Part shown: one piece after another, positions 1-64,000 of the stretch | How the letters are laid out: every line of letters starts with the position of its first letter | Position numbering within the stretch: position 1 is the first letter of the stretch | NCBI RefSeq assembly: GCF_004364155.1 | Contig: NZ_SOAZ01000007.1 | Coordinates: 65,167-129,166 of the forward strand | Reading direction: 5' to 3' | Origin: Fonticella tunisiensis | Lineage (GTDB): Bacteria; Bacillota; Clostridia; Clostridiales; Caloramatoraceae | Length of the DNA stretch: 64,000 bases | Notes under the pieces: model-generated | Databases searched by the model: none | Told to the model about the DNA's origin: nothing | Seen by the model: only the letters and a program-made list of their open reading frames with translations | Position numbers and translations under genes: made by a program

Positions 1-1497
1 ATTGAGAAATATCATATTGGCGGGATTATCTACTTCAATTGGACAGATAACATAGGAACTCCCGTTGATGTATCCCAGGTAAATGCTCTTTCAAATGGAA
101 TTCAGAAAATCGCAATGCAGCAGAGAATGCCAATACCTCTACTTATAGCAACGGATCAGGAAGGTGGAATAGTTGCAAGAGTAACAGAACCTGCAACTGT
201 TTTTCCAGGTAATATGGCATTAGGTGCAACACGTTCATCGGAATATGCATACAAGAGTGGGCAGATTATGGGTAAGGAGCTTAAAGCTCTGGGAATCAAT
301 ATGGATCTGGCACCTACACTGGATGTCAATATTAATTATGAAAATCCTGTAATCGGTGTGCGCTCCTATTCAGAAAACCCGGATTTAGTTTCAGAATTAG
401 GAGTATCTCAGGTTAAAGGTTTCCAGGATCAAAATGTGATTGCTACAGTAAAGCACTTCCCGGGACATGGCGATACAAATGTAGATTCCCATTATGGCCT
501 TCCAATTATTAATCATGACCTAAATACACTCAACAATATAGATTTAAAACCCTTTAAGGATGCTATAGCAGCCGGAGTAGATGCAATAATGACAGCACAT
601 ATTGTAGTCCCAGCACTTGATAATTCAGGACTACCTGCCACACTTTCAAAACCTATATTAACGGATTTATTACGAAATAAGCTTGGCTTTGATGGCGTTA
701 TAATCACAGACAGCCTCGGAATGTCTGGGGCAAATGTCGTATCTCCAGAAAGGGTTCCCGTTGAAGCCTTTAAAGCCGGTGCCGATATACTGCTTAACCC
801 TCCAGATGTCGATTTTGCTTATAACGCAGTCCTAAATGCTGTTAAGGGTGGTGAAATATCTGAAAAACGCCTGGATGAATCAGTATTTAGAATTTTAAGA
901 GTTAAAATGAAAAGAGGTCTTTTTACAAATCCTTACTCAGATTCAAAGGAGACTTCAAATATAGGCACAGAGGGGAATTTAAGGATTGCAGAGGAGATAA
1001 CAAATAAAAGCATTACATTAATAAAAAATGAAAACGGTCTACTTCCTCTAAAGAAGGAAACAAAGGTATTTGTCACCGGGCCATCCCTTGGAAATCCAGT
1101 ATTGCTTTCAGGTTTGCTCTCCAGCGCTGGATTTACAAGCAGTTATTTCAGCACCGGCACAACCCCTACTCCTTCTCAAATCGCTACAGCGGTGTCTAAT
1201 GCCACAGCTTATGATGTAGTAATCGTTACAACTTACACAGCAAATACCAACAAAGGCCAGCAAGATCTTGTTAAGTCACTTCTTAACAGTGGAAAGAAAG
1301 TAATTATAGCAGCCATGAGAAATCCATATGACATTTTAGCGTTCCCTGAAGTAAATGGGTACATTGCCACCTATGGTAACAGGGCAATTTCCACAAGGGC
1401 CCTTCAAAGAGCGTTAATCGGTGAGATAAATCCAGTTGGAAAGCTTCCTGTAACAATACCTGGATTATATCAATATGGCCATGGGCTTAGCTATTGA
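1..1497 (+). CDS. Glycoside hydrolase family 3 beta-N-acetylhexosaminidase (NagZ/YbbD-like), 5' end outside the window
   Basis: Reading frame is open from base 1. KHFPGHGDTNVDSHYGLP catalytic Asp-His motif of GH3 hexosaminidases. C-terminal extension resembles the two-domain YbbD type. Confidence 0.8.
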   Translation: MEKYHIGGIIYFNWTDNIGTPVDVSQVNALSNGIQKIAMQQRMPIPLLIATDQEGGIVARVTEPATVFPGNMALGATRSSEYAYKSGQIMGKELKALGINMDLAPTLDVNINYENPVIGVRSYSENPDLVSELGVSQVKGFQDQNVIATVKHFPGHGDTNVDSHYGLPIINHDLNTLNNIDLKPFKDAIAAGVDAIMTAHIVVPALDNSGLPATLSKPILTDLLRNKLGFDGVIITDSLGMSGANVVSPERVPVEAFKAGADILLNPPDVDFAYNAVLNAVKGGEISEKRLDESVFRILRVKMKRGLFTNPYSDSKETSNIGTEGNLRIAEEITNKSITLIKNENGLLPLKKETKVFVTGPSLGNPVLLSGLLSSAGFTSSYFSTGTTPTPSQIATAVSNATAYDVVIVTTYTANTNKGQQDLVKSLLNSGKKVIIAAMRNPYDILAFPEVNGYIATYGNRAISTRALQRALIGEINPVGKLPVTIPGLYQYGHGLSY

Positions 1498-1583
1498 TTT
1501 TATTATTCTGCCTCATTAGTGTTATATAAAATTTGATTTAGCGTGTAATTATGTATCAAAAATTATACGTATCTTATTAAGTT

Positions 1584-1634
1584 AAAAAATGTGTTGGTTC
1601 TATATTGAAAACGATATTGAACCAACACATTTTA
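1584..1634. terminator. Bidirectional intrinsic terminator between convergent genes
   Basis: 13-bp perfect stem aatgtgttggttc / gaaccaacacatt with flanking A and T runs. Confidence 0.6.
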
Positions 1635-1639
1635 ATCAC

Positions 1640-2854
1640 TTATAAAATGTGATTTAAAAATGAAGTACCATTATCAGGTCTTTTCACATTGAAATATTCT
1701 GAAACCGTAGCTCCTACATCAGAAAGGGTGTCTCTGTGCCCAATGTATCCAGTTTTTACTTGTTTGCCGTATACCAATATTGGCACATTCTCCCTTGTGT
1801 GATGGCTGTGACCTATGGTTGGGTCATTTCCATGATCAGCCATTACTATGAGAATGTCTTCATCCTTCAACATATTCATCAATTCACCTATATACTTATC
1901 AGCTATTATTAACCTTTCTGCATATCTTTCAGGGTTCTCTGCATGTCCAGCAAGATCTGTTTCCTGAACATTTGTACATATAAATCCTTTATCCATTGAA
2001 TTAAATTCCTTTATAGTAAGCTTCATTACCTCTTCTGTATCTATGCAGGAAACGCTCTTTCCATAATCATTTGAGACAATATCTGCTACTTTTCCAAGAA
2101 GAGTAACTCTTATTCCTGCTTTACCAAGTATTGTTGGCACTTGTACTTCCGGGTCAATTCCATATCCTAAATGAATTACCTGATATCCGTTATTATAAAC
2201 TCCTGATTTTGGAGCATTTATCCCAACAAATTTTCCTTCCTTCTCTTCTACTGCATTTAAAATATCCTCCACTTTTACACCTTTTCCGCCAAAAGGTATT
2301 ACCCTTGATACGTTTACTACACTTCTTACAATCTTTCCAATCTTTAAAACTTCGCTATAGGGAATCAAATCTAATGCTGCAGTTAAATTATATATTTGCC
2401 CTGGATCTGCCTCAAGATTATCTCCAACTGTTACGCAGCCGTTTACAAGAAGAAACTTAAGCTTGTTTCCTTTATATTCAACATCATATCCTGCATCCTT
2501 TAATGCCTCATAAACCCTATTTATGCATGCTGAAAATGGCTCTTTTATAGGTTTTTTGGGCTTTGTTCCCATAATTTCCTGATGGCCATAGAAGGTATCG
2601 GCCCCAAAATGTGCAAGACTTGAGGTACCATAGGTTGCATTGGGATTTTTCTTCATATATTTTGTTTCTTCCCCAAGAGCATTCATAATTCCCATCTTCT
2701 CAAGATTAGGAAGCCTTAAGTCAGGTATTTTATCAAGTATATGCTTAAATGTATTTGCTCCAACGTCCTGAGGTCTTACAATCCTTGCATCGTCCATATA
2801 TCCAACTCCAAAGCTATCAAGAACTACAACAACAAATCTTTTCATTAAGCTCAC
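1640..2854 (-). CDS. yhfW: Phosphopentomutase-like metalloenzyme (YhfW family)
   Basis: 404 aa. N-terminus VVLDSFGVG and overall DeoB/alkaline-phosphatase-superfamily pattern. Length and position match E. coli YhfW (408 aa). 4-nt overlap with the upstream gene. Confidence 0.7.
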   Translation of the reverse strand: MSLMKRFVVVVLDSFGVGYMDDARIVRPQDVGANTFKHILDKIPDLRLPNLEKMGIMNALGEETKYMKKNPNATYGTSSLAHFGADTFYGHQEIMGTKPKKPIKEPFSACINRVYEALKDAGYDVEYKGNKLKFLLVNGCVTVGDNLEADPGQIYNLTAALDLIPYSEVLKIGKIVRSVVNVSRVIPFGGKGVKVEDILNAVEEKEGKFVGINAPKSGVYNNGYQVIHLGYGIDPEVQVPTILGKAGIRVTLLGKVADIVSNDYGKSVSCIDTEEVMKLTIKEFNSMDKGFICTNVQETDLAGHAENPERYAERLIIADKYIGELMNMLKDEDILIVMADHGNDPTIGHSHHTRENVPILVYGKQVKTGYIGHRDTLSDVGATVSEYFNVKRPDNGTSFLNHIL

Positions 2855-4014
2855 CTCCTGATTAGTCTTCCGAGGCTATCGTAAATTCCTGCAATCTCCA
2901 CTCGTCCTGAACTGATTCCCTTAACCACTGCTACTTCACTTCTTGTTACAAAAATCTGTGTCCTAAAGCTTAGAATAACAGTTTCTCCAATATTTGCGTT
3001 TTCCTTAAGACATATATAATAATCGATACTGTTCGAATCCGGCATCTCAACTTCAACCCTTTTCATGCTTTCCATACCCTTTCCTACGAGGGCACTATGC
3101 ATGTGGGATCTCCTATAATGTCCTCCTCCATAACAATAGCTTGCATTGCCTAAGTTATGTGAAACCTCACTGACGTAAACGATAGCTGGTATTTCAACTT
3201 CATCCTTTACAGCATGAATTGGCGTTGTCCCAACAAGGCCATGACCTGGCTCTCCATGTGTTCCCCCAAGTTCTGCAATTCTCCTTATGTTGCTTGTACA
3301 TGTCGCAGATGGTGTGTTAATTTCCTTCAATATAATTTTAAAATTCTTCTCAAGAACTTCCTTAGCCTTTAAAATCGTTTTGATATTGTTAGTTTCCTTT
3401 ATGCTCTGCGAATCTGAGTCATAGAGGAAGCAGGGGAATGAAGTTATGCCGTATATATTAACATTTGGCAGCTTAATTATTTCTCCTGCTTTTTCCACCA
3501 GTTCATCTATATAAAATCCTCCGTACTGGCCAGGATAAAAAGTATCATCTTTGTCTATAACTCTAAGCATTATATTCTGATTTATTCCAAGCTTTGCAGC
3601 AATATCGGATATCTCCTTTGCCTTCTCAACAGAATACACTGTTATTACTTCAGGTCTTTTTAAAAGCATTGATTCAATTTTATTGGATGGCACCTGAACT
3701 AAATGCCCTACATGTCCTATCTTTATACCTGAATCGTATAAAATATCTGCTTCCCTGTAATCTACTGCAACAGCCCCTTCATAGCCTAAATCCATTAGTT
3801 TTCTTGATACGTACGGATTTCTTCCAAATTGTTTAGTCATAAAATAAAGTTTAATGCCGTATTTATCCGCTTCATACTTTATCGCCTTTGCGTTACTTAT
3901 AATTGCATCCAGATCAAGTATATATGTGTCAGGCTGAATTACCCCTTCCTGATGCAATTTAAAGGCAGCTTCAATTAACGCTGGATTTCTTCTTAAAGTT
4001 ACATCCAAAAACAT
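2851..4014 (-). CDS. yhfX: Alanine-racemase-like fold-type III PLP enzyme (YhfX family)
   Basis: 387 aa, identical in length to E. coli YhfX. Alr-like N-terminal barrel region. Position in the yhf-type cluster. Confidence 0.65.
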   Translation of the reverse strand: MFLDVTLRRNPALIEAAFKLHQEGVIQPDTYILDLDAIISNAKAIKYEADKYGIKLYFMTKQFGRNPYVSRKLMDLGYEGAVAVDYREADILYDSGIKIGHVGHLVQVPSNKIESMLLKRPEVITVYSVEKAKEISDIAAKLGINQNIMLRVIDKDDTFYPGQYGGFYIDELVEKAGEIIKLPNVNIYGITSFPCFLYDSDSQSIKETNNIKTILKAKEVLEKNFKIILKEINTPSATCTSNIRRIAELGGTHGEPGHGLVGTTPIHAVKDEVEIPAIVYVSEVSHNLGNASYCYGGGHYRRSHMHSALVGKGMESMKRVEVEMPDSNSIDYYICLKENANIGETVILSFRTQIFVTRSEVAVVKGISSGRVEIAGIYDSLGRLIRR

Positions 4015-4029
4015 ACTCTCCCTCCTTCC

Positions 4030-5133
4030 TTACACAACTTTTTCGATTGCTTCCCTTAATATTCTAATTATTGTATCAGCACCTGCACGCATTGGGTTTA
4101 TTCGTATCATTCTTTCCTCAAGTGTCTTATCAGCCTGTCTAAAGGTTCCTGAAACTCTATAAAACATTGGAACAAATTCATATTTTGACTCTGCGCCAAC
4201 TGGGTTTGGAGCTGCACCAAGCTTTTCTGCTTCCTTTAACACTTCCCTAGCAATTGGAGCTTCAAGCTCAACTAAGAGAACCTTGGACTGTGCATTGGCA
4301 AGAAATGCTTTTTTTACACCCCTTATTTCTCCTCTATTTAAGCGTTCCACAAGTTCATTATTAACCTCCGCCTGTATTGCAAGAGCTACAGGAGCATATA
4401 TCAATCCTCTTAAAACCTCCATAGCTTCATGTCCCTGAACCTGTCCTCCACCTGAATAATTGGACTTTATAATTTTCTCGATATATTCTTTCTTACCAAC
4501 AACGCATCCAATCCCTTCCGGACCTAGAAGTTTAAACAGTGAAAATGCGGAAATGTCTGCCCCGCACTGAACTCCTATATTTCTAACCTTCATAACCGCA
4601 TAGTTGTCATCCGTAATAATTGGAATGTCATTTGAATATTTCTTTATCATATCAATAACTTTCTTCATAGCATAGCTATCATCTATCTTCTGTCTTGTAT
4701 ATTGAATTAAAGCCCCATCTACCTTATTTTTGTCTAATGCTTTTTTTATTTCCTCCTCACGATTAAAATCTGCCCTTATGATTTTAAGCCCCATACTCTC
4801 AATTGTAACTGCAGTAGTAGGATATATTGGTGCATCGTGTATTAATAGAGTATCTCCGGGCTTTATCATGCTATATAGTCCCCATCGTATTGCTGCTGTT
4901 CCCGCCCCCCTTACTAAAACTGCAGCTTCCTGATTGAAAAATTCAGCCAGCACCTTTTCAACCTTAAGGGTTGTTGTTGGTTTATTAAATCCTGGTACTA
5001 CCCCTAAATCCCCTAGAGACAATATTTCTTTTCCTTTGAAATATTTTGTTATGATATCAACCAATCTAAACTGAAGCCTTTTTGCTTCCTCAATCGTCAT
5101 AGATTCCAGTGGATAAACTTTCATATTTCTCAC
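4030..5133 (-). CDS. yhfS: PLP-dependent enzyme of the YhfS family (SelA/aminotransferase-like)
   Basis: 367 aa. Segments DAPIYPTTAVTIESMGLKI, TDDNYAVMKVRNIGVQCGADISAFSLFKLLGPEGIGCVVG and GAESKYEFVPMFYRVSGTFRQ match my recollection of E. coli YhfS. Confidence 0.7.
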   Translation of the reverse strand: MRNMKVYPLESMTIEEAKRLQFRLVDIITKYFKGKEILSLGDLGVVPGFNKPTTTLKVEKVLAEFFNQEAAVLVRGAGTAAIRWGLYSMIKPGDTLLIHDAPIYPTTAVTIESMGLKIIRADFNREEEIKKALDKNKVDGALIQYTRQKIDDSYAMKKVIDMIKKYSNDIPIITDDNYAVMKVRNIGVQCGADISAFSLFKLLGPEGIGCVVGKKEYIEKIIKSNYSGGGQVQGHEAMEVLRGLIYAPVALAIQAEVNNELVERLNRGEIRGVKKAFLANAQSKVLLVELEAPIAREVLKEAEKLGAAPNPVGAESKYEFVPMFYRVSGTFRQADKTLEERMIRINPMRAGADTIIRILREAIEKVV

Positions 5134-5136
5134 TTC

Positions 5137-6012
5137 CTATTCAAAAAATTTTACTGCATTTTTCCTCAGCATATTATCGATATCCCTCTGTGTTATTCCA
5201 TTCTCATTAATATAGGGAATGAAATGATCAAGTAAATAACTATATCCTAATCCTCCCCTGGATTTCAGATGAGATTTTCTTGTAATATCCATGGACATTA
5301 ATACTCTGTTTGAAAGGCCTCTTTTGCATATTTCCCGAAGCATTTCAAGCCTTTTTTCTTCCGGCACATAATTTGTCTTACCTATAGTATCAAAGGCTAC
5401 ATACACTCCCTGCTCTATCATTCTTAGGATATAATCAATATCCTCTGATAGATCAACATGTCCTATTATCACTTTATTTAGGTCTACCCCATGTGATTTT
5501 AGAAGTTCTATCTGTTCAAGACCTGATGTACCAAGAGTAGTATGGGTTATTATTGGCCTTCCAGTTTCAATATGTGCTATAGAAGCAGCTATAAATACCT
5601 TTTCTTCAATCGTGGTAATCGTATCTTTACTTGTACCTATTTCTCCTATAATATCCGCCTTAACCTCTGTTCCATCTATCCCTTCTGTTATCTCCTTTAT
5701 CATAATATCTGCCAGTTCCTTTTCTGATAAATTATATACCTCCCTTGGTAAAAAAGGCTCCTTATAATATCCCGTTGAAAATATTATGTTTATGCCTGCT
5801 TCCTCTTGAACCTTTATTGCATACTCAACATTTCTTCCCATCCCTCTGTTCGTTACATCAACTATATTGGAAACGCCTCGTTCCTTCAGTTCTTTTAGCT
5901 CCTTTGTTGTCTCCCTCATGGTGTCGAGCCTGCAGTCTAGATCCTTTTTTGCACCTGATAAATCAATTGTTATATGCTCATGTATATAGGTAATTCCTTC
6001 TTTTAACCTCAT
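5137..6012 (-). CDS. php: Phosphotriesterase homology protein (amidohydrolase superfamily, Php)
   Basis: 291 aa. N-terminal metal-binding HEH motif (ITYIHEHITIDL). Length matches E. coli Php (292 aa). Cluster context. Confidence 0.75.
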   Translation of the reverse strand: MRLKEGITYIHEHITIDLSGAKKDLDCRLDTMRETTKELKELKERGVSNIVDVTNRGMGRNVEYAIKVQEEAGINIIFSTGYYKEPFLPREVYNLSEKELADIMIKEITEGIDGTEVKADIIGEIGTSKDTITTIEEKVFIAASIAHIETGRPIITHTTLGTSGLEQIELLKSHGVDLNKVIIGHVDLSEDIDYILRMIEQGVYVAFDTIGKTNYVPEEKRLEMLREICKRGLSNRVLMSMDITRKSHLKSRGGLGYSYLLDHFIPYINENGITQRDIDNMLRKNAVKFFE

Positions 6013-6023
6013 TTTTACACCCC

Positions 6024-7130
6024 TTACAAAGAAAAAATTATATCCTTATTTTCCCTTAAGTATGATTCTTTAAAATATCTGTAGTAAAGATCAGGAAGGC
6101 TATAAATGTCTTTTAGATTTTCTACTACACTTATTGCTGCCATCCCTTCCTCTAGTCCTTCCTTTGATGTAATCACAATTCCAGAAGCTACTTCGTTAAT
6201 AGGTAAAGTAATACTTGTTGCATTTAACATGTTTGCTATTTTAACCATGTATTTTCCCGATTTATTCTGAACTGATTTTGCAAAACTTCCTAAAGTTCCA
6301 AATACTGAATCTCCAAGTCCAAGGATATCTATAGGTCCTTCACACGTTATGACCATATCATAGGCTTTAAAAATTTCATTCATTCTTTCTATTGAATTCT
6401 CTCTATTCTCAAAATCGGGAAACTCTTCTTCCCCGATGGTTATTTTCATATCCATTAACTTACTTAGTACAAGGTCTAATTTTTCCCTCATGTCCTTTCC
6501 GTCAGGTAAAGTAATTTCTCCTTTTTTGCATATGCAAACCTTTATATTTTCAAAGCGTATAACTTTTTCTTTAACATCAAGCATTGTAAAAATACTCTCT
6601 TTAGCCAGCTCAAAGGAATGGCTTATTACCCCAATACCTGGAACAAACTTTATTCCATCTGTAGATACTCTGTCTATACTGCCTTTAAGCCCCATACCCT
6701 TTGCCATAATGGAACAGAGATTTAAACTAAGTGCAGGTGCAAGAACCGAACCTCCTCCATCTGTTCCTATTCCTATATCATTGATACCATATAATACGTT
6801 TAATGCAGTTGCACTTGAAGAACCTGTCATAGGCCTTAGGGTTAGAGGATTTATTAATCTGTCATCTACTGCCCTTCCCCCTTCTGACATAAAATCTATT
6901 GTATGCCAAACGTATTTTCCTTTATCTATCAGCCTTTTTATATATTTTTTATTAATTTGGCCTGTATTTTTAATTCCTATCGTAATTACCGTATCATGTT
7001 TCATTAAAATATCTTTAACTTCAAGTAATGCATCTTCATTCAACTTTTCAACTGTTTTTTCTAAAAGCTTTGATGCCTTAATTGAGCCTTTTGCTACCTT
7101 TAAAAACTGATTTAATTTATACTCGTACAC
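6024..7130 (-). CDS. Compact amidase-signature (AS) family-like protein
   Basis: 368 aa. TGSSSATAL followed ~24 aa later by GIGTDGGGSVLAPA mirrors the AS core GGSSGG...GTDIGGSIRIPA (cis-Ser and nucleophile Ser). Not part of the E. coli yhf cluster. Confidence 0.5.
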   Translation of the reverse strand: MYEYKLNQFLKVAKGSIKASKLLEKTVEKLNEDALLEVKDILMKHDTVITIGIKNTGQINKKYIKRLIDKGKYVWHTIDFMSEGGRAVDDRLINPLTLRPMTGSSSATALNVLYGINDIGIGTDGGGSVLAPALSLNLCSIMAKGMGLKGSIDRVSTDGIKFVPGIGVISHSFELAKESIFTMLDVKEKVIRFENIKVCICKKGEITLPDGKDMREKLDLVLSKLMDMKITIGEEEFPDFENRENSIERMNEIFKAYDMVITCEGPIDILGLGDSVFGTLGSFAKSVQNKSGKYMVKIANMLNATSITLPINEVASGIVITSKEGLEEGMAAISVVENLKDIYSLPDLYYRYFKESYLRENKDIIFSL

Positions 7131-7191
7131 CTTCCTGCCTCCTAAATAAGTGCTGTTTTTAATTTAAAATGGAGGCTGAAAGCCTCCATTT

Positions 7192-8496
7192 TTATTTAGC
7201 TGCTGGTGGTAAATATAATCCAATAATATAAAGTACATTTATCATGACTCCAACAAGAATTGCCCCTATTGGGCCTACAGCCATGTTTACAATAGGCTTT
7301 TTTGAGCTTTGATTTAATACATATAATCCACCTACTACGAAGAAGCCAAGTCCTGGTGCCATAGCATTTGCTGCCATCATACCACCCACAAGTAATGCAA
7401 CTTCAAGAAGCTTGGACATTGCTGTTCTTATATTGTCTCCACACTTTCTTACTCCAGGGAACTTGTCCAACAACTTGGCAAGCTGGTCAAGAAGCAATAC
7501 TTCAACCACTATTACCGCTGCACCTAGCAGGGCTGCAAGAAGTAAATTCTTGGAAAGTATTCCCACTACGAATACAAAGGTCATTCCTACAGGTCCATAT
7601 ACACCTGTTGCAATAGCTGTCGTTGCAACAAGTGGAATAAATCCTATACCTCTAGCAAAAGCAGTAAGTGCCGCTTCTACATTCTTTCCATTTGCTAAAA
7701 GATTCTGGGAAATTGGGTCCCCTGCAAGTATGGACTGGCTTGTAGCTGCAGCAACAAGCGCTCCTATCAGCGCAAGATATGGAATATTTTTCCTTATCTT
7801 TTTAACTCTTTCGCTAAATAACGCTGTTAAATCAATTGAAACGGCATTTGGATCTGTTTTTTCACTTGCAGCAAATATTATCATGACAATCATACCGGCA
7901 AGCAGTGCCATTCCTTCAGGGTTGAAAGTAACTTTTGCTGTTCCTACGTTAAACTTCCCATAGTACTGCACAAATTGCCTTACTAGAAATGAGATGATAA
8001 GGGTTAATGCTCCCTTTTTAACTCCATACTGATATCCAACAACAAGCGCAGGGAATGCTGCAAAGGCTGCAACGATTGGAGTACCGACCTGTCCAAGCTG
8101 AGACAAGAAATTTACAGGAAGTTTACCAAATGCATCAACAATAAATTTTAATCCATAAAGAAGACCTAAACTGTAAACTGCACCAACAATACCTGAAATT
8201 ATAAGTCCCTTTTTGCCCTCTGGTGCCCAAGTACCAATAATATCTGTTCCAAGTAAAATACTGTGAATCAAGATAATTGTTGCTGTAATGGACATAGGAA
8301 TTCCAAAACCAATAACTAGTCCAAAACCTAATGCAAAGCTTGTTACTGCAAGAGCCTTTTTATCCATTCTACCTTCAAGATATTCGGGAACTATAGGCCT
8401 TAAACCGTCGTTAAATACTGCAACCCCCTTGTTAGCTAGAATTGATGCTAGTACACCAATTAAGGTAACCAATAAATATTTCAATACTTCATTCAT
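7192..8496 (-). CDS. yhfT: Polytopic inner-membrane protein of the YhfT family (putative transporter)
   Basis: 434 aa, identical in length to E. coli YhfT. About 12 predicted hydrophobic helices. Confidence 0.65.
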   Translation of the reverse strand: MNEVLKYLLVTLIGVLASILANKGVAVFNDGLRPIVPEYLEGRMDKKALAVTSFALGFGLVIGFGIPMSITATIILIHSILLGTDIIGTWAPEGKKGLIISGIVGAVYSLGLLYGLKFIVDAFGKLPVNFLSQLGQVGTPIVAAFAAFPALVVGYQYGVKKGALTLIISFLVRQFVQYYGKFNVGTAKVTFNPEGMALLAGMIVMIIFAASEKTDPNAVSIDLTALFSERVKKIRKNIPYLALIGALVAAATSQSILAGDPISQNLLANGKNVEAALTAFARGIGFIPLVATTAIATGVYGPVGMTFVFVVGILSKNLLLAALLGAAVIVVEVLLLDQLAKLLDKFPGVRKCGDNIRTAMSKLLEVALLVGGMMAANAMAPGLGFFVVGGLYVLNQSSKKPIVNMAVGPIGAILVGVMINVLYIIGLYLPPAAK

Positions 8497-8522
8497 AAAT
8501 TATCCCCCTTAGAAGAATTATT

Positions 8523-8882
8523 TTATTTAAGTATTTCATTCATAATAACAGGTATTACCTGATCCATGTGCTGTGGTGTAAAACCAAATGCTTTCTTACC
8601 ACTTTTTACCTCATTTATTATTTCTTCATTGCTTCTTATTTTTCCAGGCATTGAAACAGTTGCGCACAGTCCCATTCCAAGAAGTGCTATTGCCATAGCT
8701 AATGCACCGCCCCCTCCCGTATTGCATGCCCCGAAATAATAATCTGCCTGATTAGTCTTTATTGCCATTGCTGCCTCTATGTCGGACTTTACAGTTACTG
8801 AAACATTATCACCTCCTATTTTTCTAATAAGTTCTGCTACTTTCTCCTTTTCTATCTGTCCGCCAACAACAATTCTAAGCAT
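8523..8882 (-). CDS. yhfU: DUF2620 protein (YhfU family)
   Basis: 119 aa against E. coli YhfU at 117 aa. Cluster position between yhfT and the PRD protein. Confidence 0.6.
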   Translation of the reverse strand: MLRIVVGGQIEKEKVAELIRKIGGDNVSVTVKSDIEAAMAIKTNQADYYFGACNTGGGGALAMAIALLGMGLCATVSMPGKIRSNEEIINEVKSGKKAFGFTPQHMDQVIPVIMNEILK

Positions 8883-8971
8883 TTTGCCTCCCCCTTTATA
8901 AATTTCTATTTTTTAAACTTTTTAGGAACAACTTATAATATAATTTATGAGAGCTAATTAGCCTACATTAA

Positions 8972-9358
8972 CTAATATTTGCATGTGTTATTAAATTGTA
9001 TATTTTCACTTTCGAATAAAACGCAAAGGTGCATCATTATAAATGTTTTTTCACTTTCAGGAATTTCTATATTTAGTTCTTTTTCAAGCAGCTCAAGAAA
9101 TTTTTCACTACTTGTAAACCTGCTGCTGTTTTTTATTTCTTCATATATGGTATCGTTAATATCTTCCACCATCTCACCTTTTTTAATTCTTTCAAAAGCA
9201 ATAGCGAGATGTGTTATGAACATTGCTCCATTTTCTTCAGTAAGTTTTATGTTTAATTCTCTTTCAAAGATTTCAATAACCTTTATGATTGCATCATAAT
9301 TTTCCAGGCTAATCTGGTCTGCATCCTTTAGTATTTGCAACCTAATATTTAAATCCAT
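8972..9358 (-). CDS. yhfY: Small PRD-domain protein (YhfY family)
   Basis: Start at MDLNIRLQ is preceded by an AGGAGGA RBS. The ORF-track ATG at 9379 lacks an RBS. About 128 aa against E. coli YhfY at 120 aa. Confidence 0.5.
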   Translation of the reverse strand: MDLNIRLQILKDADQISLENYDAIIKVIEIFERELNIKLTEENGAMFITHLAIAFERIKKGEMVEDINDTIYEEIKNSSRFTSSEKFLELLEKELNIEIPESEKTFIMMHLCVLFESENIQFNNTCKY

Positions 9359-9405
9359 GCCTATCCTCCTAATGTACATTATTTTGTATATTTAATTTAA
9401 AAAAA

Positions 9406-10332
9406 TTAGTAGTTTGGAATAAGCTCACCTCTTACCACTTTTCTTTGATATTCTAATACTTCTTCGCTATTAATAAATTGCTCAAATATTTTCTTAATTC
9501 CATAGTTATTTTTATTAACTACGATAACTGCTTCTGTATCTTCTCCATTAAAGTCATTATTTTTTAAAGGATAATGTTTGATATCCAGTTTTCTTTCCAC
9601 AATCTCATCTATATTCCATATGGCTGCATCAATTTCTCCTGTAGTAAGTTTCAATATTAACTGGCTATATGATAAATCGATAAGGTTTACTTTCTTACCC
9701 TTGCACTGCTCCAAAGTAAGAAGATAATGATCAATGGAACTTTTATCTATTCCTACTTTCATCCCATCTTTAATAGTGTTATCATTTGAATCTGAGAATA
9801 TAATTACATGCTCATTAACATAGCTGTATTTTCCGAACTCCACTGCTATATCAACTTCTACTCCATTTTTTATACTATAAAGGGCAGCTAGTTTTGAAAC
9901 TATGGCAAAATCATATCTTCCATCTTTTAAAGCTCTAATTCTAGTTTCTGCTCCCCTCATATAAGCTATGCTGAAGGGGAATTTTTTATGGCTGGCTACT
10001 TTGTATAATCCTGTAGCTAAACCTTCATAGAGCTTCGAGTATGGCAAGGGCATAACGCCTGTAATTGTTCCAAAATCAGTAAACTCCCAGAGTATTTCAT
10101 AGTCTATACTGCTTATGAAAGTCCCTAAGTGTCCCCTTGGTTCAAGCCTAATAGCTTTATATTCTTCAAGAAGCTTTATTGCAGACTGCACTGTTCCCCT
10201 TGCCGTTTTATATTTATAGGAATATTCCGCAATAGTGCTAATACGGTCCCCAACATTCATTGTTATGAATTCCCTTGCTAGTTTCATAGCAACAAGACCA
10301 TTTTTTTGTAGTAATTGTGTTTTAATGCTCAT
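9406..10332 (-). CDS. yhfZ: YhfZ-family transcriptional regulator (N-terminal GntR-like HTH plus C-terminal periplasmic-binding-like domain)
   Basis: 308 aa against E. coli YhfZ at 301 aa. HTH region ISTIAEYSYKYKTARGTVQSAIKLLEE. First gene of the cluster. AAGGTGA RBS. Confidence 0.6.
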   Translation of the reverse strand: MSIKTQLLQKNGLVAMKLAREFITMNVGDRISTIAEYSYKYKTARGTVQSAIKLLEEYKAIRLEPRGHLGTFISSIDYEILWEFTDFGTITGVMPLPYSKLYEGLATGLYKVASHKKFPFSIAYMRGAETRIRALKDGRYDFAIVSKLAALYSIKNGVEVDIAVEFGKYSYVNEHVIIFSDSNDNTIKDGMKVGIDKSSIDHYLLTLEQCKGKKVNLIDLSYSQLILKLTTGEIDAAIWNIDEIVERKLDIKHYPLKNNDFNGEDTEAVIVVNKNNYGIKKIFEQFINSEEVLEYQRKVVRGELIPNY

Positions 10333-10347
10333 TTAATCACCTTAATA

Positions 10348-10430
10348 TACAATTTTCTGTACTTTATAATAACATTTATCTTTAGGCATTTCAATATATT
10401 TTTCGTAATATTTAAAATTATTTAATTATT
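10348..10430. repeat. Direct repeat copy 1 (5' region of yhfZ), ~88% identical to 11190-11275
   Basis: aatatacaattttctgtactttataataacatttatctttaggcatttcaatatatttttcgtaatatttaaaatt. Confidence 0.75.
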
Positions 10431-10504
10431 TATTAGATATGTAAACAGCATTCTATACTTTTAATTTTATTAAAGTTTGCTAGCTTCCTCTTTATCCACA
10501 ATAA

Positions 10505-11200
10505 TAGTCACATCTTAATGCAGATGTAAAATCGAAGCAGGGACTTCAGGAGAAATTTTCCCTTTTACAGTTCGTGCTATAGCATCAGACTTTGCAATAC
10601 TGCTAGCTAGAAGAATCATTATCTTTGAATGCATTATAGTTTTTATCCTCATACTTATAGCCTTTTTTGGTACTTTATCAATAGAATTGAAAAATCTAGA
10701 ATTCGCCCCAATAGTGCTTCTATCAAGATTTACAAGGTGGGTTTTCGCCTCAAAATTAACGTCCGGTTCATTAAATCCTATATATCCAATTATCCCTATT
10801 CCAAGAATCTGAATATCTATCCCACCGGCTTCTTTTATTTTTCTCTCATAGTTTAAACACTCTTGTTCTATGTCCTTTGCGTACCATTAGGTATATTAAT
10901 ATTCTGGGTTTAAATATTCTATGTGGCTAAACAGGTTTTTCATCATGTAGTAATAATAACTTTGTAGATTTTTTTCCGATTCCATAGTATTCATCCAGGT
11001 TAAATGTTTTAACTCTCGAAAAATCTATTTCTTTATTATTGTACATTTTAATTGATTCTTTATACATTCCTAATGGTGTATCCCCCGTAGCTAGTCATAA
11101 AATGCTGTTTGGTTTTAAAATTATCTAGTTTGCTATAAAAGTAACTACTTTTTTTGTAGCAAATACGTTTGTATATTCTTGTTTAAACTCAATATACAAT
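10505..11200 (-). pseudogene. nagB: Glucosamine-6-phosphate deaminase (nagB) pseudogene
   Basis: Hand translation of the minus strand gives NagB-like [42 protein letters not shown] and a C-terminal PASILHLH. It carries at least 4 in-frame stops and a +1 frameshift in an A7 run. Confidence 0.75.
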
Positions 11201-11275
11201 TTTCTGTATTCTCATAATAACATTTATTTTTACGTTTTTTCAATATATTTTTATAATATTTAAAATTGCTTAACT
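11190..11275. repeat. Direct repeat copy 2 (5' region of the nagB pseudogene)
   Basis: aatatacaattttctgtattctcataataacatttatttttacgttttttcaatatatttttataatatttaaaatt. Confidence 0.75.
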
Positions 11276-11346
11276 TTTTGTGAAAACTATGAGTTACAAA
11301 CAGAAACGGAAACTCGGAAATCAGCAGCTGAAAGGTATACAATTTA

Positions 11347-12069
11347 TTAACCACTTCCAAACCATCGCAATCTATATGCGTTAATCGCAGTATCACCCAG
11401 TTTGTTCATAAGCTTATAATTGGCATAGGCACCAACTGCTGCACCTATGCCTGGAACGAGCTGAAGCATTTTTGCAACATCGATGTAATCCCTGTATTCC
11501 TGTTGAAAGGTTTTCCAGTCGAAGGAGTTTAAATCCCTGGGAAGTTCATGTACTCTTTTCTCCCAGTCCAGTATTTCATAATAAACCTCTCTCCTTCTCA
11601 TTTCACTTGAAAAGGCCAGCTGGAAAATATAAAGAATATACAACCTTTCCTTATAGTCTTTTACATCAAAACCATATAGGCTTGCCGCATCAAAGAGGAA
11701 TTTCATCTTAAGGCTCAATAGAAGGGGAAAATCAGTTAATCCAAGTATAATACCTCCAGCCCCGGTTCCTGCGCCGCTTACTGCAGCAGCTTTTTTATAA
11801 AAATCTATTTTATTCCTTACCTGCTCCTCCCTCTCCCGCAGTGAGCCAACTATTAATGGTCCCTTTGTAATATACTCAGAGCCGATGATAACTGCCTTTA
11901 CCATGTTCTTTATTGCTACAGTAATAACCTCATGAAATTTTTCAGGTATTAAATCATTTATTTTATTTTGCACTCCCTTTGTAAGCCTTCCTGTAATAGA
12001 TGGCCTTTTGCTCATCTTCTTCTGCCAGTATTTTAGTTCCTCTAAGGCTTTTTCTTCATACAAATCCAT
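11347..12069 (-). CDS. EcsC family protein
   Basis: 240 aa. Glycine-rich AAVSGAGTGAGGIILG segment and the overall EcsC pattern. No ecsA/ecsB nearby. Confidence 0.55.
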   Translation of the reverse strand: MDLYEEKALEELKYWQKKMSKRPSITGRLTKGVQNKINDLIPEKFHEVITVAIKNMVKAVIIGSEYITKGPLIVGSLREREEQVRNKIDFYKKAAAVSGAGTGAGGIILGLTDFPLLLSLKMKFLFDAASLYGFDVKDYKERLYILYIFQLAFSSEMRRREVYYEILDWEKRVHELPRDLNSFDWKTFQQEYRDYIDVAKMLQLVPGIGAAVGAYANYKLMNKLGDTAINAYRLRWFGSG

Positions 12070-12249
12070 ATCATTACCTCACAAAACACTATTTTTCTAT
12101 TTCCATAATCCTTTATATTTTTCTTCTGTCCTATTATATCCTTTTAGTTTAAAGCTTTATTCACACTATCAACAGTATCTATTTAAAATATATCTTTAAA
12201 TAATAACTAAATCAAATATATAAATTAATACGTTGTGCTATTTCACAAA

Positions 12250-12352
12250 CCTTCTTAGACTGTGCGAATCCGATGCCATAGAGTTTCTTTGCGAAGTGCA
12301 GTAGCGACTGGAATATATTTTTTATCACAGCATCGGCCTGTAAATTTATCTA
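12250..12352. repeat. MITE-like element, partial copy (right TIR end)
   Basis: ggaatatattttttatcacagcatcggcctgtaaatttatct matches the terminus of the full copies. Confidence 0.6.
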
Positions 12353-13006
12353 TCAAAACGAGTTAAATTAGCAAATTTCTTATTCCTAACATCTGATAGT
12401 GCCTTTACATTTCAACCATTCTAAATGATTCTGGTAGGAATAGGTTTTAAAGCCGCTATAAGTTTATATCTCAACATTAAGCTAGTAACAATAATAAATT
12501 AAACCTATCCTTTTATGTCAATTGTTCATAAATATTGGTAAAATACAATTTTTAATGTATTTTGAAGAAATCATAAGAATTATAGCTTATATTGTGTTTT
12601 TTAATTAATTTTTTGTCTTGACTTTACAAGAGCATAAATTTATGTTATCATTCTTAATAACAATTATTCATTATCTTCTAAAACTCAATATCTTTCAGAG
12701 TTAGCATTTTATGCTTTCTTTTAAACAAGTCTTTAATTTTATCTATCTTTCAACTTTAAGCCAATTGGTTTTAAGATCGATCTTATTGAAACTCTGTGGG
12801 ATCATTTCATTATTCACAAATGATTATTAGAATCTGTCTTAATGAATTCAGACCTAAATTTTACCTGTTATAAAAGGCTTGTTTCATTAACTTTCCTATT
12901 AAAAGTCTGTTTCTCATGTGCTGCCTTTACTTCTTTCAATTTCTATGGGATCCCCTTTCATAAGCTCTTTTAAGGCAGTAAATTGCTATTTAAAGGAGGT
13001 AGATCA

Positions 13007-14134
13007 ATGATAGAATTCAAGAATGTAAAAAAATCCTTTAAAAACAATGAAATCCTTAAAGGAATTAACCTTAAAATCAATAAGGGTGAGCTTGTTGTAC
13101 TCATTGGACCCAGTGGATGTGGTAAGACAACTACACTTAAGATGATAAATAAACTTATAAATCCTACATCTGGAAAAATACTCATAAACGGAAAAGACAT
13201 AGCTAACGAAGATACAATAGAACTTAGAAGAAACATAGGATATGTAATTCAGCAGACAGGTCTCTTTCCTCATATGACAGTTAGAGAAAACATTGGTCTT
13301 GTTCCTTACCTAAAGAAATGGCCAGAGGACAAGATTAGGAAAAGAACCATTGAACTTTTAGAACTTGTTGGACTAAAGCCCGATGAGTATATTGATAGAT
13401 ACCCCGGCGAACTTAGTGGTGGACAACAGCAAAGGATCGGCATTGCACGAGCATTTGCGGCAGACCCTGAAATAATCCTAATGGACGAGCCTTTCAGTGC
13501 CCTTGACCCTATAACAAGAAACCAGCTTCAGGACGAATTATTTAATCTGCAGAATGAGCTTAAAAAGACAATAATTTTTGTTACCCATGATATAGACGAA
13601 GCTCTAAAGCTTGGAAATAGAATATGCATTATGAAGGATGGAAATATACTTCAATTCGATACTCCTGAGAACATTCTAAAGAATCCTGCCCATGGATTTG
13701 TTGAGGAATTCGTAGGAAAGAAAAGGATCTGGAATCAGCCAGAACTTATAAAAGCAAAGGATATTATGATAGAGGATCCTATAAAGACTACTGGAAAAAG
13801 AACTGTTTTTCAGGGAATTGAAATGATGACATCAAATCAAGTTAACAGTCTTATGATTGTAAACAAAGATGGGAAACTTGAAGGAATAGTAACATTGAAG
13901 GATATCAGAAAGTCTCAGGATAACAACTTAAAGCTTGAAGATATAATGGAACAAAATATAATATCAGTTAATGTTAATGATTCCATAGTAAACATATTGG
14001 AAAAAATGAATGAAAATAATGTAGGATATATTCCAGTTACAGATAGTGAAATGAGACTTGTTGGCCTTATTACAAGAAGCAGCTTATTAACTGTCCTCAG
14101 CAGGCAGTTCCTTGATGAGGAGGTGGCTAATTAA
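13007..14134 (+). CDS. Glycine betaine/carnitine/choline ABC transporter ATP-binding protein with tandem CBS domains (OpuCA/OpuAA type)
   Basis: Walker A GPSGCGKTT, LSGGQQQR signature and a C-terminal CBS pair. AGGAGG RBS 7 nt before the ATG at 13007. Confidence 0.8.
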   Translation: MIEFKNVKKSFKNNEILKGINLKINKGELVVLIGPSGCGKTTTLKMINKLINPTSGKILINGKDIANEDTIELRRNIGYVIQQTGLFPHMTVRENIGLVPYLKKWPEDKIRKRTIELLELVGLKPDEYIDRYPGELSGGQQQRIGIARAFAADPEIILMDEPFSALDPITRNQLQDELFNLQNELKKTIIFVTHDIDEALKLGNRICIMKDGNILQFDTPENILKNPAHGFVEEFVGKKRIWNQPELIKAKDIMIEDPIKTTGKRTVFQGIEMMTSNQVNSLMIVNKDGKLEGIVTLKDIRKSQDNNLKLEDIMEQNIISVNVNDSIVNILEKMNENNVGYIPVTDSEMRLVGLITRSSLLTVLSRQFLDEEVAN

Positions 14135-15708
14135 TGCTAAAAGAGTTTTTAGATTTTGTATTAAGTAGACAGGATCAAATATTAAAATTGTTATCTGAGC
14201 ATATCACGTTAACTATATTCGCCGTATTACTTTCAATACTCATAGGCATTCCACTCGGTATATTAATAACAAGAATTAAGAAGCTTTCAGGACCTGTAAT
14301 AGGAGCTGCAAACATAGTACAAGCAATTCCAAGCCTTGCCCTTTTAGGTTTCCTTATTCCGTTTCTTGGAATAGGAAGCAAACCTGCAATAGTTATGGTA
14401 TTTCTTTATTCTTTGCTTCCTATTATTAAAAATACCTACACAGGCCTTACAAACATAAATCCTGACATGCTTGAAGCCTCAAGGGCAATGGGAATGACAG
14501 GCAGCCAGATCTTAAGAATGGTTCAGCTTCCACTAGCACTTCCTATTATCATGACGGGCATAAGAATATCTGCAGTTACAGCGGTGGGACTTATGACAAT
14601 CGCTGCCTTCGTTGGAGCAGGGGGACTAGGATACATGGTATTTTCAGGTGTGCAAACAGTTAATAACTATATGATTTTAGCTGGCGCTATTCCTGCATGT
14701 ATACTTGCCCTTTTAATGGACTTTATTATTGGAAAGGTTGAAGGTGTTGTAACACCCCAGGGAATCAAAACAGGAGACAGATATTCAAAGACTAAAAAAA
14801 GCAGTCACATACCAAAAAAGGTTAGCGCTGCTATTGCAGGAGGGTTGGCAATCATTCTAATTGCTGGAATTTTGACATCCATTGGTGGTAAAAAGGATAC
14901 CATAGTAATAGGTTCGAAGGACTTCAATGAACAGCTCATACTTGGAAATATGATGGCTATACTCATCGAGGAAAACACTGATTTAAAGGTTGAGAAAAAA
15001 TTAAATTTGGGCGGTACAAACGTTGTATTTAGCGCTTTAAAAACAGGAGATGTCGATTTATATGTTGAATATACAGGTACAGGCCTAGTTAACATTATGC
15101 AGCATGATGTTGTAAACGATCCTGATGAGGCATATAACATTGTAAAGGAATATTTTGATAAAAACTACAACCTTAAATGGCTAAAGCCCCTCGGATTTAA
15201 CAACACATATACCCTGGCAGTTACAAAGGAAACAGCTAAAAAGTATAGCCTTGAAACCTTCTCAGATCTTGCAAAAGTTAGCGATAAGCTTATTTTAGGT
15301 TCTACAATAGAATTCTCTACCAGACCTGATGGGTATCCTGGATTAAAAGAAGCCTATAACATGAATTTTGGTGATGTTAAAGCTGTAAATGGAGGTCTTA
15401 GATATACAGCAATCAACAGCGGTAAATCACATGTTATAGACGCCTTTGCAACAGATGGGCTATTGAAGGCCTTTGACCTTAAAGTTCTAAAGGATGACAA
15501 ACAGTTCTTCCCACCATACTTTGCAGCTCCACTTGTTAGAAAGGACACTCTAAATAAACATCCTGAAATTGAGGGAATTTTAAATAAACTTTCAGGGCTT
15601 ATAAACGATGATGTTATGAGGGATCTTAACTACAGAGTAGATAAGCTAAATGAAAAACCTGAAGATGTGGCAAGGAATTTCCTGAAGGAAAAAGGATTAA
15701 TTAAATAA
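14134..15708 (+). CDS. Fused ABC permease plus substrate-binding domain of an OpuC/OpuB-type compatible-solute importer
   Basis: N-terminal half carries the permease EAA-like region. C-terminal ~300 aa is an OpuAC-like binding domain. TAATG start/stop overlap with the ATPase gene. Confidence 0.75.
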   Translation: MLKEFLDFVLSRQDQILKLLSEHITLTIFAVLLSILIGIPLGILITRIKKLSGPVIGAANIVQAIPSLALLGFLIPFLGIGSKPAIVMVFLYSLLPIIKNTYTGLTNINPDMLEASRAMGMTGSQILRMVQLPLALPIIMTGIRISAVTAVGLMTIAAFVGAGGLGYMVFSGVQTVNNYMILAGAIPACILALLMDFIIGKVEGVVTPQGIKTGDRYSKTKKSSHIPKKVSAAIAGGLAIILIAGILTSIGGKKDTIVIGSKDFNEQLILGNMMAILIEENTDLKVEKKLNLGGTNVVFSALKTGDVDLYVEYTGTGLVNIMQHDVVNDPDEAYNIVKEYFDKNYNLKWLKPLGFNNTYTLAVTKETAKKYSLETFSDLAKVSDKLILGSTIEFSTRPDGYPGLKEAYNMNFGDVKAVNGGLRYTAINSGKSHVIDAFATDGLLKAFDLKVLKDDKQFFPPYFAAPLVRKDTLNKHPEIEGILNKLSGLINDDVMRDLNYRVDKLNEKPEDVARNFLKEKGLIK

Positions 15709-15735
15709 CAAAATTAAATTATTAAGAATTTATTA

Positions 15736-15782
15736 AGGAGAGCATACATCGTTTTGTGTAAATACATCTATGTATGCTCTCT
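15736..15782. terminator. Bidirectional terminator between opuC and the GH13 gene
   Basis: Hairpin gagagcatacat...atgtatgctctc followed by a T-run. Confidence 0.6.
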
Positions 15783-15795
15783 TTATTATAGTTAC

Positions 15796-17496
15796 TTAAT
15801 TCTTTATCCACACAAATTCATATGGTGCTAAAGCCAGCTCTCCATCTATCTTTCTTCCTGTTAAAATGTCTTCTCCTTTGAAGTTTCCATTTATTTTTAC
15901 TTCCCTTGAGTCCACATTAACAACAAATGTTATTCTTTCTACCGTTTCTTTGTCTTCCCTCTCAAGGGCAAATACCTTATTACCTAAATCAAGAACCCTC
16001 TGGGGAGCATATGGTGAAAAGGGGCTTTCCTTCTTTCGTAGGTTTATCATTTTTTTCAAGCCGTTAAATATTGCCTTCCTTCTTTCATCAGTTTCAAGCT
16101 CAAAAGCTATGCGGTTATACTCCAGTTTTTCACGGTTGATTCTACGGTTTATGCCTGATTTTTCTAATCCTTCATAGTCATTTCTTGATCCTAAAAGTGA
16201 ATGATAATATATTGCTGGAACCCCTATTAATGATAATAGTATGGAATGGGCAGCAAGCATCTTTCTTACCTGTAATTCTAAGGTAGTGTCCTCATTCTTG
16301 TTTATCAGAGCATCCTGATAGTTTATGTTAAGTTCATATATTGACTGGCTTCCATCGGTGTTGGTTTTATAGGATACACGTCCACCATTTTCTATAACCT
16401 TATCAATAAGTAATTTCTTTTCTTCCTCTGTTAATATTCCCTCAGTTGGGCGCATTCCTATTCCATCATGACTTGCTAAGAAGTTAAAATAGGTAGCCTC
16501 ATCTGAGACTTTGCTTATGGTTTTTGACCACTCTGTAAGCTTTGAAGAATTATGGGTTGTTAGGGTAAATAATACAAGGGGCGGCAGTGAAAACTGATAC
16601 ACCATATGAGCTTCATTTTTACCATCTCCAAAATAACTTATGTTCTCCTTATGAGGCACATTTGTTTCAGTTATTATCTGGGTATTCCTCTTGAAATAAT
16701 CAAGTAAACCTCTCCACAGCTGGATTACAGCATGGGTTTGAGGAAGATGCATACATGTTGTACCTGATTCCTTCCAGAGGAAACCTATGGCATCCAAACG
16801 GATACTTGTTGCACCTCTATGGGCATACGTAAGTATTATGTCCGTCATCTCTAAAAGTACAGGAAAATGGCGGAAATTAAGATCCACCTGATCCTCGCTA
16901 AAAGTAGTCCAGGCTGTTTTTACTCCATTTTTTCCTTTATATTCATGGAAAAGCGGAGAGATCCTGGGACGAATAACCTTGCTTGTATCAAAATTTTCAT
17001 CGTATGGAATAAAATATTCCTTATATTTTTCATCATCATTTAAATAGCCCTTAAACCACTCACTGCTTTTTGAAATGTGGTTTGCAACAAAATCAAACAT
17101 CAATCTGTAATCCTTAGATAAGCTCTCAATATCCTCCCAGTCTCCTAAATCTTCATTTATTTTTCTATAATCAACAACTGAAAATCCATCATCGGAGGTG
17201 TATTCAAACATTGGAAGAAGATGAACATCAGTTATTACATCACCTACATAATTTTTTAGAAATTTGTGTAAGGTTTTTAAAGTTGGCATTCCCTTTTCAT
17301 AAATGCTGTCCCCATAGGTAATTAAGTAGACATTCTCCTGTGAAACAGGAAGGGCCCTATCCCAATTTGTTTCTTCCCATTTGCTTATCAGTAAATTCAT
17401 TTCGTCCAGGTAGCTTTGTTTATATTCTTCTCCGTAAATGAGCTTTAGCTTATCTTCAATTAGCCTAATAAGTTTATTTTTATCCACATCCTTCAC
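15796..17496 (-). CDS. GH13 subfamily-18 glycoside phosphorylase (sucrose phosphorylase family; specificity unknown)
   Basis: 566 aa. Sucrose-phosphorylase-like N-terminus (ITYGDS...LPMFEY..DDGFSVVDY) and the GH13 catalytic region. 4-nt overlap with mngB. Confidence 0.7.
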   Translation of the reverse strand: MKDVDKNKLIRLIEDKLKLIYGEEYKQSYLDEMNLLISKWEETNWDRALPVSQENVYLITYGDSIYEKGMPTLKTLHKFLKNYVGDVITDVHLLPMFEYTSDDGFSVVDYRKINEDLGDWEDIESLSKDYRLMFDFVANHISKSSEWFKGYLNDDEKYKEYFIPYDENFDTSKVIRPRISPLFHEYKGKNGVKTAWTTFSEDQVDLNFRHFPVLLEMTDIILTYAHRGATSIRLDAIGFLWKESGTTCMHLPQTHAVIQLWRGLLDYFKRNTQIITETNVPHKENISYFGDGKNEAHMVYQFSLPPLVLFTLTTHNSSKLTEWSKTISKVSDEATYFNFLASHDGIGMRPTEGILTEEEKKLLIDKVIENGGRVSYKTNTDGSQSIYELNINYQDALINKNEDTTLELQVRKMLAAHSILLSLIGVPAIYYHSLLGSRNDYEGLEKSGINRRINREKLEYNRIAFELETDERRKAIFNGLKKMINLRKKESPFSPYAPQRVLDLGNKVFALEREDKETVERITFVVNVDSREVKINGNFKGEDILTGRKIDGELALAPYEFVWIKN

Positions 17497-20150
17497 TCCT
17501 TTATCTTAAGAGTCACATAACCCTTTGGTGGAATTTCAACTCTATCCTTGACGGCTTCTTTTTCATCCTCATAAAGATTTGTTTTAACTATTTTCTTTAT
17601 TTTATCCCCATGAATAGCTACAGATTCAATAGTATCCGAAGGATTAAATAAACGTAGAATTACTCCGTCCCCTTCATAGGCCAGCTTACATGTACTCATA
17701 AACACCCTGTCATTATCCACATGGAATAACGAATAGTTTCCTGGAAGACCTTCTTTGTGCATTGGTATTTCAAATCTCTCCAGTCGTTCTTCAAAGGTAT
17801 TTAAGTTTTGTTTCTGGTATGATGCATAGTGTTCAATGTATTTTTCAGTTATTCTAAATAATGCTTGCGGATTAAACCTTTCATCACTAAAATATACTGC
17901 ATATTCAAATTCTAGTTTTTTCATCATCTGAGCGTCAGGTGTATAAACCACCTTATTATTTATACCCGATGCACGGCCAGGCCTCCACAATAAGTCATCC
18001 TTTCCAAGGACCCCAACACTTCTAAATAGAGTCAATGCCAGTTGGCCGTTTTCTAAAGCTTCATACTCCTTTATTCCCTTTGTAATAAGTGCAAAGGTTG
18101 ATCTTTCATCACTCAATGCCGCAAAGTTTTCTAAGGAATATATTGGTACCGGAGCCTCTGCAAACTTCCTTTCCCTCCAGTCCTTCAAATAGGGATTGAT
18201 AGTGCTGTGCTTTATTGCACTGAAGCCCTGATCGGCATAGGAATACTCAGGATTTATTATTGGAGTTTTAAATAAAACCCTAAGTCTGTGGTCCTTTATA
18301 TTGTTATTAACTACGTGCTTAACCCTTATAAACTCCTCTTCCCTTCTAAGTTCAAGGATTGTTAATACTTCAAATTCAGTGGTTCTTTCCTCTGTCTTTC
18401 TTTCCTCCAGATCCTTAGACAATACAGCCCTGTGTACCATTACCATCCTCTCTGCAATGGAGCCCTTTTCCACCTTTAAAAGATGTGAATCCTTAATTAT
18501 TAATGGCTCATCACCCTTAAGTGGTGAAAAGTCATAGGAATCTCCATCATCTGCTGCATCTTCAAAGGTCATAAAGTCTTCAATCCTTTGCCCTGACTTT
18601 TTATGAATTAATATCAATTTGCCCTCATTAAATACAACTTCATAATATTTATTTGTTATTGTATTTTCTCCCTTTTCCTTCAAGATAGCTTCTTTGTTTT
18701 CTCCCTCTTCCTTTATTATGAGGGTCGTGTATCCCATAGGCGGAATATTATTCATCTCCATATTGATAACAGAGCGATAATATCCAGGAAGCTCTATTTC
18801 CTTTTCTCCTTCTGCAGTTACAACTATCTGTTTTCCTCCACTTAAGTATGACTGATTAACTATATCAAAGGCTATATTCTTTCCATCCAGAGTTTCAATG
18901 GAGAATCGAGGCTCCTTAGTGAATATAACACTTTCTATGATTTCCTTTATAGCTAAAGGCTTTGTATTAAATACCACAAGTATATTATCCTTATTGATAT
19001 TTTTACTTATGGCATAGGTTAACTGCTTTTTTAATATGTTTAGCAGTCCATCTGCGATGTTATTTACCTTTGTCAAGCGGTCAATGATATTTCTGTTTGT
19101 GTCATCTGAGTTGCATCCAGCTATGCTGTCATGAGCATGGGCGTCAAACATCATCTTCCACATATTATCAAGCCATGCCTTTGGATATTTCAATCCAAGG
19201 CTTCTTCCTATTACTGCCAGCGGCTCAAGGACACAAAGGATTTTATTTTCGACTAAATTGTTTAATTTCTTGATATCGTATCTCTGTGAACGGATAGTAT
19301 TGTGAATTCTGGATTTTTGCGGAGCTATCAGCTCACCTTCTATTTCATTATTAAACCTTCCTTCCTCATTCCATGTTTCCTTCATGAATGTTTCATAATC
19401 GGAAAGAAGGAATTCATAATCTTCTTCCCTTTTATTTAGTTCCTTTATAATTTCCGGAAAAGCTTCACGTACAAGTACCTGATCTCCACCCGCTGGAAGG
19501 AGCAGGTTGTCCGTACTCTTATTCATGGCTGAAAGCTTCTTAAGAATTGGGAGAAGCTTTTCAGTTACATATTCAGTTTGGGAGGAGAGAAATTTCCCCG
19601 GCCCATAACCTAAGAATATGTTGTTTGCCTTCACTTTCTCTCCATCCGGTGATTTCCATATAAAGTTTAGATCTCCATTTAACTGGTCTGTATAGATACC
19701 TCTCTGAAGTATACTGTATTCTATGTCAAATCCTTTGAATATGGATGGTAAATAGGCATTCTGTCCAAATATATCAGGTAAATAACCTACCTCCATGCAG
19801 TGTCCCATTGCTTTTCCGATTCTTGTTCCATATAGCAGATTCCTTATGATGGATTCTTTATTTACCAATAAGGAGTCAGTTTGTGTGTACCACGGTCCGA
19901 CAAATATACGCTTATCCCTAATTAGCCTCTTTAATCTTTCCTCTTCCTCCGGACAAATTTTCAAGAATTCTTCTACAATAGATAACTGTCCATCGAAGAC
20001 ATATCCAGTATATTCTTCATTGCTCTCCAGCACATCCATTAAATGTAGGAGGTTTTCGCAAAGAAGAACATTTGAATCCTCTATTGTAAAATACCATTCT
20101 CTATCCCAGTGGGAATGTGGTACAACATAAACTTTTTTTACCTGATTCAT
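17493..20150 (-). CDS. mngB: GH38 alpha-mannosidase, mannosylglycerate hydrolase MngB-like
   Basis: 885 aa. N-terminus VVPHSHWDREWYF...GPWYTQTDSLLV...IRNLLYG closely parallels E. coli MngB. Confidence 0.8.
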   Translation of the reverse strand: MNQVKKVYVVPHSHWDREWYFTIEDSNVLLCENLLHLMDVLESNEEYTGYVFDGQLSIVEEFLKICPEEEERLKRLIRDKRIFVGPWYTQTDSLLVNKESIIRNLLYGTRIGKAMGHCMEVGYLPDIFGQNAYLPSIFKGFDIEYSILQRGIYTDQLNGDLNFIWKSPDGEKVKANNIFLGYGPGKFLSSQTEYVTEKLLPILKKLSAMNKSTDNLLLPAGGDQVLVREAFPEIIKELNKREEDYEFLLSDYETFMKETWNEEGRFNNEIEGELIAPQKSRIHNTIRSQRYDIKKLNNLVENKILCVLEPLAVIGRSLGLKYPKAWLDNMWKMMFDAHAHDSIAGCNSDDTNRNIIDRLTKVNNIADGLLNILKKQLTYAISKNINKDNILVVFNTKPLAIKEIIESVIFTKEPRFSIETLDGKNIAFDIVNQSYLSGGKQIVVTAEGEKEIELPGYYRSVINMEMNNIPPMGYTTLIIKEEGENKEAILKEKGENTITNKYYEVVFNEGKLILIHKKSGQRIEDFMTFEDAADDGDSYDFSPLKGDEPLIIKDSHLLKVEKGSIAERMVMVHRAVLSKDLEERKTEERTTEFEVLTILELRREEEFIRVKHVVNNNIKDHRLRVLFKTPIINPEYSYADQGFSAIKHSTINPYLKDWRERKFAEAPVPIYSLENFAALSDERSTFALITKGIKEYEALENGQLALTLFRSVGVLGKDDLLWRPGRASGINNKVVYTPDAQMMKKLEFEYAVYFSDERFNPQALFRITEKYIEHYASYQKQNLNTFEERLERFEIPMHKEGLPGNYSLFHVDNDRVFMSTCKLAYEGDGVILRLFNPSDTIESVAIHGDKIKKIVKTNLYEDEKEAVKDRVEIPPKGYVTLKIKE

Positions 20151-20191
20151 TTTTTACCTCCATTAAGCTGCGTTTCTTTTTTTGTTTATTT

Positions 20192-22147
20192 CTACTTTTC
20201 ATTTTCCCTTCTTTTTAACATTACAAATCTAATAAATATATTGGCAAATGCTATAAATAGCGTACCAACTAAAAGTCCTACAATGTATGCCCACAGATTT
20301 TCAACCAATGGCCATCCCCATACTGCGGGAAGCGGAAACCACTGAACTGCCCCTAATGAAACTGCTGTAATTGATCCAAGTATTGCACCAAGTATATTTA
20401 TTGGTATTGTTATAAGCGGGTTTCTAAGCATAAATGGTATAGCACCTTCGCTTATAGCAATAAGTCCAAGTAATATGGATGTTCTACCTGCTATTCTCAA
20501 GTCTTCATCAAATACATGGCGTCCAACTACATATTTATCTAAAACAGTTGCTAAACCTAATCCTATTGGTGGTATAACTATTGAAAGTACACGTGGAGTT
20601 AACGGGAATATTTTATCTGCAGCAAGTCCTATTGCAATGGCACCTGCCGCCTTATTTATTGGACCTCCAAGGTCAAATGCTGTTGCTGCTGCAATTATCG
20701 CTGATAAACCAAGTGTTCCTGCAGCTTGTGCTTGCTTTATTAAATTTCTGAGTGTTAAGTTTAATCCTCCAAATACAGGGTCAACAATATAGAAATTTAA
20801 TAGGAATATTGAAAGTACACTTATTCCTGGTATTATGAGCATCGGTTTCATTGCGCTTAAGTTCTTTGAAAGCTTTATCCTTTCATTCAGGAATCTTGAA
20901 ATATATCCTGCTGCAAGCCCTAATATAAGTGCTCCAAAGAATCCTGATGGTATACCATCCTTAACTCCCCAGAAGGTGAAATGAAGTCCTGCTGCAAATG
21001 CACCTCCGATAAGCCCTGAAACAATACCTACACGGTCAGCTATAGCATAAGCAACATAGGCTGAGAAAATTGGATACATGAATTTAAAGATCATTCCACC
21101 AAAGGCATCAAGAAAGTGTAATATCTTTATAAGTTCATTCGGGCTGGCCGCATACTTTGCATCTCCAATTTCCTTTACTATTCCAAATGCCATTGCTCCA
21201 AGCTTACCAATACCTATCATAAGACCGGCGGCTACTATTACTGGAATCATATAGGATATGCCTGTAAGAACTGCCTGGGACATTTCTGAAAGAATTCCGC
21301 CCTTTTTCGTACCACTTTCTGCTATAACTTCTTCCTTCTCCTCAACAATTCCATCGGGATTAGTTAGAACCTTATTTATCAGTGCCTTTGCATTCTTCAG
21401 AGGTTCTGCAACCTTTGTTCTTACATAGGGTTTTCCATTGAATCTTTCTACTTTTTTTGGTGCTATGTCAGTTGCAAAGATAACTCCATCTGCCTTTTCT
21501 ATTAATTCCTTTGTATGCGCATTTTCTATTCCATTTGCTCCCTGTTTTTCAACAATCACTCTAACTCCCATTTCCTTTCCTGCCTTTTCTAAGGCTTCAG
21601 CTGCCATATAAGTATGGGCTATACCTGCTGCACAGGCTGTAATTGCAAGAACAGTTTTAGAGTACTTAAGCCCTTCTTCCTTTCTTTCGTTATTATAATC
21701 AAGGGCTTCTATAAATTCCTTTGCATTTTTGGCTTTCCTTAATCTGTTTACAAAATCCTTATTCATTAATGCTGTGGAAAGCTCTGCAAGAAGCTTTAGA
21801 TGTGTTGACCCTGCCTCTTCCTCTGGAATTGCAAGCAGGAATACAAGCTCTACTTGATTATTTTGGCTTATACTTTCCCATGCTGATATTTTATTCTTCA
21901 AACGTGCAACTCCAAAAGCAGCTCTTTTTACAGCCTTTGATTTACCATGGGGAATTGCAAGTCCATCCTCAAGGCCTGTAGGTGAATGCTTTTCCCTCTC
22001 CATAACAGCCTTTAAAAATTCTTCCTTTGATGTAATGAAGTTTTCTTTATAAAGAGCATGTACAATTTTTTCAATAACTTCTTCCTTTGAAGAAGCTTCT
22101 AGATCTAAAAGAATGAGTTCTTCCTTTGTCATTCTCTGAAGATTCAT
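20192..22147 (-). CDS. mngA: PTS fructose-family EIIA-EIIB-EIIC permease, MngA-like
   Basis: 651 aa. EIIA His site LAIPHGKS, EIIB Cys site ITACAAGIAHT and a C-terminal EIIC membrane domain. Sits immediately upstream of mngB. Confidence 0.7.
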   Translation of the reverse strand: MNLQRMTKEELILLDLEASSKEEVIEKIVHALYKENFITSKEEFLKAVMEREKHSPTGLEDGLAIPHGKSKAVKRAAFGVARLKNKISAWESISQNNQVELVFLLAIPEEEAGSTHLKLLAELSTALMNKDFVNRLRKAKNAKEFIEALDYNNERKEEGLKYSKTVLAITACAAGIAHTYMAAEALEKAGKEMGVRVIVEKQGANGIENAHTKELIEKADGVIFATDIAPKKVERFNGKPYVRTKVAEPLKNAKALINKVLTNPDGIVEEKEEVIAESGTKKGGILSEMSQAVLTGISYMIPVIVAAGLMIGIGKLGAMAFGIVKEIGDAKYAASPNELIKILHFLDAFGGMIFKFMYPIFSAYVAYAIADRVGIVSGLIGGAFAAGLHFTFWGVKDGIPSGFFGALILGLAAGYISRFLNERIKLSKNLSAMKPMLIIPGISVLSIFLLNFYIVDPVFGGLNLTLRNLIKQAQAAGTLGLSAIIAAATAFDLGGPINKAAGAIAIGLAADKIFPLTPRVLSIVIPPIGLGLATVLDKYVVGRHVFDEDLRIAGRTSILLGLIAISEGAIPFMLRNPLITIPINILGAILGSITAVSLGAVQWFPLPAVWGWPLVENLWAYIVGLLVGTLFIAFANIFIRFVMLKRRENEK

Positions 22148-22319
22148 TTTGATACTCCTTTCTACCTATTTGAATTTTAAGACTCTTCAAAAGCCTCTCA
22201 ATTATTTTATAGCATAAACGAATTAAAAATATTTATACATTCAGCGTACAATTTTACTTTTTATCGATTTTTGCTATAATCATTAATGATATTGTAACTC
22301 AAAAGGAGCAAGCAGTATT

Positions 22320-23078
22320 ATGAGTAAACTATTAAATCGTTTTGCTAATGACCTTCCTAAACTTAGCCATGCAGAAAAACATGTATTTTATTATATTGAA
22401 AGCAATATTGAAGAGGCTAAAAAGCAATCTCTTACAGAGATGGCTGAAGTAAATAATGTAAGCACTACTACTATCGTCCGCATGTGCAATAAATTGGGAC
22501 TTTCCGGTTTTTCTGAATTAAAGTATATATTAAAAGATATAGAACAAAATAATGTTTCTTCTGAAAGTAGTTTGTTAGACAACATAAAAAATAATATAAA
22601 CCTCACTCTATCAAACTTAAACATCGAAACTCTACATTCTCTTATAAGACTTATGATAAGCTCTAAAAAGATTGTAGTTGTAGCCGTAGGGCTTTCAAAA
22701 ACTATAGGAGAATATTTTTCCAAACTTTTAATGCAGATAAACAAAAACACACTATACGTTTATGAATCCCACATAATAGACCTTCTTCCAGGGATGATGA
22801 ATTGGGATGATCTGGTTATCTTTATATCCAACAGTGGAGAAACAAAGACATTACTTTCAATAGCTGAAAAGCTAAGCTATCGAAACTATAAAACTGCCGC
22901 AATTGTGAATGCTGCTGACTCTACACTTTCAAGGCATGTTACATTGTCCATAAATGCACATTCCAACAAAAGCGAATATAGAGGATACGACATTACTCCA
23001 AGATCTACACTGCTTTTACTTATAGATATAATTTTCGGTATGTTCTTAGAGGCTAAAAACAAAAATAAACAAAAATAA
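22320..23078 (+). CDS. RpiR/MurR-family transcriptional regulator (HTH_6 plus SIS domain)
   Basis: 252 aa. N-terminal HTH and C-terminal SIS sugar-phosphate-binding domain. Divergent from mngA. Confidence 0.7.
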   Translation: MSKLLNRFANDLPKLSHAEKHVFYYIESNIEEAKKQSLTEMAEVNNVSTTTIVRMCNKLGLSGFSELKYILKDIEQNNVSSESSLLDNIKNNINLTLSNLNIETLHSLIRLMISSKKIVVVAVGLSKTIGEYFSKLLMQINKNTLYVYESHIIDLLPGMMNWDDLVIFISNSGETKTLLSIAEKLSYRNYKTAAIVNAADSTLSRHVTLSINAHSNKSEYRGYDITPRSTLLLLIDIIFGMFLEAKNKNKQK

Positions 23079-23103
23079 ACGAAAATAAACTCAATCTAAA
23101 AAA

Positions 23104-23142
23104 GCTGTCATTTTGATGGCTGCCATCAAAATGACAGTTATA
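23104..23142 (+). terminator. Intrinsic terminator after the rpiR-family gene
   Basis: Perfect hairpin ctgtcattttgatggc / gccatcaaaatgacag. Confidence 0.6.
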
Positions 23143-23393
23143 CATACTGAAACAACGCTATTTTGACTAGAAACCTATTCACCTCTTATGTGCTCAAACT
23201 TAATTGTCCGCAATGAAATATCATATTGATATTTCATTTGTGTCCAATCTCCTGTCTATGTAAAGTCTCTTTGCCAACCTCATATAATCCTTTACTGTGT
23301 TCAGTAAATACTCTTTGCCATAATTCAATAATTGTCTCCCAACAACGATAATCTTATCTCTTTAAATCCTAAAGCATAACGATATAAAATTGC

Positions 23394-23423
23394 TTGACTA
23401 TTTCAAAATGTTATGTTAGAATT
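23394..23423 (+). promoter_or_regulatory. Candidate sigma-A promoter, about 460 nt upstream of adh
   Basis: TTGACT, 17-nt spacer, TAGAAT. Confidence 0.35.
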
Positions 23424-23882
23424 TTCACAAAAGGTAAATTATTTAATAAGTAACATATAATTATTATAAACTCAAAAAAAGCCTAAGCATTTTTTTTACA
23501 ATAATATGTTAAATAAATAACATAAAGTATGTAATTTTTTAAAATCAAATCGTTAATTATGGACAAATATAAATGCGTAAAGGTATTTATCCAATCTTAG
23601 GGGGGTAAATTTCCTTGTGATAAAATACTATTATTAAAATTTGTTATACAACTTCCATCTACTTCAGATAGAATGCTTTTTTCCAATTGAAGAAATTGAT
23701 TTATTGCCATATACAGGGATTAAGCCTGCATTAGTTCCTACTTCCTGTGAAAAAATATACGACTTTTATTTAACACAAGTAAAGGTTTATGCTGGTTTTT
23801 ATTGTTACTAATATCACAAATCAGATTTTTATTTTTAAATAACTATAATAATTTATTTAAATTCAGAAGGGAGAGATTTTCA

Positions 23883-24941
23883 ATGAAGGGTTTTGCAATG
23901 CTTGGTATTGGTAAGGTAGGTTGGATAGAAAAAGAAAAACCTACTCCTGGACCATTTGATGCCATTGTTCGTCCACTGGCAGTAGCACCATGCACCTCAG
24001 ATATTCATACAGTATTTGAAGGAGCCATTGGTGAAAGACATGATATGATTTTAGGCCATGAGGCAGTAGGAGAAGTAGTTGAAGTTGGTAGTGAAGTAAA
24101 GGATTTTAAACCAGGAGATAGGGTAATTGTTCCAGCCATAACACCCTCCTGGAGAACACTTGAAGTTCAACGCAATTATCATCAGCATTCGGAAGGAATG
24201 TTAGCAGGTTGGAAATTCTCAAATATAAAAGATGGTGTATTTGGTGAATTTTTTCACGTAAATGATGCAGATATGAATCTTGCACATTTACCGGAAGGAA
24301 TTTCTTTGGAAGCAGCTGTCATGCTAACCGATATGATGACTACAGGCTTCCATGGAGCAGAATTAGCAGAAATCGAATTGGGTTACTCTGTTGCAGTTTT
24401 GGGTATAGGAGCTGTAGGCTTGATGGCTGTTGCTGGTGCAAGGCTAAGGGGTGCCAGCAGAATAATAGTTGTAGGCAGCAGACCAGTTTGTGTTGAGGTT
24501 GCAAAGGAATATGGTGCTACAGATGTTGTAAATTATAAAAACGGCCCAATTGATGAGCAAATCATAGAATTAACAAACGGCGAAGGCGTAGATGCTGCTA
24601 TTATTGCTGGAGGTGATTCAGACATATTAGCTAGTGCAGTTAAAATAACAAAACCTGGCGGTAATATATCCAATATAAATTATTTTGGCTCTGGAGAAGT
24701 ATTGCCAGTTCCAAGACTTGAATGGGGTTGTGGTATGGCCCACAAGACCATCAGGGGAGGACTATGCCCAGGTGGAAGATTAAGAATGGAAAAGTTAGCA
24801 AACCTCGTTAAATATAAACGTGTTGATCCTTCCAAACTTGTTACTCATGTTTTCCATGGTTTTGAAAATATTGAAAAGGCTCTAATGCTTATGAAGGACA
24901 AGCCAAAGGATCTTATAAAACCTGTAGTTTTAATAGATTAG
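23883..24941 (+). CDS. adh: NADP-dependent secondary-alcohol (isopropanol) dehydrogenase, zinc MDR family
   Basis: Near-identical over its length to my recollection of the T. brockii / C. beijerinckii enzyme (MKGFAMLGIGKVGWIEKEKP...GHEAVGEVVEVGSEV...). RBS before the ATG at 23883. Confidence 0.85.
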   Translation: MKGFAMLGIGKVGWIEKEKPTPGPFDAIVRPLAVAPCTSDIHTVFEGAIGERHDMILGHEAVGEVVEVGSEVKDFKPGDRVIVPAITPSWRTLEVQRNYHQHSEGMLAGWKFSNIKDGVFGEFFHVNDADMNLAHLPEGISLEAAVMLTDMMTTGFHGAELAEIELGYSVAVLGIGAVGLMAVAGARLRGASRIIVVGSRPVCVEVAKEYGATDVVNYKNGPIDEQIIELTNGEGVDAAIIAGGDSDILASAVKITKPGGNISNINYFGSGEVLPVPRLEWGCGMAHKTIRGGLCPGGRLRMEKLANLVKYKRVDPSKLVTHVFHGFENIEKALMLMKDKPKDLIKPVVLID

Positions 24942-24967
24942 AAAAATTATGTTTTTATAGCTTACTA

Positions 24968-25001
24968 AAAACCCGGTAGTATTTATACTGCCGGGTTTTA
25001 G
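24968..25001. terminator. Bidirectional terminator
   Basis: aaaacccggtagtatttatactgccgggtttt. Confidence 0.6.
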
Positions 25002-25068
25002 TTTAATAAAGCAGTAAGGCTAAGATGTCACAAGGGCTTGCTGAATTGCATCTTCATCCAAGTTAAGG

Positions 25069-25437
25069 CTAAGCCTTCCTTGCTACGTTTTTGGTGGCTA
25101 TTACATTTACTCCTGTGTTAAGGATGTTTTCAACTATAACCTGTCCTGCTTCAACAGGAGCTTCCACCTTCACTCCCTTTAAAGCTCTTATACATTCATA
25201 AATCTTATCCTTTGGTATATCCCTTTCAGTTTTAACTGAAACCATAGCCTCTGCTCCATTTATAACCTCAAGGGTTGTGGTAATTATCCTTGTGGGATTT
25301 GTACACTCCTTTACGGCGTAATCCTCTCCCTTTTTGCAGGAATGGCCTGAAATTTTTATAACACTTCCATTCTCCACTAAAACCTCAAGGCTGCATCCAA
25401 GGGGGCATCCTATACAAATAAGCTCCTTCTTAATCAT
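25069..25437 (-). CDS. DUF1667 protein (CxxC...CxxC small subunit of the G3P dehydrogenase-like set)
   Basis: 122 aa. CIGCPLGC and HSCKKG cysteine motifs. Paralog of 54855-55217. Confidence 0.65.
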   Translation of the reverse strand: MIKKELICIGCPLGCSLEVLVENGSVIKISGHSCKKGEDYAVKECTNPTRIITTTLEVINGAEAMVSVKTERDIPKDKIYECIRALKGVKVEAPVEAGQVIVENILNTGVNVIATKNVARKA

Positions 25438-25440
25438 ATA

Positions 25441-26703
25441 CTACTCCCCCTCAACCTTAATCGTTATTTTCCTAATATCAGTCCTATCCTTGAAAAATGC
25501 CGGCTTGAGCCTTATCGTTTCCATCTCTCCGGGGGTTAGTATCCTCTTTTTAAGGTGCATAATCCTTACGTCATCAAAATATACAGATATATATTTATCC
25601 CTATAAACATTTGAAACTCTAAATCTTACGTCTACTCCATCACCAAGGTTTCCTGTATGAACCCAAACAGGAACAGTGTATCTTACTCCTTCACCTGCTG
25701 TAAGTTCTACTACTTCCCCCTTCTTTTCATACATTCCCTTTACATATCTGGCTGCATTTTTACCCGCTTCCATACTCTCCATAGTTACGAAGTCAACAAG
25801 GTCATGGACATGAAGAACGTTTCCGCAGGCAAATACCCCTGGAATCTCTGTCTCCATTGTTTCGTCAACCATTGGCCCTCCCGTATTACCTGAAATTTCA
25901 ATATTCGCCTTCCTTGTAAGCTCATTTTCAGGTATAAGCCCAACTGATAGTAAAAGGGTGTCACAGGAAACAAACTCCTCAGTACCCGGTATGATATTTC
26001 TATTTTCATCAACCTGGGCAACGGTAACCCCCTCTACCCTTTCCTTTCCCTTTATGTCAACTACTGTATGGCTGAGTTTTAGTGGTATGTTGTAATCATT
26101 TAAACACTGGACTATATTTCTTTTAAGCCCACTTGAGTATGGCAAAAGCTCATCCACTTCAACAACCTTTGCCCCTTCAAGTGTCATCCTCCTTGCCATA
26201 ATAAGCCCTATATCTCCTGAGCCTAAAACCACAATTTTTTTACCTGGCAAATATCCCTTTATATTCACATATTTCTGTGCAGTTCCTGCAGTTAAAATGC
26301 CTGCACATCTCGAGCCTGGAATATTGAGGGCTCCCCTTGGCCTTTCTCTGCAGCCCATTGCAAGCACGACGGCCTTTGCCTTTATTTCAAGTAGGCCGTC
26401 CTCCTCGTTTACTGCGGTAATTATTTTGTCCCTATTGAAATCTATTACCATTGTATTTAGCTTATAGGGGATGTTTAACTTTAAAACTTTATCTATAAAC
26501 CTTTTAGCGTACTCGGGCCCTGTAAGCTCCTCCTTAAAAATGTGAAGACCAAAACCGTTATGAATACACTGGTTTAATATTCCTCCAAGCTTATCTTCCC
26601 TTTCAAGAATGAGAATATTTTCTATTTCTTCCTCCCTGGCACTTATGGCAGCAGCAAGCCCTGCCGGTCCTCCACCGATTATTACAATATCATATTCCTT
26701 CAT
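25441..26703 (-). CDS. FAD/NAD(P)-binding pyridine nucleotide-disulfide oxidoreductase family protein
   Basis: 420 aa. Dinucleotide folds IVIIGGGPAGLAAA and VVLGSGDIGL. Paralog of 55220-56476. Confidence 0.7.
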   Translation of the reverse strand: MKEYDIVIIGGGPAGLAAAISAREEEIENILILEREDKLGGILNQCIHNGFGLHIFKEELTGPEYAKRFIDKVLKLNIPYKLNTMVIDFNRDKIITAVNEEDGLLEIKAKAVVLAMGCRERPRGALNIPGSRCAGILTAGTAQKYVNIKGYLPGKKIVVLGSGDIGLIMARRMTLEGAKVVEVDELLPYSSGLKRNIVQCLNDYNIPLKLSHTVVDIKGKERVEGVTVAQVDENRNIIPGTEEFVSCDTLLLSVGLIPENELTRKANIEISGNTGGPMVDETMETEIPGVFACGNVLHVHDLVDFVTMESMEAGKNAARYVKGMYEKKGEVVELTAGEGVRYTVPVWVHTGNLGDGVDVRFRVSNVYRDKYISVYFDDVRIMHLKKRILTPGEMETIRLKPAFFKDRTDIRKITIKVEGE

Positions 26704-26720
26704 CTAGAGCGCCCCCTTAT

Positions 26721-28160
26721 TTAATTAATGCCTTCCTTGTTTTTCTCAACCAATATGTTTGAATGCCCCCCAAACTTTGTAATATCAGTTATTGGCTCAT
26801 TAAGCTCCCTTGAGAGTATATCGACTATCCTGGTTGAACAAAAACCTGACTGGCATCTTCCCATTCCACATCTTGTTCTTCTTTTGACTGCATCAAGGGT
26901 TCTTGCACCAAGCGGCCTTCTTATTGCCTCAAGCACCTCTCCCTCAGTAACGGTTTCACACCTGCATACGATTTTTCCATAGGAAGGATTTTCTTTAATA
27001 ATTTCCCTTCTTTCATCGTTTGTAAGCTCCCTGAACTTTTTAATGGCCTTTCTTATGGGATTAAAATCCTTCTTCATTTCTGGATTAAGCTTTTGAATTA
27101 CAATTCCCTCAACCATTCTGGCAATGGCAGGTGCACTTGTAAGTCCAGGTGATTCTATTCCTGCAGCGTTTATAAAGTTTTCTGCATCATCGGCCTCCCC
27201 AATTATAAAATCCTCCTTTGTGCACCTTGCTCTAAGGCCTGCAAAGGAAGTGATTATTTTATCCGTTGGAATGCATTTCACACTCCTTTTGGCAACTCTT
27301 AAAACCTCGTTAAGTCCCTCTCTCGTTGTGCTCACATCCTCCTTATCCTCAACATCAACTGCATTTGGTCCCACGAGAAGGTTTCCATCTATTGTAGGGG
27401 CTACAAGTATTCCCTTACCAAGGGCAGTTGGAAGCTGAAATACTGTGGTTTTAACCATATCCCCAACGGATTTATCAAATACACAGTACTCCCCTCGCCT
27501 TGGAATTATCTTTATTTTATTCTTACTTACCATGTTATTTATCTCATCGGCGTAGACTCCTGCAGCATTTATAACCATTTTCGTTTTAATCACTTCATTT
27601 ATAGTCTCAATCTCATAAAAGTTTTCCTTTTTAACTATGTTTAATACCCTCGAATTTAACTTAAACTCTACCCCGTTTTCTGCTGCATTTTCAGCAAGTG
27701 CTATAGTCATTTCATATGGACAAACTATTCCTGCCGTTTCAGCATAAAGTGCTGCAACAACCTCATCTGAAAGATTTGGCTCCATCTTCATAAGTTCATC
27801 CTTATAAATTATCCTAAGCCCTGGTATTCCATTTTTCCTTCCCTGGTCTAAAAGCTTTTCAAGCCCCTTAATTTCTTCATGGCTGAAACATATTACGATT
27901 GAACCGTTTCTTCTAAATGGGAATTCAAGTTCCTCCGCAAGCTTATCATACATTGGATTACCAAGTGCATTTAGCTTTGCCTTGAGGGTTCCTGGCTTTG
28001 CATCGTAGCCTGCATGTATAATTGCACTGTTTGCCCTTGTGGTACCACAGGCAACATCGCTTTCCTTTTCCAAAACACAAATATCAAGCTTATACCTTGC
28101 AAGCTCTCTGGCAATTGAACACCCTACTACTCCAGAACCAATTATTGTAATATCAAACAT
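26721..28160 (-). CDS. FAD-dependent glycerol-3-phosphate dehydrogenase/oxidase, GlpA-like with C-terminal BFD-like [2Fe-2S] domain
   Basis: N-terminal IIGSGVVGCSIAREL. C-terminal CRCETVTEGE...CGMGRCQ. The start at 28160 carries a GGGAGGG RBS. The longer ORF-track start would overlap the upstream hairpin. Confidence 0.7.
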   Translation of the reverse strand: MFDITIIGSGVVGCSIARELARYKLDICVLEKESDVACGTTRANSAIIHAGYDAKPGTLKAKLNALGNPMYDKLAEELEFPFRRNGSIVICFSHEEIKGLEKLLDQGRKNGIPGLRIIYKDELMKMEPNLSDEVVAALYAETAGIVCPYEMTIALAENAAENGVEFKLNSRVLNIVKKENFYEIETINEVIKTKMVINAAGVYADEINNMVSKNKIKIIPRRGEYCVFDKSVGDMVKTTVFQLPTALGKGILVAPTIDGNLLVGPNAVDVEDKEDVSTTREGLNEVLRVAKRSVKCIPTDKIITSFAGLRARCTKEDFIIGEADDAENFINAAGIESPGLTSAPAIARMVEGIVIQKLNPEMKKDFNPIRKAIKKFRELTNDERREIIKENPSYGKIVCRCETVTEGEVLEAIRRPLGARTLDAVKRRTRCGMGRCQSGFCSTRIVDILSRELNEPITDITKFGGHSNILVEKNKEGIN

Positions 28161-28181
28161 GTAATCCCTCCCCATGCAAAA

Positions 28182-28220
28182 GGCCATTATTTAAGAACTC
28201 AGGTCCTTAAATAATGGCTC
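28182..28220 (-). promoter_or_regulatory. Operon-internal hairpin (candidate GlpP antitermination target or attenuator) just 5' of the glpA-like gene
   Basis: 13-bp perfect arms gccattatttaag / cttaaataatggc followed by TTTT on the minus strand. Confidence 0.4.
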
Positions 28221-28287
28221 TCCTGTACTTGGCCTTTATTTAAAATCTATTAAATATTATCATATATATAATTATTACAAAATAAAC

Positions 28288-28992
28288 TTAGAATAATCCA
28301 TTAAATATAAGTGCCCCTACTAATCCCCCGAGTATGGGAGCTATAACTGGAATCCAGGCATATCCCCAATCTGAATCTCCCTTTCCTGGAATAGGAAGTA
28401 CCGCATGGGCTATACGCGGCCCAAGGTCCCTTGCAGGATTAATTGCATAACCAGTGGGTCCGCCAAGTGCAAGACCTATTACCCAGATTAAGAGGCCAAC
28501 TGCCAGCGTTCCAAGGCCATCTGCCATCTTAACAGTTCCAAGCCCTAGAATGCCAAATACAAGTATGAAGGTTCCTATGAATTCTGATATGAAGTTTGCA
28601 CCTGTGCTTCTAATTGCAGGACCTGTACAGAATACAGCAAGTTTTGAAGCCTTATCCTCAGTTGCCGACCAGTGTGGAAGATAATGGAGATATACAATAA
28701 CTGCACCAAGAAATGCACCTATCATCTGCCCAGCTATATAAGTTGGAACCTCTGCCCACGGGAACTTTCCTATGGCTGCAAGTCCTATGGTAAGGGCCGG
28801 GTTAAAGTGAGCACCGCTTATCCCACCGAAAATGAATGCAGGAATTGCAACTGCAAATGCCCAACCAGTAGTTATAACTATCCATCCACTACTATTACCC
28901 TTTGTCTTTCCAAGAACTACGTTGGCAACAACACCGTCGCCAAGAATTATAAGTATCATGGTACCTATGACTTCTCCCAGAAAATGTGACAT
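28288..28992 (-). CDS. glpF: Glycerol uptake facilitator (MIP/aquaporin family)
   Basis: 234 aa. Two NPA motifs (HFNPALT and INPARD). Confidence 0.85.
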   Translation of the reverse strand: MSHFLGEVIGTMILIILGDGVVANVVLGKTKGNSSGWIVITTGWAFAVAIPAFIFGGISGAHFNPALTIGLAAIGKFPWAEVPTYIAGQMIGAFLGAVIVYLHYLPHWSATEDKASKLAVFCTGPAIRSTGANFISEFIGTFILVFGILGLGTVKMADGLGTLAVGLLIWVIGLALGGPTGYAINPARDLGPRIAHAVLPIPGKGDSDWGYAWIPVIAPILGGLVGALIFNGLF

Positions 28993-29009
28993 CTATACCC
29001 CTCCCTGAT

Positions 29010-30624
<1,615 letters not shown>

Positions 30625-30658
30625 AAAAATTTATTCGGAATTTTTAAAATATTATGTT

Positions 30659-31222
30659 TTATAAATCCCATAAATTCGTGCTGCTTGTTGATACCGCAAT
30701 GGCACCCATAGAAAGGCACTCAAGTACATCCTTTTTAGTTTTTATAAGTCCACCTGCTATTATAGGAAGTGAAACCCTGTCTTCAATTGAATTAATTATT
30801 CTGCTTGCAATACCGGGCAATACTTCTATTGCATCGGGCATATGGTCCTTCATATTTTTAATTCCCGTATCCAGCGAGAGGGAGTCTAATATAAATATTC
30901 TTTGAATTACTATAAGTCCAAGGTTTCTAGCATGCCTTACATTGCTGACCTTTGTTGTTATAATTCCATTCGGATTAGCCTCTTTTTTTATGTACTCAAG
31001 ACCAAGTGCATCACCCTTTAACCCCTCTATCATATCGATGTGGATGAATATTATTTTACCTGCTTCCCTGAGCCTGTTACATATGCCCTTTATATTAAGT
31101 AAATTCCCATAGAGAACGAAAACTATTTTAGGCTTTCCACTGCATGCATCTTCCAGTTGAGCATCGTTCCTTATTGCTGCAATAACAGGATTTTCAACTA
31201 AAATTTCCTCTAAATCCTGCAT
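30659..31222 (-). CDS. glpP: Glycerol-3-phosphate-responsive antiterminator GlpP
   Basis: 187 aa. Collinear with B. subtilis GlpP (IHIDMIEGL, GIITTK, LDSLSLDTG, PGI...IAGGLI). Confidence 0.8.
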   Translation of the reverse strand: MQDLEEILVENPVIAAIRNDAQLEDACSGKPKIVFVLYGNLLNIKGICNRLREAGKIIFIHIDMIEGLKGDALGLEYIKKEANPNGIITTKVSNVRHARNLGLIVIQRIFILDSLSLDTGIKNMKDHMPDAIEVLPGIASRIINSIEDRVSLPIIAGGLIKTKKDVLECLSMGAIAVSTSSTNLWDL

Positions 31223-31413
31223 AAATCCCCCACCTTTATTTTTTTCTTATATTATTTACTACTTTTTCTAGATAAATATAACATTAAAGTTATAGCTTTA
31301 CAATATATCTGGATAAAATATTCAATATTGTTCATGTGATTCCATAGCCATTAAATCAATTTTAATAACATCTTCCATATTCTCAATGAAAGCATCGAGT
31401 TCTATATTACAGT

Positions 31414-31448
31414 AAAAACCCGGCTCTACTTTAGGAGCCGGGTTTTTA
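31414..31448. terminator. Bidirectional terminator
   Basis: aaaaacccggctctactttaggagccgggttttt. Confidence 0.65.
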
Positions 31449-31471
31449 TATATTTATCAATAGGGGGGTAT

Positions 31472-32263
31472 TTATGCAAGAAGTAACCTATCGCTTAAAT
31501 CATCAGGATGTGTCTTTTCAAATAATTTCAAAAGGCTTTCTTTTGTCAGTCCCTTCTTTTTGTCTCCTTTGATATCAAGTATTATACTTCCCCTGTGCAT
31601 CATAATAATCCTGTTTCCAAGGTCTATTGCATGGTGAAGGTTATGGGTTACCATAAGGGTAGTTATCTTTCTACTTTGAACTATATCCTGAGTTATCTCT
31701 ATTATTCTCTCAGATGTTGCAGGGTCAAGGGCAGCTGTGTGTTCATCCAAAAGAAGTATTTCGGGATCTGACATTGTAGCCATTATAAGGGATAGTGCCT
31801 GCCTTTGCCCTCCGGACAAAAGCCCAACCTTCACATTGAGCTTATCCTCAAGTCCAAGATTAAGCTGAGATAAAATTTCCCTAAAGTGGGATATATTCCT
31901 TTTTGAAACCCCAAAGGTTAGCCCAAACCTCTTTCCCTTGTTAAAGGCCATTGACAGATTCTCAAGAATGGTCATCGAAGGTGAAGTCCCCATTGCAGGG
32001 TTTTGGAATACTCTTCCTATAAATCTTGAACGTTTAAACTCAGGAAGATTTGATATTTCCTTTCCATTTAAAACTATTGAGCCTTCGTCCACCTCAATTG
32101 CTCCTGATATAGCGTTTAAAAGGGTTGACTTTCCTGCTCCATTGCTGCCAATTACTGTTATAAAATCACCTTCATCAATGTTTAGGGACAAACCATTTAT
32201 AACAACGTTTTCGTTAACCGTACCCCTGTTATAAACCTTACGCAGATTTTGCATTTGCAGCAT
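31472..32263 (-). CDS. ABC transporter ATP-binding protein
   Basis: Walker A GSNGAGKST, signature LSGGQRQ and Walker B LLLDE. Confidence 0.8.
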   Translation of the reverse strand: MLQMQNLRKVYNRGTVNENVVINGLSLNIDEGDFITVIGSNGAGKSTLLNAISGAIEVDEGSIVLNGKEISNLPEFKRSRFIGRVFQNPAMGTSPSMTILENLSMAFNKGKRFGLTFGVSKRNISHFREILSQLNLGLEDKLNVKVGLLSGGQRQALSLIMATMSDPEILLLDEHTAALDPATSERIIEITQDIVQSRKITTLMVTHNLHHAIDLGNRIIMMHRGSIILDIKGDKKKGLTKESLLKLFEKTHPDDLSDRLLLA

Positions 32264-33155
32264 TTGAATCCCCTCCCCTTGATATTACACGCTTTAAAGT
32301 AGTCCCTATCCTCTTATTGCTTAATCCAAGTGCAATGACAACTATTATAGATGTTATAAGCTTCAAATCCGTTGGAGGGAATCCAAGCTCTAAAGCAATA
32401 GAAGTGCTTGCCTTATACATAATAGCACCTGCAAGAACCATTGTAGAAGGCGAAATCAATGAAAATCTTTTTAAAACGCTCTCTCCAAATATAATGGATG
32501 CAAGTCCCATTACAATAATTCCGCTTCCCATTCCAACGTCTGAAAACCTCTGATACTGTGCCATTATTGATCCTGAAAGGGACACAAGTCCATTAGAAAG
32601 TGCAAGGCCAAGTATTTTAATTAACCCTATATCTATTCCAAGGGAGACTACAATGCCCGGGTTGTCACCAGTTGCTCTTAAAACAAATCCAATCTTTGTT
32701 TTAAGAAACAAATCCAATATTAGCTTTACACCTATTGCAATAACTAAAACTATAACTATTTTAGGGCTGCTGCCTGTAAATATAGTTTCTTTGTTAAAAA
32801 AGGGAAGGTTTGCCTTTCCCATTATCCTCAAGTTGATGGAATAGAGCCCAATCATCACTAAAATACCTGAAAGCAGGTTTGTTATTCCAAGTTTTACGTG
32901 TAAAAATCCTGTTACAGCACCTGCCAGTATCCCTGCAAGTAATGATAGTGTGCAGGCTGTTATTGGATTTATGCCCTTTACAAGGGAGGCTGCCGTAACA
33001 GCTGCTCCAAGGGCAAAAGTGCCGTCCACCGATAGATCTGGAAAATCCAGTGTTCTATAGGTGATATACACCCCAAGTGCCATTATTCCAAAAATAAACC
33101 CCTGCTCCAGCACTACACCTATAAGTCCTGACATGCTACTTTCCTCCTTTAACAA
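32238..33155 (-). CDS. ABC transporter permease (partner of the PF04392-type binding protein)
   Basis: 305 aa, about 8-10 TM segments. Overlaps both neighbouring genes. Confidence 0.7.
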   Translation of the reverse strand: MLKEESSMSGLIGVVLEQGFIFGIMALGVYITYRTLDFPDLSVDGTFALGAAVTAASLVKGINPITACTLSLLAGILAGAVTGFLHVKLGITNLLSGILVMIGLYSINLRIMGKANLPFFNKETIFTGSSPKIVIVLVIAIGVKLILDLFLKTKIGFVLRATGDNPGIVVSLGIDIGLIKILGLALSNGLVSLSGSIMAQYQRFSDVGMGSGIIVMGLASIIFGESVLKRFSLISPSTMVLAGAIMYKASTSIALELGFPPTDLKLITSIIVVIALGLSNKRIGTTLKRVISRGGDSNAANAKSA

Positions 33156-34146
33156 GCTCCGCCTTATCCTTTAATTCCTGTGGAATTGTAATTCCAAGCT
33201 TATCAGCAGTTTCAGTATTGATTATTAGCTTTGTATCCTTAAGGGTAGTTACCGGCATATCCTGAGGTCTCTTGCCGTTTATTACTTCTACTGCTGCAAG
33301 ACCTGTCTGGAATCCAAGGTTATAATAGTCAATACCTTCTGTAGCAAGAGCTCCTGAATTTACCATGCCTGCTTCTGCCGCTATTACGGGGATTTTAGCC
33401 TCAACACATTTACTTGATATCAATGCCATTGATGATGCAATAACGTTGTCAGTGGGAGCGTATAAAACATCTACTTTCTTTAAAAGAGCCTCAAGCGCCT
33501 GAGAAATATCATTAACGTTTGTAATTCCTGAGGTTACTATCTCAAATCCAAAATCAGGTGCTATCTTCTTCGCCTGTTCCGCCTGAACCTCCGAATTACT
33601 TTCACTTGTATTGTATAATATACCTACCTTTTTTGCGTTTGGAACAAGCTTTTTAATGAGTTCAAACTGTTTCTCAATCGGGGCTGCATCGCTCGTACCT
33701 GTGACATTCGTCTCTGACTTTTCCATAGATTTTACAAGCCCTGCAGATACCGGATCTGTAACAGCTGTTATTAATATTGGAATGTCCTTTGTAGCGTTAA
33801 AAGCAGCCTGTGCAGCTGGAGTTGCAATTGCAAGTATCATATCCTTTTTCTCTGAAACAAAATTTTGAGCTATGGTCTGGGAGGTTGGAATGTCTCCCTG
33901 AGCGTTTTGAAAATCTATCTCTATATTATTGCCATCCTTAAAGCCCTTTGATTTAAGTGCGTCGATAAAACCTTTCCTTGCTGAATCCAATGCAGGGTGT
34001 TCCACAAGCTGTGAGATACCAATTTTGACGATTTTATCTTGTGTTGAATTTGATGAACCAGATTTAACTTTACTGCAGCTCACCATAAGAAATGAAGCTA
34101 AAAGAACAATAAGAGTTGTGATTTTGAAAATGTTTTTACCTACCAT
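33136..34146 (-). CDS. ABC transporter substrate-binding lipoprotein, ABC_sub_bind (PF04392-like) family
   Basis: Signal peptide with LMVSCS lipobox. The family is known from T-box-regulated Trp-type importers in Firmicutes. Confidence 0.65.
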   Translation of the reverse strand: MVGKNIFKITTLIVLLASFLMVSCSKVKSGSSNSTQDKIVKIGISQLVEHPALDSARKGFIDALKSKGFKDGNNIEIDFQNAQGDIPTSQTIAQNFVSEKKDMILAIATPAAQAAFNATKDIPILITAVTDPVSAGLVKSMEKSETNVTGTSDAAPIEKQFELIKKLVPNAKKVGILYNTSESNSEVQAEQAKKIAPDFGFEIVTSGITNVNDISQALEALLKKVDVLYAPTDNVIASSMALISSKCVEAKIPVIAAEAGMVNSGALATEGIDYYNLGFQTGLAAVEVINGKRPQDMPVTTLKDTKLIINTETADKLGITIPQELKDKAELVKGGK

Positions 34147-34368
34147 ACTACCATCCTCCTAAAAATTTTATATAATAAAAAAACCCTCCAGAGGAGAGTT
34201 TATAAACATATGGATCAATATCCCATGAGGGGAGAGCTATCTCCTTCTATACTGCTAAACTACCATACTACATTTGAACCTATACTACAAAACTACACCA
34301 ATACCTTCCAAAGTGTTATTTAAATATAATTATATAACCTTTATGTTCAAAATTCAAGTGTATTTTTA
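34147..34368 (-). promoter_or_regulatory. Leader with a cluster of 8 UAG triplets and an intrinsic terminator (terminator at 34176-34203)
   Basis: Minus-strand RNA reads TAGttttgTAGtaTAGgttcaaatgTAGtatggTAGttTAGcagtaTAGaaggagaTAG. Then the hairpin ccctccagaggagag... followed by TTTTTTT directly upstream of the binding-protein RBS. Confidence 0.55.
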
Positions 34369-34785
34369 TTAATTTTCCGGAATTGATCTATGGCCAAGCC
34401 CTATAACAACCTCGTTTAAGTGAAGAAGGCCAATACTCATAAAAATACATACGCTTATATGTTCTCCACACCTTGCTATACCTATTTTGCCTCCAACGTT
34501 AAGACCATTTGCCTTTGCAGCTACCTGCATTATTGCCTCCCTGGCGGCACCTGCAACAGCGCCGTCGTGTACATGGCACTCCTTTGTAATTCCACTTCTT
34601 CTTGAGGCCACAAGAGCTCTTTCGATTATCTTTGGTATTGAAGAGATGAGATCCCCTCCAAAATCAACTGCAGCAGTCAAGATTCCCTTTTCCCTAAAAT
34701 CCTCAATTAGCCTTTGTTCATCTTCCCTTGAGGATATAGCCATTTTAATCGACGCCTTTGCGATATCAATGCTATCCCACTTCAT
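34369..34785 (-). CDS. hutP: HutP-family RNA-binding antiterminator
   Basis: About 138 aa. Collinear with B. subtilis HutP (glycine-rich, HxH...AxxAxxE pattern). Confidence 0.6.
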   Translation of the reverse strand: MKWDSIDIAKASIKMAISSREDEQRLIEDFREKGILTAAVDFGGDLISSIPKIIERALVASRRSGITKECHVHDGAVAGAAREAIMQVAAKANGLNVGGKIGIARCGEHISVCIFMSIGLLHLNEVVIGLGHRSIPEN

Positions 34786-34938
34786 TTTTCCACCTCCGTT
34801 TTTATTCAACAGTTTAATTATACAATATTTCCATTAAACATTTTGCATTTTTGGTTAATAAATTATTTCAAACAATAACAAAAGAGCCCGAAGGCTCTTT
34901 TAAAACAATTACTATTGATATATGAAATTATGAGTTGA

Positions 34939-35400
34939 TTATAGACATCTTATTAGATTTGCCATCTCAATAGCCGTAACTGCTGCATCATAACCCTTGT
35001 TTCCAGCCTTTGTTCCCGCCCTTTCAATTGCCTGCTCTATTGTATCTGTAGTAAGTACCCCGAAAACGACAGGAACTTCCGTTTCAAGGGATACACTTGC
35101 AATTCCCTTTGAAACTTCATTTGAAACATAGTCAAAGTGAGGAGTTGCACCCCTTATAACAGCCCCCAGGCATATAACTCCATCGTACTTGCCTGACTTT
35201 GCCATTTTCTTTGCAATAAGTGGTATTTCAAAGGCTCCAGGAACCCATGCAATTTCAATGTTATCATCATCTACTCCATGTCGCTTTAAAGCATCGATGG
35301 CACCTGATAACAGCTTGCTTCCAATAAACTCATTAAATCTTCCAACTATTATACCAAACTTCAAACCTTGGGCAACTAATTTTCCTTCATAAATTTTCAT
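34939..35400 (-). CDS. ribH: 6,7-dimethyl-8-ribityllumazine synthase
   Basis: 153 aa. [10 protein letters not shown]...GAFEIP canonical RibH. Confidence 0.9.
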
Positions 35401-35401
35401 T

Positions 35402-36613
35402 TTACTTTGCCTCCTTAAAAACTAACATATGTCCCATTTTTTCTTTCTTTGTTCTTAAATAGTATTCATTTCTTTCATTATGGTTCATTTGAATAGGAAT
35501 CCTTTCAACTATTTCAATTCCATAGCCTGAAAGCCCTGAAAGTTTCTTTGGGTTATTGGTCATAAGCCTTATTTTTTTAACTCCAAGGTCAGCAAGTATC
35601 TGCGCCCCAATTCCATAGTCCCTCATATCCTCAGGGAATCCAAGTGCCAAGTTTGCCTCAACTGTATCAAGTCCCTGGTCCTGAAGAGCATATGCCCTGA
35701 GCTTATTAATAAGTCCTATACCTCTCCCCTCCTGGCGCATGTACAAAAGAACACCTCTGCCTTCATCATTGATTTTCTTCATTGCAGCTGCGTACTGTTC
35801 TCCGCAGTCGCACCTTAAGGAACCGAAGGCATCTCCAGTTAGACATTCTGAGTGGACTCTTACAAGCACAGGTTTTCCATCTGAAACATCACCCTTAACC
35901 AGAGCAACATGATGCTCACCGTTTAAAATATTTTCATATCCAATTATTCTAAATTCACCGTATTTAGTTGGCATATTTGCCTCTGCAACACGTTTTACCA
36001 GGACTTCGTTTTTTCTTCTATAGGCAATTAAATCAGCAATGGTTATCATTTTAAGATTATGTTCCTTTACATATTCTATAAGCTGAGGAACTCTCGCCAT
36101 TGTTCCATCTTCATTCATAATTTCACATATTACCCCTGCAGGATATAACCCTGCAAGCCTTGCCAGGTCTACTGCAGCCTCAGTATGTCCTGCCCTTTTT
36201 AAAACTCCACCTTCCCTTGCTTCAAGTGGAAAAACATGCCCCGGCCTTTTAAAATCCCTGTAAGTTGCTTTAGGGTCTAATACCTTCTGTATTGTAAAGG
36301 CTCTTTCATAGGCCGAAATTCCTGTGGCAGTTTCAACTGCATCAATTGAAACTGTAAATGCCGTTCCATGTGAATCGGTATTTTGAACAACCATTGGGCC
36401 AATATTAAGTTCCCTAAGCCTCTCTCCTATTATAGGCATACATATAAGCCCCCTACCGTACTTTGTCATAAAGTTTATGGCTTCAGGGGTTACCATTTCA
36501 GCTGCCATTAGAAGATCTCCCTCATTTTCTCTGTCCTCCTCATCAACAACAACTATCATTTTTCCATTTCTAATGTCTTCAATGGCATCCTCAATTGTGT
36601 TAAACTTGTACAT
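35402..36613 (-). CDS. ribBA: Bifunctional 3,4-dihydroxy-2-butanone-4-phosphate synthase / GTP cyclohydrolase II
   Basis: 403 aa. DHBP synthase N-terminus (RENEGDL) and GTP cyclohydrolase II C-terminus (CxxC...C zinc site, HSECLTGD). Confidence 0.9.
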
Positions 36614-36630
36614 TTAGTTCACCTCACATT

Positions 36631-37281
36631 TTATATAAATCCATGTTCACTTAGAAAATCAATGTCAATGTCTTTTTTGGCATTTGAAGGCTCTTTAAAC
36701 AATAAAAACCTTTCAACATATTTTCCAATCATGTCGCATTCAAGATTTACCTCATCACCTATGTTTTTTTCAATAAGGGTAGTTACAGCCTTTGTATGGG
36801 GAATAATTGATACCTTAAACATATCGCAATCAACATATGCAGCGGTCAGGCTTACACCATCAATTGATATAGAGCCTTTATAAACAACGTATTTTAATAT
36901 ATCCTGAGGGGCAGCTATGGATATCCATAGGGCATTGTCTTCCTCCTCAAAGTTTTTAATGACTCCAACACCATCGATATGGCCGCTGACAAGATGTCCT
37001 CCTATCCTGTCACCAACTTTCAAAGCCCTTTCAAGGTTGACTCTGCTTCCCCGCATAAGATTCTTTAAATTACTTCTTTTCATGGTCTCAGCCATAACAT
37101 CAACTGTAAAGCTGCTTGAATCAAAGTCCGTTACTGTAAGGCATACACCGTTTGTACTTATACTATCCCCTATCTTTACACCTTCAAGTACCTTCTTTGC
37201 CTTGATTTTAATAACAGCTGATTTTGAGGATTTAATTACAGACTCAACAACACCTACCTCCTCCACCAATCCTGTAAACAT
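36631..37281 (-). CDS. ribE: Riboflavin synthase alpha subunit
   Basis: 216 aa. MFTGLVEE and a duplicated lumazine-binding repeat (GxSLTV..). Confidence 0.9.
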   Translation of the reverse strand: MFTGLVEEVGVVESVIKSSKSAVIKIKAKKVLEGVKIGDSISTNGVCLTVTDFDSSSFTVDVMAETMKRSNLKNLMRGSRVNLERALKVGDRIGGHLVSGHIDGVGVIKNFEEEDNALWISIAAPQDILKYVVYKGSISIDGVSLTAAYVDCDMFKVSIIPHTKAVTTLIEKNIGDEVNLECDMIGKYVERFLLFKEPSNAKKDIDIDFLSEHGFI

Positions 37282-37303
37282 ATCAATTAACCTCCTTAGA
37301 AAT

Positions 37304-38395
37304 TCACAAAATGTATCCTTCTATCATGATGTCCTCACCAAATCTATAAATTTCCATATCCTTCAGTATAATAGCATCCCTTACTAAACCTATGCCCTGT
37401 CCACCTACAGGAGTTTTTGCTTCCCTTCCCCCCAATATTTTTGGTGCTATAAAGAAGTTAACTTTATCAACAATTCCTTCCCTCAGAGCAGCAAAATTTA
37501 GCGTTCCTCCTCCCTCTAAAAGAACGCTGTCTATTTTTCTTTTCCCCAACTCCTTCATCAAATAACATAAGTCAACTTTATCATCTTTTGGAGGAGTCAA
37601 TATAATCTCTGCACCAGTTTCCTGAATGGCTTTTATTTTATCCTTGTCTATAAACTCAGTAGCTGCGATTATTGTTTTTGCTTTTGAATTTCCATGTAAA
37701 ACTTTTGCACTCAAGGGTATTCTCCCCTTGCTGTCAACAACTATTCTTATCGGGTCAATTCCATCAGTATCATCGAGTCTCGTTGTTAAAAGAGGATCAT
37801 CATTAATAATTGTATTTATACCCACCATAATTCCGGACACCCTATGCCTGAGCCTATGGACATATCTTCTTGATAGTTCATTTGAAATCCATTTTGAATC
37901 TCCAGAATATGAAGCTATCTTACCATCCAGTGTCATGGCAGCTTTTAAAATGCAAAATGGAATCTGAGTTGTTATATACTTGATGAAGATTTCATTCAGT
38001 TTTTTTATTTTGTCTTCAAGCACTCCCACTTCAACTTCTATACCATTGCTTTTTAAAATTTCTATACCTTTTCCTGATACAACAGGGTTAGGATCCATCA
38101 TCCCTATTACTACCTTTTTAATCCCCTTTTTAACAATAGCGTTGGCGCAGGGTGGTGTCTTTCCATAATGGGAGCATGGTTCTAAAGTAACATACATGAC
38201 GGCTCCACTAACATTTTCAGTGGCACTATTGAAGGCGTTTATCTCAGCATGATTTTCTCCATATTTTTGATGATATCCCTCGCCTATAATTCTTCCGTTC
38301 TTTACTATAACTGCTCCTACTAAAGGATTCGGTTTTGTAAACCCTTCACTTTTTTTTGCAAGCTCTAAGGCCCTTTCCATATATTCAATATGCAA
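37304..38395 (-). CDS. ribD: Diaminohydroxyphosphoribosylaminopyrimidine deaminase / 5-amino-6-(5-phosphoribosylamino)uracil reductase
   Basis: Deaminase HAE...PCxxC zinc motif plus the reductase domain. Likely TTG start at 38395 with a GGAGGTGA RBS (alternative ATG at 38380). The longer ORF-track start runs into the riboswitch terminator. Confidence 0.85.
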   Translation of the reverse strand: MHIEYMERALELAKKSEGFTKPNPLVGAVIVKNGRIIGEGYHQKYGENHAEINAFNSATENVSGAVMYVTLEPCSHYGKTPPCANAIVKKGIKKVVIGMMDPNPVVSGKGIEILKSNGIEVEVGVLEDKIKKLNEIFIKYITTQIPFCILKAAMTLDGKIASYSGDSKWISNELSRRYVHRLRHRVSGIMVGINTIINDDPLLTTRLDDTDGIDPIRIVVDSKGRIPLSAKVLHGNSKAKTIIAATEFIDKDKIKAIQETGAEIILTPPKDDKVDLCYLMKELGKRKIDSVLLEGGGTLNFAALREGIVDKVNFFIAPKILGGREAKTPVGGQGIGLVRDAIILKDMEIYRFGEDIMIEGYIL

Positions 38396-38399
38396 AATC

Positions 38400-38625
38400 T
38401 CACCTCCGAATAAAAAATAGCCCTGAAGTCTTAGCTTCAGGGCTATTTTTGTACAAGATATTATTCTGCTGTATAAATATAAAAAACATACAATTTCTCG
38501 TACACCTTCTTCCATCCAGACTTTAACTGTCGGCCCCGGAGTTTCACCGGATCATGCCTTTCGGCTCGCGGGCTTTACCGCCGGTGGGGACTTACACCCC
38601 GCCCTGAAGGTAATATTAATTTTTA
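38400..38625 (-). ncRNA. FMN riboswitch (RFN element) with terminator expression platform
   Basis: Minus strand reads GGGCGGGGTGTAAGTCCCCACCGGCGGTAAAGCCCGCGAGCC...CCGGTGAAACTCCGGGGCCGACAGTTAAAGTCTGGATGGAAGAAGG. Followed by the terminator hairpin agccctgaagctaagacttcagggct plus a U-run (38412-38447). Confidence 0.9.
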
Positions 38626-38650
38626 TAATTAAAGCCTATCACCATCAGCA

Positions 38651-40288
38651 TTAATTGTCAATATATTGACCAGTTTTTTCTCTTTTCTTAATCAAATCCA
38701 TCATGTGTTTTGGAATAAACTTTCTAAGCCTTTCAGGCAGTATATTCAAATCTTCACTTGTAATGCCTTTCATAAAAATCAGCGAAACAAAATATACATA
38801 TTCTCCTAAAACAATACAAATCAATGCAGGCACAGCATATGAAATATATCCACTGCTAATGAAACTTATAACATAATGGAGTACAGTATAAATGCCATAT
38901 ATACCAATTCCCATTATGCCAGATGCTATTGCTGGCCTAACGGCGTAAACAAATACGTTTGTTTTATTGTTTATAGTCTTAACAAGTATTATATTCCCAA
39001 GCACCAGAGGTATGAGATAGTATATCGTATTTCCAATTATGGCACCAAGGATGTTTATATCTGGTATCGCAACGACAAAATAGTTAGTTATTATTTTCCC
39101 TGCAATTCCTATTATAAGAAAGGAAGAAACCAGATAAAGTCTTCCAAGCCCCTGAAGTATTGTGCTGAATACCTGAACGGCTGACATAAGCACCAGGACA
39201 TAAGCCCCATAAAGCATTACATAGGATCCACCGCCAAACTTCATAAGCCTGTAAATGGGGTAGCTTAGAATGCTCAGCCCAACTGCAGAGGGAATTGATA
39301 TTAAAAAGCAGGTTTTAAACGCCATTTCTATTTTATCTATGACCTCATCCCTATCGTTTCTTGCAGCAGCTGCTGCAATTGCAGGAAGAATTGCCACAGA
39401 TAGGGAAGTAATTATTGCATTCGGAATTCCTATAAGCTGATTATATTTGGTTAGAAAACCAAATAGCTTTGTGGCCTCTGATTCTAAAAAACCTGCATGC
39501 AGAAGCCTTGCTTTCGTGTTGCTGAGGTCTATTATATTTCCTAGATTGTACATAAGCGTATATGCTGACAGGGGTATGCTGCAATTTAATATCCTCTTAA
39601 ATAATTGCTTATTTGAATATCTCTTAACCGATGGGTCATGCATTCTTACAATTTTTGACTCTTTATTCTTTCTATATAAATGTACAAGAAATAAAGATGT
39701 AAAAAGGGCTGCTATGGAAGTTGCAAAGGCTCCTCCCCCGACTGCTGCTTCCAAACTGTGCCTTATAAATGCATAGGCCAGAATCAGAGTAAATACTATA
39801 TTTATAACCTGCTCAATTACCTGCGAAACAGCTGTGGGAGCCATATTGCCCCTTCCCTGAAAATATCCCCTATATGATGTATTTATTGTGGAGAAAAATA
39901 TCGTTGGAGCCAGTGCCAGCACCCCTAAATATGACCTTGGGTAATGCACTGCAGCTGCAATGGATTTTGCAAATATGAAAAACAAAACTGAAACTATAAA
40001 ACCCAGACATATCAGCAGCGCTCTGGACATTTTAAATACCTTTACAGCATCCTTATAGTTTCCAACTGCCGTAAGCTCCGATACAAGTTTTGAAATGGAC
40101 TGGGGAAGCCCTGAGTTTGTCACTGCATAAATTACAACAAATATCTGGTAGGAAGCAGCATAAACTCCATAGCCTTCATCCCCTAATATTGCAACTAGCA
40201 CAGGTAAATATAAAAGGGACAACACCTTTACAATTAGTACTGCTACGGATAAATATGCAAAACCACCTATTGTTGATTGCTTCTTCAT
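38651..40288 (-). CDS. MOP-superfamily polysaccharide/lipid-II flippase (SpoVB/MurJ/Wzx-like)
   Basis: About 545 aa with roughly 14 TM segments. N-terminal MKKQSTIGGFAYLSVAV typical of the family. Confidence 0.65.
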   Translation of the reverse strand: MKKQSTIGGFAYLSVAVLIVKVLSLLYLPVLVAILGDEGYGVYAASYQIFVVIYAVTNSGLPQSISKLVSELTAVGNYKDAVKVFKMSRALLICLGFIVSVLFFIFAKSIAAAVHYPRSYLGVLALAPTIFFSTINTSYRGYFQGRGNMAPTAVSQVIEQVINIVFTLILAYAFIRHSLEAAVGGGAFATSIAALFTSLFLVHLYRKNKESKIVRMHDPSVKRYSNKQLFKRILNCSIPLSAYTLMYNLGNIIDLSNTKARLLHAGFLESEATKLFGFLTKYNQLIGIPNAIITSLSVAILPAIAAAAARNDRDEVIDKIEMAFKTCFLISIPSAVGLSILSYPIYRLMKFGGGSYVMLYGAYVLVLMSAVQVFSTILQGLGRLYLVSSFLIIGIAGKIITNYFVVAIPDINILGAIIGNTIYYLIPLVLGNIILVKTINNKTNVFVYAVRPAIASGIMGIGIYGIYTVLHYVISFISSGYISYAVPALICIVLGEYVYFVSLIFMKGITSEDLNILPERLRKFIPKHMMDLIKKREKTGQYIDN

Positions 40289-40452
40289 ATGAAACTCCTC
40301 GTTTTTCCTTAATTCATTGGTATCCACTATATTTTATCATTCGCTTCAATTATTATCAATAAAATGAAAATTCATCTTAACCTCCACATTGCTTTATGTC
40401 ATTTTTCAATTTCTTGAATATTATATCTTAGAGAAATGACAGGAGGTTTAAT

Positions 40453-41739
40453 ATGATATTTCAAGAAGTAAGCTGGATAAGAATCAACAGCCAAAAATTT
40501 TGCCCTGCCTTAAGGAAGATCGCCCTTGAATGGTATCGATCCTTCAGGCATGTTCCATGTTTTATGCAAAACTTCTTTAAGTGGTTAAAACAGCGTTATA
40601 AAAAATATAATGTTATCGTTCAAGTCGAAAAAAATCATGCCAGTGCCTTTTCAATTATGTCCCTGGCGTCATCAACAGGATGCAGGATAGAAAAGGAGCT
40701 TCCTTTGATAAACTCCTTCCGTACCAGAGTTAATGCAAAAAAACTTAGAAAACTCGCTGAAAATAGAGGTGTAAAAAAGATATGGCTTGATGGTGAAGTA
40801 CACGCTGTACTTGATACGGCCTCAAGCGTTATAAAGTCTTCCACACTATGGAAAAGCGGCATTACAGGAAAGGGTATTACGGTAGCAGTACTTGATTCAG
40901 GAGTCTATAATCATCCAGATCTTAAGGGCAGAATAATTGGCTTTGTAGACTTTATAAAAAATAAAAAAACTGCATACGATGACAATGGCCACGGAACCCA
41001 TGTTGCAGGCAATATAGCCTCAAGCGGAAAAAGTTCAAACTATAAATATCGCGGGACTGCACCTGAGGCAAATATAGTTGGGGTTAAGATACTAAATAAA
41101 GAGGGATCTGGCAGCTTTTCAACTGTTATTGAGGGAATTCAGTGGTGCATAGACAATAAGGATCTTTTAAATATAAGGGTTATGAATTTGTCCCTGGGAA
41201 GCCCCCCAATGCAGTCTTATAAGGATGACCCTGTATGCCAGGCAGTTGAAAGTGCGTGGAAAGCAGGGATAGTGGTATGCGCTGCAGCAGGAAACAGCGG
41301 CCCCGAGCCAAACACTATAAACTCCCCTGGAATAGACCCATTAATAATTACTGTGGGAGCATTAAACGACAACAATACAATACCGGCCTTTGACGACGTA
41401 ATAGCCGATTTTTCAAGCCGTGGCCCCACAATAGATAACCTTCAGAAACCTGATATTGTAGCACCTGGAGTTGATATTATATCCCTTAGAGTACCCGGCT
41501 CACTCATTGATAAACAGAATAAGAGTGCAAGAGTTGGAAATCTCTACACTTCTCTGTCCGGGACATCAATGGCAACACCAATATGTACCGGAGTTGTATG
41601 TCAGATGCTTCAGGCAAATCCATCCCTTACCCCCGGTGAGGTAAAGGAAAGGCTTATTAAAACCGCCATTCCTGTTTCAGGTGTAGACAAAAACTCCCAG
41701 GGTGCAGGAATCATAAACGCAGAAGAAGCGGTAAAATAG
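40453..41739 (+). CDS. Subtilisin-like serine peptidase (S8) with N-terminal I9-like propeptide
   Basis: Catalytic triad motifs VAVLDSGV, HGTHVAGN and GTSMATP. AGGAGG RBS. Confidence 0.8.
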   Translation: MIFQEVSWIRINSQKFCPALRKIALEWYRSFRHVPCFMQNFFKWLKQRYKKYNVIVQVEKNHASAFSIMSLASSTGCRIEKELPLINSFRTRVNAKKLRKLAENRGVKKIWLDGEVHAVLDTASSVIKSSTLWKSGITGKGITVAVLDSGVYNHPDLKGRIIGFVDFIKNKKTAYDDNGHGTHVAGNIASSGKSSNYKYRGTAPEANIVGVKILNKEGSGSFSTVIEGIQWCIDNKDLLNIRVMNLSLGSPPMQSYKDDPVCQAVESAWKAGIVVCAAAGNSGPEPNTINSPGIDPLIITVGALNDNNTIPAFDDVIADFSSRGPTIDNLQKPDIVAPGVDIISLRVPGSLIDKQNKSARVGNLYTSLSGTSMATPICTGVVCQMLQANPSLTPGEVKERLIKTAIPVSGVDKNSQGAGIINAEEAVK

Positions 41740-42163
41740 AAATAAGAATAGCCTGCATAGACATGGGCAGGTTATTCTTATTTCTCTGCTTCTATCCTTA
41801 CATCTTATTATATTATTTTTCCTCAAGTGTTCCAATTTTTTCATCAACAATCAAAACAATTAGCTCAGTATTCTCAGGCCTTTTATCCATTATGGTTGTA
41901 TTGCTGAATATATTCCAAGTGTCTCCATATTTCTCCTCCATCCCTGGAATGTTGCATTCTTTATAATAACATGCTTTCAAATTATACTTTCAAATTCCAT
42001 TTGAACTAAGAGTCTTTTTTATATATAATGATTTTATGTTCTTCTAAATTGTTCATGTATTTATAATATTTTTATTTAATTCCAATAAATTCGCATATCT
42101 TCAATCTGTACAAAAAACAATGTTTTAAAACTCTGCTTCACTATCTTTTACGGAGGGATGGTT

Positions 42164-43282
42164 ATGAAATCAAAGGTATATTTTTACAACATGAGGGCTT
42201 CCAAGGCTTCCCAGGCTATTCCCAAAAAGATTGCAAAGCTTTTCGATGTTGCTGGTTTTAAAAACATAATTAAAGAGAATGACCTTGTTGCAATTAAGGT
42301 TCATTTCGGAGAAAGAGGAAACACAGCTTTTATAAATCCCGTATATGTGCGTCAGGTCGTTGATAAGGTTAAAGCAAATGGAGGAAAGCCATTTTTAACC
42401 GACTCAAACACGCTGTATAAGGGAAGTCGTGCAAATGGAGTTGACCATTTGGTTACTGCAATTGAAAATGGGTTTGCCTATGCTGTTGTAAATGCTCCTA
42501 TTGTAATTTCCGATGGAATATACAGCAAAGATTCCATGGAGATTGAAATCAATAAAAAACACTTTAAATCAGTTAAGATATCTTCAAACGTAGTTCGTGC
42601 CGATTCTATGATCGTTATGTCTCACTTCAAAGGCCATGAAATAGCTGGCTTTGGAGGAGCTATTAAAAACCTTGCTATGGGATGTGCCCCTGCCGCAGGA
42701 AAACAGCAGCAGCATTCAACTGTTCAGCCAGTGGTTGGTGATCACTGCAGGGCCTGTCAGATGTGCCTTAAAAATTGCCCTGCTGACGCAATAACAATGG
42801 TAGACGGTTCAGCATATATAAATCCTGAAAAATGTATAGGCTGCGGTGAATGTATATCAATTTGTACCTACGATGTAATAAAGCCCCAATGGGGAACAGC
42901 TATGGACTCCTTCATTGAAAGAATGACGGAATACGCATACGGTGCATATTCATGCAAGAGGGATAAAATAGCATTTATAAACTTTGTTATAAACGTTACT
43001 CCTCTATGTGACTGCGTTCCATGGAGTGACGCCCCAATCGTACCTGATATAGGTATACTTGCATCCTTTGACCCCGTTGCAATAGACCAGGCAAGCTATG
43101 ACCTTGTGAACCAGCAGCTTGGCCATTCCCACAGTGCACTTGGTGACTGCGGACATGGCCTTAAGTCGGGGGAAGATAAATTTAAGGCCCTTCATCCGGA
43201 AACCAGAGGAGAAATGCAGCTTTCCTATGGAGAGGAGCTTGGCATGGGCTCAAGGGATTATGAATTAATTGAACTTAAGTAA
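42164..43282 (+). CDS. DUF362 domain protein with an embedded 4Fe-4S ferredoxin domain
   Basis: Two CxxCxxCxxxCP motifs (CRACQMCLKNCP and CIGCGECISIC) inside a DUF362-like fold. Start chosen for RBS spacing. Confidence 0.6.
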   Translation: MKSKVYFYNMRASKASQAIPKKIAKLFDVAGFKNIIKENDLVAIKVHFGERGNTAFINPVYVRQVVDKVKANGGKPFLTDSNTLYKGSRANGVDHLVTAIENGFAYAVVNAPIVISDGIYSKDSMEIEINKKHFKSVKISSNVVRADSMIVMSHFKGHEIAGFGGAIKNLAMGCAPAAGKQQQHSTVQPVVGDHCRACQMCLKNCPADAITMVDGSAYINPEKCIGCGECISICTYDVIKPQWGTAMDSFIERMTEYAYGAYSCKRDKIAFINFVINVTPLCDCVPWSDAPIVPDIGILASFDPVAIDQASYDLVNQQLGHSHSALGDCGHGLKSGEDKFKALHPETRGEMQLSYGEELGMGSRDYELIELK

Positions 43283-43285
43283 GAA

Positions 43286-43320
43286 AAAATCTCCGTGATT
43301 AAATCGCGGAGATTTTTTTC
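43286..43320 (+). terminator. Intrinsic terminator
   Basis: aaaaaatctccgtgattaaatcgcggagattttttt. Confidence 0.65.
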
Positions 43321-43454
43321 CTCCATTCATCATTCCGGCAAGGATATCGTTTATGTCAACCTTAGACATTCTTTATAATACTGGTCTTGTTTGAAAATTC
43401 CTCTCCAGAGGGATACAACGCAATATTCCTTGTCTTCATATTAATTCGCCACAA

Positions 43455-43552
43455 ATCAGCTAAGACGTTGAACCTTCACTCCCTGCATCAGATACGAAAA
43501 AGTTCTGTACACAAGCGTAGTTGTGAGAGCAATATATTTTTATCACAGCGTC
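43455..43552. repeat. MITE-like element, partial copy (right TIR end)
   Basis: acaagcgtagttgtgagagcaatatatttttatcacagcgtc. Confidence 0.6.
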
Positions 43553-43632
43553 TTTTGAAAATAAAACTAGCTCTGCATGAAACAAAATTCACCACAATAT
43601 TATGAAAACAGTTTCTAAATTAATCCGCTTTT

Positions 43633-43863
43633 CAGTTCAGGAACTAAGCGAAGATAAAAAATATATGAAATTCACATAAAACGGGCAATTAGAAGTTCTA
43701 GGCGAAGGGATGCAGAAAAATCCTAAAACTTTCGTGACTTAAGCAAGGCGAGTTTAACGAAAGTTCTTGATTTTTCAAATCCCGAGCCTTAGAACTTCTT
43801 TGCAAAGCGTGCTGGTGAATGAAATATATTTTTTATCGCAGCGTCGGCCTGTAAATTTATCTG
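43633..43863. repeat. MITE-like element, full copy (inverted relative to the 62938 copy, about 90% identical)
   Basis: Ends aagcgaagataaaaaatatat ... atatattttttatcgcagcgtcggcctgtaaatttatctg. Interior is the reverse complement of copy 62938-63142. Confidence 0.7.
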
Positions 43864-43906
43864 CTTTTATTCCAACGGGCTTTTCAGAGTAGCACAACGC
43901 GTTAAG

Positions 43907-44485
43907 TTAATTTACCGTTCCCCTAAGTCCGATCTCATCTGCTACCTTTTGCATTCCTTTTATGGTTTCCCCTATAACGTAATCGAGTTCAAGACCAAGC
44001 ATTGCTGCGCCCTCTTCGATTACTTCCCTCTTTACTCCTGCCGCAAAGCTCCTCTGCTTCCACTTCTTTTTAATGGATTTTACCTCAATATCCATGATGC
44101 TTTTGCTTGGTCTAACAAGAGCTGCAGCAGCAATAAGCCCAGTAAGCTCATCTATTGTATATAATACCTTCTCCATTCTCTCTACCGGTTCAACATCTGA
44201 ACAAAGCTTCCACCCGTGGCTGACTATGGCCCTTATGTACTCCTTTGGCCAGTTTTCCTCTTCGAGTATTTCCTTGGTCATCGTACAGTGTTTGTCGGGA
44301 TACATCTCATAATCAAGATCGTGCACAAGCCCAATAATTCCCCACTTCTCTACATCTTCGCCAAAAAGATTTGCAAAATGTCTCATAACTGCTTCAACAG
44401 CAACAGCGTGGCGTATGAGGCTTTCATCCTTATTATATTTTTTCAAAAGCTCAAAGGCCTCTTCCCTTGTAGGTATCTTTTGCAT
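43907..44485 (-). CDS. HD-domain metal-dependent phosphohydrolase
   Basis: 192 aa. H...HD motif (LVHDLDY). Confidence 0.6.
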   Translation of the reverse strand: MQKIPTREEAFELLKKYNKDESLIRHAVAVEAVMRHFANLFGEDVEKWGIIGLVHDLDYEMYPDKHCTMTKEILEEENWPKEYIRAIVSHGWKLCSDVEPVERMEKVLYTIDELTGLIAAAALVRPSKSIMDIEVKSIKKKWKQRSFAAGVKREVIEEGAAMLGLELDYVIGETIKGMQKVADEIGLRGTVN

Positions 44486-44744
44486 AAGCCATAACCCTCT
44501 TTCCTTAGTAAATTTTACTATATATGATAGTAATGGTAAAAGGGATTGTCAAGTTTTTTATTCCAGCCTGTTATTATGCATCCATCACTAATTCCTGAAT
44601 GCTCTTTGAGTTATAATTTAAACTAACATTAATATTATTTTAAAAAATTTATTTTAAAGGTAAAGACCTATCCTAAAGCTTCGATAATATTAAAGAGATG
44701 CATATATATATGTCGATACACGCAAAAACTAAGGGGGAAATTTT

Positions 44745-46487
44745 ATGAAATGGTTTAGAAACCTAAAAGTAAGGCAAAAACTTATACCATCTTTCTTTTT
44801 GGTCATATTGTTCTTACTATCTATCGGACTTGAAGGTATAATCAATATGCAGAGGATTAACTCTAACGGAAGGGTTATAGCTGACAGCTATCTCGCATCC
44901 CTTGAAAATATAACTAATATAAAACAAAATATTCTTGAAATGCGCGCAAACATTTCAGAGGCACTTAACAGCCAGAATAAGGATAATCTTAAAGAGTACG
45001 AAAATGCAATAAATGCCTTAAGCAAATCTAATGAGGATCATTTTACAGCATTTGAAGCTATACCATTTTCCTCAGAGGATGAAGAAAGGATTTACAAGGA
45101 TGAGTTTAAGCCCTATTATGATAAGTATAAATCTCTTCAAAAAAATATTATGGACGCAATAAAAAATGGAGACTATGCTACAGCCTATAGCCTTTATACT
45201 GGTGACTATAATTCTCTTAGAAAGAATGTTGAATATAATTTGACAAGAATAATAAACGTAATACTCGCAAATACAGAGGAGATTAAAAAGCAAAACGCCT
45301 CTATATTTAATTCATCACTTATAAATATGATTATAATTATTTCAATTGGAGCTATTTTGTCCATAGCCCTTGGAATAATTATATCAAACCTCCTTGCAAG
45401 GGAGGCCAAAAAGGTTTTGGCCTTTGCTGAGAGCCTTGAAAAAGGTGATCTTACTCAATCCATATCATCAAACTCCAGGGATGAGCTTGGAATAATTATT
45501 AATTCACTTAATATGGCTGCAGCAAATACCCGAAATCTTATATCTGAAATAAATATGAGTTCAAACGAGCTTGGTGCATCCAGCGAGGAGTTGTCCGCAT
45601 CGATTGAAGAGATTTCATCCCAGATGGCAGCTGTAAACGAATCCTCAAAGCAAATATCCCAGGGTGCTGAGGAATTGAGCTCATCTATACAGCAGATAAG
45701 CACTTCCATGGAGGAAGTAAGGGGAACTGCAAGTGATTTTGTTGAAAGTGCAAAGAGTACAATAGAGTATGTTGAAATGGTTATGAAAAACGCAAGGGAA
45801 GTAAAAAATAAGGGAACAGGATCCATGGAAAATTCAAAGAGAATCATGCAGGAACAAAGGGAAAATATATTAAAATCAATTGAAGAGGGTAAGGTTGTAG
45901 AGCAGATAAAGGTTATGGCTGAATCGATTGGAAACATAGCTTCACAAACAAACCTCCTTGCCCTAAATGCTGCAATAGAGGCTGCAAGGGCTGGAGAACA
46001 TGGAAGGGGCTTTGCAGTGGTTGCCGATGAGGTACGAAAGCTTGCGGAGCAGTCTGCACAAACTGTCTCCAGCATTCAGGAGGTTATACAAAGGGTTTAT
46101 GCAGCCTTTGTCCACCTTTCTCAAAGCGCTGAAAGCGTTATAAACTTCATGGAAACAAATGTAACAAACGACTATGAACTTCTCATACAAACAGCTGAGG
46201 CCTACGAAAGGGACTCTGAGTTTATGACATCATACTGGCATGAAATAGCAACTGCGTCCAAGTCAATGCTTGAATCCATTGACCAGATAAACATGGCTAT
46301 TCAAAACGTGTCAGCTACAACACAGCAGTCAGCTGCAAGCTCTGAGGAAATACTTTCAAGCATTACTGAAGTTTCTACTGCCATTGAAGAAGTATCGAAA
46401 TCTGCACAGAGTCAGGCTGAGCTTGCCGAAAAGCTGAACGGTTTGGTTCAAATATTTAAAATACAAAATAATCAAGAAGCTGAATAA
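44745..46487 (+). CDS. Methyl-accepting chemotaxis protein
   Basis: N-terminal TM, sensor and HAMP regions. Conserved signalling domain [31 protein letters not shown]. Confidence 0.85.
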
Positions 46488-46510
46488 TAATTTTATTCAG
46501 CTTCTTCACC
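46478..46510 (+). terminator. Intrinsic terminator after the MCP gene
   Basis: gaagctgaataataattttattcagcttc. Confidence 0.6.
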
Positions 46511-46803
46511 ATCTGCCTGGCATAAGCTATTCATTAGTTTTTATAGCATAATGAATTAAGATATTCGTTAGTCAGAGTTGTTAATAGGATATGACTTTTT
46601 GCTATAAGCCAATACCCTTTTCTGGTATTGGCTTATATTTTTTCTCCATCAAACCCCATTCCACAATTTTTATGATATACCTGCATAATCCACGAAAAGT
46701 AAAGATATATTTAAATAAATGGTAAATATTATAAAAATTATATTTTTCTTCTAAAATAGAAGATTGTAATTATCTCTACTATGTAATATCATTTTTATAT
46801 AGC

Positions 46804-46830
46804 ACAATGTAGTATTTTATACTACATTGT
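46804..46830. promoter_or_regulatory. Perfect 12-3-12 palindrome (candidate operator) about 105 bp upstream of the flotillin-like gene
   Basis: acaatgtagtat ttt atactacattgt. Confidence 0.4.
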
Positions 46831-46936
46831 ATAAAAGAGGCATGAAAGCAATATGATTTCGTGTTTCCATGGAATGGCTTAAGTTTACTCGTATCATTAA
46901 TAACAAAATTCAAATAAATTTATGGGAGGTTATTTT

Positions 46937-48979
46937 ATGTTAACGTCACTTGCGACCCTTGCAACTCCTATGCTCATCATACTTGGCGTAATTGTTCTTT
47001 TATGGCTTTTAGGCTTTAGGATAATCCCCAGCAACAAGATAGGCATTGTTGAAAAATGGTGGTCTCCAAAGGGTTCCTTAAATGAGCAGATAATAGCCTT
47101 AAATGGAGAAGCCGGCTACCAACCTGAAGTATTAAGAGGTGGTATTCACTTTAAAACTCCTCTAATGTATAAGGTTCATAAGGCTCCACTTGTTACTATA
47201 CCCCAGGGTCAAATAGCCTACGTATTTGCCCGAGACGGTAAACCCCTTGAGCCTACACAAACCCTGGGAAGGGTAATCCCTGAATGTAACAACTTCCAAA
47301 ATGTAAAAGCCTTTCTGGAAAAGGGTGGACAGAAAGGTCCTCAAAGAGGTATCATCCGTGAAGGAACCTACGCTTTTAACCTTGCACAGTTTATCATAAT
47401 AACTGAGGACAAAACCTACTATCTTCCTATGGGTTCCCACTCAGAGGAAGTTACCATTAATAAAATGGCAGCTCTTTTAAAGGATAGGAATGGATTTACC
47501 CCTATAGTAATTAAAGGTACTGATGACAAGGTCGGAATCGTTACAGTTCATGACGGTTTGTCCCTTAACAGGGATGACATTATAGCTCCAACCGTTGGTG
47601 ATAATCCAGAGGATCCTGATACCTACCACAACAACTTTCAGGACCCTGAAAAGTTCCTAAGGGCTGGCGGGTTTAGAGGAAGGCAGCATCAGGTACTAGT
47701 TGAAGGTACCTACTTTATTAACAGGCTTTTTGCTACGGTTGAGCTTATTGATAAGACTATTATTGATGTAGGTTACGTTGGAGTTGTTGTATCATATATA
47801 GGCCCCAAGGGTATTGATTCAACAGGTGATGAGTATAAGCATGGCGAACTTGTTGAAAATGGATATAGGGGCGTTTGGAGAACTCCCCTAATGCCAGGTA
47901 AATACGCCTTTAACACCTATGCGGGAAAGATTATAAAGGTTCCAACAACAAACATCATATTAAAATGGATAAGCAATCAGAGCGGAAATCATAGATACGA
48001 TGAAAACCTTAAAGAAGTAAGCCTGATCACCAAGGATGCCTTTGAGCCATCCCTCCCTCTTTCAGTAGTTATGCACATAGATTACAAAAAAGCTCCCCTT
48101 GTTATCCAAAGGTTTGGCGATATCAAGATGCTCGTTGACCAGACCCTTGATCCAATGGTGTCTGCTTACTTTAAAAATATAGGTCAAACTAAAACCCTTA
48201 TACAACTTATACAGGAACGAAATGAAATTCAAAATATTGCTTCAAGTGAAATGATGGAAAAGTTCAACCACTACAACCTTGAACTTGAGGAAGTACTAAT
48301 AGGAACACCTTCAGCCTCCGTAAATGATGATAAGATAGAGATTATTCTAAAGCAGCTAAGGGATAGACAGATAGCATTAGAACAAATTGAAACCTACTCT
48401 CAGCAGGAAAAGGCAGCTGCCAAGGAAAGGGAGCTTAGGGAAGCTGAATCAAAGGCCACACAGCAAAAATACCTTACAGAGTCTGAAATAAATATTCAGA
48501 TTCAAAGTAACCAGGGTAAGGCAGAATTCCAAAGGTCCCTCCAGGAAGCCTTAAAGATTAAGACCATTGCAGAAGCAGAAGCCGAAAAGGAAGCAAGGGT
48601 TGGTATTGGTAAAGCTATTGCAATTGAAGAGCAGGTTAGAGCTTACGGCGGCCCACAATATCAAGTTCTCCAGGATATAATGAATAAGTTTACCTCAGCC
48701 ATTGAAAGATCAAAGATAGACATAGTTCCAAAGACGGTTATATCAATGGGACAAGGAGCTTCCTCTGTAAACGCCTTTGAAATGCTTCTTAGTTTAATTA
48801 TTGGCGAAAAGCTTGGAGTTAAGATTGATGGCACAGGAGACAAGGTAGAAAATACAAGGGTTAAAGAGATTAAGGACCTCATATTAAAAAGCCTTGAACA
48901 AAACAATGAGAAGAAAGAAACTTCCGATGAAATAAGCGTTGAAACCATGAACCAGGTTGCTCCATCCAAGGAGAAGTAA
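46937..48979 (+). CDS. SPFH/Band-7 flotillin-like membrane protein (YqiK/FloT type) with long coiled-coil C-terminus
   Basis: N-terminal TM. Band-7 domain followed by an EA/EAEK-rich coiled coil. GGGAGG RBS before the ATG at 46937. Confidence 0.7.
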   Translation: MLTSLATLATPMLIILGVIVLLWLLGFRIIPSNKIGIVEKWWSPKGSLNEQIIALNGEAGYQPEVLRGGIHFKTPLMYKVHKAPLVTIPQGQIAYVFARDGKPLEPTQTLGRVIPECNNFQNVKAFLEKGGQKGPQRGIIREGTYAFNLAQFIIITEDKTYYLPMGSHSEEVTINKMAALLKDRNGFTPIVIKGTDDKVGIVTVHDGLSLNRDDIIAPTVGDNPEDPDTYHNNFQDPEKFLRAGGFRGRQHQVLVEGTYFINRLFATVELIDKTIIDVGYVGVVVSYIGPKGIDSTGDEYKHGELVENGYRGVWRTPLMPGKYAFNTYAGKIIKVPTTNIILKWISNQSGNHRYDENLKEVSLITKDAFEPSLPLSVVMHIDYKKAPLVIQRFGDIKMLVDQTLDPMVSAYFKNIGQTKTLIQLIQERNEIQNIASSEMMEKFNHYNLELEEVLIGTPSASVNDDKIEIILKQLRDRQIALEQIETYSQQEKAAAKERELREAESKATQQKYLTESEINIQIQSNQGKAEFQRSLQEALKIKTIAEAEAEKEARVGIGKAIAIEEQVRAYGGPQYQVLQDIMNKFTSAIERSKIDIVPKTVISMGQGASSVNAFEMLLSLIIGEKLGVKIDGTGDKVENTRVKEIKDLILKSLEQNNEKKETSDEISVETMNQVAPSKEK

Positions 48980-48981
48980 TA

Positions 48982-49022
48982 AAGAAGGCTGTCATTCAAA
49001 TATTTCAATGACAGCCTTCTTT
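48982..49022. terminator. Bidirectional terminator
   Basis: aagaaggctgtcattcaaatatttcaatgacagccttctt. Confidence 0.65.
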
Positions 49023-49029
49023 ATACATT

Positions 49030-49614
49030 TCATTCATTGGATTTAACAACATCCCTGTTCTTTAAAAAATAATCTATTCCTGAAATAATCGTTGCTATCA
49101 GCGCAGCATATATGGCAATAGGAGCTAATGTGCCTATGAAGTTATTGAAAATTTTTGCCTCTGAACTTGAAAAAACGCTTATAAAGGTATGATCAAGATT
49201 TAAAAGGGCTATGATTATTGCTGCAATCTGTGTTGTTGTTTTTAATTTTCCCCATTTACTTGCTGCGATAATTCTGCCATTTGCCATCGCTAAAACCCTT
49301 AAGCCCGTTACCGCAAATTCCCTTGCGATGATTATTATAACTATCCATGCAGGAAGCATTTTATACTCCACAAGGGATACAAGAGCAGCTGTTACAAGCA
49401 ACTTATCTGCAAGGGGATCCATGAACTTCCCAAAGTTTGTTATCTGATTCCTGCTTCTTGCTATATATCCATCAAGTTTATCCGTAGAAGCCGCTATTAT
49501 AAAAACAATAGTTGCTATCGGAACACCAAAGGATATTCCTTTTATGGATATAAAAATCAGAAAAACAGGTATTAAAAAAACCCTTGCTATGGTAATTTTA
49601 TTTGCCAGATTCAT
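49030..49614 (-). CDS. pgsA: CDP-diacylglycerol--glycerol-3-phosphate 3-phosphatidyltransferase
   Basis: 194 aa. CDP-alcohol phosphatidyltransferase motif DKLDGYIAR...G...D. Confidence 0.8.
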   Translation of the reverse strand: MNLANKITIARVFLIPVFLIFISIKGISFGVPIATIVFIIAASTDKLDGYIARSRNQITNFGKFMDPLADKLLVTAALVSLVEYKMLPAWIVIIIIAREFAVTGLRVLAMANGRIIAASKWGKLKTTTQIAAIIIALLNLDHTFISVFSSSEAKIFNNFIGTLAPIAIYAALIATIISGIDYFLKNRDVVKSNE

Positions 49615-49834
49615 TATGCACCACTCCTATCAAATTTTATATTTCGCAACCAGCAGATCAAATCCATCAATTTATATACAATATATTATATATTATAGAT
49701 ATAAAATAACTTAATTTCCAGTAATTAATATTTATGATAATACATTTATTTCCTATTCGATAATACATTACTATAAATATTTATTCCATTTTATTTTGCT
49801 CATTTATTATGTTATTATTTTTACTCGTTGTGCT

Positions 49835-50065
49835 AGATAAATTTACAGACCGACGCTGCGATAAAAAATATATGAAACGAACTATTTTAGCGAGCAACTA
49901 GAGGTTCTTAGCGAGAGGACATCTGAGAAGCCGAAGTAGAGTTCGTGGTGTTTGAGCTAAGCGAGTTTTAAAAGCTTACTTGGCTTGTCAGCTGTCCCGA
50001 GCTTTAGAACCTCTATGCGCAAGCGTAGTTGTGAGAGTAATATATTTTTTATCACAGCGTCGATC
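49835..50065. repeat. MITE-like element, full copy with ~35-40-bp terminal inverted repeats
   Basis: agataaatttacagaccgacgctgcgataaaaaatatat ... atatattttttatcacagcgtcgatctgca. Internal inverted repeats ctagaggttcttagcgag / cccgagctttagaacctctat. Confidence 0.7.
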
Positions 50066-50203
50066 TGCATATTCTTTCTGCTATTATTCCAATGGGCTTT
50101 TTAGAGTAGCATATTTTAATAATACGTTATAAAGGGATGATGTTCCCGTAGATTAAATCAGAACGTCATCCCTTTAGCTTATTATCCCCGTGATTATTTA
50201 AAA

Positions 50204-50449
50204 TTAAAATAATCCAATTATCTCATCTAAAGCCTGTTTCTCATCTTCTCCATCTATTATAAGTTCAATTGTTTCGCCACATTTTAAAGCAAGGCTTAAT
50301 AGGTTAAGTATACTTTTTGCGGATATCAATTTACCATCTTTTTTAATATATATAGTGCTTTTAAATTTGTTGGCAGCCTTTAATATTTCAGCTGCAGGCC
50401 TTGCATGAAAACCATCATCCCTTTTTATAGTTATCTGTCTTTCGATCAT
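50204..50449 (-). CDS. HPr-like phosphocarrier protein dedicated to the dha operon
   Basis: 81 aa. His15 in GFHARPA and a Ser46-region KSILNLLSL. Confidence 0.75.
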   Translation of the reverse strand: MIERQITIKRDDGFHARPAAEILKAANKFKSTIYIKKDGKLISAKSILNLLSLALKCGETIELIIDGEDEKQALDEIIGLF

Positions 50450-50471
50450 TTATAATACTTCCTCCTGATTT

Positions 50472-50864
50472 TTAAAGCTTGCACATATTTTTGCTCTCAA
50501 TAGCGGTGTTTATAACGCCCTCAATGTCCTGTTCAACTGATGCCTGTATAACTGCAGCAAGAACTCCTTCTACAAGCGGTGCATCAACTATTTTTACCTT
50601 TTCCCTTATACTCTTCTCAAGCATGTCAATTGCAGTTTCAGTTCCCATCACAGCGCTTCCAATATCAACAAAAACAAGTATATTATCTGCCACCTTTGCT
50701 TCCTCTATGGCTTCCTTTATTTTTACAGGGTTTGTTCCAATTCTTCCATCCTCAGCTCCACCTGCTGCTCTTATTAAAACCTGTCCACTATTCATCTGTT
50801 CAGCTATGTCCTTAACTCCTTCGGCAACCTTTTCGCTGTGCGAGACTACAATTATTCCCAACAT
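50472..50864 (-). CDS. dhaM: Dihydroxyacetone kinase phosphotransfer subunit DhaM (EIIA-Man-like only)
   Basis: 130 aa. N-terminal IIVVSHS with the His9 site. Confidence 0.75.
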   Translation of the reverse strand: MLGIIVVSHSEKVAEGVKDIAEQMNSGQVLIRAAGGAEDGRIGTNPVKIKEAIEEAKVADNILVFVDIGSAVMGTETAIDMLEKSIREKVKIVDAPLVEGVLAAVIQASVEQDIEGVINTAIESKNMCKL

Positions 50865-50952
50865 AATTATCCCCCCTTACGTTTTTCTAATAAGAGCCTA
50901 AAAATAATTTATTCTATATATTTCTTCACAAAGCAGCAAAGATGTTAATCTA

Positions 50953-51477
50953 TTATACCCCTTCAAGATAATCAATTATAGCCCTCATATATGCTGGCAA
51001 ATCCTTTGGAGTTCTTGAGGTAATAAGGTTCCTGTCAACAACTACCTCCTCATCAACATATTTTGCTCCTGCATTTTCTACATCGTCGATAATTGCATTG
51101 ACGCATGTCATCCTGTACCCCTTTAAAACCTTAGCTGATATGAACACCCATCCACCGTGGCATATAGTTGCAAGAAGCTTTCCCTCTTCAAAGAACTTCC
51201 TAACCAGACTGGTTACTTTTGGATACCGCCTTAACTTATCCGGTGCCCACCCTCCTGGTACAAGTATTCCATCGAATCCCTCTGAAGTTACTTCGTCTAT
51301 ATTTGCATCAACAGTTACACTTAAACCATATTTACCTCTATAGGTCTTCTGACTTCCACTTCCAACGATGACCACATCACATCCCTCCTCCCTGAGCCTA
51401 AGCACAGGATACCACAGCTCTAAATCCTCAAATCCTTCTTCAGCAAGCATAATAACTCTTTTACCAAAAAGCCTCAT
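50953..51477 (-). CDS. DJ-1/PfpI family protein (glyoxalase III / class-I glutamine amidotransferase-like)
   Basis: 175 aa from the MRLFGKRVIML start with a GGAGGG RBS. Nucleophile elbow CHGG. Confidence 0.7.
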   Translation of the reverse strand: MRLFGKRVIMLAEEGFEDLELWYPVLRLREEGCDVVIVGSGSQKTYRGKYGLSVTVDANIDEVTSEGFDGILVPGGWAPDKLRRYPKVTSLVRKFFEEGKLLATICHGGWVFISAKVLKGYRMTCVNAIIDDVENAGAKYVDEEVVVDRNLITSRTPKDLPAYMRAIIDYLEGV

Positions 51478-51563
51478 ATTTTCCCTCCTACATAGGTTTA
51501 TGTTATTCTTACTAAAAACTGTTTGATATCTCTTTATCACTGCCCTTTAAAAATTTGTTTCTC

Positions 51564-52208
51564 CTAACATTTAGTGTTGTCCTTAACAAATTCATAAATC
51601 GCATCTATCATCAAAAAGCTTGATGTAGCCCCTGCATCCTGATGTCCAATACTCCTTTCCCCAAGATAGCTTGCCCTTCCCTTTCGTGCCGCTATCTCCT
51701 TTGTATAGTTTACTCCGTTTAGAGCAGCCTCTCTGGCATTTTTAAGTATATCAACCGCAGGAAGCTCCTTTAAAACCCCTTCTTTCAGCGCATTAAAAGC
51801 CGGCTCTAGGGCATCTATCATTGTTTTGTCCCCTGCCTCAGCCTTTCCCCTCATCTTAATACCCTTTATTGCTTCATCCATAATCTTTATAAAATCATTC
51901 ATGTCTACCTCAGTCTTTCCTGCCACAGCCATACCGCCCTTCATAAAGGCTGTACCATAAAGAGGTCCAGATGCTCCGCCAACGGTTGCTATAAGGGTTA
52001 ATCCCACAAGCTTAAAAAGCTCGCCTATATCCTTTATATTTGTTGAATTCATTTTATCCTTTACAACTTTAAATCCCTTGTTCATATTCAGCCCATGGTC
52101 TCCGTCTCCAATGGCTGCATCCAGTTCAGTTAAAAACTCTTTATTTTCCTCTATAACGTCCCCTATTTTTTCAATTAAGGCAGCGACATCCCTAACTTTT
52201 AATGACAT
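51564..52208 (-). CDS. dhaL: Dihydroxyacetone kinase ADP-binding subunit DhaL
   Basis: 214 aa. DAAIGDGDHG motif. Confidence 0.85.
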   Translation of the reverse strand: MSLKVRDVAALIEKIGDVIEENKEFLTELDAAIGDGDHGLNMNKGFKVVKDKMNSTNIKDIGELFKLVGLTLIATVGGASGPLYGTAFMKGGMAVAGKTEVDMNDFIKIMDEAIKGIKMRGKAEAGDKTMIDALEPAFNALKEGVLKELPAVDILKNAREAALNGVNYTKEIAARKGRASYLGERSIGHQDAGATSSFLMIDAIYEFVKDNTKC

Positions 52209-52342
52209 TTTTATAACCTCCCTTAAGTACTTCCATAAAAAAGAAATAAAGACTTTACATTAGAATTTAATCCAATGACAATGGAGAAAAATATAATTGA
52301 GCATAAAGGCAGCAATATATATTCTGCTGCCTTTTATCTGTA

Positions 52343-53341
52343 TTATAATACCTTAAATCCAGGAGTATCTGATGGCGCATCAAGGAGGGCCTTTAATTCA
52401 TCGTCAAGCTTTAGAAGTGACACAGAGCATCCGGCCATTTCCATCGATGTCATAAACTCTCCAACGAATGTCTTATAAACTTTAACTCCACTCTCATTTA
52501 ATAATTCATGCACTTTCCTGTTAACAATGAAAAGTTCCATGAGTGGTGTGGCCCCAAGGCCGTTTACCATAACTGCAACTTCATCACCATGTGAAAGATT
52601 CATATCCTCAAGTATCTTTGACATGAGATGTGTAGTTATATCGTCGGCTGGTTTTAGCTCTTCTCTGTGGGTTCCTGGCTCACCATGAATTCCCATTCCT
52701 ATTTCCATTTCATTTTCCCCGAGGGTGAAATTAGGTTTTCCCGCTGCTGGAACTATGCATGGTGTTAATGCCATACCCATACTTCTAACATTTGCTATAA
52801 CCTTTTCAGCAACCTCCTTAACCTTATCAAGGTCTTCCCCCGCCTCGGCAGCGGCCCCGGCTATCTTATGTACAAAAACAGTTCCTGCAATTCCTCTTCT
52901 TCCTGTCGTCCATGTGCTATTTTCTACTGCTACATCATCATTAACTACAACGCTTTCTACCCTTATTCCTTCCATCTCAGCCATTTCCTTAGCCATTTCA
53001 AAGTTCATAACATCTCCAGTATAGTTCTTAATTATAAGGAGAACACCTTTATCTCCTGCAACCGCTTTGATAGCCTCATATACCTGATCCGGCGTTGGTG
53101 ATGTAAACACTGCGCCTGCAACTGCTGCATCAAGCATTCCCTTTCCAACATATCCTCCATGGGCAGGCTCATGGCCGCTTCCACCGCCGCTAACCAGAGC
53201 AACCTTGTCCACACATGGTGCATCCTTACGAACGAGAACATTTCCACAGTCGAGTTTTCTTACATACTGTGGATATGCAAGAACTATGCCCTGCATCATT
53301 TCCTCAACAACTACCTCAGGATTGTTAATTAATTTTTTCAT
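52343..53341 (-). CDS. dhaK: Dihydroxyacetone kinase substrate-binding subunit DhaK
   Basis: 332 aa. Dak1 domain with GGGSGHEPAH. Confidence 0.85.
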   Translation of the reverse strand: MKKLINNPEVVVEEMMQGIVLAYPQYVRKLDCGNVLVRKDAPCVDKVALVSGGGSGHEPAHGGYVGKGMLDAAVAGAVFTSPTPDQVYEAIKAVAGDKGVLLIIKNYTGDVMNFEMAKEMAEMEGIRVESVVVNDDVAVENSTWTTGRRGIAGTVFVHKIAGAAAEAGEDLDKVKEVAEKVIANVRSMGMALTPCIVPAAGKPNFTLGENEMEIGMGIHGEPGTHREELKPADDITTHLMSKILEDMNLSHGDEVAVMVNGLGATPLMELFIVNRKVHELLNESGVKVYKTFVGEFMTSMEMAGCSVSLLKLDDELKALLDAPSDTPGFKVL

Positions 53342-53541
53342 TTTTTCCCCTCCTGGTATATTATAAATTTATTCCCTTACGGGAATAGCTCATGGACATG
53401 AAAATAAATGGATATTCATAAAGTATTCATTTGTTTTTCTCCTACATTTTTATGCTGATAACGTTCTAAAAAATTACATAAATTAGGTAATTAGTTAGTT
53501 ATTTTTAAAATAACATGCATGTAATAAAGTTAATAATGCTT

Positions 53542-54828
53542 TTAATATCCTACAATTTGATATTTTTTTGCTTTGCTTGCTACTGTAGCATGGGTAACTC
53601 CCAGAGCCTTTGCTGCCGCGTTAAAGCTTCCATATTTTTCTAAAGCTGCTCTAATAATTTCCTTTTCATAATCCTCTATTTTGGAGATCTTTCCATCCTT
53701 TAAAAAGGATTCTATTGCACATTCTTTTACACAATCGCCCTGACAGTTTCTTATATTCTTGGGCAAATCATTAACATAAAGATATTCTCCCTCCGCAAGA
53801 ACTATCATTCTCTCTACCACGTTCATCAATTCCCTTATATTTCCTGGCCAATTATAGTTCATCATGACATCAAGGGCTTCCTTACTAATACCTTTGATTT
53901 TAGTTCTGTTTTTTATGTTAATCTTCTCTATAAAGTACTCCACCATCATCTCAATATCATCTCTACGTTCCCTCAGAGGTGGAATAAGAAGGTTCACTAC
54001 GTTTAATCTATAAAACAGGTCAAGCCTGAATTTCCCTTTCATAACCATTTCCTCAAGGTTCCTGTTGGTGGCAGCTATAACTCTGACATCGATTATGATT
54101 TTGCGTTCTGACCCTAAACGCTGTATTTCACCGTTTTGAAGTGCTCTGAGAAGCTTTGCCTGCATTTCAAGCGGAAGCTCCCCTATTTCATCCAAAAATA
54201 GGGTACCTCCGTCAGCAATTTCGAATATTCCTCTTTTATCCTTCAATGCCCCTGTGAATGCTCCCTTTTCGTATCCAAATAGCTCACTCTCCAAAAGCCC
54301 CTGAGGGAAGGCAGCACAATTAACTTTTACAAAGGGCCCATCTTTTCTCCAGCTTCCGCTATGAATTAAATCAGCCAGCAGTTCCTTCCCTGTTCCACTC
54401 TCTCCACAAATAACAACCGGCACTTCGGTAGATGCTATCTTTTTAGCCATATTCAGAACTTCCATAAATTTTTTATTCTTACCTATTATTACCGGTTCAT
54501 TCATACTTTTAACTTTGTTATCGCTATTGTATGCAGATATATCCCATACCACATAAACATCACCATTTTCTTCATAAAAAAGATGCACTCTATTTCCATC
54601 TATGCAGATACTTTCAATACTTTTGTCCTCTATTTCTTTTTTTCTTTTATGAATCCACCCTAAACAATCATATTCCCTGTAATAGTCGACATTTTTTCCT
54701 TCTTCAATCCTGCTGCTGACTTTAAAGGCTGCTGAAAATGCTCTATTGAAATACTTTATGTTCAATTTTTTATCAAGAACCATAATAGGGCGAGATATAT
54801 ACTCATAAGCACGAGCCGATACACTCAC
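53542..54828 (-). CDS. Sigma-54-dependent transcriptional activator (PAS-like sensor, AAA+ and C-terminal HTH; no receiver domain)
   Basis: Walker [15 protein letters not shown] sigma-54 contact motif and a C-terminal HTH. Confidence 0.8.
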
Positions 54829-54854
54829 GCTGCTTCACTCCTTAAGTAATGAAA

Positions 54855-55217
54855 TCATATTTTTTTTGCATTAGAAGTGGCAACAACATCAACACCTGTA
54901 CCAAGTATGTCTTTAATTACAATATCACCAATTGATACAGGGGCTTTCAATTTTACACCGTTTATTTCCTTCATAACGTCGAATATCAGTTTCTTTGGTA
55001 TTTCTCTGCTGGTTTTTACAGATACAAGCATTTTATCTCCATTAAGAACCCTAACAGTTGAAGTTACAATCCTTCTTGGGTCCTTAATCTCTGATATTCC
55101 ATATTCCCTTCCTCTTTTACACTTGTTGCCAGAGACATTAATTTCCTCGCCATCTATTGTTATCTCCAGACTGCATCCAAGAGGGCAATTAATGCATATC
55201 ATTTTCTTTACTTCCAT
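54855..55217 (-). CDS. DUF1667 protein (paralog of 25069-25437)
   Basis: 120 aa. CINCPLGC motif. Confidence 0.65.
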   Translation of the reverse strand: MEVKKMICINCPLGCSLEITIDGEEINVSGNKCKRGREYGISEIKDPRRIVTSTVRVLNGDKMLVSVKTSREIPKKLIFDVMKEINGVKLKAPVSIGDIVIKDILGTGVDVVATSNAKKI

Positions 55218-55219
55218 AT

Positions 55220-56476
55220 TTACACCTCCTCCAGATGGAATGTTATTTCTCCCTTTTTGATTTGTTTTAGTACTTCTCTTTTAATTTTAAGATGCTCCAT
55301 CTCTCCTGGAGAAACCATCTGCTTCTTTACTTTTGTTATTACTGTGTCGCCCTGCTTTGCACATAGATATACGTTTCTGTATACATTGTCGACACGCATA
55401 AAGAAGTTCACTTCATTATCAACATTTTCAGAATTTATAATGCATGGAACTACATAGCGTACGCCGCCGTTGCCTTTTGCGTATATTCTTTCATCAGACT
55501 TTTTGAGCTCTTTTTTAATATATTTTGCCGCTCCACGCCCTGCAAGCCTGCTTTCCTCTGTAACAAAGTCCACAAGGTCATGTACATGTACAACATTTCC
55601 ACATGCGAATATTCCATCTATGGATGTCTGCATAGATTCATCCACCACAGGACCAGATGTTATATCGTTTATCTTAACTCCTGCTTCCCTTGAAAGCTCG
55701 TTTTCAGGTATAAGCCCTACCGAAAGTAGAAGTGTATCACATTCAACAAACCTTTCGGTTCCGGGTATTGGTTTTCTATCATCTCCAACCTTAGCTATAG
55801 TTACTCCCTCAAGCCTTTCCTTTCCATGTATCCGCACAACCGTATGGCTAAAAAGCAGAGGTATGTTAAAGTCATCAAGGCACTGCACAATGTTTCTCTT
55901 AAGCCCCGTTGAGTATGGCATAAGCTCTACAACCATTTCAACCTTTGCTCCTTCAAGCGTCATACGTCTTGCCATAATTAGTCCGATATCTCCCGAACCC
56001 AATATTACAACCTTTTTCCCAACCATATGTCCTTCTATATTAACAAATCTTTGAGCTGCTCCTGCTGTAAGCACACCTGCCGGCCTTGTACCGGGTATGT
56101 TTAGCGCCCCTCTGGTCCTTTCCCTGCAGCCCATTGCAAGTATAATTGCCTTAGCTTTTATATTTATAATTCCATCTTCAGGGTTTATAGCCTGAATAGT
56201 TTTATCACTGGATATATGAAGTACCATTGTATCAAGCTTGTATTCAATATTTAACTTCTCTACTTCCTTTATAAACCTGTCAGCATATTCTGGACCTGTT
56301 AACTGTTCTCCAAATATGTGAAGTCCGAATCCGTTATGAATGCACTGCTGAAGTATTCCACCAAGGCTCTTATCCCTTTCAAGAATGAGTATATCTTCTA
56401 TTCCGTTTTTTCTTGCCTCAACTGCTGCCGCAAGCCCCGCAGGTCCTCCGCCGATTATAACAATCTCTCTTTCCAT
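55220..56476 (-). CDS. FAD/NAD(P)-binding pyridine nucleotide-disulfide oxidoreductase family protein (paralog of 25441-26703)
   Basis: 418 aa. About 75% identical to the paralog by eye. Confidence 0.7.
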   Translation of the reverse strand: MEREIVIIGGGPAGLAAAVEARKNGIEDILILERDKSLGGILQQCIHNGFGLHIFGEQLTGPEYADRFIKEVEKLNIEYKLDTMVLHISSDKTIQAINPEDGIINIKAKAIILAMGCRERTRGALNIPGTRPAGVLTAGAAQRFVNIEGHMVGKKVVILGSGDIGLIMARRMTLEGAKVEMVVELMPYSTGLKRNIVQCLDDFNIPLLFSHTVVRIHGKERLEGVTIAKVGDDRKPIPGTERFVECDTLLLSVGLIPENELSREAGVKINDITSGPVVDESMQTSIDGIFACGNVVHVHDLVDFVTEESRLAGRGAAKYIKKELKKSDERIYAKGNGGVRYVVPCIINSENVDNEVNFFMRVDNVYRNVYLCAKQGDTVITKVKKQMVSPGEMEHLKIKREVLKQIKKGEITFHLEEV

Positions 56477-56487
56477 GTTATCCCTCC

Positions 56488-57912
56488 TTATTTAGTCCTG
56501 CCTGTAAGTATTTTGCTGCCTTCTCCAGCCTTTAGGATTTCTTCAGGTTCTACCTTAAGCTCTCTGGCCAGGATTTCAACAACCCTTGGCATACAAAATC
56601 CACCCTGACATCTTCCCATTCCAGCCCTGAGCCTTTTTTTAACCCCATCAACTGTTCTTGCCCCAAGGGGCCTGTATATTGCATTAATTATGTCTCCCTC
56701 TGTTATATGTTCGCACCTGCAGATCACTCTTCCATAAAGCTTGTTCTCCTTAAGGGCCTGTTCCTTTTCTTCCTGGTTCATATCTATAAATCTTCTTGGT
56801 TTAACCCTCTTTGGATTAAAGTTCTCTTTTTTATTGAGAATAAGTCCCTGTTCCCTTAGAAGATCTAAAACCATAAGTGCTACTGCAGGTGCAGATGTAA
56901 GTCCCGGTGATTCAATCCCTGCTGCATTTACAGCACCCTTTGAAGGAGAGTTTATTATAAAATCTCCCGTATCAGGCGTAGCTCTAACCCCTGTAAATGA
57001 AGTTATTACGTCCCTTAAATTTATGTTTCTTACACTCCGTTGAGCTCCTTTTATTACTTCATCAAGGCCCTCAAAGGTGGTTGACGTATCATCCTTTTCA
57101 TAAATTTCAACAGCATTAGGTCCTAAAAGCAGGTTCCCATGAACTGTTGGAGAAACAAGTATTCCCTTTCCCTTTGATGTTGGAACCTGAAAGATAGTGT
57201 TTTTAACATGTTTTCCCTGAGTCTTATCTAACAGGCAGTACTCTCCTTTTCTTGGGATTATCCTGAATTCTTTACCACCAAGCATTCTGTTTATTTCGTC
57301 CGCAAACAAACCTGCTGCATTTACAACATATTTAGCCTCTATATTCCCTCTGCTAGTCTCTACTATAAAGTAATCCTCTCTCCTTTTTATATTTCTAACT
57401 TCAGTTTGGAACTGAAATTTTACACCATTTTGAAAAGCAATCTCTGCAAGGGCAATTGCCAATTCATAAGGTGACACAATTCCTCCCGTTTTTGCATGAA
57501 GCGCTCCAACAGCATTTTCGCTTATGTTAGGTTCAATTTTTCTAAGCTGTTCCCCATCTATGATTTCAAGCTCCTTAACTCCATTTCTTATTCCCCTTTC
57601 ATAAAGCTTTTCAACATGCTTCATTTCTTCATCACTAAAGGCTATTACCAAGGAACCATTTCTTATAAAATCAACATCAAGTTCTTTACATAAATCCTCA
57701 TACATTTCATTTCCCATCACATTCAGCTTAGCTTTTAATGTTCCTTCCTTTGCATCATAACCTGCATGTACAATTCCACTGTTTGCTTTTGTCGCACCAT
57801 TAGCTATATCATAGCTCTTTTCAACAACCATTACATCAATCTGATATTTTGATAGTTCCCTTGCGATTGCAGTACCTGTAATTCCTGCTCCTATAACGAT
57901 TACATCAATCAT
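56488..57912 (-). CDS. FAD-dependent G3P dehydrogenase/oxidase, GlpA-like with BFD-like domain (paralog of 26721-28160)
   Basis: 474 aa. VIVIGAGITGTAIAREL N-terminus and CRCEHITEGD...CGMGRCQ C-terminus. Confidence 0.7.
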   Translation of the reverse strand: MIDVIVIGAGITGTAIARELSKYQIDVMVVEKSYDIANGATKANSGIVHAGYDAKEGTLKAKLNVMGNEMYEDLCKELDVDFIRNGSLVIAFSDEEMKHVEKLYERGIRNGVKELEIIDGEQLRKIEPNISENAVGALHAKTGGIVSPYELAIALAEIAFQNGVKFQFQTEVRNIKRREDYFIVETSRGNIEAKYVVNAAGLFADEINRMLGGKEFRIIPRKGEYCLLDKTQGKHVKNTIFQVPTSKGKGILVSPTVHGNLLLGPNAVEIYEKDDTSTTFEGLDEVIKGAQRSVRNINLRDVITSFTGVRATPDTGDFIINSPSKGAVNAAGIESPGLTSAPAVALMVLDLLREQGLILNKKENFNPKRVKPRRFIDMNQEEKEQALKENKLYGRVICRCEHITEGDIINAIYRPLGARTVDGVKKRLRAGMGRCQGGFCMPRVVEILARELKVEPEEILKAGEGSKILTGRTK

Positions 57913-57938
57913 AATTACACCCCCTAATCAATAATTAA

Positions 57939-57985
57939 AGCCGTGCCAAAAAGACCATATTTATGGTCCAATCAGCACGGCTCTC
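57939..57985 (-). promoter_or_regulatory. Nested hairpin in the glpK2-glpA2 spacer (attenuator or antitermination target candidate)
   Basis: agccgtgc...gaccatatttatggtc...gcacggct. The inner stem is followed by TTTTT on the minus strand. Confidence 0.4.
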
Positions 57986-58047
57986 ACATCTCGCCATTAA
58001 ATATTTACTTTACTCAAATTATATCATAATATTTTAAAATTTCAAAC

Positions 58048-59553
<1,506 letters not shown>

Positions 59554-59619
59554 CTAGGTTTTCTTTTTTAGAACATCTCTTATATAGATGTTTATTTGGT
59601 TAGCTTCAATGCTTATCAG

Positions 59620-59690
59620 CCAATCCGATCTCTTAAACTTCCTTGCACAAGCGTATTAGTAAATGGAATATATTTTTTATCACAGCGTTT
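59620..59690. repeat. MITE-like element, partial copy inside the glpF2-glpK2 operon spacer
   Basis: cacaagcgtattagtaaatggaatatattttttatcacagcg. Confidence 0.6.
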
Positions 59691-59734
59691 TTTAAGCCAA
59701 AAATGGCACAACGAGTTATATTAATAGTCCAATA

Positions 59735-60547
59735 TTACCTATTAACGTTTTTACTCTTTGACTCAATTTTGATTCCCGGAAAATATGGCACAATTAGCTT
59801 TTCATAAACAAATCCACCTGCTAATGCACCAGCTATTGGTCCAAATATAGGAACTATAAATCCATATTCATTCGCTCCCACTGCTGCCCTTCCCCAGCCC
59901 GCAATCATGGCAAAAAGCCTTGGCCCAAGGTCACGTGCAGGGTTCATTGAAAATCCTGTTAATGGTCCAAAGGATGTTCCTATGATTGCTATTGTAAGGC
60001 CTATCATAACAGCAGCCATTCCTGCTGTTGGTGTATTGGTGTTTCTTGAGTCGCCTACTGCAAAAATAACTAATACGAGAAATGCAGTAATTGCAAACTC
60101 CACCATGAAAGCTTCAAAATTATTTAAATATGGCTGCGGGAAGGTTGTAAATATTCCAACAAGCTTTACACTTTCCGCAGTTCCTCTTACAAGACCTGCG
60201 TTCTTTTCAAATAAAAGGAATGCTGGTCTAAACAGCCCATAAACCGCTGCAGCAGCGGTAAACGTTCCTGCAATTTGAGCAATAATATAAGGAACAATCT
60301 TCTTCCTGTCAAACCCCTTCCATACTGCAAGAGTTATTGTTACTGCAGGGTTTATATGTGTTCCTGAAACTGCTCCTGTTACATAGATAGCCATTGTAAC
60401 TGCAAGTCCCCATACCAATGATAATTCCCATTGACTTATGTTGGTTTTGTTTAGAACAAGAGTTGCAACAACTCCAGCACCAATGAATATAAGAATAAAT
60501 GATCCGATAAATTCTGCCACCAGTTCCCCAAATATGCTTTTTTTCAT
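59735..60547 (-). CDS. MIP-family glycerol/diol facilitator (second paralog)
   Basis: 270 aa. NPA motifs (HINPAVT and MNPARD). Confidence 0.8.
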   Translation of the reverse strand: MKKSIFGELVAEFIGSFILIFIGAGVVATLVLNKTNISQWELSLVWGLAVTMAIYVTGAVSGTHINPAVTITLAVWKGFDRKKIVPYIIAQIAGTFTAAAAVYGLFRPAFLLFEKNAGLVRGTAESVKLVGIFTTFPQPYLNNFEAFMVEFAITAFLVLVIFAVGDSRNTNTPTAGMAAVMIGLTIAIIGTSFGPLTGFSMNPARDLGPRLFAMIAGWGRAAVGANEYGFIVPIFGPIAGALAGGFVYEKLIVPYFPGIKIESKSKNVNR

Positions 60548-60579
60548 GTTATTACCCCCTTATGTTTTTTTATATATAG

Positions 60580-60597
60580 TGCAATAATCGTGCCAAA
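60580..60597 (-). promoter_or_regulatory. Sigma-54 (-24/-12) promoter driving the second glycerol operon
   Basis: Minus strand reads TTGGCACGATTATTGCA, a perfect TGGCACG-N4-TTGCA. Placed 33 bp upstream of the glpF2 ATG, with an AAGGGGG RBS between. Confidence 0.7.
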
Positions 60598-61180
60598 ACA
60601 CTAAATAATTGCACTATAGGCCAAAGATGCTTAAAATACAGAATTGTTTGACAATTAACAATAATGTTATTTTATTAACAGATAGTTAATTGATAGAATT
60701 TAACATATCGCTAATTCTTTTTGATAAAAATCAGCATAACAAAGGCAAATAGGACTTCACGCCATTTTTTTCATAAAATATTATAATCTTTCAACTATAG
60801 ATCCCACATTTAATTATGTTTAGCTTTATAGGAACTGAAAATATTCCTTAAAAAACATATAATCCATTCATTATTAAAACATGATTTCGAAATGTTTTTC
60901 ATTTCATTTTCTTTTAACAAAATATGTCTTAATATTATAATAATATCAAATTTTTGAACAAATTTGTATAATACAAGCAATCTATCTTTTATCAATCTTT
61001 TTTACAGCATTTTTATATCGTCTTTCAATATTCTTTCTATCTCCACTGGTTTAGTAATTTAATCTCAATGTAAAGCCATTTTAGATTTTAACATATATTG
61101 TCACATATTAATATTAATAATTTAGATATTCAACATATACATTTATAATGTATATGAATTTTAATAAGGGGGATCTACAT

Positions 61181-62815
61181 ATGATCAAATTAAAAAACCT
61201 CAAAAAATCTATAGTAGCCGTACTGTTCTTACTATTCTTGGTAACCAGCACACACTCGCTTAACGTTGGCAGTGGAGCATCTGCTAACAACAAAACTCAA
61301 GTTAAAAACGTCATTATGCTTATTCCAGATGGAACAAGCATAGAGGCCATAACTCTGGCGAGATGGTATAACGGCGGAAAATCACTTGCCATGGATGAAA
61401 TTGCAGTTGGTCTTACAAGAACCTACTGGAAAGATGGTCCAATAACCGACTCAGCTCCAGGGGGAACAGCATATGCAGTAGGTTATAAAACAGATGATAA
61501 ACATGTAGGCGTTTTAAGCGAACAAGAAGGAAATAGACCTGTTGCAACGCTGGTTGAAGCAGCAAGGCTTGAAGGAAAATCTACAGGAATAGTAGTCACA
61601 TCAGAAATAATGCACGCAACTCCTGCAGACTTTACTGCTCATGATCCTGATAGATCAAACTATAATTCTCTTATGAAACAGCAAATATATAACGGTTTAG
61701 ATGTTGTTCTTGGGGGAGGAGATGAATTTTTTACGCCTGCAGCTGGTGGAAAAAGAACTGATGGAAAGGATCTCAGGGAAGTCATAAAAAGCCTCGGCTA
61801 TGATTATGTGACAACAAGGGATGAAATGAAAAAATCAAAGGCTTCAAAAATCTGGGGAGCCTTTGCACCTAGAGATTTAATGTATGATATAGACCGTCAA
61901 ACTACAAACTCTGATCAGCCTACACTTGCGGAAATGACTCAAAAGGCTATAGAAGTTTTATCAAAGGATAAGGATGGATTCTTTCTTATGGTTGAGGGAA
62001 GTAAAATAGACTGGGCAGCCCATGCAAATGACCCTGTGGGCGTTGTAAGTGACATAATAGCCTTTGATAAAGCTGTTAAAGTAGCACTTGATTTCGCCAG
62101 GAAGGATGGCCATACAGTAGTGGTTTCCTCAGCGGATCATGGAACAGGTGGATTGACGATAGGAAGTAAAGTACATGATAAAGAATATTCATATATAACC
62201 TTTGATGAAAGCGTCAATAGACTTAGGACTGCAAAGGCTTCAGCAGATTTAGCCATTTCCCTTCTTAAGAATGCTGATGAAGGCAAAATAAAGGAAGTAT
62301 TAAATACTTACTATGGCATTAACGATCCAACAGTTGAAGAAATATCATCTATTAAGTCTGATCCTCAAAATATTAAGCAAGTAATAAGCGCCAGATCGAA
62401 TGTAGGTTGGACAACCGGCGGACATGTAGGAGGAGACGTTGCTTTATTTAACTACGCCCCCTATGGTGTTGAAAGATTGCAGGGTGTTAAGGATAATACA
62501 GAGGTTGGAAGGTATATGGCAAGAGTTTTAGGATTAAATCTTGAAAAGGCCACTAAAGAACTCTTTGTAAATGCAAAGAAAGTATTTGAAGCTCGTGGAG
62601 CGAAGGTTGAAATAGATGCATCAGATATTGATAATCCTGTAGTCAATATTACAAAAGGAACAAATATCCTAAAACTTCATGGCTACACTAATATTGCAGA
62701 GCTAAACGGAAATACTTGCAAGTTAAATGGAGTTATTGTTTGTATAAAGAAAAATGATAAATATAATGTTGAGGATGTTTACGTACCAATGCAGGCAGTT
62801 GAATTGCTAAGATAA
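61181..62815 (+). CDS. Secreted alkaline phosphatase (PhoA family)
   Basis: Signal peptide MIKLKNLKKSIVAVLFLLFLVTSTHS. DSAPGGTAY active-site serine region. AAGGGGGA RBS before the ATG at 61181. Confidence 0.75.
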   Translation: MIKLKNLKKSIVAVLFLLFLVTSTHSLNVGSGASANNKTQVKNVIMLIPDGTSIEAITLARWYNGGKSLAMDEIAVGLTRTYWKDGPITDSAPGGTAYAVGYKTDDKHVGVLSEQEGNRPVATLVEAARLEGKSTGIVVTSEIMHATPADFTAHDPDRSNYNSLMKQQIYNGLDVVLGGGDEFFTPAAGGKRTDGKDLREVIKSLGYDYVTTRDEMKKSKASKIWGAFAPRDLMYDIDRQTTNSDQPTLAEMTQKAIEVLSKDKDGFFLMVEGSKIDWAAHANDPVGVVSDIIAFDKAVKVALDFARKDGHTVVVSSADHGTGGLTIGSKVHDKEYSYITFDESVNRLRTAKASADLAISLLKNADEGKIKEVLNTYYGINDPTVEEISSIKSDPQNIKQVISARSNVGWTTGGHVGGDVALFNYAPYGVERLQGVKDNTEVGRYMARVLGLNLEKATKELFVNAKKVFEARGAKVEIDASDIDNPVVNITKGTNILKLHGYTNIAELNGNTCKLNGVIVCIKKNDKYNVEDVYVPMQAVELLR

Positions 62816-62835
62816 TTGTAAGACGTATTTATCCA

Positions 62836-62870
62836 AAAGGTGCATGCCCAAAGGAGCATACACCTTTTGC
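62836..62870 (+). terminator. Intrinsic terminator after the phosphatase gene
   Basis: Imperfect hairpin ggtgcatgc...gcatacacc followed by TTTTG. Confidence 0.45.
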
Positions 62871-62937
62871 TATTGCTTCTATAGTCTGTCCATATTTCAT
62901 TTCTAAATTAACTCATCGTTCTGGTTTTCACTTTCAA

Positions 62938-63142
62938 AGAACGCTGCGATAAAAAATATATTTCATTCACCAGTGCGCTTAGCAAAGAAGTTCTAAGACT
63001 CGGGATTTGAAAAATCAAGAACTTTCATCAAACTCGCCTTGCTCAAACAAATGAAAGTTCTAGGATTTTTCTGCATCCCTTCGCCTGGAACTTCTAGATG
63101 CTCGCTTTATGTGAATTCCATATATTTTTTATCTCCGCTTTC
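62938..63142. repeat. MITE-like element, full copy
   Basis: Ends gaacgctgcgataaaaaatatat ... atatattttttatctccgctttcttagc. Reverse complement of 43633-43863 in the interior. Confidence 0.7.
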
Positions 63143-63189
63143 TTAGCAGAAAGCAGGATATTGTCAAACTAATTGCAACATTATTATAT

Positions 63190-63444
63190 GCAAAAAATAA
63201 AATGGCTCCATGGAGAGGACCTAAGCCTCCAACCCGACCGTTGAACTGCTGGCTTGCGACAACATTGTATTCAAAAATAAAATGGCTCCATGGAGAGGAC
63301 TCGAACCTCCAACCCGACCGTTGAACTGCTGGCTTGCGACAACATTGTATTCAAAAAATAAAGTGGCTCCATGGAGAGGACCTAAGCCTCCAACCCGACC
63401 GTTAAACAGCTGGCTTGCGACAACATTGTATTCAAAAAATAAAA
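63190..63444 (-). repeat. Three tandem ~80-bp units, each holding a 3' fragment of tRNA-Asn (anticodon arm through CCA-proximal acceptor) plus an identical ~22-bp spacer
   Basis: tggctccatggagaggac(c/t)(t/c)(a/g)a(g/a)cctccaacccgaccgtt... repeated at 63203, 63283 and 63364. Spacer caacattgtattcaaaaaataaaa. Confidence 0.7.
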
Positions 63445-63521
63445 TGGCTCCATGGAGAGGACTCGAACCTCCAACCCTCCGGTTAACAGCCGGATGCTCC
63501 ACCATTGAGCTACCATGGAAC
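63445..63521 (-). tRNA. tRNA-Asn (GTT)
   Basis: Reverse complement GTTCCATGGTAGCTCAATGGTGGAGCATCCGGCTGTTAACCGGAGGGTTGGAGGTTCGAGTCCTCTCCATGGAGCCA. Anticodon loop CTGTTAA and T-loop GGTTCGAGTCC. Confidence 0.7.
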
Positions 63522-63543
63522 GATAAAGATTTATTCAATTGAA

Positions 63544-63662
63544 TCCGGCAGCTACCTACTCTCCCGAGCCGTCTCCAGCTCAGTACCATCGGCCCTGCAG
63601 GGCTTAACCGACCTGGCTCGGATGGGAGCGGGTTACTCACCCTGCACTCCCTATCGTCAGGT
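63544..63662 (-). pseudogene. Degenerate 5S rRNA-like copy (diverged helix I and loop B)
   Basis: Shares the 3' 60 nt with the neighbouring 5S. CCGAGCCAGGTCGGTTAAG replaces the conserved CCGAACACGAAGGTTAAG. The 5' end cannot pair with the 3' end. Confidence 0.5.
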
Positions 63663-63669
63663 GTTATTC

Positions 63670-63786
63670 ATCCGGCAGCTACCTACTCTCCCATGGCGTC
63701 TCCGCCATAGTACCATCGGCGTTACAGGGCTTAACCTTCGTGTTCGGAATGGGAACGGGTGTATCCCCTGCACCATCGCCACCGGA
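63670..63786 (-). rRNA. rrf: 5S ribosomal RNA
   Basis: Reverse complement TCCGGTGGCGATGGTGCAGGGGATACACCCGTTCCCATTCCGAACACGAAGGTTAAGCCCTGTAACGCCGATGGTACTATGGCGGAGACGCCATGGGAGAGTAGGTAGCTGCCGGA. Confidence 0.85.
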
Positions 63787-63907
63787 TTACAGATGTCAGA
63801 GGTCGGATGTCGGAAGTCAGACTCCTTAGCATTCCTTTAGGGTCTTTCCTATCCTGCCTGACACACTAAAAGAACTAATATTAGTTCTCTCAAAACTGCA
63901 CAGCTTT

Positions 63908-64000
63908 GATCAAGCCCTCGACCTATTAGTACCTGTCAGCTGAACGCCTCACGACGCTTACACCTCAGGCCTATCAACCTCATGTTCTTTGAGGGGTCTT
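63908..64000 (-). rRNA. rrl: 23S ribosomal RNA, 3' end (continues beyond the window)
   Basis: Reverse complement ...GGTTGATAGGCCTGAGGTGTAAGCGTCGTGAGGCGTTCAGCTGACAGGTACTAATAGGTCGAGGGCTTGATC matches the conserved 23S 3' terminus. Confidence 0.75.

Follow-up and report, generated by a model that had tools for sequence, protein, structure and literature searches.

The yhf cluster of Fonticella tunisiensis: a nine-gene form of a conserved operon and a tentative reading as a PTS-linked catabolic system

Gene content, boundaries and flanks of the cluster

The window, which is the whole stretch of 64,000 nucleotides of Fonticella tunisiensis DNA that was analysed, contains on the minus strand of positions 1640-10332 nine tightly packed, co-directional ORFs with gaps of -4 to 89 bp in the order Z-Y-U-T-amidase-Php-S-X-W (Table 1). 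Eight of the encoded proteins align over their full length with E. coli K-12 orthologues of near-identical length at 26-55% identity (34, 26, 38, 36, 55, 55, 45 and 55% for YhfZ, YhfY, YhfU, YhfT, Php, YhfS, YhfX and YhfW, respectively), and both profile models and alignments group them with these families. All eight are also encoded co-directionally and contiguously in E. coli (yhfZ-yhfY-yhfX-yhfW-php-yhfU-yhfT-yhfS; b3383-b3376), and the adjacent pairs Z-Y, U-T and X-W are common to both species. By contrast, the order is otherwise permuted in the window, a short amidase-signature gene absent from the E. coli cluster lies between yhfT and php, and the flanks are a GH3 gene and a nagB relic instead of frl and trpS. 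An earlier note on this DNA had described nine co-directional genes reproducing the E. coli set, which holds for the eight orthologues and their lengths, but not for gene order. From these alignments, it is almost certain that the window cluster is orthologous to the E. coli yhf operon.

We compared 82 loci (80 scanned loci, E. coli and the window) within a wider comparison of ~90 related loci. Each of the eight core families occurs in 66-81 of the 82 loci in several phyla, far beyond chance. These families travel together across phyla; YhfS is missing from Vibrio clusters. As judged by sequence, the window cluster is the nine-gene, mostly clostridial form of the conserved yhfZ-yhfS operon, and all of its enzymes keep the aligned catalytic residues. 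Within this unsolved family, it is a typical representative. As the earlier note had stated, no function for the cluster is assigned in the full-text literature, RefSeq names or PDB titles that were searched: YhfZ was still a "putative transcription factor" in a 2025 paper, RefSeq (2026) names the cluster proteins "putative" or "uncharacterized", and PDB entries 4J8L and 4KBX are both titled "Uncharacterized protein".

We predict that the cluster is transcribed as one unit, which begins at a promoter-like site ahead of yhfZ and ends at a strong terminator behind yhfW. The terminator stem directly follows the yhfW stop codon and is followed by a U-run, and the whole 148-nt region folds with -32.1 kcal/mol (z -5.5), a stability reached by none of 200 shuffles. 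The promoter-like site is followed by a ribosome-binding site (AAGGTGA), but promoter-like sites occur in this region as often as in shuffled sequence, so that this site is only a candidate.

Table 1. Features of the yhf cluster and its boundaries in the window
Feature	Position	Strand	Evidence
Bidirectional intrinsic terminator between yhfW and the convergent GH3 gene	1586..1633	.	Perfect 15-bp stem, U-run
yhfW-like phosphomutase, phosphopentomutase (DeoB) family	1640..2854	-	PRK12383 631.9 bits (cutoff 254); 55% identity to YhfW
yhfX-like fold-type-III (alanine-racemase-like) PLP enzyme, 387 aa	2851..4014	-	Pfam Ala_racemase_N and YhfX-like_C; 45% identity to YhfX
yhfS-like fold-type-I PLP enzyme	4030..5133	-	Pfam YhfS-like_C 156 bits and Cys_Met_Meta_PP; 55% identity to YhfS
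php-like binuclear-metal hydrolase, phosphotriesterase family, 291 aa	5137..6012	-	Pfam PTE 316.9 bits; 55% identity to E. coli Php
Short amidase-signature enzyme, 368 aa, accessory	6024..7130	-	Pfam Amidase 28.9 bits (cutoff 27)
yhfT-like polytopic membrane protein, 434 aa, presumed permease	7192..8496	-	YhfT model 591 bits
yhfU-like DUF2620 protein, 119 aa	8523..8882	-	RpiB/EIIB-like alpha/beta fold; invariant Cys53-x-Thr55-Gly-rich loop
yhfY-like stand-alone PRD protein	8972..9379	-	Pfam PRD 63.7 bits; 26% identity to YhfY
yhfZ-like regulator, 308 aa; HTH_41 DNA-binding and YhfZ_C effector domains	9406..10332	-	NF041241, PF14503, PF14502
Promoter-like site upstream of yhfZ, TTGAAA-17-TATTAT with TG extension	10366..10394	-	Weak evidence
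nagB pseudogene upstream of yhfZ, co-directional	about 10473-11178	-	tblastn with an intact cluster-linked NagB

The GH3 gene is convergent with the cluster at a distance of 142 bp, in the tail-to-tail arrangement noted earlier. Its ORF continues beyond the left end of the window; at full length, the protein (593 aa) has a signal peptide and a NagZ-type KHFPGHGDTNVDSH motif. In a sister assembly (L082), this gene is divergently paired with an adjoining GlcNAc-type PTS EIICB gene. No other independent locus has a GH3 gene beside its yhf cluster, and this lack of recurrence, the strong bidirectional terminator and the divergent pairing with the PTS gene imply that GH3 is most simply a separate unit. 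On the other flank, the nagB relic consists of two tblastn segments in different frames (41% and 36% identity), with at least four in-frame stops and a frameshift, and the same relic is present in L082, an independent, 99.65%-identical assembly. The gene is decayed, as had been claimed, but it shares the strand of the cluster and lies head-to-tail with yhfZ rather than head-to-head.

Proteins of the cluster

YhfZ of the window scores 415.7 bits against the NCBIfam equivalog NF041241 YhfZ_full (cutoff 260). The yhfY ORF spans 135 codons with a likely start at Met8 (128 aa; 122 aa in the L082 call). A PRD protein is present in 75 of the 82 loci; of 75 homologues, 95% or more retain His57 of YhfY and 80% or more retain His117.

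Whatever the gene order, yhfU adjoins yhfT in nearly every locus, including the variants L088-L090. We found no solved structural homologue of YhfT, nor any similarity to a solved EIIC. The best structural matches of YhfU are ribose-5-phosphate isomerases B, in which the YhfU cysteine falls in the catalytic motif. However, sequence similarity of YhfU to the RpiB/LacAB sugar-phosphate isomerases (PF02502) is below the family threshold, YhfU is ~30 residues shorter (119 compared to about 150 aa), Gly-Gly-Gln replaces the first-loop Asp/His of RpiB, and, unlike these isomerases, YhfU is nearly always encoded beside a membrane protein. By eye, YhfU also lacks the C-terminal RpiB segment bearing the phosphate-binding arginines.

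Php of the window conserves six of the six metal ligands of PDB 1BF6 in the alignment. The phosphotriesterase family also includes phospho-sugar lactonases (Lmo2620/Bh0225 type; NF045706; PDB 3PNZ), which are likewise encoded in sugar-phosphate catabolic operons and share the fold and binuclear metal site of Php; 3PNZ matches Php at 128 bits. However, Php scores only 114.8 bits against NF045706 (cutoff 630), and it groups with E. coli Php. The natural chemistry known for this family is lactone or phosphoester hydrolysis, not amide hydrolysis. YhfS (364 aa from the likely start at 5124, within an ORF of 367 aa) matches PDB 4J8L (E 2.6e-126) with its PLP-lysine motif conserved; its nearest relatives are Cys/Met-metabolism fold-type-I enzymes, and the Pfam SelA match (20.9 bits over 36 residues) is below the 22.8 cutoff. 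YhfX matches PDB 4KBX (E 4e-105) and conserves Lys61. The yhfW ORF spans 404 codons, and translation from its likely start at 2845 yields 401 aa. YhfW aligns with Bacillus cereus phosphopentomutase at its nucleophile motif (G-x-DT) and its metal motifs (ADHGNDP, HTRE), while its scores remain under the cutoffs of the DeoB-proper models PRK05362 (202.6 compared to 256 bits) and TIGR01696 (170 compared to 341 bits). Profile searches support the earlier labels of regulator, PRD protein, Alr-like, phosphopentomutase-like, phosphotriesterase, DUF2620 and YhfT; only "SelA-like" for YhfS is weak.

The Pfam match of the amidase-signature enzyme covers residues 101-161 only. The protein contains the motif GSSS...GTDGGGSVLAPA, and the Lys-Ser-Ser triad (K54, S104 and S128) is invariant in 28 homologues. 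We found 965 homologues; the gene always lies inside yhf clusters, in 27 of the 80 scanned loci and for 3 of 3 distant homologues. By these sequence criteria, the yhf cluster has in the amidase a recurring accessory dedicated to it, which is consistent with an amide-bearing substrate or intermediate in the lineages that carry it. The gene is indeed extra compared to E. coli, but it is not peculiar to the window.

Recurrent partners in other genomes

A bona fide nagB gene lies directly downstream of and co-directional with the cluster in 13 loci from five orders (about 15% of loci), which belong to Bacillaceae, Clostridia, Thermotogae, Negativicutes and Oscillospiraceae. The linked NagB proteins score 290-314 bits against TIGR00502 (cutoff 236.9), and decayed copies occur in two further lineages. 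No nagA gene was found at any of 85 yhf loci. Genes for HPr and Enzyme I (EI) follow the cluster co-directionally at 8-44 bp in Petrotoga (L011) and in a Thermotogae locus (L015), Geosporobacter (L084) carries HPr alone after nagB, and a high-GC variant (L087), in which DUF2620 is fused to a PRD, again has both. These four operons contain no canonical EIIA, EIIB or EIIC gene. No kinase was among the families that recur in 115 co-directional flanking ORFs, and neither was a nucleoside phosphorylase or hydrolase.

Other partners are sporadic: a Cof-type HAD sugar-phosphatase in three loci, an aldose 1-epimerase in L015, an MttB methyltransferase with a corrinoid protein in variant L089, and GntR, PTS EIIBC and MupG genes downstream of one Sporomusaceae locus. 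In L087, YhfT, YhfU-PRD, YhfW and YhfX are accompanied by HPr and EI as well as by two dehydrogenase-like genes and a KDPG-type aldolase (PF01081), which is the only such aldolase in about 90 loci. About 6 of 85 loci have a Glc-family PTS EIIC gene nearby, which by a rough estimate is about chance. Of the partners listed in the earlier note, the amidase (27/80) and nagB (13 loci) recur, but GH3 does not. Its proposal that gene placement suggests an amino-sugar substrate survives through the intact nagB genes and the recurring amidase, and not through the GH3 gene and the dead, mis-oriented relic on which it was built.

Candidate pathways

We favor, with a rough probability of 0.45, the reading that the yhf cluster is a PTS-linked catabolic operon for a nitrogen-containing sugar derivative, with glucosamine-6-phosphate as its probable exit. 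Some coupling of the cluster to the PTS or HPr is probable; the glucosamine-6-phosphate exit by itself falls slightly short of even odds; and a YhfT/YhfU phosphorylating permease is a more doubtful proposal, at about one chance in three. YhfZ, through its DNA-binding and ligand domains, and YhfY would control expression, with YhfY reading the phosphorylation state of HPr. YhfT would import the substrate together with its near-constant neighbor YhfU (small, RpiB/EIIB-like in fold and with an invariant cysteine), which would most likely relay phosphate from EI-HPr to the substrate, a role that would explain the absence of a kinase; alternatively, YhfU may be an RpiB-like sugar-phosphate isomerase. 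The phosphorylated intermediate would then be opened or deacylated by Php and, in the nine-gene form, also deamidated by the amidase-signature enzyme. YhfX (racemase/dehydratase-like) and YhfS (lyase/transaminase-like) would process the alpha-amino center, YhfW would shift the phosphate, and carbon and nitrogen would leave as glucosamine-6-phosphate, which NagB would convert to fructose-6-phosphate and ammonia. Because the linked nagB is decayed in Fonticella, another nagB copy would have to serve there.

Canonical sugar PTS systems with PRD regulators (LicT, MtlR) share with the yhf cluster a PRD module with both conserved histidines, in some lineages in-operon HPr with or without EI, a membrane permease with a small cytoplasmic partner that carries a cysteine and has EIIB-like topology, and the lack of a kinase despite downstream enzymes that act on phosphates. 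By contrast, the yhf cluster has no Pfam EIIA, EIIB or EIIC domain, the YhfU cysteine follows strand 3, as in RpiB, rather than strand 1, as in Lac/Gat/Mtl EIIB, and regulation is split between a GntR-like and a PRD-only protein. Phosphorylation of the PRD protein could be the sole task of EI and HPr. Also counting against the favored reading are the absence of EIIA, the dissimilarity of YhfT to solved EIICs, the Vibrio clusters without YhfS, and the phosphotriesterase chemistry of Php. Moreover, nagB is linked in only the minority of loci given above and is dead in the window, and the aldolase of L087 and the MttB-corrinoid pair of L089 point to other exits or chemistries. The value of the yhf locus lies in the testable leads that locus comparison provides.

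An unlikely alternative is that a ribosyl- or pentosyl-amino-acid or nucleoside-like compound is channeled to the pentose-phosphate pathway, where YhfW would be a pentose 1-phosphate/5-phosphate mutase, YhfU an RpiB-type aldose-ketose isomerase, and Php a phospho-pentonolactonase, with YhfX and YhfS disposing of the amino-acid part and the nagB linkage being secondary. The pass of YhfW against the PRK12383 "phosphopentomutase" model with DeoB catalytic motifs kept, the structural matches of YhfU, and the phospho-furanose lactonases among the nearest characterized relatives of Php are all consistent with this route. Yet YhfW fails the DeoB-proper models, YhfU, as judged by eye, lacks the arginine-bearing segment, Php is far under the lactonase cutoff, no nucleoside phosphorylase or hydrolase recurs, and nagB without nagA in 13 loci is left unexplained. 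No more probable is a route resembling D-glucosaminate catabolism in Salmonella, in which a 2-amino-2-deoxy-aldonic acid, or its lactone or lactam, would be phosphorylated at uptake and ring-opened by Php. YhfX and YhfS would then epimerize or deaminate it at the alpha-amino carbon, and the resulting 2-keto-3-deoxy-phospho-sugar acid would be cleaved by a housekeeping KDPG aldolase. The dga pathway is PTS-fed and uses a PLP-dependent ammonia-lyase and an aldolase, and the dehydratases of D-glucosaminate and D-serine are among the fold-type-III PLP enzymes; two PLP enzymes for an alpha-amino acid center next to a lactonase-family hydrolase, and the gene content of L087, point in the same direction. 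Against this route, the aldolase is confined to that one locus, the recurrent exit enzyme NagB takes an aldose phosphate rather than an aldonate as its substrate, YhfS is under the SelA/DgaE-type threshold, and the role of YhfW is left unexplained.

Very unlikely is a single Fonticella amino-sugar island that unites the yhf cluster and nagB with the secreted GH3 N-acetylhexosaminidase and its GlcNAc-type PTS neighbor, and in which GH3 frees the yhf substrate from chitin or peptidoglycan fragments. The signal peptide and NagZ-type motif of GH3, the adjoining EIICB gene, the nagB relic on the opposite flank and the Sporomusaceae locus with MupG are compatible with such an island; but GH3 is convergent behind a strong terminator and beside no other independent cluster, Glc-family EIIC genes are near yhf loci at roughly chance frequency, and a NagZ-type enzyme would yield GlcNAc, the use of which requires NagA, whereas no yhf locus has a linked nagA.

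Two further systems bear comparison. Salmonella dgaABCDEF and NagB/GamA exemplify PTS-fed catabolism of amino sugars and amino-sugar acids with PLP-dependent or isomerase-type deamination of the 6-phosphate, and nagB is a recurrent accessory of the yhf cluster; unlike dga, the yhf cluster lacks a mannose-family PTS, a sigma-54 activator and, with one exception, an aldolase, and YhfS is not a SelA/DgaE-family protein by thresholds. YhfY, YhfU and YhfS of the window also match models of the EF_0829-EF_0839/AHA_3910 cluster (TIGR03576-TIGR03583) weakly, all far under the cutoffs (e.g., TIGR03577, 21.5 compared to 141). That cluster, to our knowledge likewise uncharacterized, presumably parallels yhf in its components, with a PRD-only protein, a DUF2620-related, glycine-rich SFCGS protein, a PLP enzyme, an amidohydrolase, and membrane proteins from other families than those of yhf.

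Architecture and orthology of the yhf cluster

Pfam, NCBIfam, and blastp searches found all eight yhf families at full length in the window, and together with an amidase-signature gene they form nine head-to-tail ORFs, all on the minus strand and separated by -4 to 89 bp. Alignments to the E. coli K-12 proteins extended over approximately the full length, at identities of 34, 26, 38, and 36% for YhfZ, YhfY, YhfU, and YhfT and of 55, 55, 45, and 55% for Php, YhfS, YhfX, and YhfW. Window YhfU and YhfT each match a Fonticella tunisiensis protein at 100% identity. An earlier note had described a complete yhf-type cluster from the DNA sequence alone, and the profile searches and full-length K-12 alignments (26-55% identity) bear out this description and the eight family assignments; its label of YhfS as SelA-like is a sub-threshold one. 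The note had also listed the genes in the E. coli order. The window order is permuted, being Z-Y-U-T-Ami-Php-S-X-W (Ami, the short amidase-signature gene) compared to Z-Y-X-W-php-U-T-S in E. coli, with the pairs Z-Y, U-T, and X-W common to both. The Z-Y-U-T-[amidase]-Php-S-X-W order is that of most Clostridia-type loci.

Features of the window within and around the yhf cluster
Feature	Window position	Strand	Length	Profile match or remark
GH3 gene	1-1497	+		extends past left window edge
Hairpin + U-run	1586-1633			fold z -5.5
YhfW	1640-2854	-	404 aa ORF	PRK12383 632 bits (631.9), cutoff 254
YhfX	2851-4014	-	387 aa	Ala_racemase_N + YhfX-like_C
YhfS	4030-5133	-	367 aa ORF	YhfS-like_C 156 bits
Php, phosphotriesterase-family	5137-6012	-	291 aa	PTE 317 bits
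Weak amidase-signature match	6024-7130	-	368 aa	28.9 bits, residues 101-161 only
YhfT	7192-8496	-	434 aa	PF10797 591 bits
DUF2620 (YhfU)	8523-8882	-	119 aa	163 bits
PRD-only protein (YhfY)	8972-9379	-	135 aa ORF	Pfam PRD 63.7 bits
YhfZ-type regulator	9406-10332	-	308 aa	NF041241 416 bits, cutoff 260
nagB relic	about 10473-11178	-		pseudogene
EcsC-family ORF	11347-12069	-		family from L082 gene table
ABC transporter ATPase, then 524-aa ORF	12983-15708	+		C-terminal CBS-like region in ATPase
HPr-like ORF	50225-50449	-		about 40 kb from cluster

The yhf transcription unit is delimited at both ends, by a promoter-like site and RBS 5' of yhfZ and by a strong hairpin with a U-run immediately 3' of the yhfW stop. 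A scan for sigma-70 promoters gave site counts equal to the shuffle expectation, an operator search by inverted repeats found nothing convincing, and an Rfam scan of window 1-13500 returned no match above noise. We conclude that the window cluster is real and intact, an ordinary representative of the amidase-bearing form of the yhf operon family. Beyond the cluster, an EcsC-family ORF lies upstream of the nagB relic, and the plus-strand ABC transporter genes look, from their translation, like an osmoprotectant-type uptake system.

Neighboring genes across independent loci

A YhfT-pattern scan of one genome per species yielded 199 confirmed loci, 80 of which were fetched with 10-kb flanks, and all of their ORFs were clustered. 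Each of the eight core families occurred in 66-81 of 82 loci (the 80 plus E. coli and the window), which span Clostridia (including gut species), Bacillaceae, Negativicutes, Fusobacteria, oral Leptotrichia, Synergistetes, Thermotogae, Vibrio, Pasteurella, and Citrobacter. The pairs Z-Y, U-T, Php-S, and X-W were kept across all rearrangements, and the seeming loss of Php and YhfS from one locus (L073) is probably due to assembly frameshifts. Near-complete clusters were also present in contigs whose putative hosts are a Rickettsiales endosymbiont of Ecdyonurus torrentis (L053) and a Mycoplasmatales MAG (L059); an accessory catabolic operon is surprising in these genomes, which are expected to be strongly reduced.

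Only one family, Glucosamine_iso (10 members), recurred strongly among the 115 co-directional flanking ORFs; HAD phosphatases came next (3-4). In 13 loci, drawn from five orders, nagB directly follows the final gene of the cluster, and in Geosporobacter it overlaps yhfW by 4 bp. Cluster-linked NagB proteins of other loci score 290-314 bits with TIGR00502 (cutoff 236.9), and the window copy is a pseudogene with at least four in-frame stops and a frameshift. An independent sister assembly (L082), 99.65% identical to the window locus, contains the same relic, so the decay is not a sequencing error. Thus, the decay seen in the earlier note is real, but the relic is not head-to-head with the cluster as proposed there, because it lies on the cluster strand upstream of yhfZ. 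Cluster-linked nagB has decayed in Bacillus changyiensis as well as in Fonticella; the Bacillus gene, in three fragments beside an intact yhf cluster (L066, 15709-16363), represents a second independent loss. We found nagA in 0 of 85 loci. The recurrence of linked nagB and this absence of nagA together point to non-acetylated glucosamine-6-phosphate as an exit metabolite.

The neighborhood comparison retained two of the partners suggested in the earlier note, the amidase and nagB, and removed the GH3 gene, from whose placement, together with that of nagB, an amino-sugar substrate had been suggested and which adjoins the cluster in no other independent locus. The amino-sugar idea is better supported by linked nagB without nagA than it was by GH3 placement. 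As a functional partner of yhf, GH3 was rejected: it is missing from every other independent locus and is separated from the cluster by the terminator. In L082 (10905-13879), the full GH3 protein is a secreted protein of 593 aa with a signal peptide, a putative beta-N-acetylhexosaminidase of the YbbD/NagZ type; it contains the KH(F/I)PG(H/L)G...D(S/T)H motif as KHFPGHGDTNVDSH, and its NF003740 score of 194.1 bits is under the cutoff of 207. Its gene is divergently paired there with a GlcNAc-type PTS EIICB gene, and the two look like a separate GlcNAc-scavenging unit.

Other candidate partners were set aside. A link to frl (fructoselysine) genes, as in E. coli, was reduced to generic APC-permease or GntR-type neighbors in 2-3 loci. 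Two-component systems, MCPs, ABC transporters, MBOAT proteins, beta-lactamase-family proteins, ETF, and polysaccharide deacetylases were sporadic or lineage-specific flanking genes. Linkage to Glc-family PTS EIICB genes (three Leptotrichia loci, Mycoplasmatales, Sporomusaceae, and Fonticella) was discounted because it was judged to be at about chance level for 20-kb neighborhoods in PTS-rich genomes. In a Rosetta-stone search with the YhfU profile, the apparent Php-YhfU, YhfU-YhfT, and YhfU-Php fragment fusions mostly resemble artefacts of read-through or frameshifts, and only a DUF2620-PRD fusion lies in a coherent operon.

The short amidase and the cluster enzymes

The amidase gene was correctly noted earlier as present in the window without an E. 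coli counterpart, and it recurs as an accessory in 27 of the 80 loci, at either of two sites: the interval between yhfT and php, or 3' of yhfW in the Clostridium tertium group. PF01425, a profile of about 445 positions, matches only residues 101-161 (28.9 bits; cutoff 27). Typical PF01425 members are longer than the protein by about 100 aa, and it falls far below the cutoff of all NCBIfam amidase models. Nevertheless, K54, S104, and S128 are invariant among 28 homologues and constitute a Ser-cisSer-Lys triad within a GSS...GTD-GGS signature. The two serines are 24 residues apart, which is also the spacing in FAAH. Three distant homologues (43-48% identity; Thermoanaerobacterium, Geosporobacter, and Alkalicella) each belong to an identical nine-gene cluster. 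Because these homologues share the same setting and the triad is invariant, we regard the amidase as a dedicated accessory of the yhf operon. The loci with the gene relocated 3' of yhfW are those of the C. tertium/sartagoforme group (L026-L035, L068, and L074), and in most of them the amidase is followed by a membrane acyltransferase resembling MBOAT and by its 470-aa partner, both assigned by eye.

Window Php scores 403.5 bits with the NF007373/PRK09875 equivalog, below its cutoff of 486, and is far under the phospho-furanose lactonase cutoff; all six metal ligands of 1BF6 are kept. YhfW similarly scores below the DeoB equivalog cutoffs (PRK05362, 202.6 compared to 256 bits; TIGR01696, 170.2 compared to 341.2 bits), and the nucleophile and metal motifs of DeoB are conserved in it. 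Php and YhfW each form a subfamily of their own. The PLP lysine is present in both YhfX and YhfS.

Probable PTS linkage and the possible roles of YhfT and YhfU

Several observations suggest a link between yhf operons and the phosphotransferase system (PTS). Both PRD histidines are kept in YhfY. In Petrotoga (L011, 14062-15983), genes for HPr and Enzyme I continue the yhf operon, and in another Thermotogae locus (L015, 16822-20893) the continuation consists of nagB, HPr, Enzyme I, and aldose 1-epimerase genes plus a NUDIX gene; gaps in these extensions are 8-44 bp. Enzyme I and HPr are likewise in-operon in a metagenome contig (L087), HPr alone lies 3' of nagB in Geosporobacter (L084), and neither is part of the window operon. 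The HPr-like ORF elsewhere in the window shares 37% identity with the HPr encoded in the Geosporobacter operon and is probably the general HPr or Crh of the organism. No canonical EIIA, EIIB, or EIIC was found in the window operon or in the L011, L015, L084, and L087 operons, and no kinase recurred among the 115 co-directional flanking ORFs. Yet YhfW, NagB, the HAD phosphatase, and relatives of Php all have phosphorylated compounds as substrates.

Our leading interpretation, at an overall confidence of 0.45, is that the yhf operon encodes PTS-linked catabolism of a nitrogenous sugar derivative, which probably exits as glucosamine-6-phosphate. A pentose- or nucleoside-like route and an amino-aldonate route are both live alternatives to it.

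YhfU has the fold of the RpiB/LacAB family (PF02502) and the catalytic Cys-x-Thr motif of that family after strand 3, where its invariant Cys53-x-Thr55 lines up with CGTG of RpiB; window YhfU has no Pfam match to PF02502, and the score of E. coli YhfU, 13.6 bits, is under the cutoff of 24.7. YhfU may be a soluble isomerase; it lacks the first-loop Asp/His of the RpiB/LacAB isomerases. YhfU, a small family of 175 representatives at 50% clustering, is the neighbor of YhfT in almost all gene orders, also in divergent variants that have other enzymes, and may instead be the phosphoryl-carrying partner of YhfT. A more specific proposal, which we consider rather unlikely, is that YhfT and YhfU make up a previously unrecognized type of PTS Enzyme II, in which YhfU phosphorylates the substrate at uptake. 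In such a system, YhfT would be the permease, one without a solved structural relative; phosphate would pass from HPr to YhfU, as an RpiB-fold cysteine protein, and on to the substrate during uptake; and the stand-alone PRD protein YhfY would report the phosphorylation state to the regulator YhfZ. If this is right, substrate phosphorylation by YhfT and YhfU would represent a new family of PTS.

Php included, the yhf operon has long been a puzzle in E. coli, despite crystal structures of at least Php, YhfS, and YhfX; the YhfS (4J8L) and YhfX (4KBX) entries are titled 'Uncharacterized protein'. As late as 2025, YhfZ appears in a paper as a 'putative transcription factor', and the RefSeq 2026 names of the K-12 locus proteins are 'putative' or 'uncharacterized'. 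Full-text literature, with most subscription journals outside coverage, assigned no yhf substrate or pathway, a negative that is strong but not absolute, and the literature on DUF2620, SFCGS/DUF4311, enzyme-name combinations, and the PTS in Petrotoga gave no functional information. The earlier statement that no substrate or pathway is known thus agrees with the literature, RefSeq names, and PDB titles, within this limited journal coverage. Solving yhf would assign function at once to YhfT, DUF2620, YhfZ_C, YhfS-like_C, and YhfX-like_C. Being an ordinary orthologue, the window alone contributes little; what makes the finding valuable is its testable leads, in that the comparison narrows the search to a compound that gives glucosamine-6-phosphate on breakdown without deacetylation, that should carry an amide in amidase-bearing lineages, and that should need an Enzyme I-HPr relay.

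The putative YhfT/YhfU uptake module seems to recur in combination with several sets of enzymes: Php/YhfS/YhfX/YhfW; YhfW/YhfX with an aldolase; YhfX/YhfS with MttB; and Php with an ABC transporter. The second set is that of the L087 contig (1-10077; 64% GC), which encodes YhfT, two dehydrogenase-like proteins, a divergent GntR/UTRA regulator, a DUF2620-PRD fusion, YhfW, YhfX, HPr, Enzyme I, and an aldolase of KDPG type; the fusion gene does not adjoin yhfT, and the contig lacks Php, YhfS, and YhfZ. Another metagenome contig (L089, 1-7502) has two inserted genes, for an MttB-family methyltransferase and a corrinoid protein, that separate the PRD gene from DUF2620-YhfT, beside YhfS and YhfX, and this insertion suggests an N-methylated substrate in that lineage. 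In a third (L090, 1-5310; 73% GC), YhfT-DUF2620-PTE is followed by a sugar-type ABC transporter of two permeases and a binding protein, which places a second uptake system alongside the T-U-Php core.

Follow-up and report, generated by a model that had tools for sequence, protein, structure and literature searches.

Which substrate would be served by an operon that joins an MngA-like phosphotransferase system (PTS) and a GH38 alpha-mannosidase-type protein to a GH13 phosphorylase? We addressed this question with a locus of Fonticella tunisiensis, lying in a stretch of 64,000 nucleotides that is here called the window.

Organization of the operon

An ORF check and Pfam searches confirmed the three minus-strand reading frames of the first-pass annotation in both position and domain content. 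The PTS, GH38, and GH13 genes and the divergent regulator gene are real, and the locus is composed of the following features.

20192-22147, minus strand: fructose-family PTS EIIABC, 651 aa; Pfam EIIA_2, IIB, and EIIC domains in A-B-C order
17493-20150, minus strand: GH38 alpha-mannosidase-type hydrolase, 885 aa; GH38 N, middle, C, and C2 Pfam domains
15796-17487 (alternative start, 17496), minus strand: GH13_18 retaining phosphorylase, placed by sequence in the glucosylglycerate phosphorylase (GGaP) clade (predicted EC 2.4.1.352); alpha-amylase catalytic domain
22320-23078, plus strand, divergent from the operon: RpiR/MurR-family transcriptional regulator; Pfam HTH_6 (61 bits) and SIS (66 bits)
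22148-22319, no strand: divergent control region; promoter-like sites and a degenerate TGTACA-repeat copy
15738-15781, minus strand: terminator-type hairpin closing the operon; 12-bp stem

The PTS gene is preceded by a ribosome-binding site, AAAGGAG, 7 nt upstream of its ATG. The GH13 gene had been described as overlapping the GH38 stop codon in an ATGA; however, the GH13 frame does not include the ATG at 17489, and the junction is a GTGA, in which an alternative start (GTG 17496-17494) overlaps the GH38 stop (TGA 17495-17493). From that start the frame covers 15796-17496 and encodes 566 aa. Since the identical protein is publicly annotated (P0001, Fonticella tunisiensis) with 563 aa and the N termini of homologues align from the start of the 563-aa form, the likelier start is GTG 17487, which lies 9 nt downstream of AAGGAG (17502-17497) and 5 nt past the GH38 stop. 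The two genes closely abut whichever start is used. The hairpin that closes the operon has a fold energy of -21.1 kcal/mol (z = -5.56 against 200 shuffles) and a weak U-tract (CUUAAUAAAUUCUU), and it is shared with an opu-like ABC transporter gene that converges on the operon and ends at 15708. This opu-type compatible-solute transporter adjoins the operon in the window and is not kept as a neighbor at other loci.

The GH13 protein groups with glucosylglycerate phosphorylases

The GH13 protein matched YcjM of Escherichia coli, a characterized GGaP, with 475.8 bits (phmmer) and 41% identity, and it reached at most 176 bits with any solved structure of a sucrose phosphorylase (SP), a sucrose-6F-phosphate phosphorylase (SPP), or a GGoP. 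YcjM itself reached at most 197 bits with the same structures; as judged from these scores, YcjM and the window GH13 are equally far from all of them. The score with the sucrose phosphorylase equivalog TIGR03852 (gtfA) was 220.3 bits, below the cut-off of 334.4. The signatures of GGaPs are (T/S)ETN and a glutamate in loop A (PMC7178133), and the window GH13 carries both (IITETNVPH and SIYELNINY), at sites where the aligned structure 7qqj has PEIH and DIYQIN; the loop-A Gln motif of SP and SPP is replaced by Glu. Among 81 compared sequences, TETN was found in 79 and the loop-A Glu in all, as were the catalytic RLDA and SHDG motifs and the Glu of T-E-T/V-N. The nucleophile Asp, the acid/base Glu, and the transition-state Asp are all present in the window protein. 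Placement and residue comparison, both suggested in the first-pass annotation as checks, group the protein with YcjM and not with plain sucrose phosphorylases. On sequence grounds, the window GH13 belongs to the GGaP clade of GH13_18, and its 41% identity and motifs predict, but do not prove, GGaP specificity.

Some homologues are named "sucrose phosphorylase" or "sucrose 6(F)-phosphate phosphorylase" in databases, and sucrose genes adjoin the cassette in some Rossellomorea-type loci, as would be expected if the GH13 were an ordinary sucrose or sucrose-6F-phosphate phosphorylase merely located beside a mannoside operon. Given the TIGR03852 score, the far closer match to YcjM than to any solved sucrose phosphorylase, the Gln-to-Glu replacement, the presence of TETN, and the fact that most loci place the gene with those for GH38 and glycerate kinase, we consider this explanation nearly untenable.

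GH13 homologues from ycj-like operons were 67 to 69% identical to the window protein and interleaved with the cassette GH13s in a neighbor-joining tree built without support values. The motifs DDGF, ANH(x)S, RLDA, TETN, SHDG, and RRINR are unchanged between the window GH13, YcjM, and the ycj-context homologues. The first-pass annotation had proposed a phosphorolytic route for a glycosyl-glycerate or glycerol-type compatible solute that the PTS delivers as a 6-phosphorylated glycoside. On this reading the GH13 would cleave the 6-phosphoglycoside (e.g., 6-phospho-glucosylglycerate) into a sugar bisphosphate and glycerate, in parallel with hydrolysis of the mannoside by GH38. The PTS is the operon's only transporter, and PTS genes are linked to the GH13_18 enzymes that phosphorolyze sucrose-6F-phosphate, although there the phosphate is on the leaving group and not on the glucosyl unit (PMC7178133). 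Moreover, all compared GH13 motifs are the same in YcjM and in homologues encoded beside ABC-type uptake genes, which leaves the 6-phosphoglycoside part of the proposal unsupported. We also know of no GH13 enzyme that accepts a 6-phosphoglucosyl unit in its glucosyl-binding subsite, and we regard this reaction as improbable. The simpler reading is that the GH13 would act on ordinary unphosphorylated glucosylglycerate, after GH38 has removed the phosphorylated mannose.

The PTS and GH38 proteins are paralogues of MngA and MngB

The PTS and GH38 genes had been taken for the classic mannosylglycerate module. The best NCBIfam match of the PTS protein is the MngA equivalog NF007293, at 481.5 bits against a cut-off of 763, and the GH38 protein scored 797.6 bits with the MngB equivalog NF007331, whose cut-off is 1138. 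The PTS protein is 35% identical to E. coli MngA, and the GH38 protein is 32% identical to E. coli MngB across 856 residues, so that calling the latter strongly MngB-like was an overstatement. The architecture of MngA is nevertheless found: the protein is a fructose-family EIIA-EIIB-EIIC fusion in which the motifs of the phosphorylatable His (IPHGK) and Cys (ITACAAGIAHT) are kept. Similarly, the GH38 protein has the four GH38 Pfam domains and keeps PHSHWDREWYF, LPDIFG, and HAHDSI relative to MngB; its relatives in the PDB are the GH38 enzymes 3lvt/5kbp and 2wyh.

Paenibacillus xerothermodurans (L068) carries a second rpiR-PTS-GH38 set beside the cassette. This second pair scores above the cut-offs for MngA and MngB (953 and 1269 bits), whereas the pair of the cassette itself does not (462 and 756 bits). 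A 62%-identical MngB-like gene also lies near the cassette at another locus (L102). The PTS/GH38 pair of the cassette is a paralogue of the classic mannosylglycerate module, not that module, and since it fails the cut-offs that the adjacent pair of P. xerothermodurans passes, its substrate is probably not plain mannosylglycerate. Four metagenome loci with a related GH38 (43 to 51% identity) have a ManA-like gene and no GH13, suggesting that the PTS/GH38 pair can function without the phosphorylase.

The gene set is conserved and often followed by a glycerate kinase gene

Of the 80 best genome loci, 73 have GH38 and GH13 as neighbors, and in 72 of these 73 the PTS gene was also seen. The compact operon extends to hundreds of Bacillota species besides F. 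tunisiensis, with Geobacillus thermodenitrificans DSM 465 and Cytobacillus firmus among the carriers, and the order rpiR<->PTS-GH38-GH13 is common to Bacillaceae, Clostridium, Paenibacillus, Halobacillus, Alkalibacterium, Fusobacteriia, and Negativicutes. Among metagenome loci, which were selected through GH38, the GH13 was present in 24 of 28 informative ones. In 63 of 69 related loci the GH13 start is no farther than 30 nt from the GH38 stop, and two human-gut contigs (L104 and L114) keep the set in a rearranged order, GH13-GK-PTS-GH38, where GK is glycerate kinase. The recurrence of the gene set is far above chance, and no description of this cassette was found in the searchable literature. 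The first-pass annotation had stated that its idea would be refuted if the GH13 clustered with plain sucrose phosphorylases and similar triplets were absent elsewhere; the GH13 does not cluster so, and the triplet is common (73/80). In some Rossellomorea-type loci, scrB, a fructokinase-like ROK kinase gene, and a second PTS-like gene adjoin the cassette.

A glycerate kinase gene (TIGR00045, 410 bits) directly follows GH13 in 38 cassette loci, which makes a glycosyl-glycerate solute the likely substrate class; to this extent the glycosyl-solute route of the first-pass annotation was upheld. Genes for ManA or ManA-like proteins occur in 23 cassette loci, often adjacent. No homologue of glycerate kinase or ManA was found in the 64-kb window.

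These data also bear on whether the cassette serves one solute or two. The PTS and GH38 proteins might handle mannosylglycerate as in E. coli while the GH13 separately degrades glucosylglycerate obtained by another route, the genes being coregulated only because both pathways yield glycerate. The best family matches of the PTS and GH38 proteins are indeed MngA and MngB, glycerate kinase would be a downstream step common to both pathways, some GH38/PTS relatives work without GH13, and ycj-like operons have the GH13 but no PTS. However, no glucosylglycerate transporter is encoded in the cassette, and a PTS/GH38 pair that falls below the MngA/MngB cut-offs and coexists with genuine MngAB in L068 and L102 would be redundant there. 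The very tight GH38-GH13 coupling, which survives the rearrangement in L104 and L114, also fits one pathway better than two. We therefore regard two separate solutes as rather unlikely, while giving the possibility some weight.

Regulator and control region

As the first-pass annotation had noted, the regulator is an RpiR/SIS protein, with an N-terminal HTH_6 and a C-terminal SIS domain, rather than a GntR-type MngR; no significant homologue of E. coli MngR was found at the cassettes. In 70 of 73 cassette loci, the equivalent divergent gene encodes an RpiR homologue (36 to 63% identity). Since the true MngAB pair of P. xerothermodurans likewise has an RpiR regulator, this type of regulator is not peculiar to the cassette.

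A promoter scan of the control region gave a minus-strand promoter-like site, TTGAGA-16-TAAAAT (22201..22174), and a plus-strand one, TTTACT-16-TG-TATAAT (22253-22280), with a count of sites not above chance and only their positions being suggestive. The 7-mer TGTACAA was present in 64 of 86 rpiR-PTS intergenic regions, where the operator-like motif usually takes the form TGTACAAwTGTACA-N5-TGTACAA. The window has a degenerate copy of this family-wide motif at 22233-22257. No cre site was found in the control region.

A putative pathway for mannosylglucosylglycerate

Taken together, the evidence suggests, with about even confidence, that the cassette is an operon, conserved in Bacillota, for the catabolism of an alpha-mannosyl-capped glucosylglycerate, most likely mannosylglucosylglycerate (MGG). 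MGG is a compatible solute with the structure alpha-Man-(1->2)-alpha-Glc-(1->2)-D-glycerate. By analogy with MngA acting on mannosylglycerate, the EIIABC protein would import the glycoside and phosphorylate its terminal mannose at O6. The GH38 protein, as a proposed 6-phospho-alpha-mannosidase, would then hydrolyze the 6-phosphomannosyl linkage, yielding mannose-6-phosphate and unphosphorylated 2-O-alpha-glucosylglycerate, and the GH13_18 enzyme, translated directly behind it, would convert the latter by phosphorolysis into alpha-glucose-1-phosphate and D-glycerate. Because the sole transporter of the cassette is a PTS, glucosylglycerate is most simply made inside the cell. Glycerate kinase and mannose-6-phosphate isomerase, whose genes lie in or beside the cassette in many genomes but not in the window, would channel the products into glycolysis. 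The divergently encoded RpiR/SIS regulator probably responds to a phosphosugar intermediate and has its binding sites in the TGTACA repeats that lie between the two promoters. Gene identities, family placements, signature motifs, synteny, and the intergenic motif were observed here, whereas we infer what the substrate is, in which order the reactions run, and what induces the operon.

The reactions of GGaPs are reversible (PMC7178133), and the operon might instead exchange one solute for another, with GH38 freeing glycerate from an imported mannosyl solute and the GH13 joining glucose-1-phosphate and glycerate into glucosylglycerate as an osmoprotectant. Many hosts are halophilic or halotolerant Bacillaceae, and the opu-type transporter lies next door in the window; however, that neighbor is not conserved, the cassette also occurs in nonhalophilic clostridia and gut contigs, and the glycerate kinase directly downstream (38 loci) and the nearby ManA genes indicate catabolism. 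Such a conversion therefore seems quite improbable.

Reports of MGG come so far from few organisms, namely, Petrotoga and Rhodopirellula (PMC3736172), whereas the cassette is found very widely; the substrate actually used by the proposed catabolic route may therefore be a different or an additional mannosyl glycoside. The cassette may represent the first pathway for degrading MGG or a related mannosyl-capped glucosylglycerate, with a new GH38 specificity, a proposal to which we give slightly less than even confidence. If so, the GH38 protein would be a 6-phospho-alpha-mannosyl-glucosylglycerate hydrolase distinct from MngB, and the cassette would point to an undescribed route for consuming a mannose-glucose-glycerate stress protectant produced by other microbes. 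In a review of GH13_18, what the enzyme is for in vivo was described as still to be investigated (PMC7178133).

Comparison with known systems

Like mngR-mngA-mngB of E. coli, the cassette has a fused fructose-family EIIABC gene followed by a full-length GH38 gene, and its regulator gene is in divergent orientation. Shared features also include the EIIA His, the EIIB Cys, and the GH38 motifs, yet identity is only 35% (MngA) and 32% (MngB); the cassette differs in its RpiR/SIS regulator, which replaces the GntR-type one, and in the appended GGaP gene, often accompanied by glycerate kinase. The phosphorylase operons for sucrose-6F-phosphate of Thermoanaerobacterium thermosaccharolyticum and Ruminococcus gnavus likewise link GH13_18 to a PTS (PMC7178133). 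In those operons the product of the PTS is itself the substrate of the phosphorylase and carries its phosphate on the fructose leaving group, whereas in the cassette a GH38 step is proposed to intervene and the phosphorylase has GGaP, not SPP, motifs.

In Rhodopirellula baltica, an MGG producer, mggS, mggB, and a GH13_18 "sucrose phosphorylase" gene form an operon-like cluster (PMC3736172). This mggS-mggB-spase cluster resembles our reading of the cassette in tying a GH13_18 "sucrose phosphorylase-like" gene to MGG genes, but its context is biosynthetic, with no PTS and no GH38, and activity of the R. baltica phosphorylase was not demonstrated in that study (PMC3736172).

The characterized GGaPs of E. 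coli (YcjM), Meiothermus silvanus, and Spirochaeta thermophila share with the cassette GH13 full-length homology, including an N-terminal extension of ~50 aa, as well as TETN, the loop-A Glu, and a frequent association with glycerate kinase. They are partnered by an ABC transporter and GH65 (ycj) or by genes for glucosylglycerate synthesis, whereas the cassette GH13 is accompanied by a PTS and GH38. Ycj-like operons of Bacillaceae and Paenibacillus (L013, L022, L026, L035, L045, and L078) encode a related GH13, often followed by glycerate kinase. They differ from the cassette in having a solute-binding protein and two permeases (ABC-type, nonphosphorylating uptake) instead of a PTS, and GH65, beta-phosphoglucomutase (beta-PGM), and oxidoreductase/epimerase genes in place of GH38. 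By analogy, the logic of the two systems may be parallel, with an enzyme for an alpha-1,2-linked sugar (GH65 in the ycj-like operons) acting upstream of a GGaP.

Organization of the cassette

The PTS, GH38, and GH13 open reading frames (ORFs) are consecutive on the minus strand of the window (ORF listing), and together with a divergent rpiR gene they form the set referred to here as the cassette.

Features of the cassette and its flanks, with protein domains from Pfam
20192-22147, minus strand, PTS protein, fusion of EIIA_2, IIB, and EIIC, 651 aa
17493-20150, minus strand, complete GH38 protein (N, middle, C, and C2 domains), 885 aa
15796-17496, minus strand, ORF with GH13 catalytic domain, 566 aa
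22320-23078, plus strand, divergent, RpiR-type regulator (HTH_6 and SIS), 252 aa
22233-22257, rpiR-PTS intergenic region, degenerate copy of a TGTACA repeat, overlapping the -35-like hexamer of a candidate rpiR promoter
15738-15781, operon end, terminator-type hairpin with a 12-bp stem (fold of -21.1 kcal/mol, z = -5.6)
12983-15708, plus strand, convergent on the cassette, opu-type betaine/choline ABC transporter (ATPase with CBS domains and a fused permease/OpuAC binding protein)

AAAGGAG precedes the ATG of the PTS gene by 7 nt, the gap between PTS and GH38 is 41 nt, and GGAGG is the ribosome-binding site of GH38. The GH38/GH13 junction reads AAGGAGTGAAGGATGTGGAT. The longest GH13 ORF begins at GTG 17496, which overlaps the GH38 TGA as GTGA; the first-pass annotation had described an ATGA overlap, but ATG 17489 is not in the GH13 frame. 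An annotated Fonticella tunisiensis protein of 563 aa (P0001) is 100% identical to the window GH13, and this public annotation and the aligned N termini of 20 homologues point to GTG 17487 as the likely start codon, 9 nt past AAGGAG and 5 nt past the GH38 stop. Tight juxtaposition of the two genes is a family trait, with the GH38 stop no more than 30 nt from the GH13 start in 63 of 69 related loci.

The hairpin at the operon end was found by folding; the consensus terminator scan missed it because its loop exceeds the 8-nt limit of that scan. It is common to the cassette and the opu-type transporter. Since the opu neighbor is not kept in other loci, the adjacency of a solute uptake gene and a solute catabolism cassette may be a coincidence. 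On the other flank, a perfect palindromic hairpin with a 15-bp stem followed by a T-run (23105-23137) lies 27 nt past the rpiR stop, where it is the probable terminator of rpiR and would keep this gene insulated from its neighbor at 23802-24941, a Zn-dependent alcohol dehydrogenase gene.

Identity of the GH13 protein

The window GH13 reaches 220 bits with the sucrose-phosphorylase equivalog model, below the cut-off of 334. Its best matches among solved structures are GH13_18 phosphorylases, including sucrose, sucrose-6F-phosphate, and glucosylglycerol phosphorylases, at only 145 to 176 bits. A closer relative is E. coli YcjM, a characterized strict glucosylglycerate phosphorylase (GGaP) (PMC8950772), with 41% identity over the full length (455 bits by BLAST, 475.8 bits by phmmer) in an alignment that takes in an N-terminal extension (about 50 residues). 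The same structures are equally distant from YcjM (at most 197 bits), which places the two proteins, as judged by sequence, in one clade without a solved structure.

The reported signatures of GGaP are (T/S)ETN at beta-strand 5 and a loop-A Glu replacing Gln (PMC7178133). Both are carried by the window GH13, as IITETNVPH and SIYELNINY, and the aligned sites of the sucrose-phosphorylase structure 7qqj read PEIH and DIYQIN. Among 81 sequences (the window GH13, GH13s from 79 related genome loci, and YcjM), TETN is found in 79, and the loop-A Glu, RLDA, SHDG, and DDGF are found in all 81. Many homologues have already been named glucosylglycerate phosphorylase by JGI. The earlier expectation that this GH13 differs from a plain sucrose phosphorylase is borne out by the model score, the likeness to YcjM, and the GGaP motifs. 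The idea of a plain sucrose enzyme thus has a negligible probability, as family cut-off, similarity ranking, and motifs rule out both sucrose phosphorylase and sucrose-6F-phosphate phosphorylase.

GH13 homologues in ycj-like operons

With one genome scanned per species, 551 stretches encoding a GH13 relative were obtained. Seven of the best 80 loci lack PTS and GH38, and six of these (L013, L022, L026, L035, L045, and L078, from Bacillaceae and Paenibacillus) resemble the E. coli ycj operon: a GH65 gene of about 740 aa lies a short way upstream of GH13, and a glycerate kinase gene often comes next after it. In L013, whose ORFs were scanned, oxidoreductase and epimerase genes lie 5' of GH65. 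L022, L035, L045, and L078 have one ORF of about 430 to 480 aa and two of about 290 aa, which by size and order fit a solute-binding protein and two permeases, and L022, L045, and L078 have an ORF of about 225 to 245 aa between GH65 and GH13, a beta-phosphoglucomutase (YcjU) by size only. The ycj-like GH13s do not stand together in a neighbor-joining tree but are scattered over at least four positions between those of the cassette.

ABC transporters do not phosphorylate their substrate on import. That the same type of GH13 serves beside a putative nonphosphorylating importer argues that its substrate in the cassette, too, would be ordinary, unphosphorylated glucosylglycerate. The first-pass annotation had instead proposed that the GH13 phosphorolyses a 6-phosphoglycoside delivered by the PTS. 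We consider this improbable, since the conserved motifs are unchanged from those of YcjM and the ycj-context homologues, and since for the PTS-linked sucrose-6F-phosphate enzymes it is the leaving group that bears the phosphate (PMC7178133). The ycj-like operons also suggest a parallel logic, in which a cap is taken off and glucosylglycerate is then phosphorolysed, for a glucosyl-capped glucosylglycerate.

PTS and GH38 proteins compared with MngA and MngB

The best family matches of the two proteins are MngA for the PTS (481.5 bits, equivalog cut-off 763) and MngB for GH38 (797.6 bits, cut-off 1138), both under the cut-offs. The PTS is 35% and GH38 32% identical to its E. coli counterpart, so that the description of GH38 as strongly MngB-like was overstated. 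GH38 retains its conserved motifs, and the PTS retains the EIIA and EIIB phosphorylation-site motifs. The solved structures include no MngB with which GH38 could be compared.

A locus of Paenibacillus xerothermodurans (L068), decisive for this comparison, contains the cassette, then a PTS enzyme I gene (ptsI), and then a second rpiR-PTS-GH38 set (13586-19129). The second PTS (54% identity to E. coli MngA, 953 bits) and the second GH38 (52% identity to MngB, 1269 bits) are above the cut-offs, whereas the cassette pair of the same locus, at 462 and 756 bits, is below them. Two paralogous mannoside PTS/GH38 systems therefore stand together in one locus. In addition, the metagenome contig L102 has an MngB-like gene (62% identical; 13341-14510) 5 kb from its cassette. 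The scores and the true MngAB beside the cassette in L068 rule out membership in the classic mannosylglycerate module, to which the pair had been assigned; together with the gene in L102, the coexistence in L068 marks the pair as a paralogue of MngAB, for which another substrate is expected.

Distribution and accessory genes

The cassette GH38 lies directly upstream of GH13 in 73 of the best 80 of the 551 loci (58 to 72% identity); 72 of these 73 also have the PTS, and 70 have the divergent rpiR. The hosts include Bacillaceae, Clostridium (including relatives of C. botulinum), Paenibacillus, Halobacillus, Alkalibacterium, Fusobacteriia, and Negativicutes. A second, independent sample, drawn from metagenomes through GH38, gave 33 loci; GH13 is present in 24 of the 28 whose contig reaches beyond GH38. 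Two human gut contigs (L104 and L114) keep the set together in a rearranged order, GH13-glycerate kinase-PTS-GH38. Similar gene triplets, whose absence elsewhere had been named as a point against the original proposal, are thus clearly present in both samples.

Clustering of flanking ORFs showed that in 38 cassette loci GH13 is directly followed by a same-strand glycerate kinase gene (TIGR00045, 410 bits), and that 23 cassette loci carry ManA or ManA-like genes. These accessory genes agree with mannose-6-P, glycerate, and a glucose phosphate as the three products. The linked glycerate kinase also speaks against a synthetic direction, in which glucosylglycerate would be made from freed glycerate and which we regard as very improbable. 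No glycerate kinase or ManA was found by tblastn in the 64-kb window; in Fonticella both are probably encoded elsewhere in the genome.

A protein of about 575 to 580 aa without a Pfam match was observed in L096 (8643-10385), in L104 (8679-10406), and in L103, L113, L115, L106, and L061. Across its C-terminal two-thirds it shares 25 to 30% identity with class I mannose-6-P isomerase; an unassigned stretch of about 220 aa makes up the N-terminal part. The gene lies 3' of GH38 in several loci and replaces GH13 in four, where a LacI-type regulator is alongside.

Regulation

In RpiR-family regulators, the SIS domain serves to bind phosphosugars. An RpiR regulator is a habit of Bacillota and no peculiarity of the cassette, since the true MngAB of L068 likewise has one. 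The 7-mer TGTACAA is found in 64 of 86 rpiR-PTS intergenic regions, usually as the triple repeat TGTACAAwTGTACA-N5-TGTACAA, 60 to 100 nt 5' of the PTS start; the more distant of the loci (L077, L095, L097, L098, L100, L102, and L105) lack the triple repeat. The repeat, of which the window has the degenerate copy at 22233-22257, is a plausible candidate operator of the cassette RpiR. Promoters were assigned from position only, as the promoter scan was not above shuffled expectation (29 found, 27 expected). No cre site was found in the promoter region, and the sole match in the window, at 46130, is within chance expectation.

Other features of the window

A complete yhf-type gene cluster was observed at 1640-10332 on the minus strand, and a riboswitch and RNA genes lie elsewhere in the window.

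Features outside the cassette
9406-10332, minus strand, YhfZ-like regulator
7192-8496, minus strand, YhfT membrane protein
6024-7130, minus strand, ORF of the yhf-type cluster without a Pfam match
5137-6012, minus strand, phosphotriesterase-homology protein
4030-5133, minus strand, YhfS-like PLP enzyme
2851-4014, minus strand, YhfX-like PLP enzyme
1640-2854, minus strand, metalloenzyme-superfamily mutase-like protein
38500-38615, minus strand, FMN riboswitch (113 bits), directly 5' of the ORFs at 34939-38515
63448-63519, tRNA
63543-63658 and 63670-63786, minus strand, tandem 5S rRNA matches, behind the 3' end of a 23S gene (63906-64000)

The ORFs behind the riboswitch presumably form a riboflavin biosynthesis operon. 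Of the two 5S matches, one scores a strong 105.5 bits, and the other, whose 38.7 bits only just reach the gathering score, represents a second copy that has diverged or is decaying.

A proposed route for mannosylglucosylglycerate

A PTS phosphorylates the substrate that it imports, and the PTS is the sole transporter in the cassette. Mannosylglucosylglycerate (MGG; alpha-Man-1,2-alpha-Glc-1,2-glycerate) is a compatible solute known from Petrotoga and Rhodopirellula (PMC3736172). From the gene content, we propose a four-step route for this solute, to which we give about an even chance. The PTS would import MGG and phosphorylate its terminal mannose; GH38 would hydrolyse the 6-phospho-mannose end, giving mannose-6-P and glucosylglycerate; GH13 would phosphorolyse the latter to glucose-1-P and glycerate; and the products would enter glycolysis via ManA, phosphoglucomutase, and glycerate kinase. 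MGG is the simplest fit because the cassette combines one phosphorylating importer, a remover of (phospho)mannose, an enzyme splitting unphosphorylated glucosylglycerate, and, frequently, a glycerate kinase.

Alternatively, the cassette could serve two solutes, with mannosylglycerate handled by the PTS and GH38, glucosylglycerate coming from elsewhere, and glycerate kinase common to both. Such a division is in line with four metagenome loci that have a related GH38 gene but no GH13. Nevertheless, it seems unlikely to us, as the cassette has no glucosylglycerate transporter, its PTS/GH38 pair would duplicate the true MngAB of L068, and the gene coupling is very tight.

Significance and comparison with known systems

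GGaP was reportedly discovered in 2017. Many bacteria that are not thought to accumulate glucosylglycerate encode a putative GGaP, the in vivo role of which is without experimental confirmation (PMC7178133). The cassette offers a concrete, testable answer to the role of GGaP in Bacillota. If the MGG route is correct, GGaP would be the final glycoside-cleaving step in PTS-driven scavenging of a mannose-glucose-glycerate solute released by others. The route would supply a catabolic pathway for MGG and add a new substrate specificity for bacterial GH38 and for fructose-family PTS transporters. It would also correct the common annotations as mannosylglycerate PTS/hydrolase and as sucrose phosphorylase or alpha-amylase. 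A full-text search of the searchable literature found no PTS-GH38-GGaP(-glycerate kinase) cassette and no MGG catabolic route; an earlier remark on the gene context may exist. The two enzyme families are known already, as is the MngAB paradigm, and homologues carry the GGaP label in databases. The gain is incremental and no change of category, since the components come from known families.

Compared with E. coli ycj, in which ycjNOP encodes a solute-binding protein and two permeases, four of the ycj-like loci of Bacillota share the layout by ORF size. The position of the GGaP gene differs, being last in the operons of Bacillaceae and Paenibacillus and first in E. coli. In R. baltica, a GH13_18 gene named sucrose phosphorylase is grouped, in operon-like fashion, with mggS and mggB for MGG (PMC3736172), a precedent for a GH13_18 gene tied to MGG genes.

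What the first reader, a model, noticed from the sequence alone, without database searches (positions are those of the whole stretch)
31472..34809. HutP-like antiterminator with UAG-repeat terminator leader controlling an ABC importer instead of hut genes
- A HutP-family gene is followed by a 220-nt leader holding 8 UAG triplets within about 65 nt, spaced 5-10 nt apart.
- A strong intrinsic terminator (stem ccctccagaggagag followed by U7) sits directly before a three-gene ABC importer.
- The importer is a PF04392-type lipoprotein binding protein, a permease and an ATPase.
- HutP is known to bind UAG repeats and antiterminate the histidine-utilisation operon.
- No hutH/U/I genes are present, so the RNA switch appears rewired to an uptake system.
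- The uptake system may be for histidine or a related ligand; the binding-protein family is otherwise linked to T-box/Trp control.
Basis: partly seen in the sequence, partly recalled or inferred. Interest (0 to 1): 0.65.

Follow-up and report, generated by a model that had tools for sequence, protein, structure and literature searches.

The report
HutP-family RNA switch on tyrosine-type importer
A small RNA-binding protein related to the Bacillus histidine regulator HutP sits upstream of a probable tyrosine ABC importer whose leader and ribosome-binding site carry conserved UAG repeats. The arrangement recurs in dozens of Clostridia and I found no description of it, so it looks like an unstudied amino-acid-sensing RNA control system.

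Summary
On the minus strand a HutP-family gene (34785-34369) is followed by a 222-nt leader with 8 UAGs in 59 nt, an intrinsic terminator with U7, and an ABC importer operon (PF04392 binding protein, permease, ATPase).

The arrangement is not a one-off. Of the 80 closest relatives in other species, 55 have the same gene order. Their leaders share UAG repeats (preferred spacer 5 nt), a terminator with covarying stem, and a near-invariant start region, GGAGGAUGGUAGU-AUG-GUAG.

- **Substrate.** The importer is probably for tyrosine, not histidine. Its closest solved relative is C. difficile CD0873, and both specificity residues are kept.
- **Regulator.** It has the HutP fold at about 21% identity, but the positions I recall as histidine/Mg2+ ligands are not conserved.

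Direction of control is unresolved. I favour a TRAP-like repressor (about 0.45) over HutP-like antitermination (about 0.3). I found no paper or Rfam family describing this. I rate it a new variant of a known kind.

The parts
34369..34785 (-). HutP-family RNA-binding regulator gene (138 aa, start ATG 34785; the mechanical ORF call starts at TTG 34809)
   Evidence: Pfam PF09021 156 bits, E 7e-46, full length. AlphaFold2 model pLDDT 91.3; best PDB fold match is HutP 1VEA_B, TM 0.79, 21% identity. 100% identical to the 'HutP family protein' of Fonticella tunisiensis.
34329..34357 (-). Promoter-like TTGAAT-17-TATAAT between the hutP stop and the UAG cluster (putative own promoter of the importer operon)
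   Evidence: Consensus scan, 10 of 12 matches. Many related leaders have TTGACA/TATAAT-like elements at the same place by eye. Function is inferred, not shown.
34237..34295 (-). Cluster of 8 UAG triplets (spacers 5, 2, 9, 5, 2, 5, 7 nt): presumed binding platform for the HutP-family protein
   Evidence: P about 0.001. 53 of 55 related leaders have a cluster of at least 3 UAGs, and 52 of 55 have UAG-N5-UAG. Pooled 5-nt spacer: 132 observed against 10 expected.
34231..34244 (-). GGAGA (34244-34240) between the last two UAGs, followed by UAG and CUCUCC (34236-34231). GGAGA is complementary to the terminator 5' arm (candidate antiterminator strand); in this window it is predicted to pair locally with the adjacent CUCUCC.
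   Evidence: Sequence; fold. GGAGAUA follows the last phased UAG in most relatives. Own-arm preference test p = 0.036. Function is inferred.
34207..34227 (-). Small hairpin (P2) followed by GUUUAU. Relatives have a variable hairpin plus a conserved UUUAUUU tract here (possible pause site or first terminator).
   Evidence: Fold; alignment consensus GGUUUAUUUnGUUAUGC; hairpins listed.
34177..34201 (-). Intrinsic terminator AAACUCUCC-UCU-GGAGGGUUU with a U7 run (34183-34177)
   Evidence: 50 of 55 related leaders have a terminator, mostly AACUCUCC...GGAGAGUU. The stem is 92% paired across 47 loci with 3-6 pair types per column.
34140..34161 (-). Translation initiation region UAGGAGGAUGGUAGUAUGGUAG: SD GGAGG 34159-34155, AUG 34146-34144, UAGs at 34161, 34150 and 34142. 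Presumed second binding site overlapping SD and start codon.
   Evidence: Positions -13 to +7 are 87-100% conserved in 53 loci, while the hutP start region in the same loci is at background. 49 of 55 have both flanking UAGs. UAG-UAUGG-UAG is also a recurrent unit in many leader clusters.
33136..34146 (-). Lipoprotein-like substrate-binding protein (PF04392), predicted tyrosine-binding
   Evidence: Pfam 311 bits. PDB 6HNI (CD0873) 352 bits. The Glu263 and Tyr equivalents are kept. NCBIfam TrpX 351.7 bits, below the 390 cutoff.
32238..33134 (-). ABC permease (BPD_transp_2)
   Evidence: Pfam 83.5 bits; syntenic in 50+ loci.
31472..32263 (-). ABC ATPase
   Evidence: Pfam ABC_tran 100.9 bits; syntenic.
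31412..31449 (-). Operon-end hairpin terminator (16-bp stem, U/A runs on both sides)
   Evidence: reported on the + strand; the palindrome also reads as a terminator on the - strand after the ATPase stop.

Best explanation
The window (Fonticella tunisiensis) carries a HutP-family single-stranded-RNA-binding regulator and its cis target, the leader and start region of a CD0873-type, probably tyrosine-specific, ABC importer.

**Proposed mechanism**
1. The protein is presumably a hexamer that is switched on by a small ligand. The ligand is most plausibly tyrosine and not L-histidine/Mg2+.
2. It binds phased UAG triplets (preferred spacer 5 nt) in two places: the cluster 34295-34237 in the leader, and the UAGs that overlap the Shine-Dalgarno sequence and start codon (34161-34140).
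3. Binding at the start region blocks ribosome loading.
4. Binding at the cluster occupies the UAG-flanked GGAGA segment, which could otherwise pair with the terminator 5' arm CUCUCC. The terminator 34201-34177 then forms and transcription stops.
5. Net logic: when the amino acid is plentiful, the importer is shut off at both transcription and translation. This is the logic of B. subtilis TRAP, carried out by a HutP-fold protein.

**Shown:** family membership, fold, conserved synteny, conserved UAG arrays, the terminator with covariation, and the conserved UAG-bearing start region.
**Inferred:** RNA binding at these sites, the ligand, the hexamer, and the direction of control.
For: - **Regulator.** Pfam HutP 156 bits; HutP fold TM 0.79.
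- **Synteny.** 55 of the 80 best relatives (of 544 confirmed hits among GTDB species genomes) have hutP-like, then binding protein, permease and ATPase.
- **Leaders.** 855 UAGs against 464 expected. The 5-nt spacer occurs 132 times against 10 expected; tandem UAGUAG 92 against 11.
- **Start region.** GGAGGAUGGUAGU-AUG-GUAG is 87-100% conserved from -13 to +7 in 53 loci whose binding proteins are only 50-69% identical to the window's. The start region of the better-conserved hutP-like gene is at background. UAGs at -4..-2 and +5..+7 leave no room for a 30S subunit if a protein is bound.
- **Terminator-less loci.** Two loci (L030, L061) have a cluster and start-region UAGs but no terminator, so control there can only be translational.
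- **GGAGA placement.** By eye from the listing, the GGAGA-type segment is flanked by UAGs on both sides in about 19 of 49 loci, including the window. Protein binding and GGAGA pairing should therefore exclude each other.
- **Co-variation.** This segment changes together with variant terminator arms: AGAAC/GUUCU in L045, L047 and L051; GGAAA/UUCC in L037; GCGAG/CUCGC in L029; GGGAG in L026. Permutation p = 0.036.
- **Substrate.** The binding protein is closest to tyrosine-binding CD0873, with specificity residues kept in 53 of 55 linked loci.
- **Physiological analogy.** A homologous importer in Streptococcus suis is starvation-induced through a T-box (PMC9382623).
- **Ligand site.** Positions I recall as HutP His/Mg2+ ligands are not conserved.
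Against: - The terminator is the thermodynamic default. It is in the minimum-energy fold in 43 of 49 loci, and forming it gains a further -5.8 kcal/mol on average over any upstream pairing of its 5' arm.
- The candidate antiterminator is only 5-7 bp. It is not recovered by an unbiased column-pair scan.
- In the window itself GGAGA is predicted to pair with an adjacent CUCUCC instead.
- The nascent 5' arm pairs upstream only slightly more than in shuffles (72% against 60%).
- By eye from the terminator sequences, about 21 of 51 terminators carry a UAG in the loop or 3' arm, as in the B. subtilis hut terminator. This fits antitermination.
- The only characterised family member is an activator.
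- No binding, ligand or expression data exist for this clade.
Confidence: 0.45

Rival explanations
1. Classical HutP-type antitermination. The ligand-bound hexamer binds the UAG cluster with one face (site I) and NAG triplets in the terminator loop or 3' arm with the other (site II). This holds the 3' arm away from the 5' arm, possibly helped by the weak GGAGA:UCUCC pairing, so RNA polymerase reads into the importer genes. The importer would then be induced by its substrate, as hutM is in the B. subtilis hut operon.
For: - Family precedent.
- The terminator is the default fold in 43 of 49 loci, with only a weak alternative pairing, as is typical of protein-dependent antitermination.
- Terminator arm sequence and orientation are conserved (CUCUCC / GGAGAG), while the neighbouring P2 hairpin drifts freely.
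- By eye, about 21 of 51 terminators have a UAG in the loop or at the start of the 3' arm, 4-5 nt before the U run, like UAGCUCC-U5 in B. subtilis.
- Short leaders in Haloplasmataceae and Bacilli MAGs (L034, L050, L067) have 3-4 UAGs, about 30 nt of linker, then CUCC-UAG-CUAU-UAG-GAG-U6, and no internal promoter. This closely resembles the hut layout.
Against: - The near-invariant UAG pair bracketing the start codon would make the same protein block translation of the transcript it had just rescued.
- In the window and in about 60% of loci the terminator has no UAG.
- The last cluster UAG lies 15-107 nt upstream of the terminator, with a hairpin in between. In B. subtilis the third UAG abuts the stem and the linker is 17 nt.
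- In about 19 loci GGAGA is sandwiched between two UAGs, which is counterproductive if GGAGA must pair while the protein is bound.
- L030 and L061 lack a terminator but keep the cluster and start-region UAGs.
Confidence: 0.3
2. Translation-only control. The protein represses translation by wrapping the leader cluster and the start region on its two faces. The terminator is a constitutive, partly leaky attenuator (or responds to another factor) that only sets the basal level.
For: - The start region is the most conserved element.
- In the terminator-less loci L030 and L061 the cluster lies about 30-35 nt from the start region, similar to the HutP two-site geometry (linker of 12-17 nt or more).
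- Statistical support for any antiterminator is weak.
Against: - 50 of 55 loci keep a strong terminator between the cluster and the start region.
- The terminator arm sequence is conserved and co-varies with the cluster-end segment. A passive terminator would not need that.
Confidence: 0.12
3. Coincidence. The UAG richness reflects AT-rich intergenic composition, the hairpin is just the hutP gene's terminator, and the HutP-like gene regulates something elsewhere.
For: - The leader is AT-rich; total UAG count in the whole leader (10) is not extreme under dinucleotide shuffling (P = 0.15).
- 26 of 80 relatives lack the importer downstream.
Against: - Local clustering has P about 0.001.
- The 5-nt phasing is enriched 13-fold over 55 leaders.
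- The cluster and terminator stay with the importer when hutP is 1.6-3.5 kb away (L016, L054, L071).
- The start-region UAGs are conserved.
- Several importer-less loci carry transposase, integrase or restriction-gene insertions at that spot.
Confidence: 0.02

Closest known systems
B. subtilis HutP and the hutP-hutH terminator (L-His/Mg2+-activated hexameric antiterminator; PDB 1VEA, 1WMQ, 3BOY)
   Same: - Same Pfam family and fold.
- The regulator gene lies immediately upstream of its target.
- UAG-repeat RNA lies next to an intrinsic terminator in the intergenic leader.
- Some relatives carry a UAG in the terminator loop or 3' arm, as in B. subtilis.
   Different: - Only 20-24% identity; phmmer against the PDB misses HutP entirely.
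- Positions I recall as His/Mg2+ ligands are not conserved.
- The preferred UAG spacer is 5 nt, against 4.
- Arrays often hold 8-13 UAGs, more than one hexamer can bind.
- The cluster lies 15-107 nt from the terminator rather than abutting it.
- Extra conserved UAGs sit on the start codon.
- The target is a tyrosine-type ABC importer, with no hut genes.
- The importer leader appears to have its own promoter.
B. subtilis TRAP (mtrB) attenuation of the trp leader and translational repression of trpG, trpP and ycbK
   Same: - Works alike in the favoured model. An amino-acid-activated oligomer binds phased (G/U)AG triplets in single-stranded RNA. It prevents an antiterminator so that a terminator forms, and it sits on start regions of target genes, including an amino-acid transporter.
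- PMC2425495 itself notes the HutP/TRAP parallel in triplet recognition.
   Different: - The protein fold is unrelated (HutP fold, not the TRAP ring).
- Spacers are 5 nt, against 2-3 in TRAP (TRAP figure from established knowledge).
- The antiterminator here is weak and statistically marginal.
- The direction of control is untested.
C. difficile CD0873-CD0875 tyrosine ABC importer (PDB 6HNI; PMC6816091)
   Same: - The binding protein is 56% identical.
- The tyrosine-specifying Glu263 and the Tyr that excludes tryptophan are both kept.
- Same permease and ATPase families.
   Different: - In C. difficile the gene order is permease-ATPase-binding protein.
- No PF09021 gene is nearby.
- The leader is different: a small ORF and a weak trpB-motif match.
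T-box-controlled TrpXYZ importers of streptococci (PF04392 family)
   Same: - Homologous transporter. NCBIfam TrpX scores 351.7 bits.
- An RNA-level leader controls an aromatic amino-acid importer (PMC9382623).
   Different: - The TrpX score is below the equivalog cutoff of 390.
- The specificity residues are tyrosine-type.
- No T-box or other Rfam family is found in this leader or in 14 related leaders.
- The sensor is a protein rather than a tRNA.

Membership tests
HutP family (PF09021) | Sequence match to the family HMM over the full length | tested here: met
   156.1 bits against a cutoff of 25, residues 16-141 on profile 1-128/128. No NCBIfam model matches.
HutP family (PF09021) | HutP fold (four-stranded antiparallel sheet flanked by helices) | tested here: met
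   AF2 model pLDDT 91.3. The Foldseek top 11 PDB hits are all HutP, TM 0.70-0.79, E down to 2.5e-9.
HutP family (PF09021) | Homohexamer with two RNA-binding faces | not testable with these tools
   Only a monomer was modelled.
HutP sensu stricto (hut operon antiterminator) | L-histidine and Mg2+ binding site (His73, His77, His138, Arg88, Arg98, Glu81; roles recalled from Kumarevel et al. 2005, not re-read here) | tested here: not met
   MAFFT and hhalign both give H73 to G, H77 to G, R88 to A, R98 to L, H138 to E/N; only E81 is kept. My B. subtilis sequence was verified identical to 1VEA_A.
HutP sensu stricto (hut operon antiterminator) | RNA target UAG-N4-UAG-N4-UAG, with two sites flanking or inside the terminator stem and a linker of about 17 nt | tested here: not met
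   UAG repeats are present, but the modal spacer is 5 nt and 4 nt is minor. The window's terminator has no UAG. The cluster lies about 36 nt upstream, with a hairpin in between. About 40% of relatives do have a UAG in the terminator.
HutP sensu stricto (hut operon antiterminator) | Controls hutHUIGM | tested here: not met
   The downstream genes are an ABC importer. No HAL or urocanase signature occurs in the window. The rest of the genome was not examined.
HutP sensu stricto (hut operon antiterminator) | Ligand-dependent antitermination (activator) | not testable with these tools
   Sequence evidence is split. Needs in vitro transcription or genetics.
TRAP-type attenuation system | TRAP (MtrB) protein ring | tested here: not met
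   The regulator has the HutP fold. The resemblance is functional only.
TRAP-type attenuation system | Triplet repeats overlap the 5' strand of an antiterminator that competes with the terminator | tested here: inconclusive
   A UAG-flanked GGAGA is complementary to the terminator 5' arm, and own-arm preference has p = 0.036. But the terminator dominates folding in 43 of 49 loci, and the pairing is not found by a column scan.
TRAP-type attenuation system | Triplet repeats overlapping SD or start codon of target genes | tested here: met
   UAGs at -15, -4 and +5 relative to AUG. 49 of 55 loci have both flanking UAGs, and -13..+7 is 87-100% conserved. Binding itself was not tested.
CD0873-type tyrosine ABC binding protein (PF04392) | Glu263 (hydrogen bond to the tyrosine hydroxyl) and the Tyr that sterically excludes tryptophan | tested here: met
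   IPVIAAE and GIDYY in the window protein. The E/Y pair occurs in 53 of 55 linked binding proteins; the Phe binder has A/Y and the Trp binder A/Q. Residue roles are from PMC6816091. Ligand binding was not tested.
Rfam cis-regulatory families | Covariance-model match in the leader | tested here: not met
   Nothing in 34147-34368 at E up to 1. Nothing in the hutP-importer leaders of 14 related loci at gathering score.

The most novel reading that the evidence does not exclude
A large clostridial branch of the HutP family is a tyrosine-sensing, UAG-repeat-binding repressor. It shuts off a tyrosine ABC importer by promoting leader termination and by occluding the start codon. That would be a HutP-fold protein that has converged on TRAP logic, with a different ligand, a different repeat spacing (5 nt) and the opposite sign to the only characterised family member.
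Probability: 0.4. Interest if true: 0.78.

Novelty: new variant of a known kind. Interest (0 to 1): 0.62.

Why it matters
- **Family scope.** HutP is treated in the literature I could search, including a 2025 review, as a Bacillus-specific, histidine-specific antiterminator of one operon. These data indicate that a large, highly conserved branch (72-88% identity across the top 120 database hits; 5008 proteins at E of 1e-5 or better) is wired to a different target, probably senses a different amino acid, and uses a different repeat spacing with an extra site on the start codon.
- **Testable predictions.** This gives a candidate protein sensor for tyrosine and a second natural triplet-repeat attenuation system to compare with TRAP and HutP.
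- **Annotation.** It corrects the common label 'hut operon positive regulatory protein', which is probably wrong for these genes.
- **Physiology.** It suggests how Clostridia control uptake of an amino acid that feeds Stickland fermentation and p-cresol-type metabolism.

Tried and rejected
1. **Rfam.** A scan of the leader and of 14 related loci found no family in the leaders.
2. **PDB by sequence.** phmmer with the regulator gave only a spurious PPR-repeat hit. Fold search was needed to see HutP.
3. **Whole-leader folding.** It is no more stable than shuffles (z -0.16 to +1.0), so there is no riboswitch-like structure.
4. **RNAalifold.** On a MAFFT alignment of 26 leaders it recovered only 3 terminator pairs, because the 3' arms were misaligned.
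5. **Antiterminator tests.** Per-locus duplex z-scores were weak (mean -0.7). The own-arm against other-arm test was marginal (p = 0.036). Constrained folding favoured the terminator. A block-anchored column-pair scan found only the terminator helix.
6. **Pre-terminator motif.** I tested whether the conserved UUUAUUUGGUUAUGC motif pairs with the UAG cluster. There was no signal (mean z -0.25).
7. **C. difficile CD0873 locus.** It has no HutP-like gene nearby and a different leader, so it gives no link to published C. difficile data.
8. **Literature.** Searches on HutP combined with Clostridium, difficile, tyrosine, family and homolog terms found nothing on this clade. A search for papers stating the HutP ligand residues also failed, so those roles are from memory.
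9. **Other UAG clusters in the window.** The 6-UAG cluster near 20580 lies inside a coding region. Three weaker phased hits (23177, 8974, 3719) were not followed up beyond one ORF check.

Full report
**1. What is in the window**

All relevant genes lie on the minus strand. In order of transcription:
- ribH, followed by its terminator (34902-34879).
- A 138-aa gene (ATG 34785 to stop 34369).
- A 222-nt leader (34368-34147).
- A PF04392 substrate-binding protein (34146-33136).
- A BPD_transp_2 permease (33134-32238).
- An ABC ATPase (32263-31472).
- A strong hairpin terminator (31412-31449).
- glpP.

The small protein matches Pfam HutP over its whole length (156 bits, E 7e-46). It is 100% identical to the 'HutP family protein' of Fonticella tunisiensis.

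The leader contains the following elements:
- A promoter-like TTGAAT-17-TATAAT (34357-34329).
- Eight UAGs within 59 nt (34295-34237; spacers 5, 2, 9, 5, 2, 5, 7).
- A GGAGA flanked by the last two UAGs.
- A small hairpin followed by GUUUAU.
- The terminator AAACUCUCC-UCU-GGAGGGUUU with U7 (34201-34177).
- The start region UAGGAGGAUGGUAGUAUGGUAG (34161-34140), which holds three more UAGs overlapping the SD and bracketing the AUG.

**2. Is it more than chance?**

The cluster is the densest UAG cluster on either strand of the window (8; the next best is 6, inside a gene). At least 8 UAGs in 60 nt is reached in 0.1% of dinucleotide-preserving shuffles of the leader. The leader as a whole is no more structured than shuffles. 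That fits a single-stranded protein-binding platform plus a terminator.

**3. Related loci**

A scan of one genome per GTDB species found 544 confirmed relatives, and the best 80 were fetched.
- **Synteny.** In 55 of these the same three importer genes follow the hutP-like gene on the same strand. The organisms include many Clostridium species, Hathewaya, Alkaliphilus, Tepidibacter, Lutispora, Anaerophilus, Marinisporobacter, and Haloplasmataceae and Bacilli MAGs.
- **Element counts.** Of the 55 leaders, 53 have a cluster of at least 3 UAGs, 52 have UAG-N5-UAG, 50 have a hairpin plus U-run terminator, and 49 have both start-codon-flanking UAGs.
- **UAG statistics.** Pooled, the leaders hold 855 UAGs against 464 expected. 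The spacer distribution peaks sharply at 5 nt (132 against 10 expected). Secondary peaks are at 0, 2, 6 and 8 nt, and 4 nt is minor (31). G is preferred just before UAG.
- **Consensus.** An alignment of 26 leaders gives GUAGUAUGGUAGUUUGGUAGGAGAUAU ... variable hairpin ... GGUUUAUUUnGUUAUGC..AAAACUCUCC-loop-GGGGAGUUUUUUU.
- **Linkage.** When hutP and the importer are separated by other genes (L016, L054, L071), the cluster and terminator stay directly upstream of the importer. They are therefore the importer's leader, not the hutP terminator.
- **Terminator stem.** It is 92% paired across 47 loci, with 3-6 pair types per column.
- **Known RNA families.** No Rfam family matches this leader or 14 related ones.

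**4. The start region**

Positions -13 to +7 of the binding-protein gene (GGAGGAUGGUAGU AUG GUAG) are 87-100% conserved in 53 loci, although the encoded proteins are only 50-69% identical to the window's. In the same loci the start region of the much better conserved hutP-like gene carries 0.2-0.9 bits per position. The conserved spacer holds a UAG at -4..-2, and codons 2-3 hold another at +5..+7. In 21 loci a third UAG is fused to the SD. UAG-UAUGG-UAG is also a recurrent unit in many leader clusters. I infer that the same factor binds both places, and that binding at the start region must occlude the ribosome.

**5. The regulator**

- **Fold.** An AlphaFold2 model built on 20 homologues (pLDDT 91.3) matches HutP structures first (1VEA_B, TM 0.79, 21% identity). 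Sequence search of the PDB does not find HutP.
- **Ligand positions.** I verified that my recalled B. subtilis sequence is identical to 1VEA_A and aligned it by MAFFT and hhalign. His73, His77, Arg88, Arg98 and His138 correspond to Gly, Gly, Ala, Leu and Glu/Asn in the clostridial clade. Only Glu81 is kept.
- **Caveat.** The roles of these residues (Mg2+ triad and L-His contacts) are from my memory of Kumarevel et al. 2005. I could not retrieve a paper stating them.
- **Clade conservation.** The clade has its own invariant polar set: H71, H73, D74, R82, E83, H109, C113, H122, H132, R133.
- **Conclusion.** This is a HutP-family member, but very probably not an L-His/Mg2+ sensor.

**6. The importer**

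- **Closest structure.** The binding protein's best solved relative is C. difficile CD0873 (6HNI, 352 bits). CD0873 binds tyrosine specifically (Kd 94 uM; PMC6816091).
- **Specificity residues.** That paper attributes specificity to Glu263, which hydrogen-bonds the tyrosine hydroxyl and is Ala in the Phe and Trp binders. It also cites a Tyr that excludes tryptophan, which is Gln in the Trp binder. Both are kept in the window protein and in 53 of 55 HutP-linked binding proteins.
- **TrpX.** NCBIfam TrpX scores below its cutoff (351.7 against 390).
- **Conclusion.** The importer is most likely for tyrosine, and the regulator's ligand is most plausibly tyrosine as well (inference).

**7. Direction of control**

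Evidence for repression (TRAP-like):
- The start-codon UAG pair (section 4).
- Two loci (L030, L061) have a cluster and start-region UAGs but no terminator.
- GGAGA, which is complementary to the terminator 5' arm, is overlapped or sandwiched by UAGs in about 19 of 49 loci, by eye.
- This segment changes together with variant terminator arms in several lineages. Own-arm preference has permutation p = 0.036.
- A homologous importer in S. suis is starvation-induced through a T-box.

Evidence for antitermination (HutP-like):
- The terminator is the default fold in 43 of 49 loci and beats any upstream pairing by 5.8 kcal/mol on average.
- The putative antiterminator is only 5-7 bp. An unbiased column scan does not recover it, and it is not predicted in the window itself.
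- Terminator arm sequence and orientation are conserved.
- By eye, about 21 of 51 terminators have a UAG in the loop or 3' arm. The native B. subtilis terminator, reconstructed from the paper's oligonucleotides, has the same feature: UAG-AUCU-UAG-ACGA-UAG|GGGGCUAUGC...CAG...CAGCAUAGCUCC-U5.
- The short leaders of L034, L050 and L067 look very hut-like.

I weigh the start-region evidence most heavily. It is the most conserved element and has only one straightforward reading. I put the TRAP-like repressor at about 0.45, HutP-like antitermination at about 0.30, translation-only control at about 0.12, and chance at about 0.02.

**8. Comparison and novelty**

Membership of the HutP family is met by HMM and fold. 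The features that define HutP in the strict sense are not met: the His/Mg2+ site, N4 spacing, sites in or abutting the terminator, and a hut target. Functionally the system may work like TRAP, but with an unrelated fold.

Full-text searches found no description of clostridial HutP-like regulators, of UAG leaders on these importers, or of any link between HutP and tyrosine. A 2025 review lists HutP only for Bacillus hut operons. This is limited to the open-access library I could search. I therefore rate it a new variant of a known kind.

**9. Limits**

- Everything about RNA binding, the ligand, oligomeric state and direction of control is inference from sequence.
- The 80 loci are the closest relatives only, so more distant family members were not sampled.
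- Related sequences are not independent, so the conservation counts overstate the number of independent observations.
- The rest of the Fonticella genome, including possible hut genes and other UAG targets, was not available.

Noticed in passing
window 38500-38615 (-): An FMN riboswitch (RF00050, 113 bits) lies upstream of the ribD-ribE-ribBA-ribH operon, which ends just before the hutP-like gene. Together with glpP downstream, three different RNA-level control systems sit side by side within about 10 kb.
   Followed up: no
window 30588-30629, between glpP (30659-31222, -) and glpK (29010-30560, -): A perfect palindrome gives symmetric spurious miRNA hits on both strands. It sits in the glpP-glpK intergenic leader and may be the GlpP-controlled terminator of glpFK/glpD. 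PF04309 G3P_antiterm scores 217 bits for the upstream gene.
   Followed up: no
L081 4800-5260 (C. difficile, upstream of the permease of the CD0873 operon): The leader of the C. difficile tyrosine importer has no nearby HutP-like gene. It has a short ORF (MKTLLNKQVRFFSSQFS) with a good SD, four UAGs within 22 nt at the ORF end, two hairpin plus U-run elements, and a sub-threshold match to the Rfam trpB motif (RF04312, 36 bits against GA 59). It may be a different attenuator on the same transporter family.
   Followed up: partly
L048, L052, L057, L060, L062, L068, L069, L072, L078 (Anaerovoracaceae / Family XIII): In these relatives the hutP-like gene is followed directly by a ComEC-type gene of about 800 aa, with no UAG cluster. 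Pfam Competence plus Lactamase_B was confirmed for L057 only; the others were judged by ORF size and N-terminal similarity. The regulator may act in trans on a target elsewhere.
   Followed up: partly
L055 585-710 and L074 4777-5089: Here the hutP-like gene is followed by other transporter types: a sodium:solute symporter (L055, with two UAGs and a CUGUUGGAGGGUUUUUUU-type terminator) and a Na+/H+ antiporter-family protein (L074, with scattered UAGs). The regulator may be attached to different uptake systems.
   Followed up: partly
L023, L033, L056 (C. hydrogeniformans, C. cadaveris, C. tetani): Where the importer is missing, the position downstream of hutP-like holds a GmrSD restriction gene, a phage-type integrase (with what looks by eye like a tRNA-like sequence just upstream; not checked with the tRNA tool) or a DDE transposase. 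This suggests secondary loss or displacement of the importer by mobile DNA.
   Followed up: partly
Related leaders, e.g. L005 5565-5600, L029 5575-5600, L013 5705-5730; window 34207-34227: Between the UAG cluster and the CUCUCC terminator most leaders have a second, freely varying hairpin followed by a conserved UUUAUUU(G) tract. It looks like a tandem weak terminator or pause site. In the L024, L031, L049 and L063 group this is the only terminator.
   Followed up: partly
L010, L036, L054, L030, L007 leaders: Some leaders carry 10-13 UAGs in one array, or 3-4 separate clusters up to 300 nt upstream of the terminator. That is more than a single hexamer (6 sites) could bind, so several hexamers or sliding registers may be involved.
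   Followed up: no
window 23177, 8974, 3719 (-): Three other places match UAG-N(4-6)-UAG-N(4-6)-UAG on the minus strand. No ORF of 80 aa or more covers 23177 on either strand (the only one listed nearby, 22320-23078 on the + strand, ends about 100 nt short of it). The other two were not examined.
   Followed up: partly
L026 472-687, L071 1239-1453, L065 8678-8949: T-box leaders occur within a few kb of the hutP-like/importer module in three relatives but not in its leader. Their specifier codons and target genes were not examined.
   Followed up: no

Follow-up and report, generated by a model that had tools for sequence, protein, structure and literature searches.

A family of modular, almost fully palindromic interspersed repeats in Fonticella tunisiensis

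Six intergenic loci, spread over 51 kb of the Fonticella tunisiensis genome, carry copies of a palindromic repeat family that is real, is undescribed, and is now well characterised in its anatomy. Three of the copies are full palindromes (A, B and C) and three are half-elements (S1, S2 and S3). We lean, at a little better than even weight, towards reading them as Fonticella-specific repeats of the MITE type: non-coding, modular, interspersed, palindromic over almost their whole length, old and by now largely fixed. The main rival is a host-tolerated mosaic of the kind represented by REP/BIME or ERIC sequences.

The stretch of DNA analysed (hereafter the window) is 64 kb long, has a G+C content of 37%, and holds most of its genes on the minus strand. 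Its host, Fonticella tunisiensis (Clostridiaceae), is a thermophilic relative of Clostridium. Exact protein look-ups returned GlpK as TDT61369, HPr as TDT61360, PgsA as TDT61359 and RibH as TDT61349. The genes of the window are housekeeping genes: a yhfZ-yhfX-like cluster, ecsC, opuC, sugar PTS and glycosidase genes, two paralogous glycerol clusters, a rib operon with an FMN riboswitch, an MCP gene, a Band_7 gene, pgsA, a dha operon with HPr, phoA, and the 3' end of an rrn operon. No transposase, integrase or phage domain was found among all ORFs of the window, in agreement with the first-pass annotation, which had reported that no cognate transposase is present there.

The genomic settings of the copies, including one inside an operon, are as first described. 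The genes ecsC (minus strand) and an opuCA-like ABC ATPase (plus strand) diverge from a spacer occupied by S1, over which a 45-aa ORF has been called. S2 and copy B share a convergent spacer between a DUF362/ferredoxin gene and an HD-domain gene, with the M1 module of copy B (see below) overlapping the stop codon of the latter (43907–44485, minus strand). Copy A has the HPr terminator hairpin, at the end of the dha cluster, on one side and the pgsA promoter region on the other. S3 occupies the glpF–glpK spacer of the minus-strand glycerol operon, starting 13 nt past the glpF stop codon; this spacer measures 193 nt in Fonticella tunisiensis versus 18 nt in Thermobrachium celere, and the downstream operon order is the same in both. 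Copy C sits between the phoA terminator and the end of an rrn-5S-5S-tRNA-Asn array, where it adjoins a tandem array of tRNA-Asn 3' halves (81-nt unit). The phoA and HPr genes have terminator hairpins of their own, upstream of copies C and A, respectively. The elements contain 34–41% G+C, which is about the genome mean, while the spacers around them contain 20–26%.

An nhmmer profile built from nine aligned arms recovers exactly nine arms (E 1e-14 to 1e-23) at the six loci, with no further match in the 64 kb. All six loci are recovered as well when the window is searched by BLASTN with the three long copies, and again by a repeat search. A 39-mer has three matches at ≤3 mismatches versus none in 100 shuffles, and the 14-mer GATAAAAAATATAT has eight exact matches, plus one unrelated one-mismatch match, versus 0.28 expected (≤1 mismatch). 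The six intergenic loci listed in the first-pass annotation are accordingly present, at or within a few bases of the positions it gave and far above chance. Full copies measure ~268–297 bp and half-elements 89–148 bp. The longest open frame in the elements is 52 codons, and no ORF is conserved. Copy A is ~70% identical to B and C, which are 90–93% identical to each other; the two interior variants recognised earlier are therefore borne out. Other details changed. The full copies had been given as 205–231 bp, and their loci stand, while their lengths come to ~270–300 bp because the repeats run past the ends first assigned. Copy B had been described as inverted; interior similarity instead makes A(+) colinear with B(+), and it is copy C that is inverted.

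A full unit consists of two non-equivalent arms of ~95 nt each, alpha and beta, that pair with each other (Table 1). Alpha arms are found in A-right, B-right, C-left, S1, S2 and S3, and beta arms in A-left, B-left and C-right. The most conserved block is a 14-nt core, GATAAAAAATATAT, that is exact in eight of the nine arms (S2 is one A short) and belongs to a ~21-nt sequence, ACGCTGYGATAAAAAATATAT, common to six of the nine; it is subterminal rather than terminal. In A, B and C, inverted cores occur on both arms (34 nt at 88% in A, 34 nt at 82% in C). The three loci previously called solo-end fragments are all where they were reported and prove to be half-elements, each made of an alpha arm alone that runs from the core to within ~10 nt of the dyad. 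S2 lies ~65 nt upstream of copy B and is 89–90% identical to the alpha arm of A over 38–50 nt.

Outside the core lie up to three further modules. M1 is a 19-nt outer motif, AAATTAACTCGTTGTGCTA, situated beyond the ends originally proposed; it has seven matches in the window at ≤4 mismatches versus 0.4 expected from shuffles, and six of the seven abut an arm and point inward. M3 (18 nt, AGATAAATTTACAGGCCG) corresponds to the outer 18 nt of the end proposed by the first-pass annotation, and M2 (32 nt, GCTTTTATTCCAAYGGGCTTTTYAGAGTAGCA) follows A and B. These modules occur in three arrangements: (i) core, a short TTTTNAAA-type linker and M1 (C-alpha and S3); (ii) core, M3 and M1 (S1 and A-beta); and (iii) core, M3, M2 and M1 (A-alpha and B-alpha). 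S2 has a linker of the first type but no recognisable M1; copy C has neither M3 nor M2. M1 flanks S1 at either end as an inverted pair, and in degenerate form it does the same for B. The 39-nt sequence that had been taken for a 35–40-bp terminal inverted repeat is an optional module: only A-left, B-right and S1 have it, A-right has it in a degenerate version, and C has none. No copy has it at both ends, and the claim of clean terminal repeats of that length is not supported: the ends are modular and heterogeneous. Inverted-repeat termini are present, and their exact positions are ambiguous since the outer modules are optional.

Two boundaries can be placed from the flanks. The right edge of copy A is bracketed by strain SRR33394489, in which flank identity stops at ...TTATTAAAA, and the right edge of copy C (63172/63173) is fixed independently, as the point at which a truncated fourth 81-nt unit loses homology to the intact units. 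Read from the flanks, TA precedes A(C/T)NCG in all seven M1 instances, a dinucleotide that would agree with a TA target but is indistinguishable from element sequence. M1 was also compared by eye with a sigma-54 promoter, a cre or CodY box and an integron attC site, and each comparison failed on spacing or at key positions. A relationship between M1 and the central loop (11 of 16 positions alike) was judged non-significant by a hand estimate.

Table 1. Positions in the 64-kb window of the six repeat copies and their modules, with the strand of the copy as a whole and the basis of assignment.
Feature	Position	Strand	Basis
Copy A, full palindrome, ~297 bp	49817–50113	+	sequence, motif matches, nhmmer arms, folds
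Copy A, M1	49817–49835	+	motif match
Copy A, M3 AGATAAATTTACAGACCG	49835–49852	+	motif match
Copy A, left core ACGCTGCGATAAAAAATATAT	49853–49873	+	motif match
Copy A, beta arm	to ~49945	+	nhmmer profile
Copy A, dyad	~49946–49965	+	sequence
Copy A, alpha arm	49966–50061	+	nhmmer profile
Copy A, right core	50040–50060	+	motif match
Copy A, degenerate M3	50061–50079	+	motif match
Copy A, M2	50080–50111	+	motif match
Copy A, truncated M1	to 50113	+	motif match
Copy B, full, ~292 bp, colinear with A	43617–43908	+	sequence, repeat matches
Copy B, degenerate M1	43617–43635	+	motif match
Copy B, left core GATAAAAAATATAT	43653–43666	+	motif match
Copy B, beta arm	43646–43739	+	nhmmer profile
Copy B, alpha arm	43752–43845	+	nhmmer profile
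Copy B, right core	43824–43844	+	motif match
Copy B, M3	43845–43862	+	motif match
Copy B, M2	43863–43894	+	motif match
Copy B, right M1	43890–43908	+	motif match
Copy C, full, ~268 bp, inverted relative to A and B	62905–63172	-	sequence, repeat matches
Copy C, M1-like	62905–62923	by coordinate	motif match
Copy C, linker CTTTCAAAG	between M1-like and core	by coordinate	sequence
Copy C, alpha-side core	62941–62961	by coordinate	motif match
Copy C, alpha arm	62941–63032	by coordinate	nhmmer profile
Copy C, beta arm	63046–63140	by coordinate	nhmmer profile
Copy C, beta-side core	63120–63133	by coordinate	motif match
Copy C, small terminal hairpin GCTTTCT-TAGC-AGAAAGC	63137–63154	by coordinate	sequence
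S1, half-element, 148 bp	12222–12369	+	sequence, motif matches
S1, left M1	12222–12240	+	motif match
S1, alpha arm	12241–12334	+	nhmmer profile
S1, core	12313–12333	+	motif match
S1, M3	12334–12351	+	motif match
S1, inverted M1	12351–12369	inverted	motif match
S2, half-element, alpha arm and core	43464–43552	+	sequence, arm match
S2, core with one T deleted ATATATTTTTATCACAGCGT	43532–43551	+	sequence
S3, half-element	59601–59722	+	sequence, motif matches
S3, alpha arm	59601–59688	+	nhmmer profile
S3, core, then short linker	59668–59688	+	motif match
S3, M1	59704–59722	+	motif match

The interiors had been described as carrying inverted repeats of their own, and each full copy indeed folds as one long hairpin. 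Copy A reaches -95.1 and -92.9 kcal/mol on its two strands (z = -9.4 and -11.1), and B and C fold in the same way, each as one long imperfect palindrome. In an alignment of A, B and C, 91% of the cells in a 69-pair consensus hairpin are standard pairs, despite the ~70% identity of A to the others. Seven pairs have changed on both sides. Shuffling the columns gives 2.3 ± 1.3 such pairs, with none of 500 shuffles reaching seven, and a control in which the pairing partner was slid by 1–3 columns gives 0–2; with three sequences as input, this test is of modest power. It does show that the dyad symmetry has been kept through ~30% divergence. The beta-to-alpha strand (A+, B+, C-) folds 2–9 kcal/mol better and has more G-U pairs (15 versus 7 in total), an asymmetry that comes from two independent lineages (binomial p ~0.07). 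Both substitutions that separate copy C from its counterpart in strain ERZ925058 are transitions that would give G-U pairs on the same strand. Together these observations are suggestive, at most, of a hairpin kept on one strand, beta to alpha.

On both strands, every full copy presents an A6 tract, a long hairpin and a T6 tract, and a consensus scan found no canonical intrinsic terminator in any copy. A second consensus scan found a weak, inward-facing promoter-like site in M3 (TTTACA-16 nt-AAAAAT, 9/12); because M3 is optional, the site is missing from copy C and from one arm of B. The possibility, raised at the outset, that the shared ends belong to a known structured RNA was checked against Rfam: no family matches the elements at gathering thresholds, and at E ≤ 10 only chance-level snoRNA and miRNA models appear (E ≥ 0.3).

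The family extends beyond the window. A profile of the core-frame peptide (IYFLSQR), run against 1.84 billion representative proteins, matched TDT51345.1, a 45-aa "hypothetical protein EDD71_11829 [Fonticella tunisiensis]" encoded on a different, 59.7-kb contig. Its sequence, ...ALEPLCASVVVRAIYFLSQLIKKELAQQVNT, reads as a translated A-like alpha arm, core and short linker, and in the right frame it runs on into M1, with LAQQVN corresponding to TTAGCACAACAAGTTAAT. The same search returned a 52-aa JGI metagenome ORF (P0248) that is the translation of another copy. Logan k=31 contigs from the same strain (SRR8436138), identical to the window at 100%, point the same way. These contigs end 29 nt inside exact shared runs, a rule validated on a 32-nt run common to the two glpK paralogues, where ends fall at 59029 and 59056, as predicted. 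By the same rule, further contig ends at 49864, 62960, 43869 and 50032 translate into exact runs starting at 49835 and 62931 and into others ending at 43898 and 50061. No second occurrence of these four runs exists within the window, so that additional copies elsewhere in the genome would be their partners. On the strength of these protein and contig matches, at least one more copy is placed on another contig of the Fonticella tunisiensis genome; the alternative that copies occur in the window alone is set aside. Among ten element ORFs submitted to exact look-up, only one is on record, and a fused query of element-derived peptides gave no match in a homologous-protein search. MCP paralogues, used as a sample of the rest of the genome, yielded no Fonticella paralogue among the 120 best matches.

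Beyond the genus, the family was sought at several depths. The 21-nt core pattern has only eight single matches in 185,579 representative genomes, a set that evidently lacks the source genome, since a copy deduced from the contig ends would include the pattern, and only 13 in JGI metagenomes; all are attributable to chance, because BLAST extends none of them beyond the pattern itself. The pattern has no match in IMG/VR viral contigs, and distant-mode blastn against plasmids and phages found none for the elements. The closest GlpF relatives outside Fonticella, at ~71% identity, are those of Thermobrachium celere and Caloramator mitchellensis. Thermobrachium celere, whose GlpF is only 71% identical, has no S3, and the arm profile finds no match in its 20.8-kb locus. 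Judged from these searches, the repeat family looks specific to the Fonticella lineage; among the papers available to us that mention Fonticella, none treats its repeats.

We then compared the loci with those of three other Fonticella samples that are 96.5–99.7% identical to the window and in which five loci could be checked. In SRR33394489, S1 is 100% identical within the element and the B-right modules are present. ERZ925058, a biogas-metagenome strain, has A-left and copy C, the latter with two substitutions, and SRR11194427 has S3, at 97% identity over the aligned glpF–glpK spacer. No empty site was seen: all five checkable loci are occupied in these samples, which therefore provide no evidence of recent transposition. 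Moreover, B and C differ from each other by 7–10%, more than the strains do, so that the last duplication seen predates strain divergence.

The only difference found between strains is a replacement, neither an insertion nor an excision, at the site of copy A. In SRR33394489, identity to the window is 99.1% over the 8.5 kb that ends at the HPr terminator, and the element junction falls at the same base, but another member of the family occupies the site. The outer modules of this member match those of A-right in the window at 84% identity and include 8 more nt of M1; its arm is closer to S1 (83% identity) than to A-right (only 65%). Since the flank is unique, the contig did not switch between copies at this junction. 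Exchange between copies, by gene conversion or recombination, best accounts for the replacement, and re-insertion at a preferred site is the less likely route. The pattern fits gene conversion at least as well as it fits transposition.

A search for target-site duplications, recommended when the family was first proposed, was run at 2–10 bp for all plausible boundary pairs; none is consistent under any boundary definition. The AGCG/CGCT repeats of B and C lie within the shared palindrome. Because direct repeats erode with age in MITEs (PMC10969869), their absence from these elements weakens membership in the class and does not disprove it. Prokaryotic MITEs are described as non-coding elements of <500 bp with inverted termini, an intergenic location, stable stem-loops and truncated copies (PMC10969869, PMC3184786). 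By their size, terminal inverted repeats, intergenic sites in AT-rich spacers, truncated copies and stem-loops, the Fonticella elements fit the published description (PMC10969869). Speaking against it are the G+C content of 34–41%, where AT-richness is typical, and the existence of three different core-to-M1 arrangements. The first-pass proposal of a MITE-like, non-autonomous family is thus upheld as regards dispersal, lack of coding capacity and inverted-repeat termini, and falls short on target-site duplications and on clean terminal repeats of 35–40 bp.

Among named families, the closest likeness is to those built as full palindromes or from modules, namely Correia, RUP, bcr1, Chunjie and BOX. 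Correia and RUP are flanked by TA duplications, and bcr1 by TTTAT; the Fonticella family, in contrast, shows no demonstrable target-site duplication. It also differs from MITEs of the Correia/RUP/bcr1 type in that its most conserved block is subterminal and its ends consist of optional modules. With the prokaryotic MITEs whose dyad symmetry spans the whole element, Correia/NEMIS (Neisseria), RUP (S. pneumoniae), bcr1 (Bacillus cereus group), Chunjie (Geobacter) and QMITE (Coxiella), it shares a length of <500 bp, a lack of coding capacity, inverted-repeat termini and an intergenic location (PMC10969869, PMC3184786), as well as stable long stem-loops, partial copies beside full ones, and restriction to a species or genus. 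As for Chunjie, one copy lies inside an operon. No sequence similarity to any of these families was found, and none was expected. BOX (S. pneumoniae, boxA-boxB(n)-boxC) is likewise modular with optional modules, the outer of which pair into a long hairpin; it too has no known transposase, is confined to one species group, shows very few new insertions between strains, and clusters with other repeats (PMC3049150, PMC10969869). The sequences are unrelated, however, and where BOX varies in its number of tandem boxB units, the Fonticella elements vary by the presence or absence of M2, M3 and linkers and by the loss of whole arms. For BOX, RUP and SPRITE, lineage restriction and very slow turnover have been interpreted as marks of an old, parasitic origin, the elements now having effects on genes transcribed together with them (PMC3049150).

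Much of this evidence bears also on the reading that the repeats are not transposon relics at all, but structural or regulatory palindromes of REP/BIME or ERIC type that the host maintains. Their modules would then be built and homogenised by recombination, gene conversion or a RAYT-like enzyme, and retained since the hairpins terminate transcription in both directions, insulate, or stabilise upstream mRNA. We consider this rather unlikely, while according it real weight. Like ERIC/IRU and REP/BIME, which lie in transcribed intergenic regions of enterobacteria, the elements are imperfect palindromes between genes, and BIMEs are also mosaic, as are the M1, M2, M3 and linker combinations seen here. 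REPs are short (20–40 nt) and GC-rich; their head bears a conserved GTAG, and a RAYT transposase is associated with them. The Fonticella units, in contrast, measure 120–300 bp at 34–41% G+C and are 5–10 times longer than REPs; mosaic organisation is the only trait shared with REP/BIME, and no RAYT or other Y1 (IS200-like) transposase domain was found in the 64-kb window. The lack of target-site duplications, the occupancy of every orthologous site checked, and the allele swapped at locus A within flanks still 99% identical, as gene conversion would give, are all in keeping with host maintenance. So is the position of four of five loci directly after gene 3' ends, together with a core that gives an A-tract, a hairpin and a U-tract on either strand, and compensatory changes that keep the hairpin. 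Gene-conversion homogenisation has been proposed for ERIC/IRU and REP/BIME, and effects on mRNA stability and attenuation documented, in REP literature cited in PMC2267715. Against this reading, phoA and HPr already have terminator hairpins of their own; the elements contain no canonical intrinsic terminators by our scan; half-elements persist without the capacity for a long hairpin, one of them inside an operon; and S1 lies in a promoter spacer. Restriction to a single lineage, finally, argues for a parasite-like origin, as it does for BOX, RUP and SPRITE (PMC3049150).

Two other readings carry much less weight. That the full copies are small-RNA genes or cis-regulatory RNAs, each transcribed from its own inward promoter with a ~200-nt hairpin RNA as the product, is improbable. 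The conserved promoter-like site in the long arms, the covarying pairs, the better folding and additional G-U pairs of the beta-to-alpha strand, and the two G-U-compatible substitutions of copy C are in keeping with it; yet the site matches at only 9 of 12 positions and is lacking wherever M3 is lacking, the strand asymmetry draws on two lineages, Rfam holds no matching family, half-elements and variable modules would be unexpected of an RNA gene, and orientation relative to neighbouring genes is inconsistent. More improbable still is that the copies derive from something larger, for instance as end pieces of an IS, integrative element or prophage, and are concentrated in the region by chance. 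Clustering, with six loci in 51 kb, would suit such an origin, as would the fact that copy C abuts tandem tRNA-Asn 3' halves, a typical integrase target. Against this, the window contains no integrase, transposase or phage genes, the phage, plasmid and IMG/VR collections contain no match, the copies are separated by housekeeping operons syntenic with those of Thermobrachium, and one copy is on another contig.

Under the MITE reading, the past spread of the family would have relied on a transposase that was encoded elsewhere in the genome, acted in trans, and recognised M1, the conserved core, or both. Most copies would now be old and fixed, and may still exchange sequence by recombination or gene conversion. 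Full copies that are co-transcribed with their neighbours would fold into hairpins of 70–85 bp, which probably act as transcription barriers, terminators, or sites of RNA processing or stability. A different history, which we think doubtful, departs from the classical cut-and-paste MITE and takes as the propagating unit a ~150-bp half-unit (M1, alpha arm, core and M1, as in S1), of which the full palindromes would be head-to-head dimers. Spread and diversification would then have proceeded mainly by copy-to-copy recombination or gene conversion of the kind observed at locus A, with the hairpin under one-strand selection (beta to alpha) as a bidirectional transcription barrier or RNA-processing signal. 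If true, the repeats would be a self-homogenising system of regulatory elements that this Clostridium relative has domesticated.

The Fonticella repeats add one more lineage-specific stem-loop repeat family to a familiar class and open no new category. They have practical consequences, in that they break short-read assemblies at predictable points and yield spurious "hypothetical proteins", such as TDT51345.1 and the 45-aa ORF over S1. Locus A gives a clear example of replacement: two strains with 99% identity have different members of the family at one fixed site, which bears on how such families are homogenised. In a host of interest for biogas production and thermophilic fermentation, copies sit at operon ends and, in one case, inside an operon, where hairpins of 70–85 bp could plausibly alter termination, read-through and mRNA decay.

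Copy C, a full element of the palindromic repeat family, lies beside a tRNA array. In every full 81-nt unit of this array, a T-rich stretch and a conserved 36-nt segment come first, and the unit closes with the last ~33 nt of tRNA-Asn, comprising the T arm, the 3' acceptor strand and CCA; the first, complete tRNA-Asn is the sole tRNA called in the array by ARAGORN and Rfam. The arrangement looks as if the 3' half of a tRNA had been duplicated several times in succession, a trace that integrase att sites can leave; no integrase was found near the array. The second of the two tandem 5S rRNA genes may be a decaying duplicate: the distal copy (79% identical over 91 nt) scores 38.7 bits, versus 105.5 bits for the proximal copy.

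A related strain from a biogas-reactor metagenome (ENA ERZ925058; sequence L025, 2503-4016, compared with the window from 63523) is 98.7% identical to the window across phoA, copy C and the tRNA array. Beyond the array, the biogas strain carries a 440-aa gene in place of the 5S and 23S genes of the window. Either the DNA has been rearranged here, or the assembler made a join at the tRNA repeats.

Features of the tRNA-Asn array and of other loci in the window
Feature	Position	Strand	Remarks
45-aa Logan ORF	12212-12328	minus	
AT-rich segment, ~130 nt, two copies	10301-10431; 11149-11279		long spacer, yhfZ-like regulator gene to ecsC
First glycerol-utilisation cluster	25069-31222		paralogous to second
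Palindrome, 40 nt	30590-30629		perfect; between glpK paralogue and glpP
glpP	30659-31222		GlpP antiterminator gene
FMN riboswitch	38500-38615	minus	113 bits; upstream of ribD-ribE-ribBA-ribH operon
Second glycerol-utilisation cluster	54855-60547		paralogous to first
tRNA-Asn 3'-half array	63173-63444	minus	three tandem 81-nt units plus truncated fourth
Truncated fourth unit	63173-63202	minus	
Complete tRNA-Asn	63445-63519		adjoins tandem array
5S rRNA gene pair	63543-63658; 63670-63786	minus	tandem, after 23S gene

Both glycerol clusters contain glpK, DUF1667, a gene for an MIP channel and a pair of FAD oxidoreductase genes, and their DNA identity is 66-79%. Only the first contains glpP; only the second is adjoined by a sigma-54 activator and contains S3, a half-element of the repeat family. 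The palindrome next to glpP (TTTTCTCAGCCCTAATATATATATATTAGGGCTGAGAAAA) has the textbook form of a bidirectional terminator and bears no relation to the hairpin family. Equally unrelated is the duplicated AT-rich segment, the two copies of which are 79% identical and near which gene callers place a 45-aa ORF. The FMN riboswitch is an ordinary one.

Copies of the repeat have themselves been annotated as proteins. The Logan ORF overlies S1, the half-element in the ecsC/opuCA spacer, and the GenBank protein EDD71_11829 (TDT51345.1, 45 aa), encoded on another contig, is a gene call on a further family copy. Such small "hypothetical proteins" over element copies are spurious, being annotation artefacts of the hairpin repeat.
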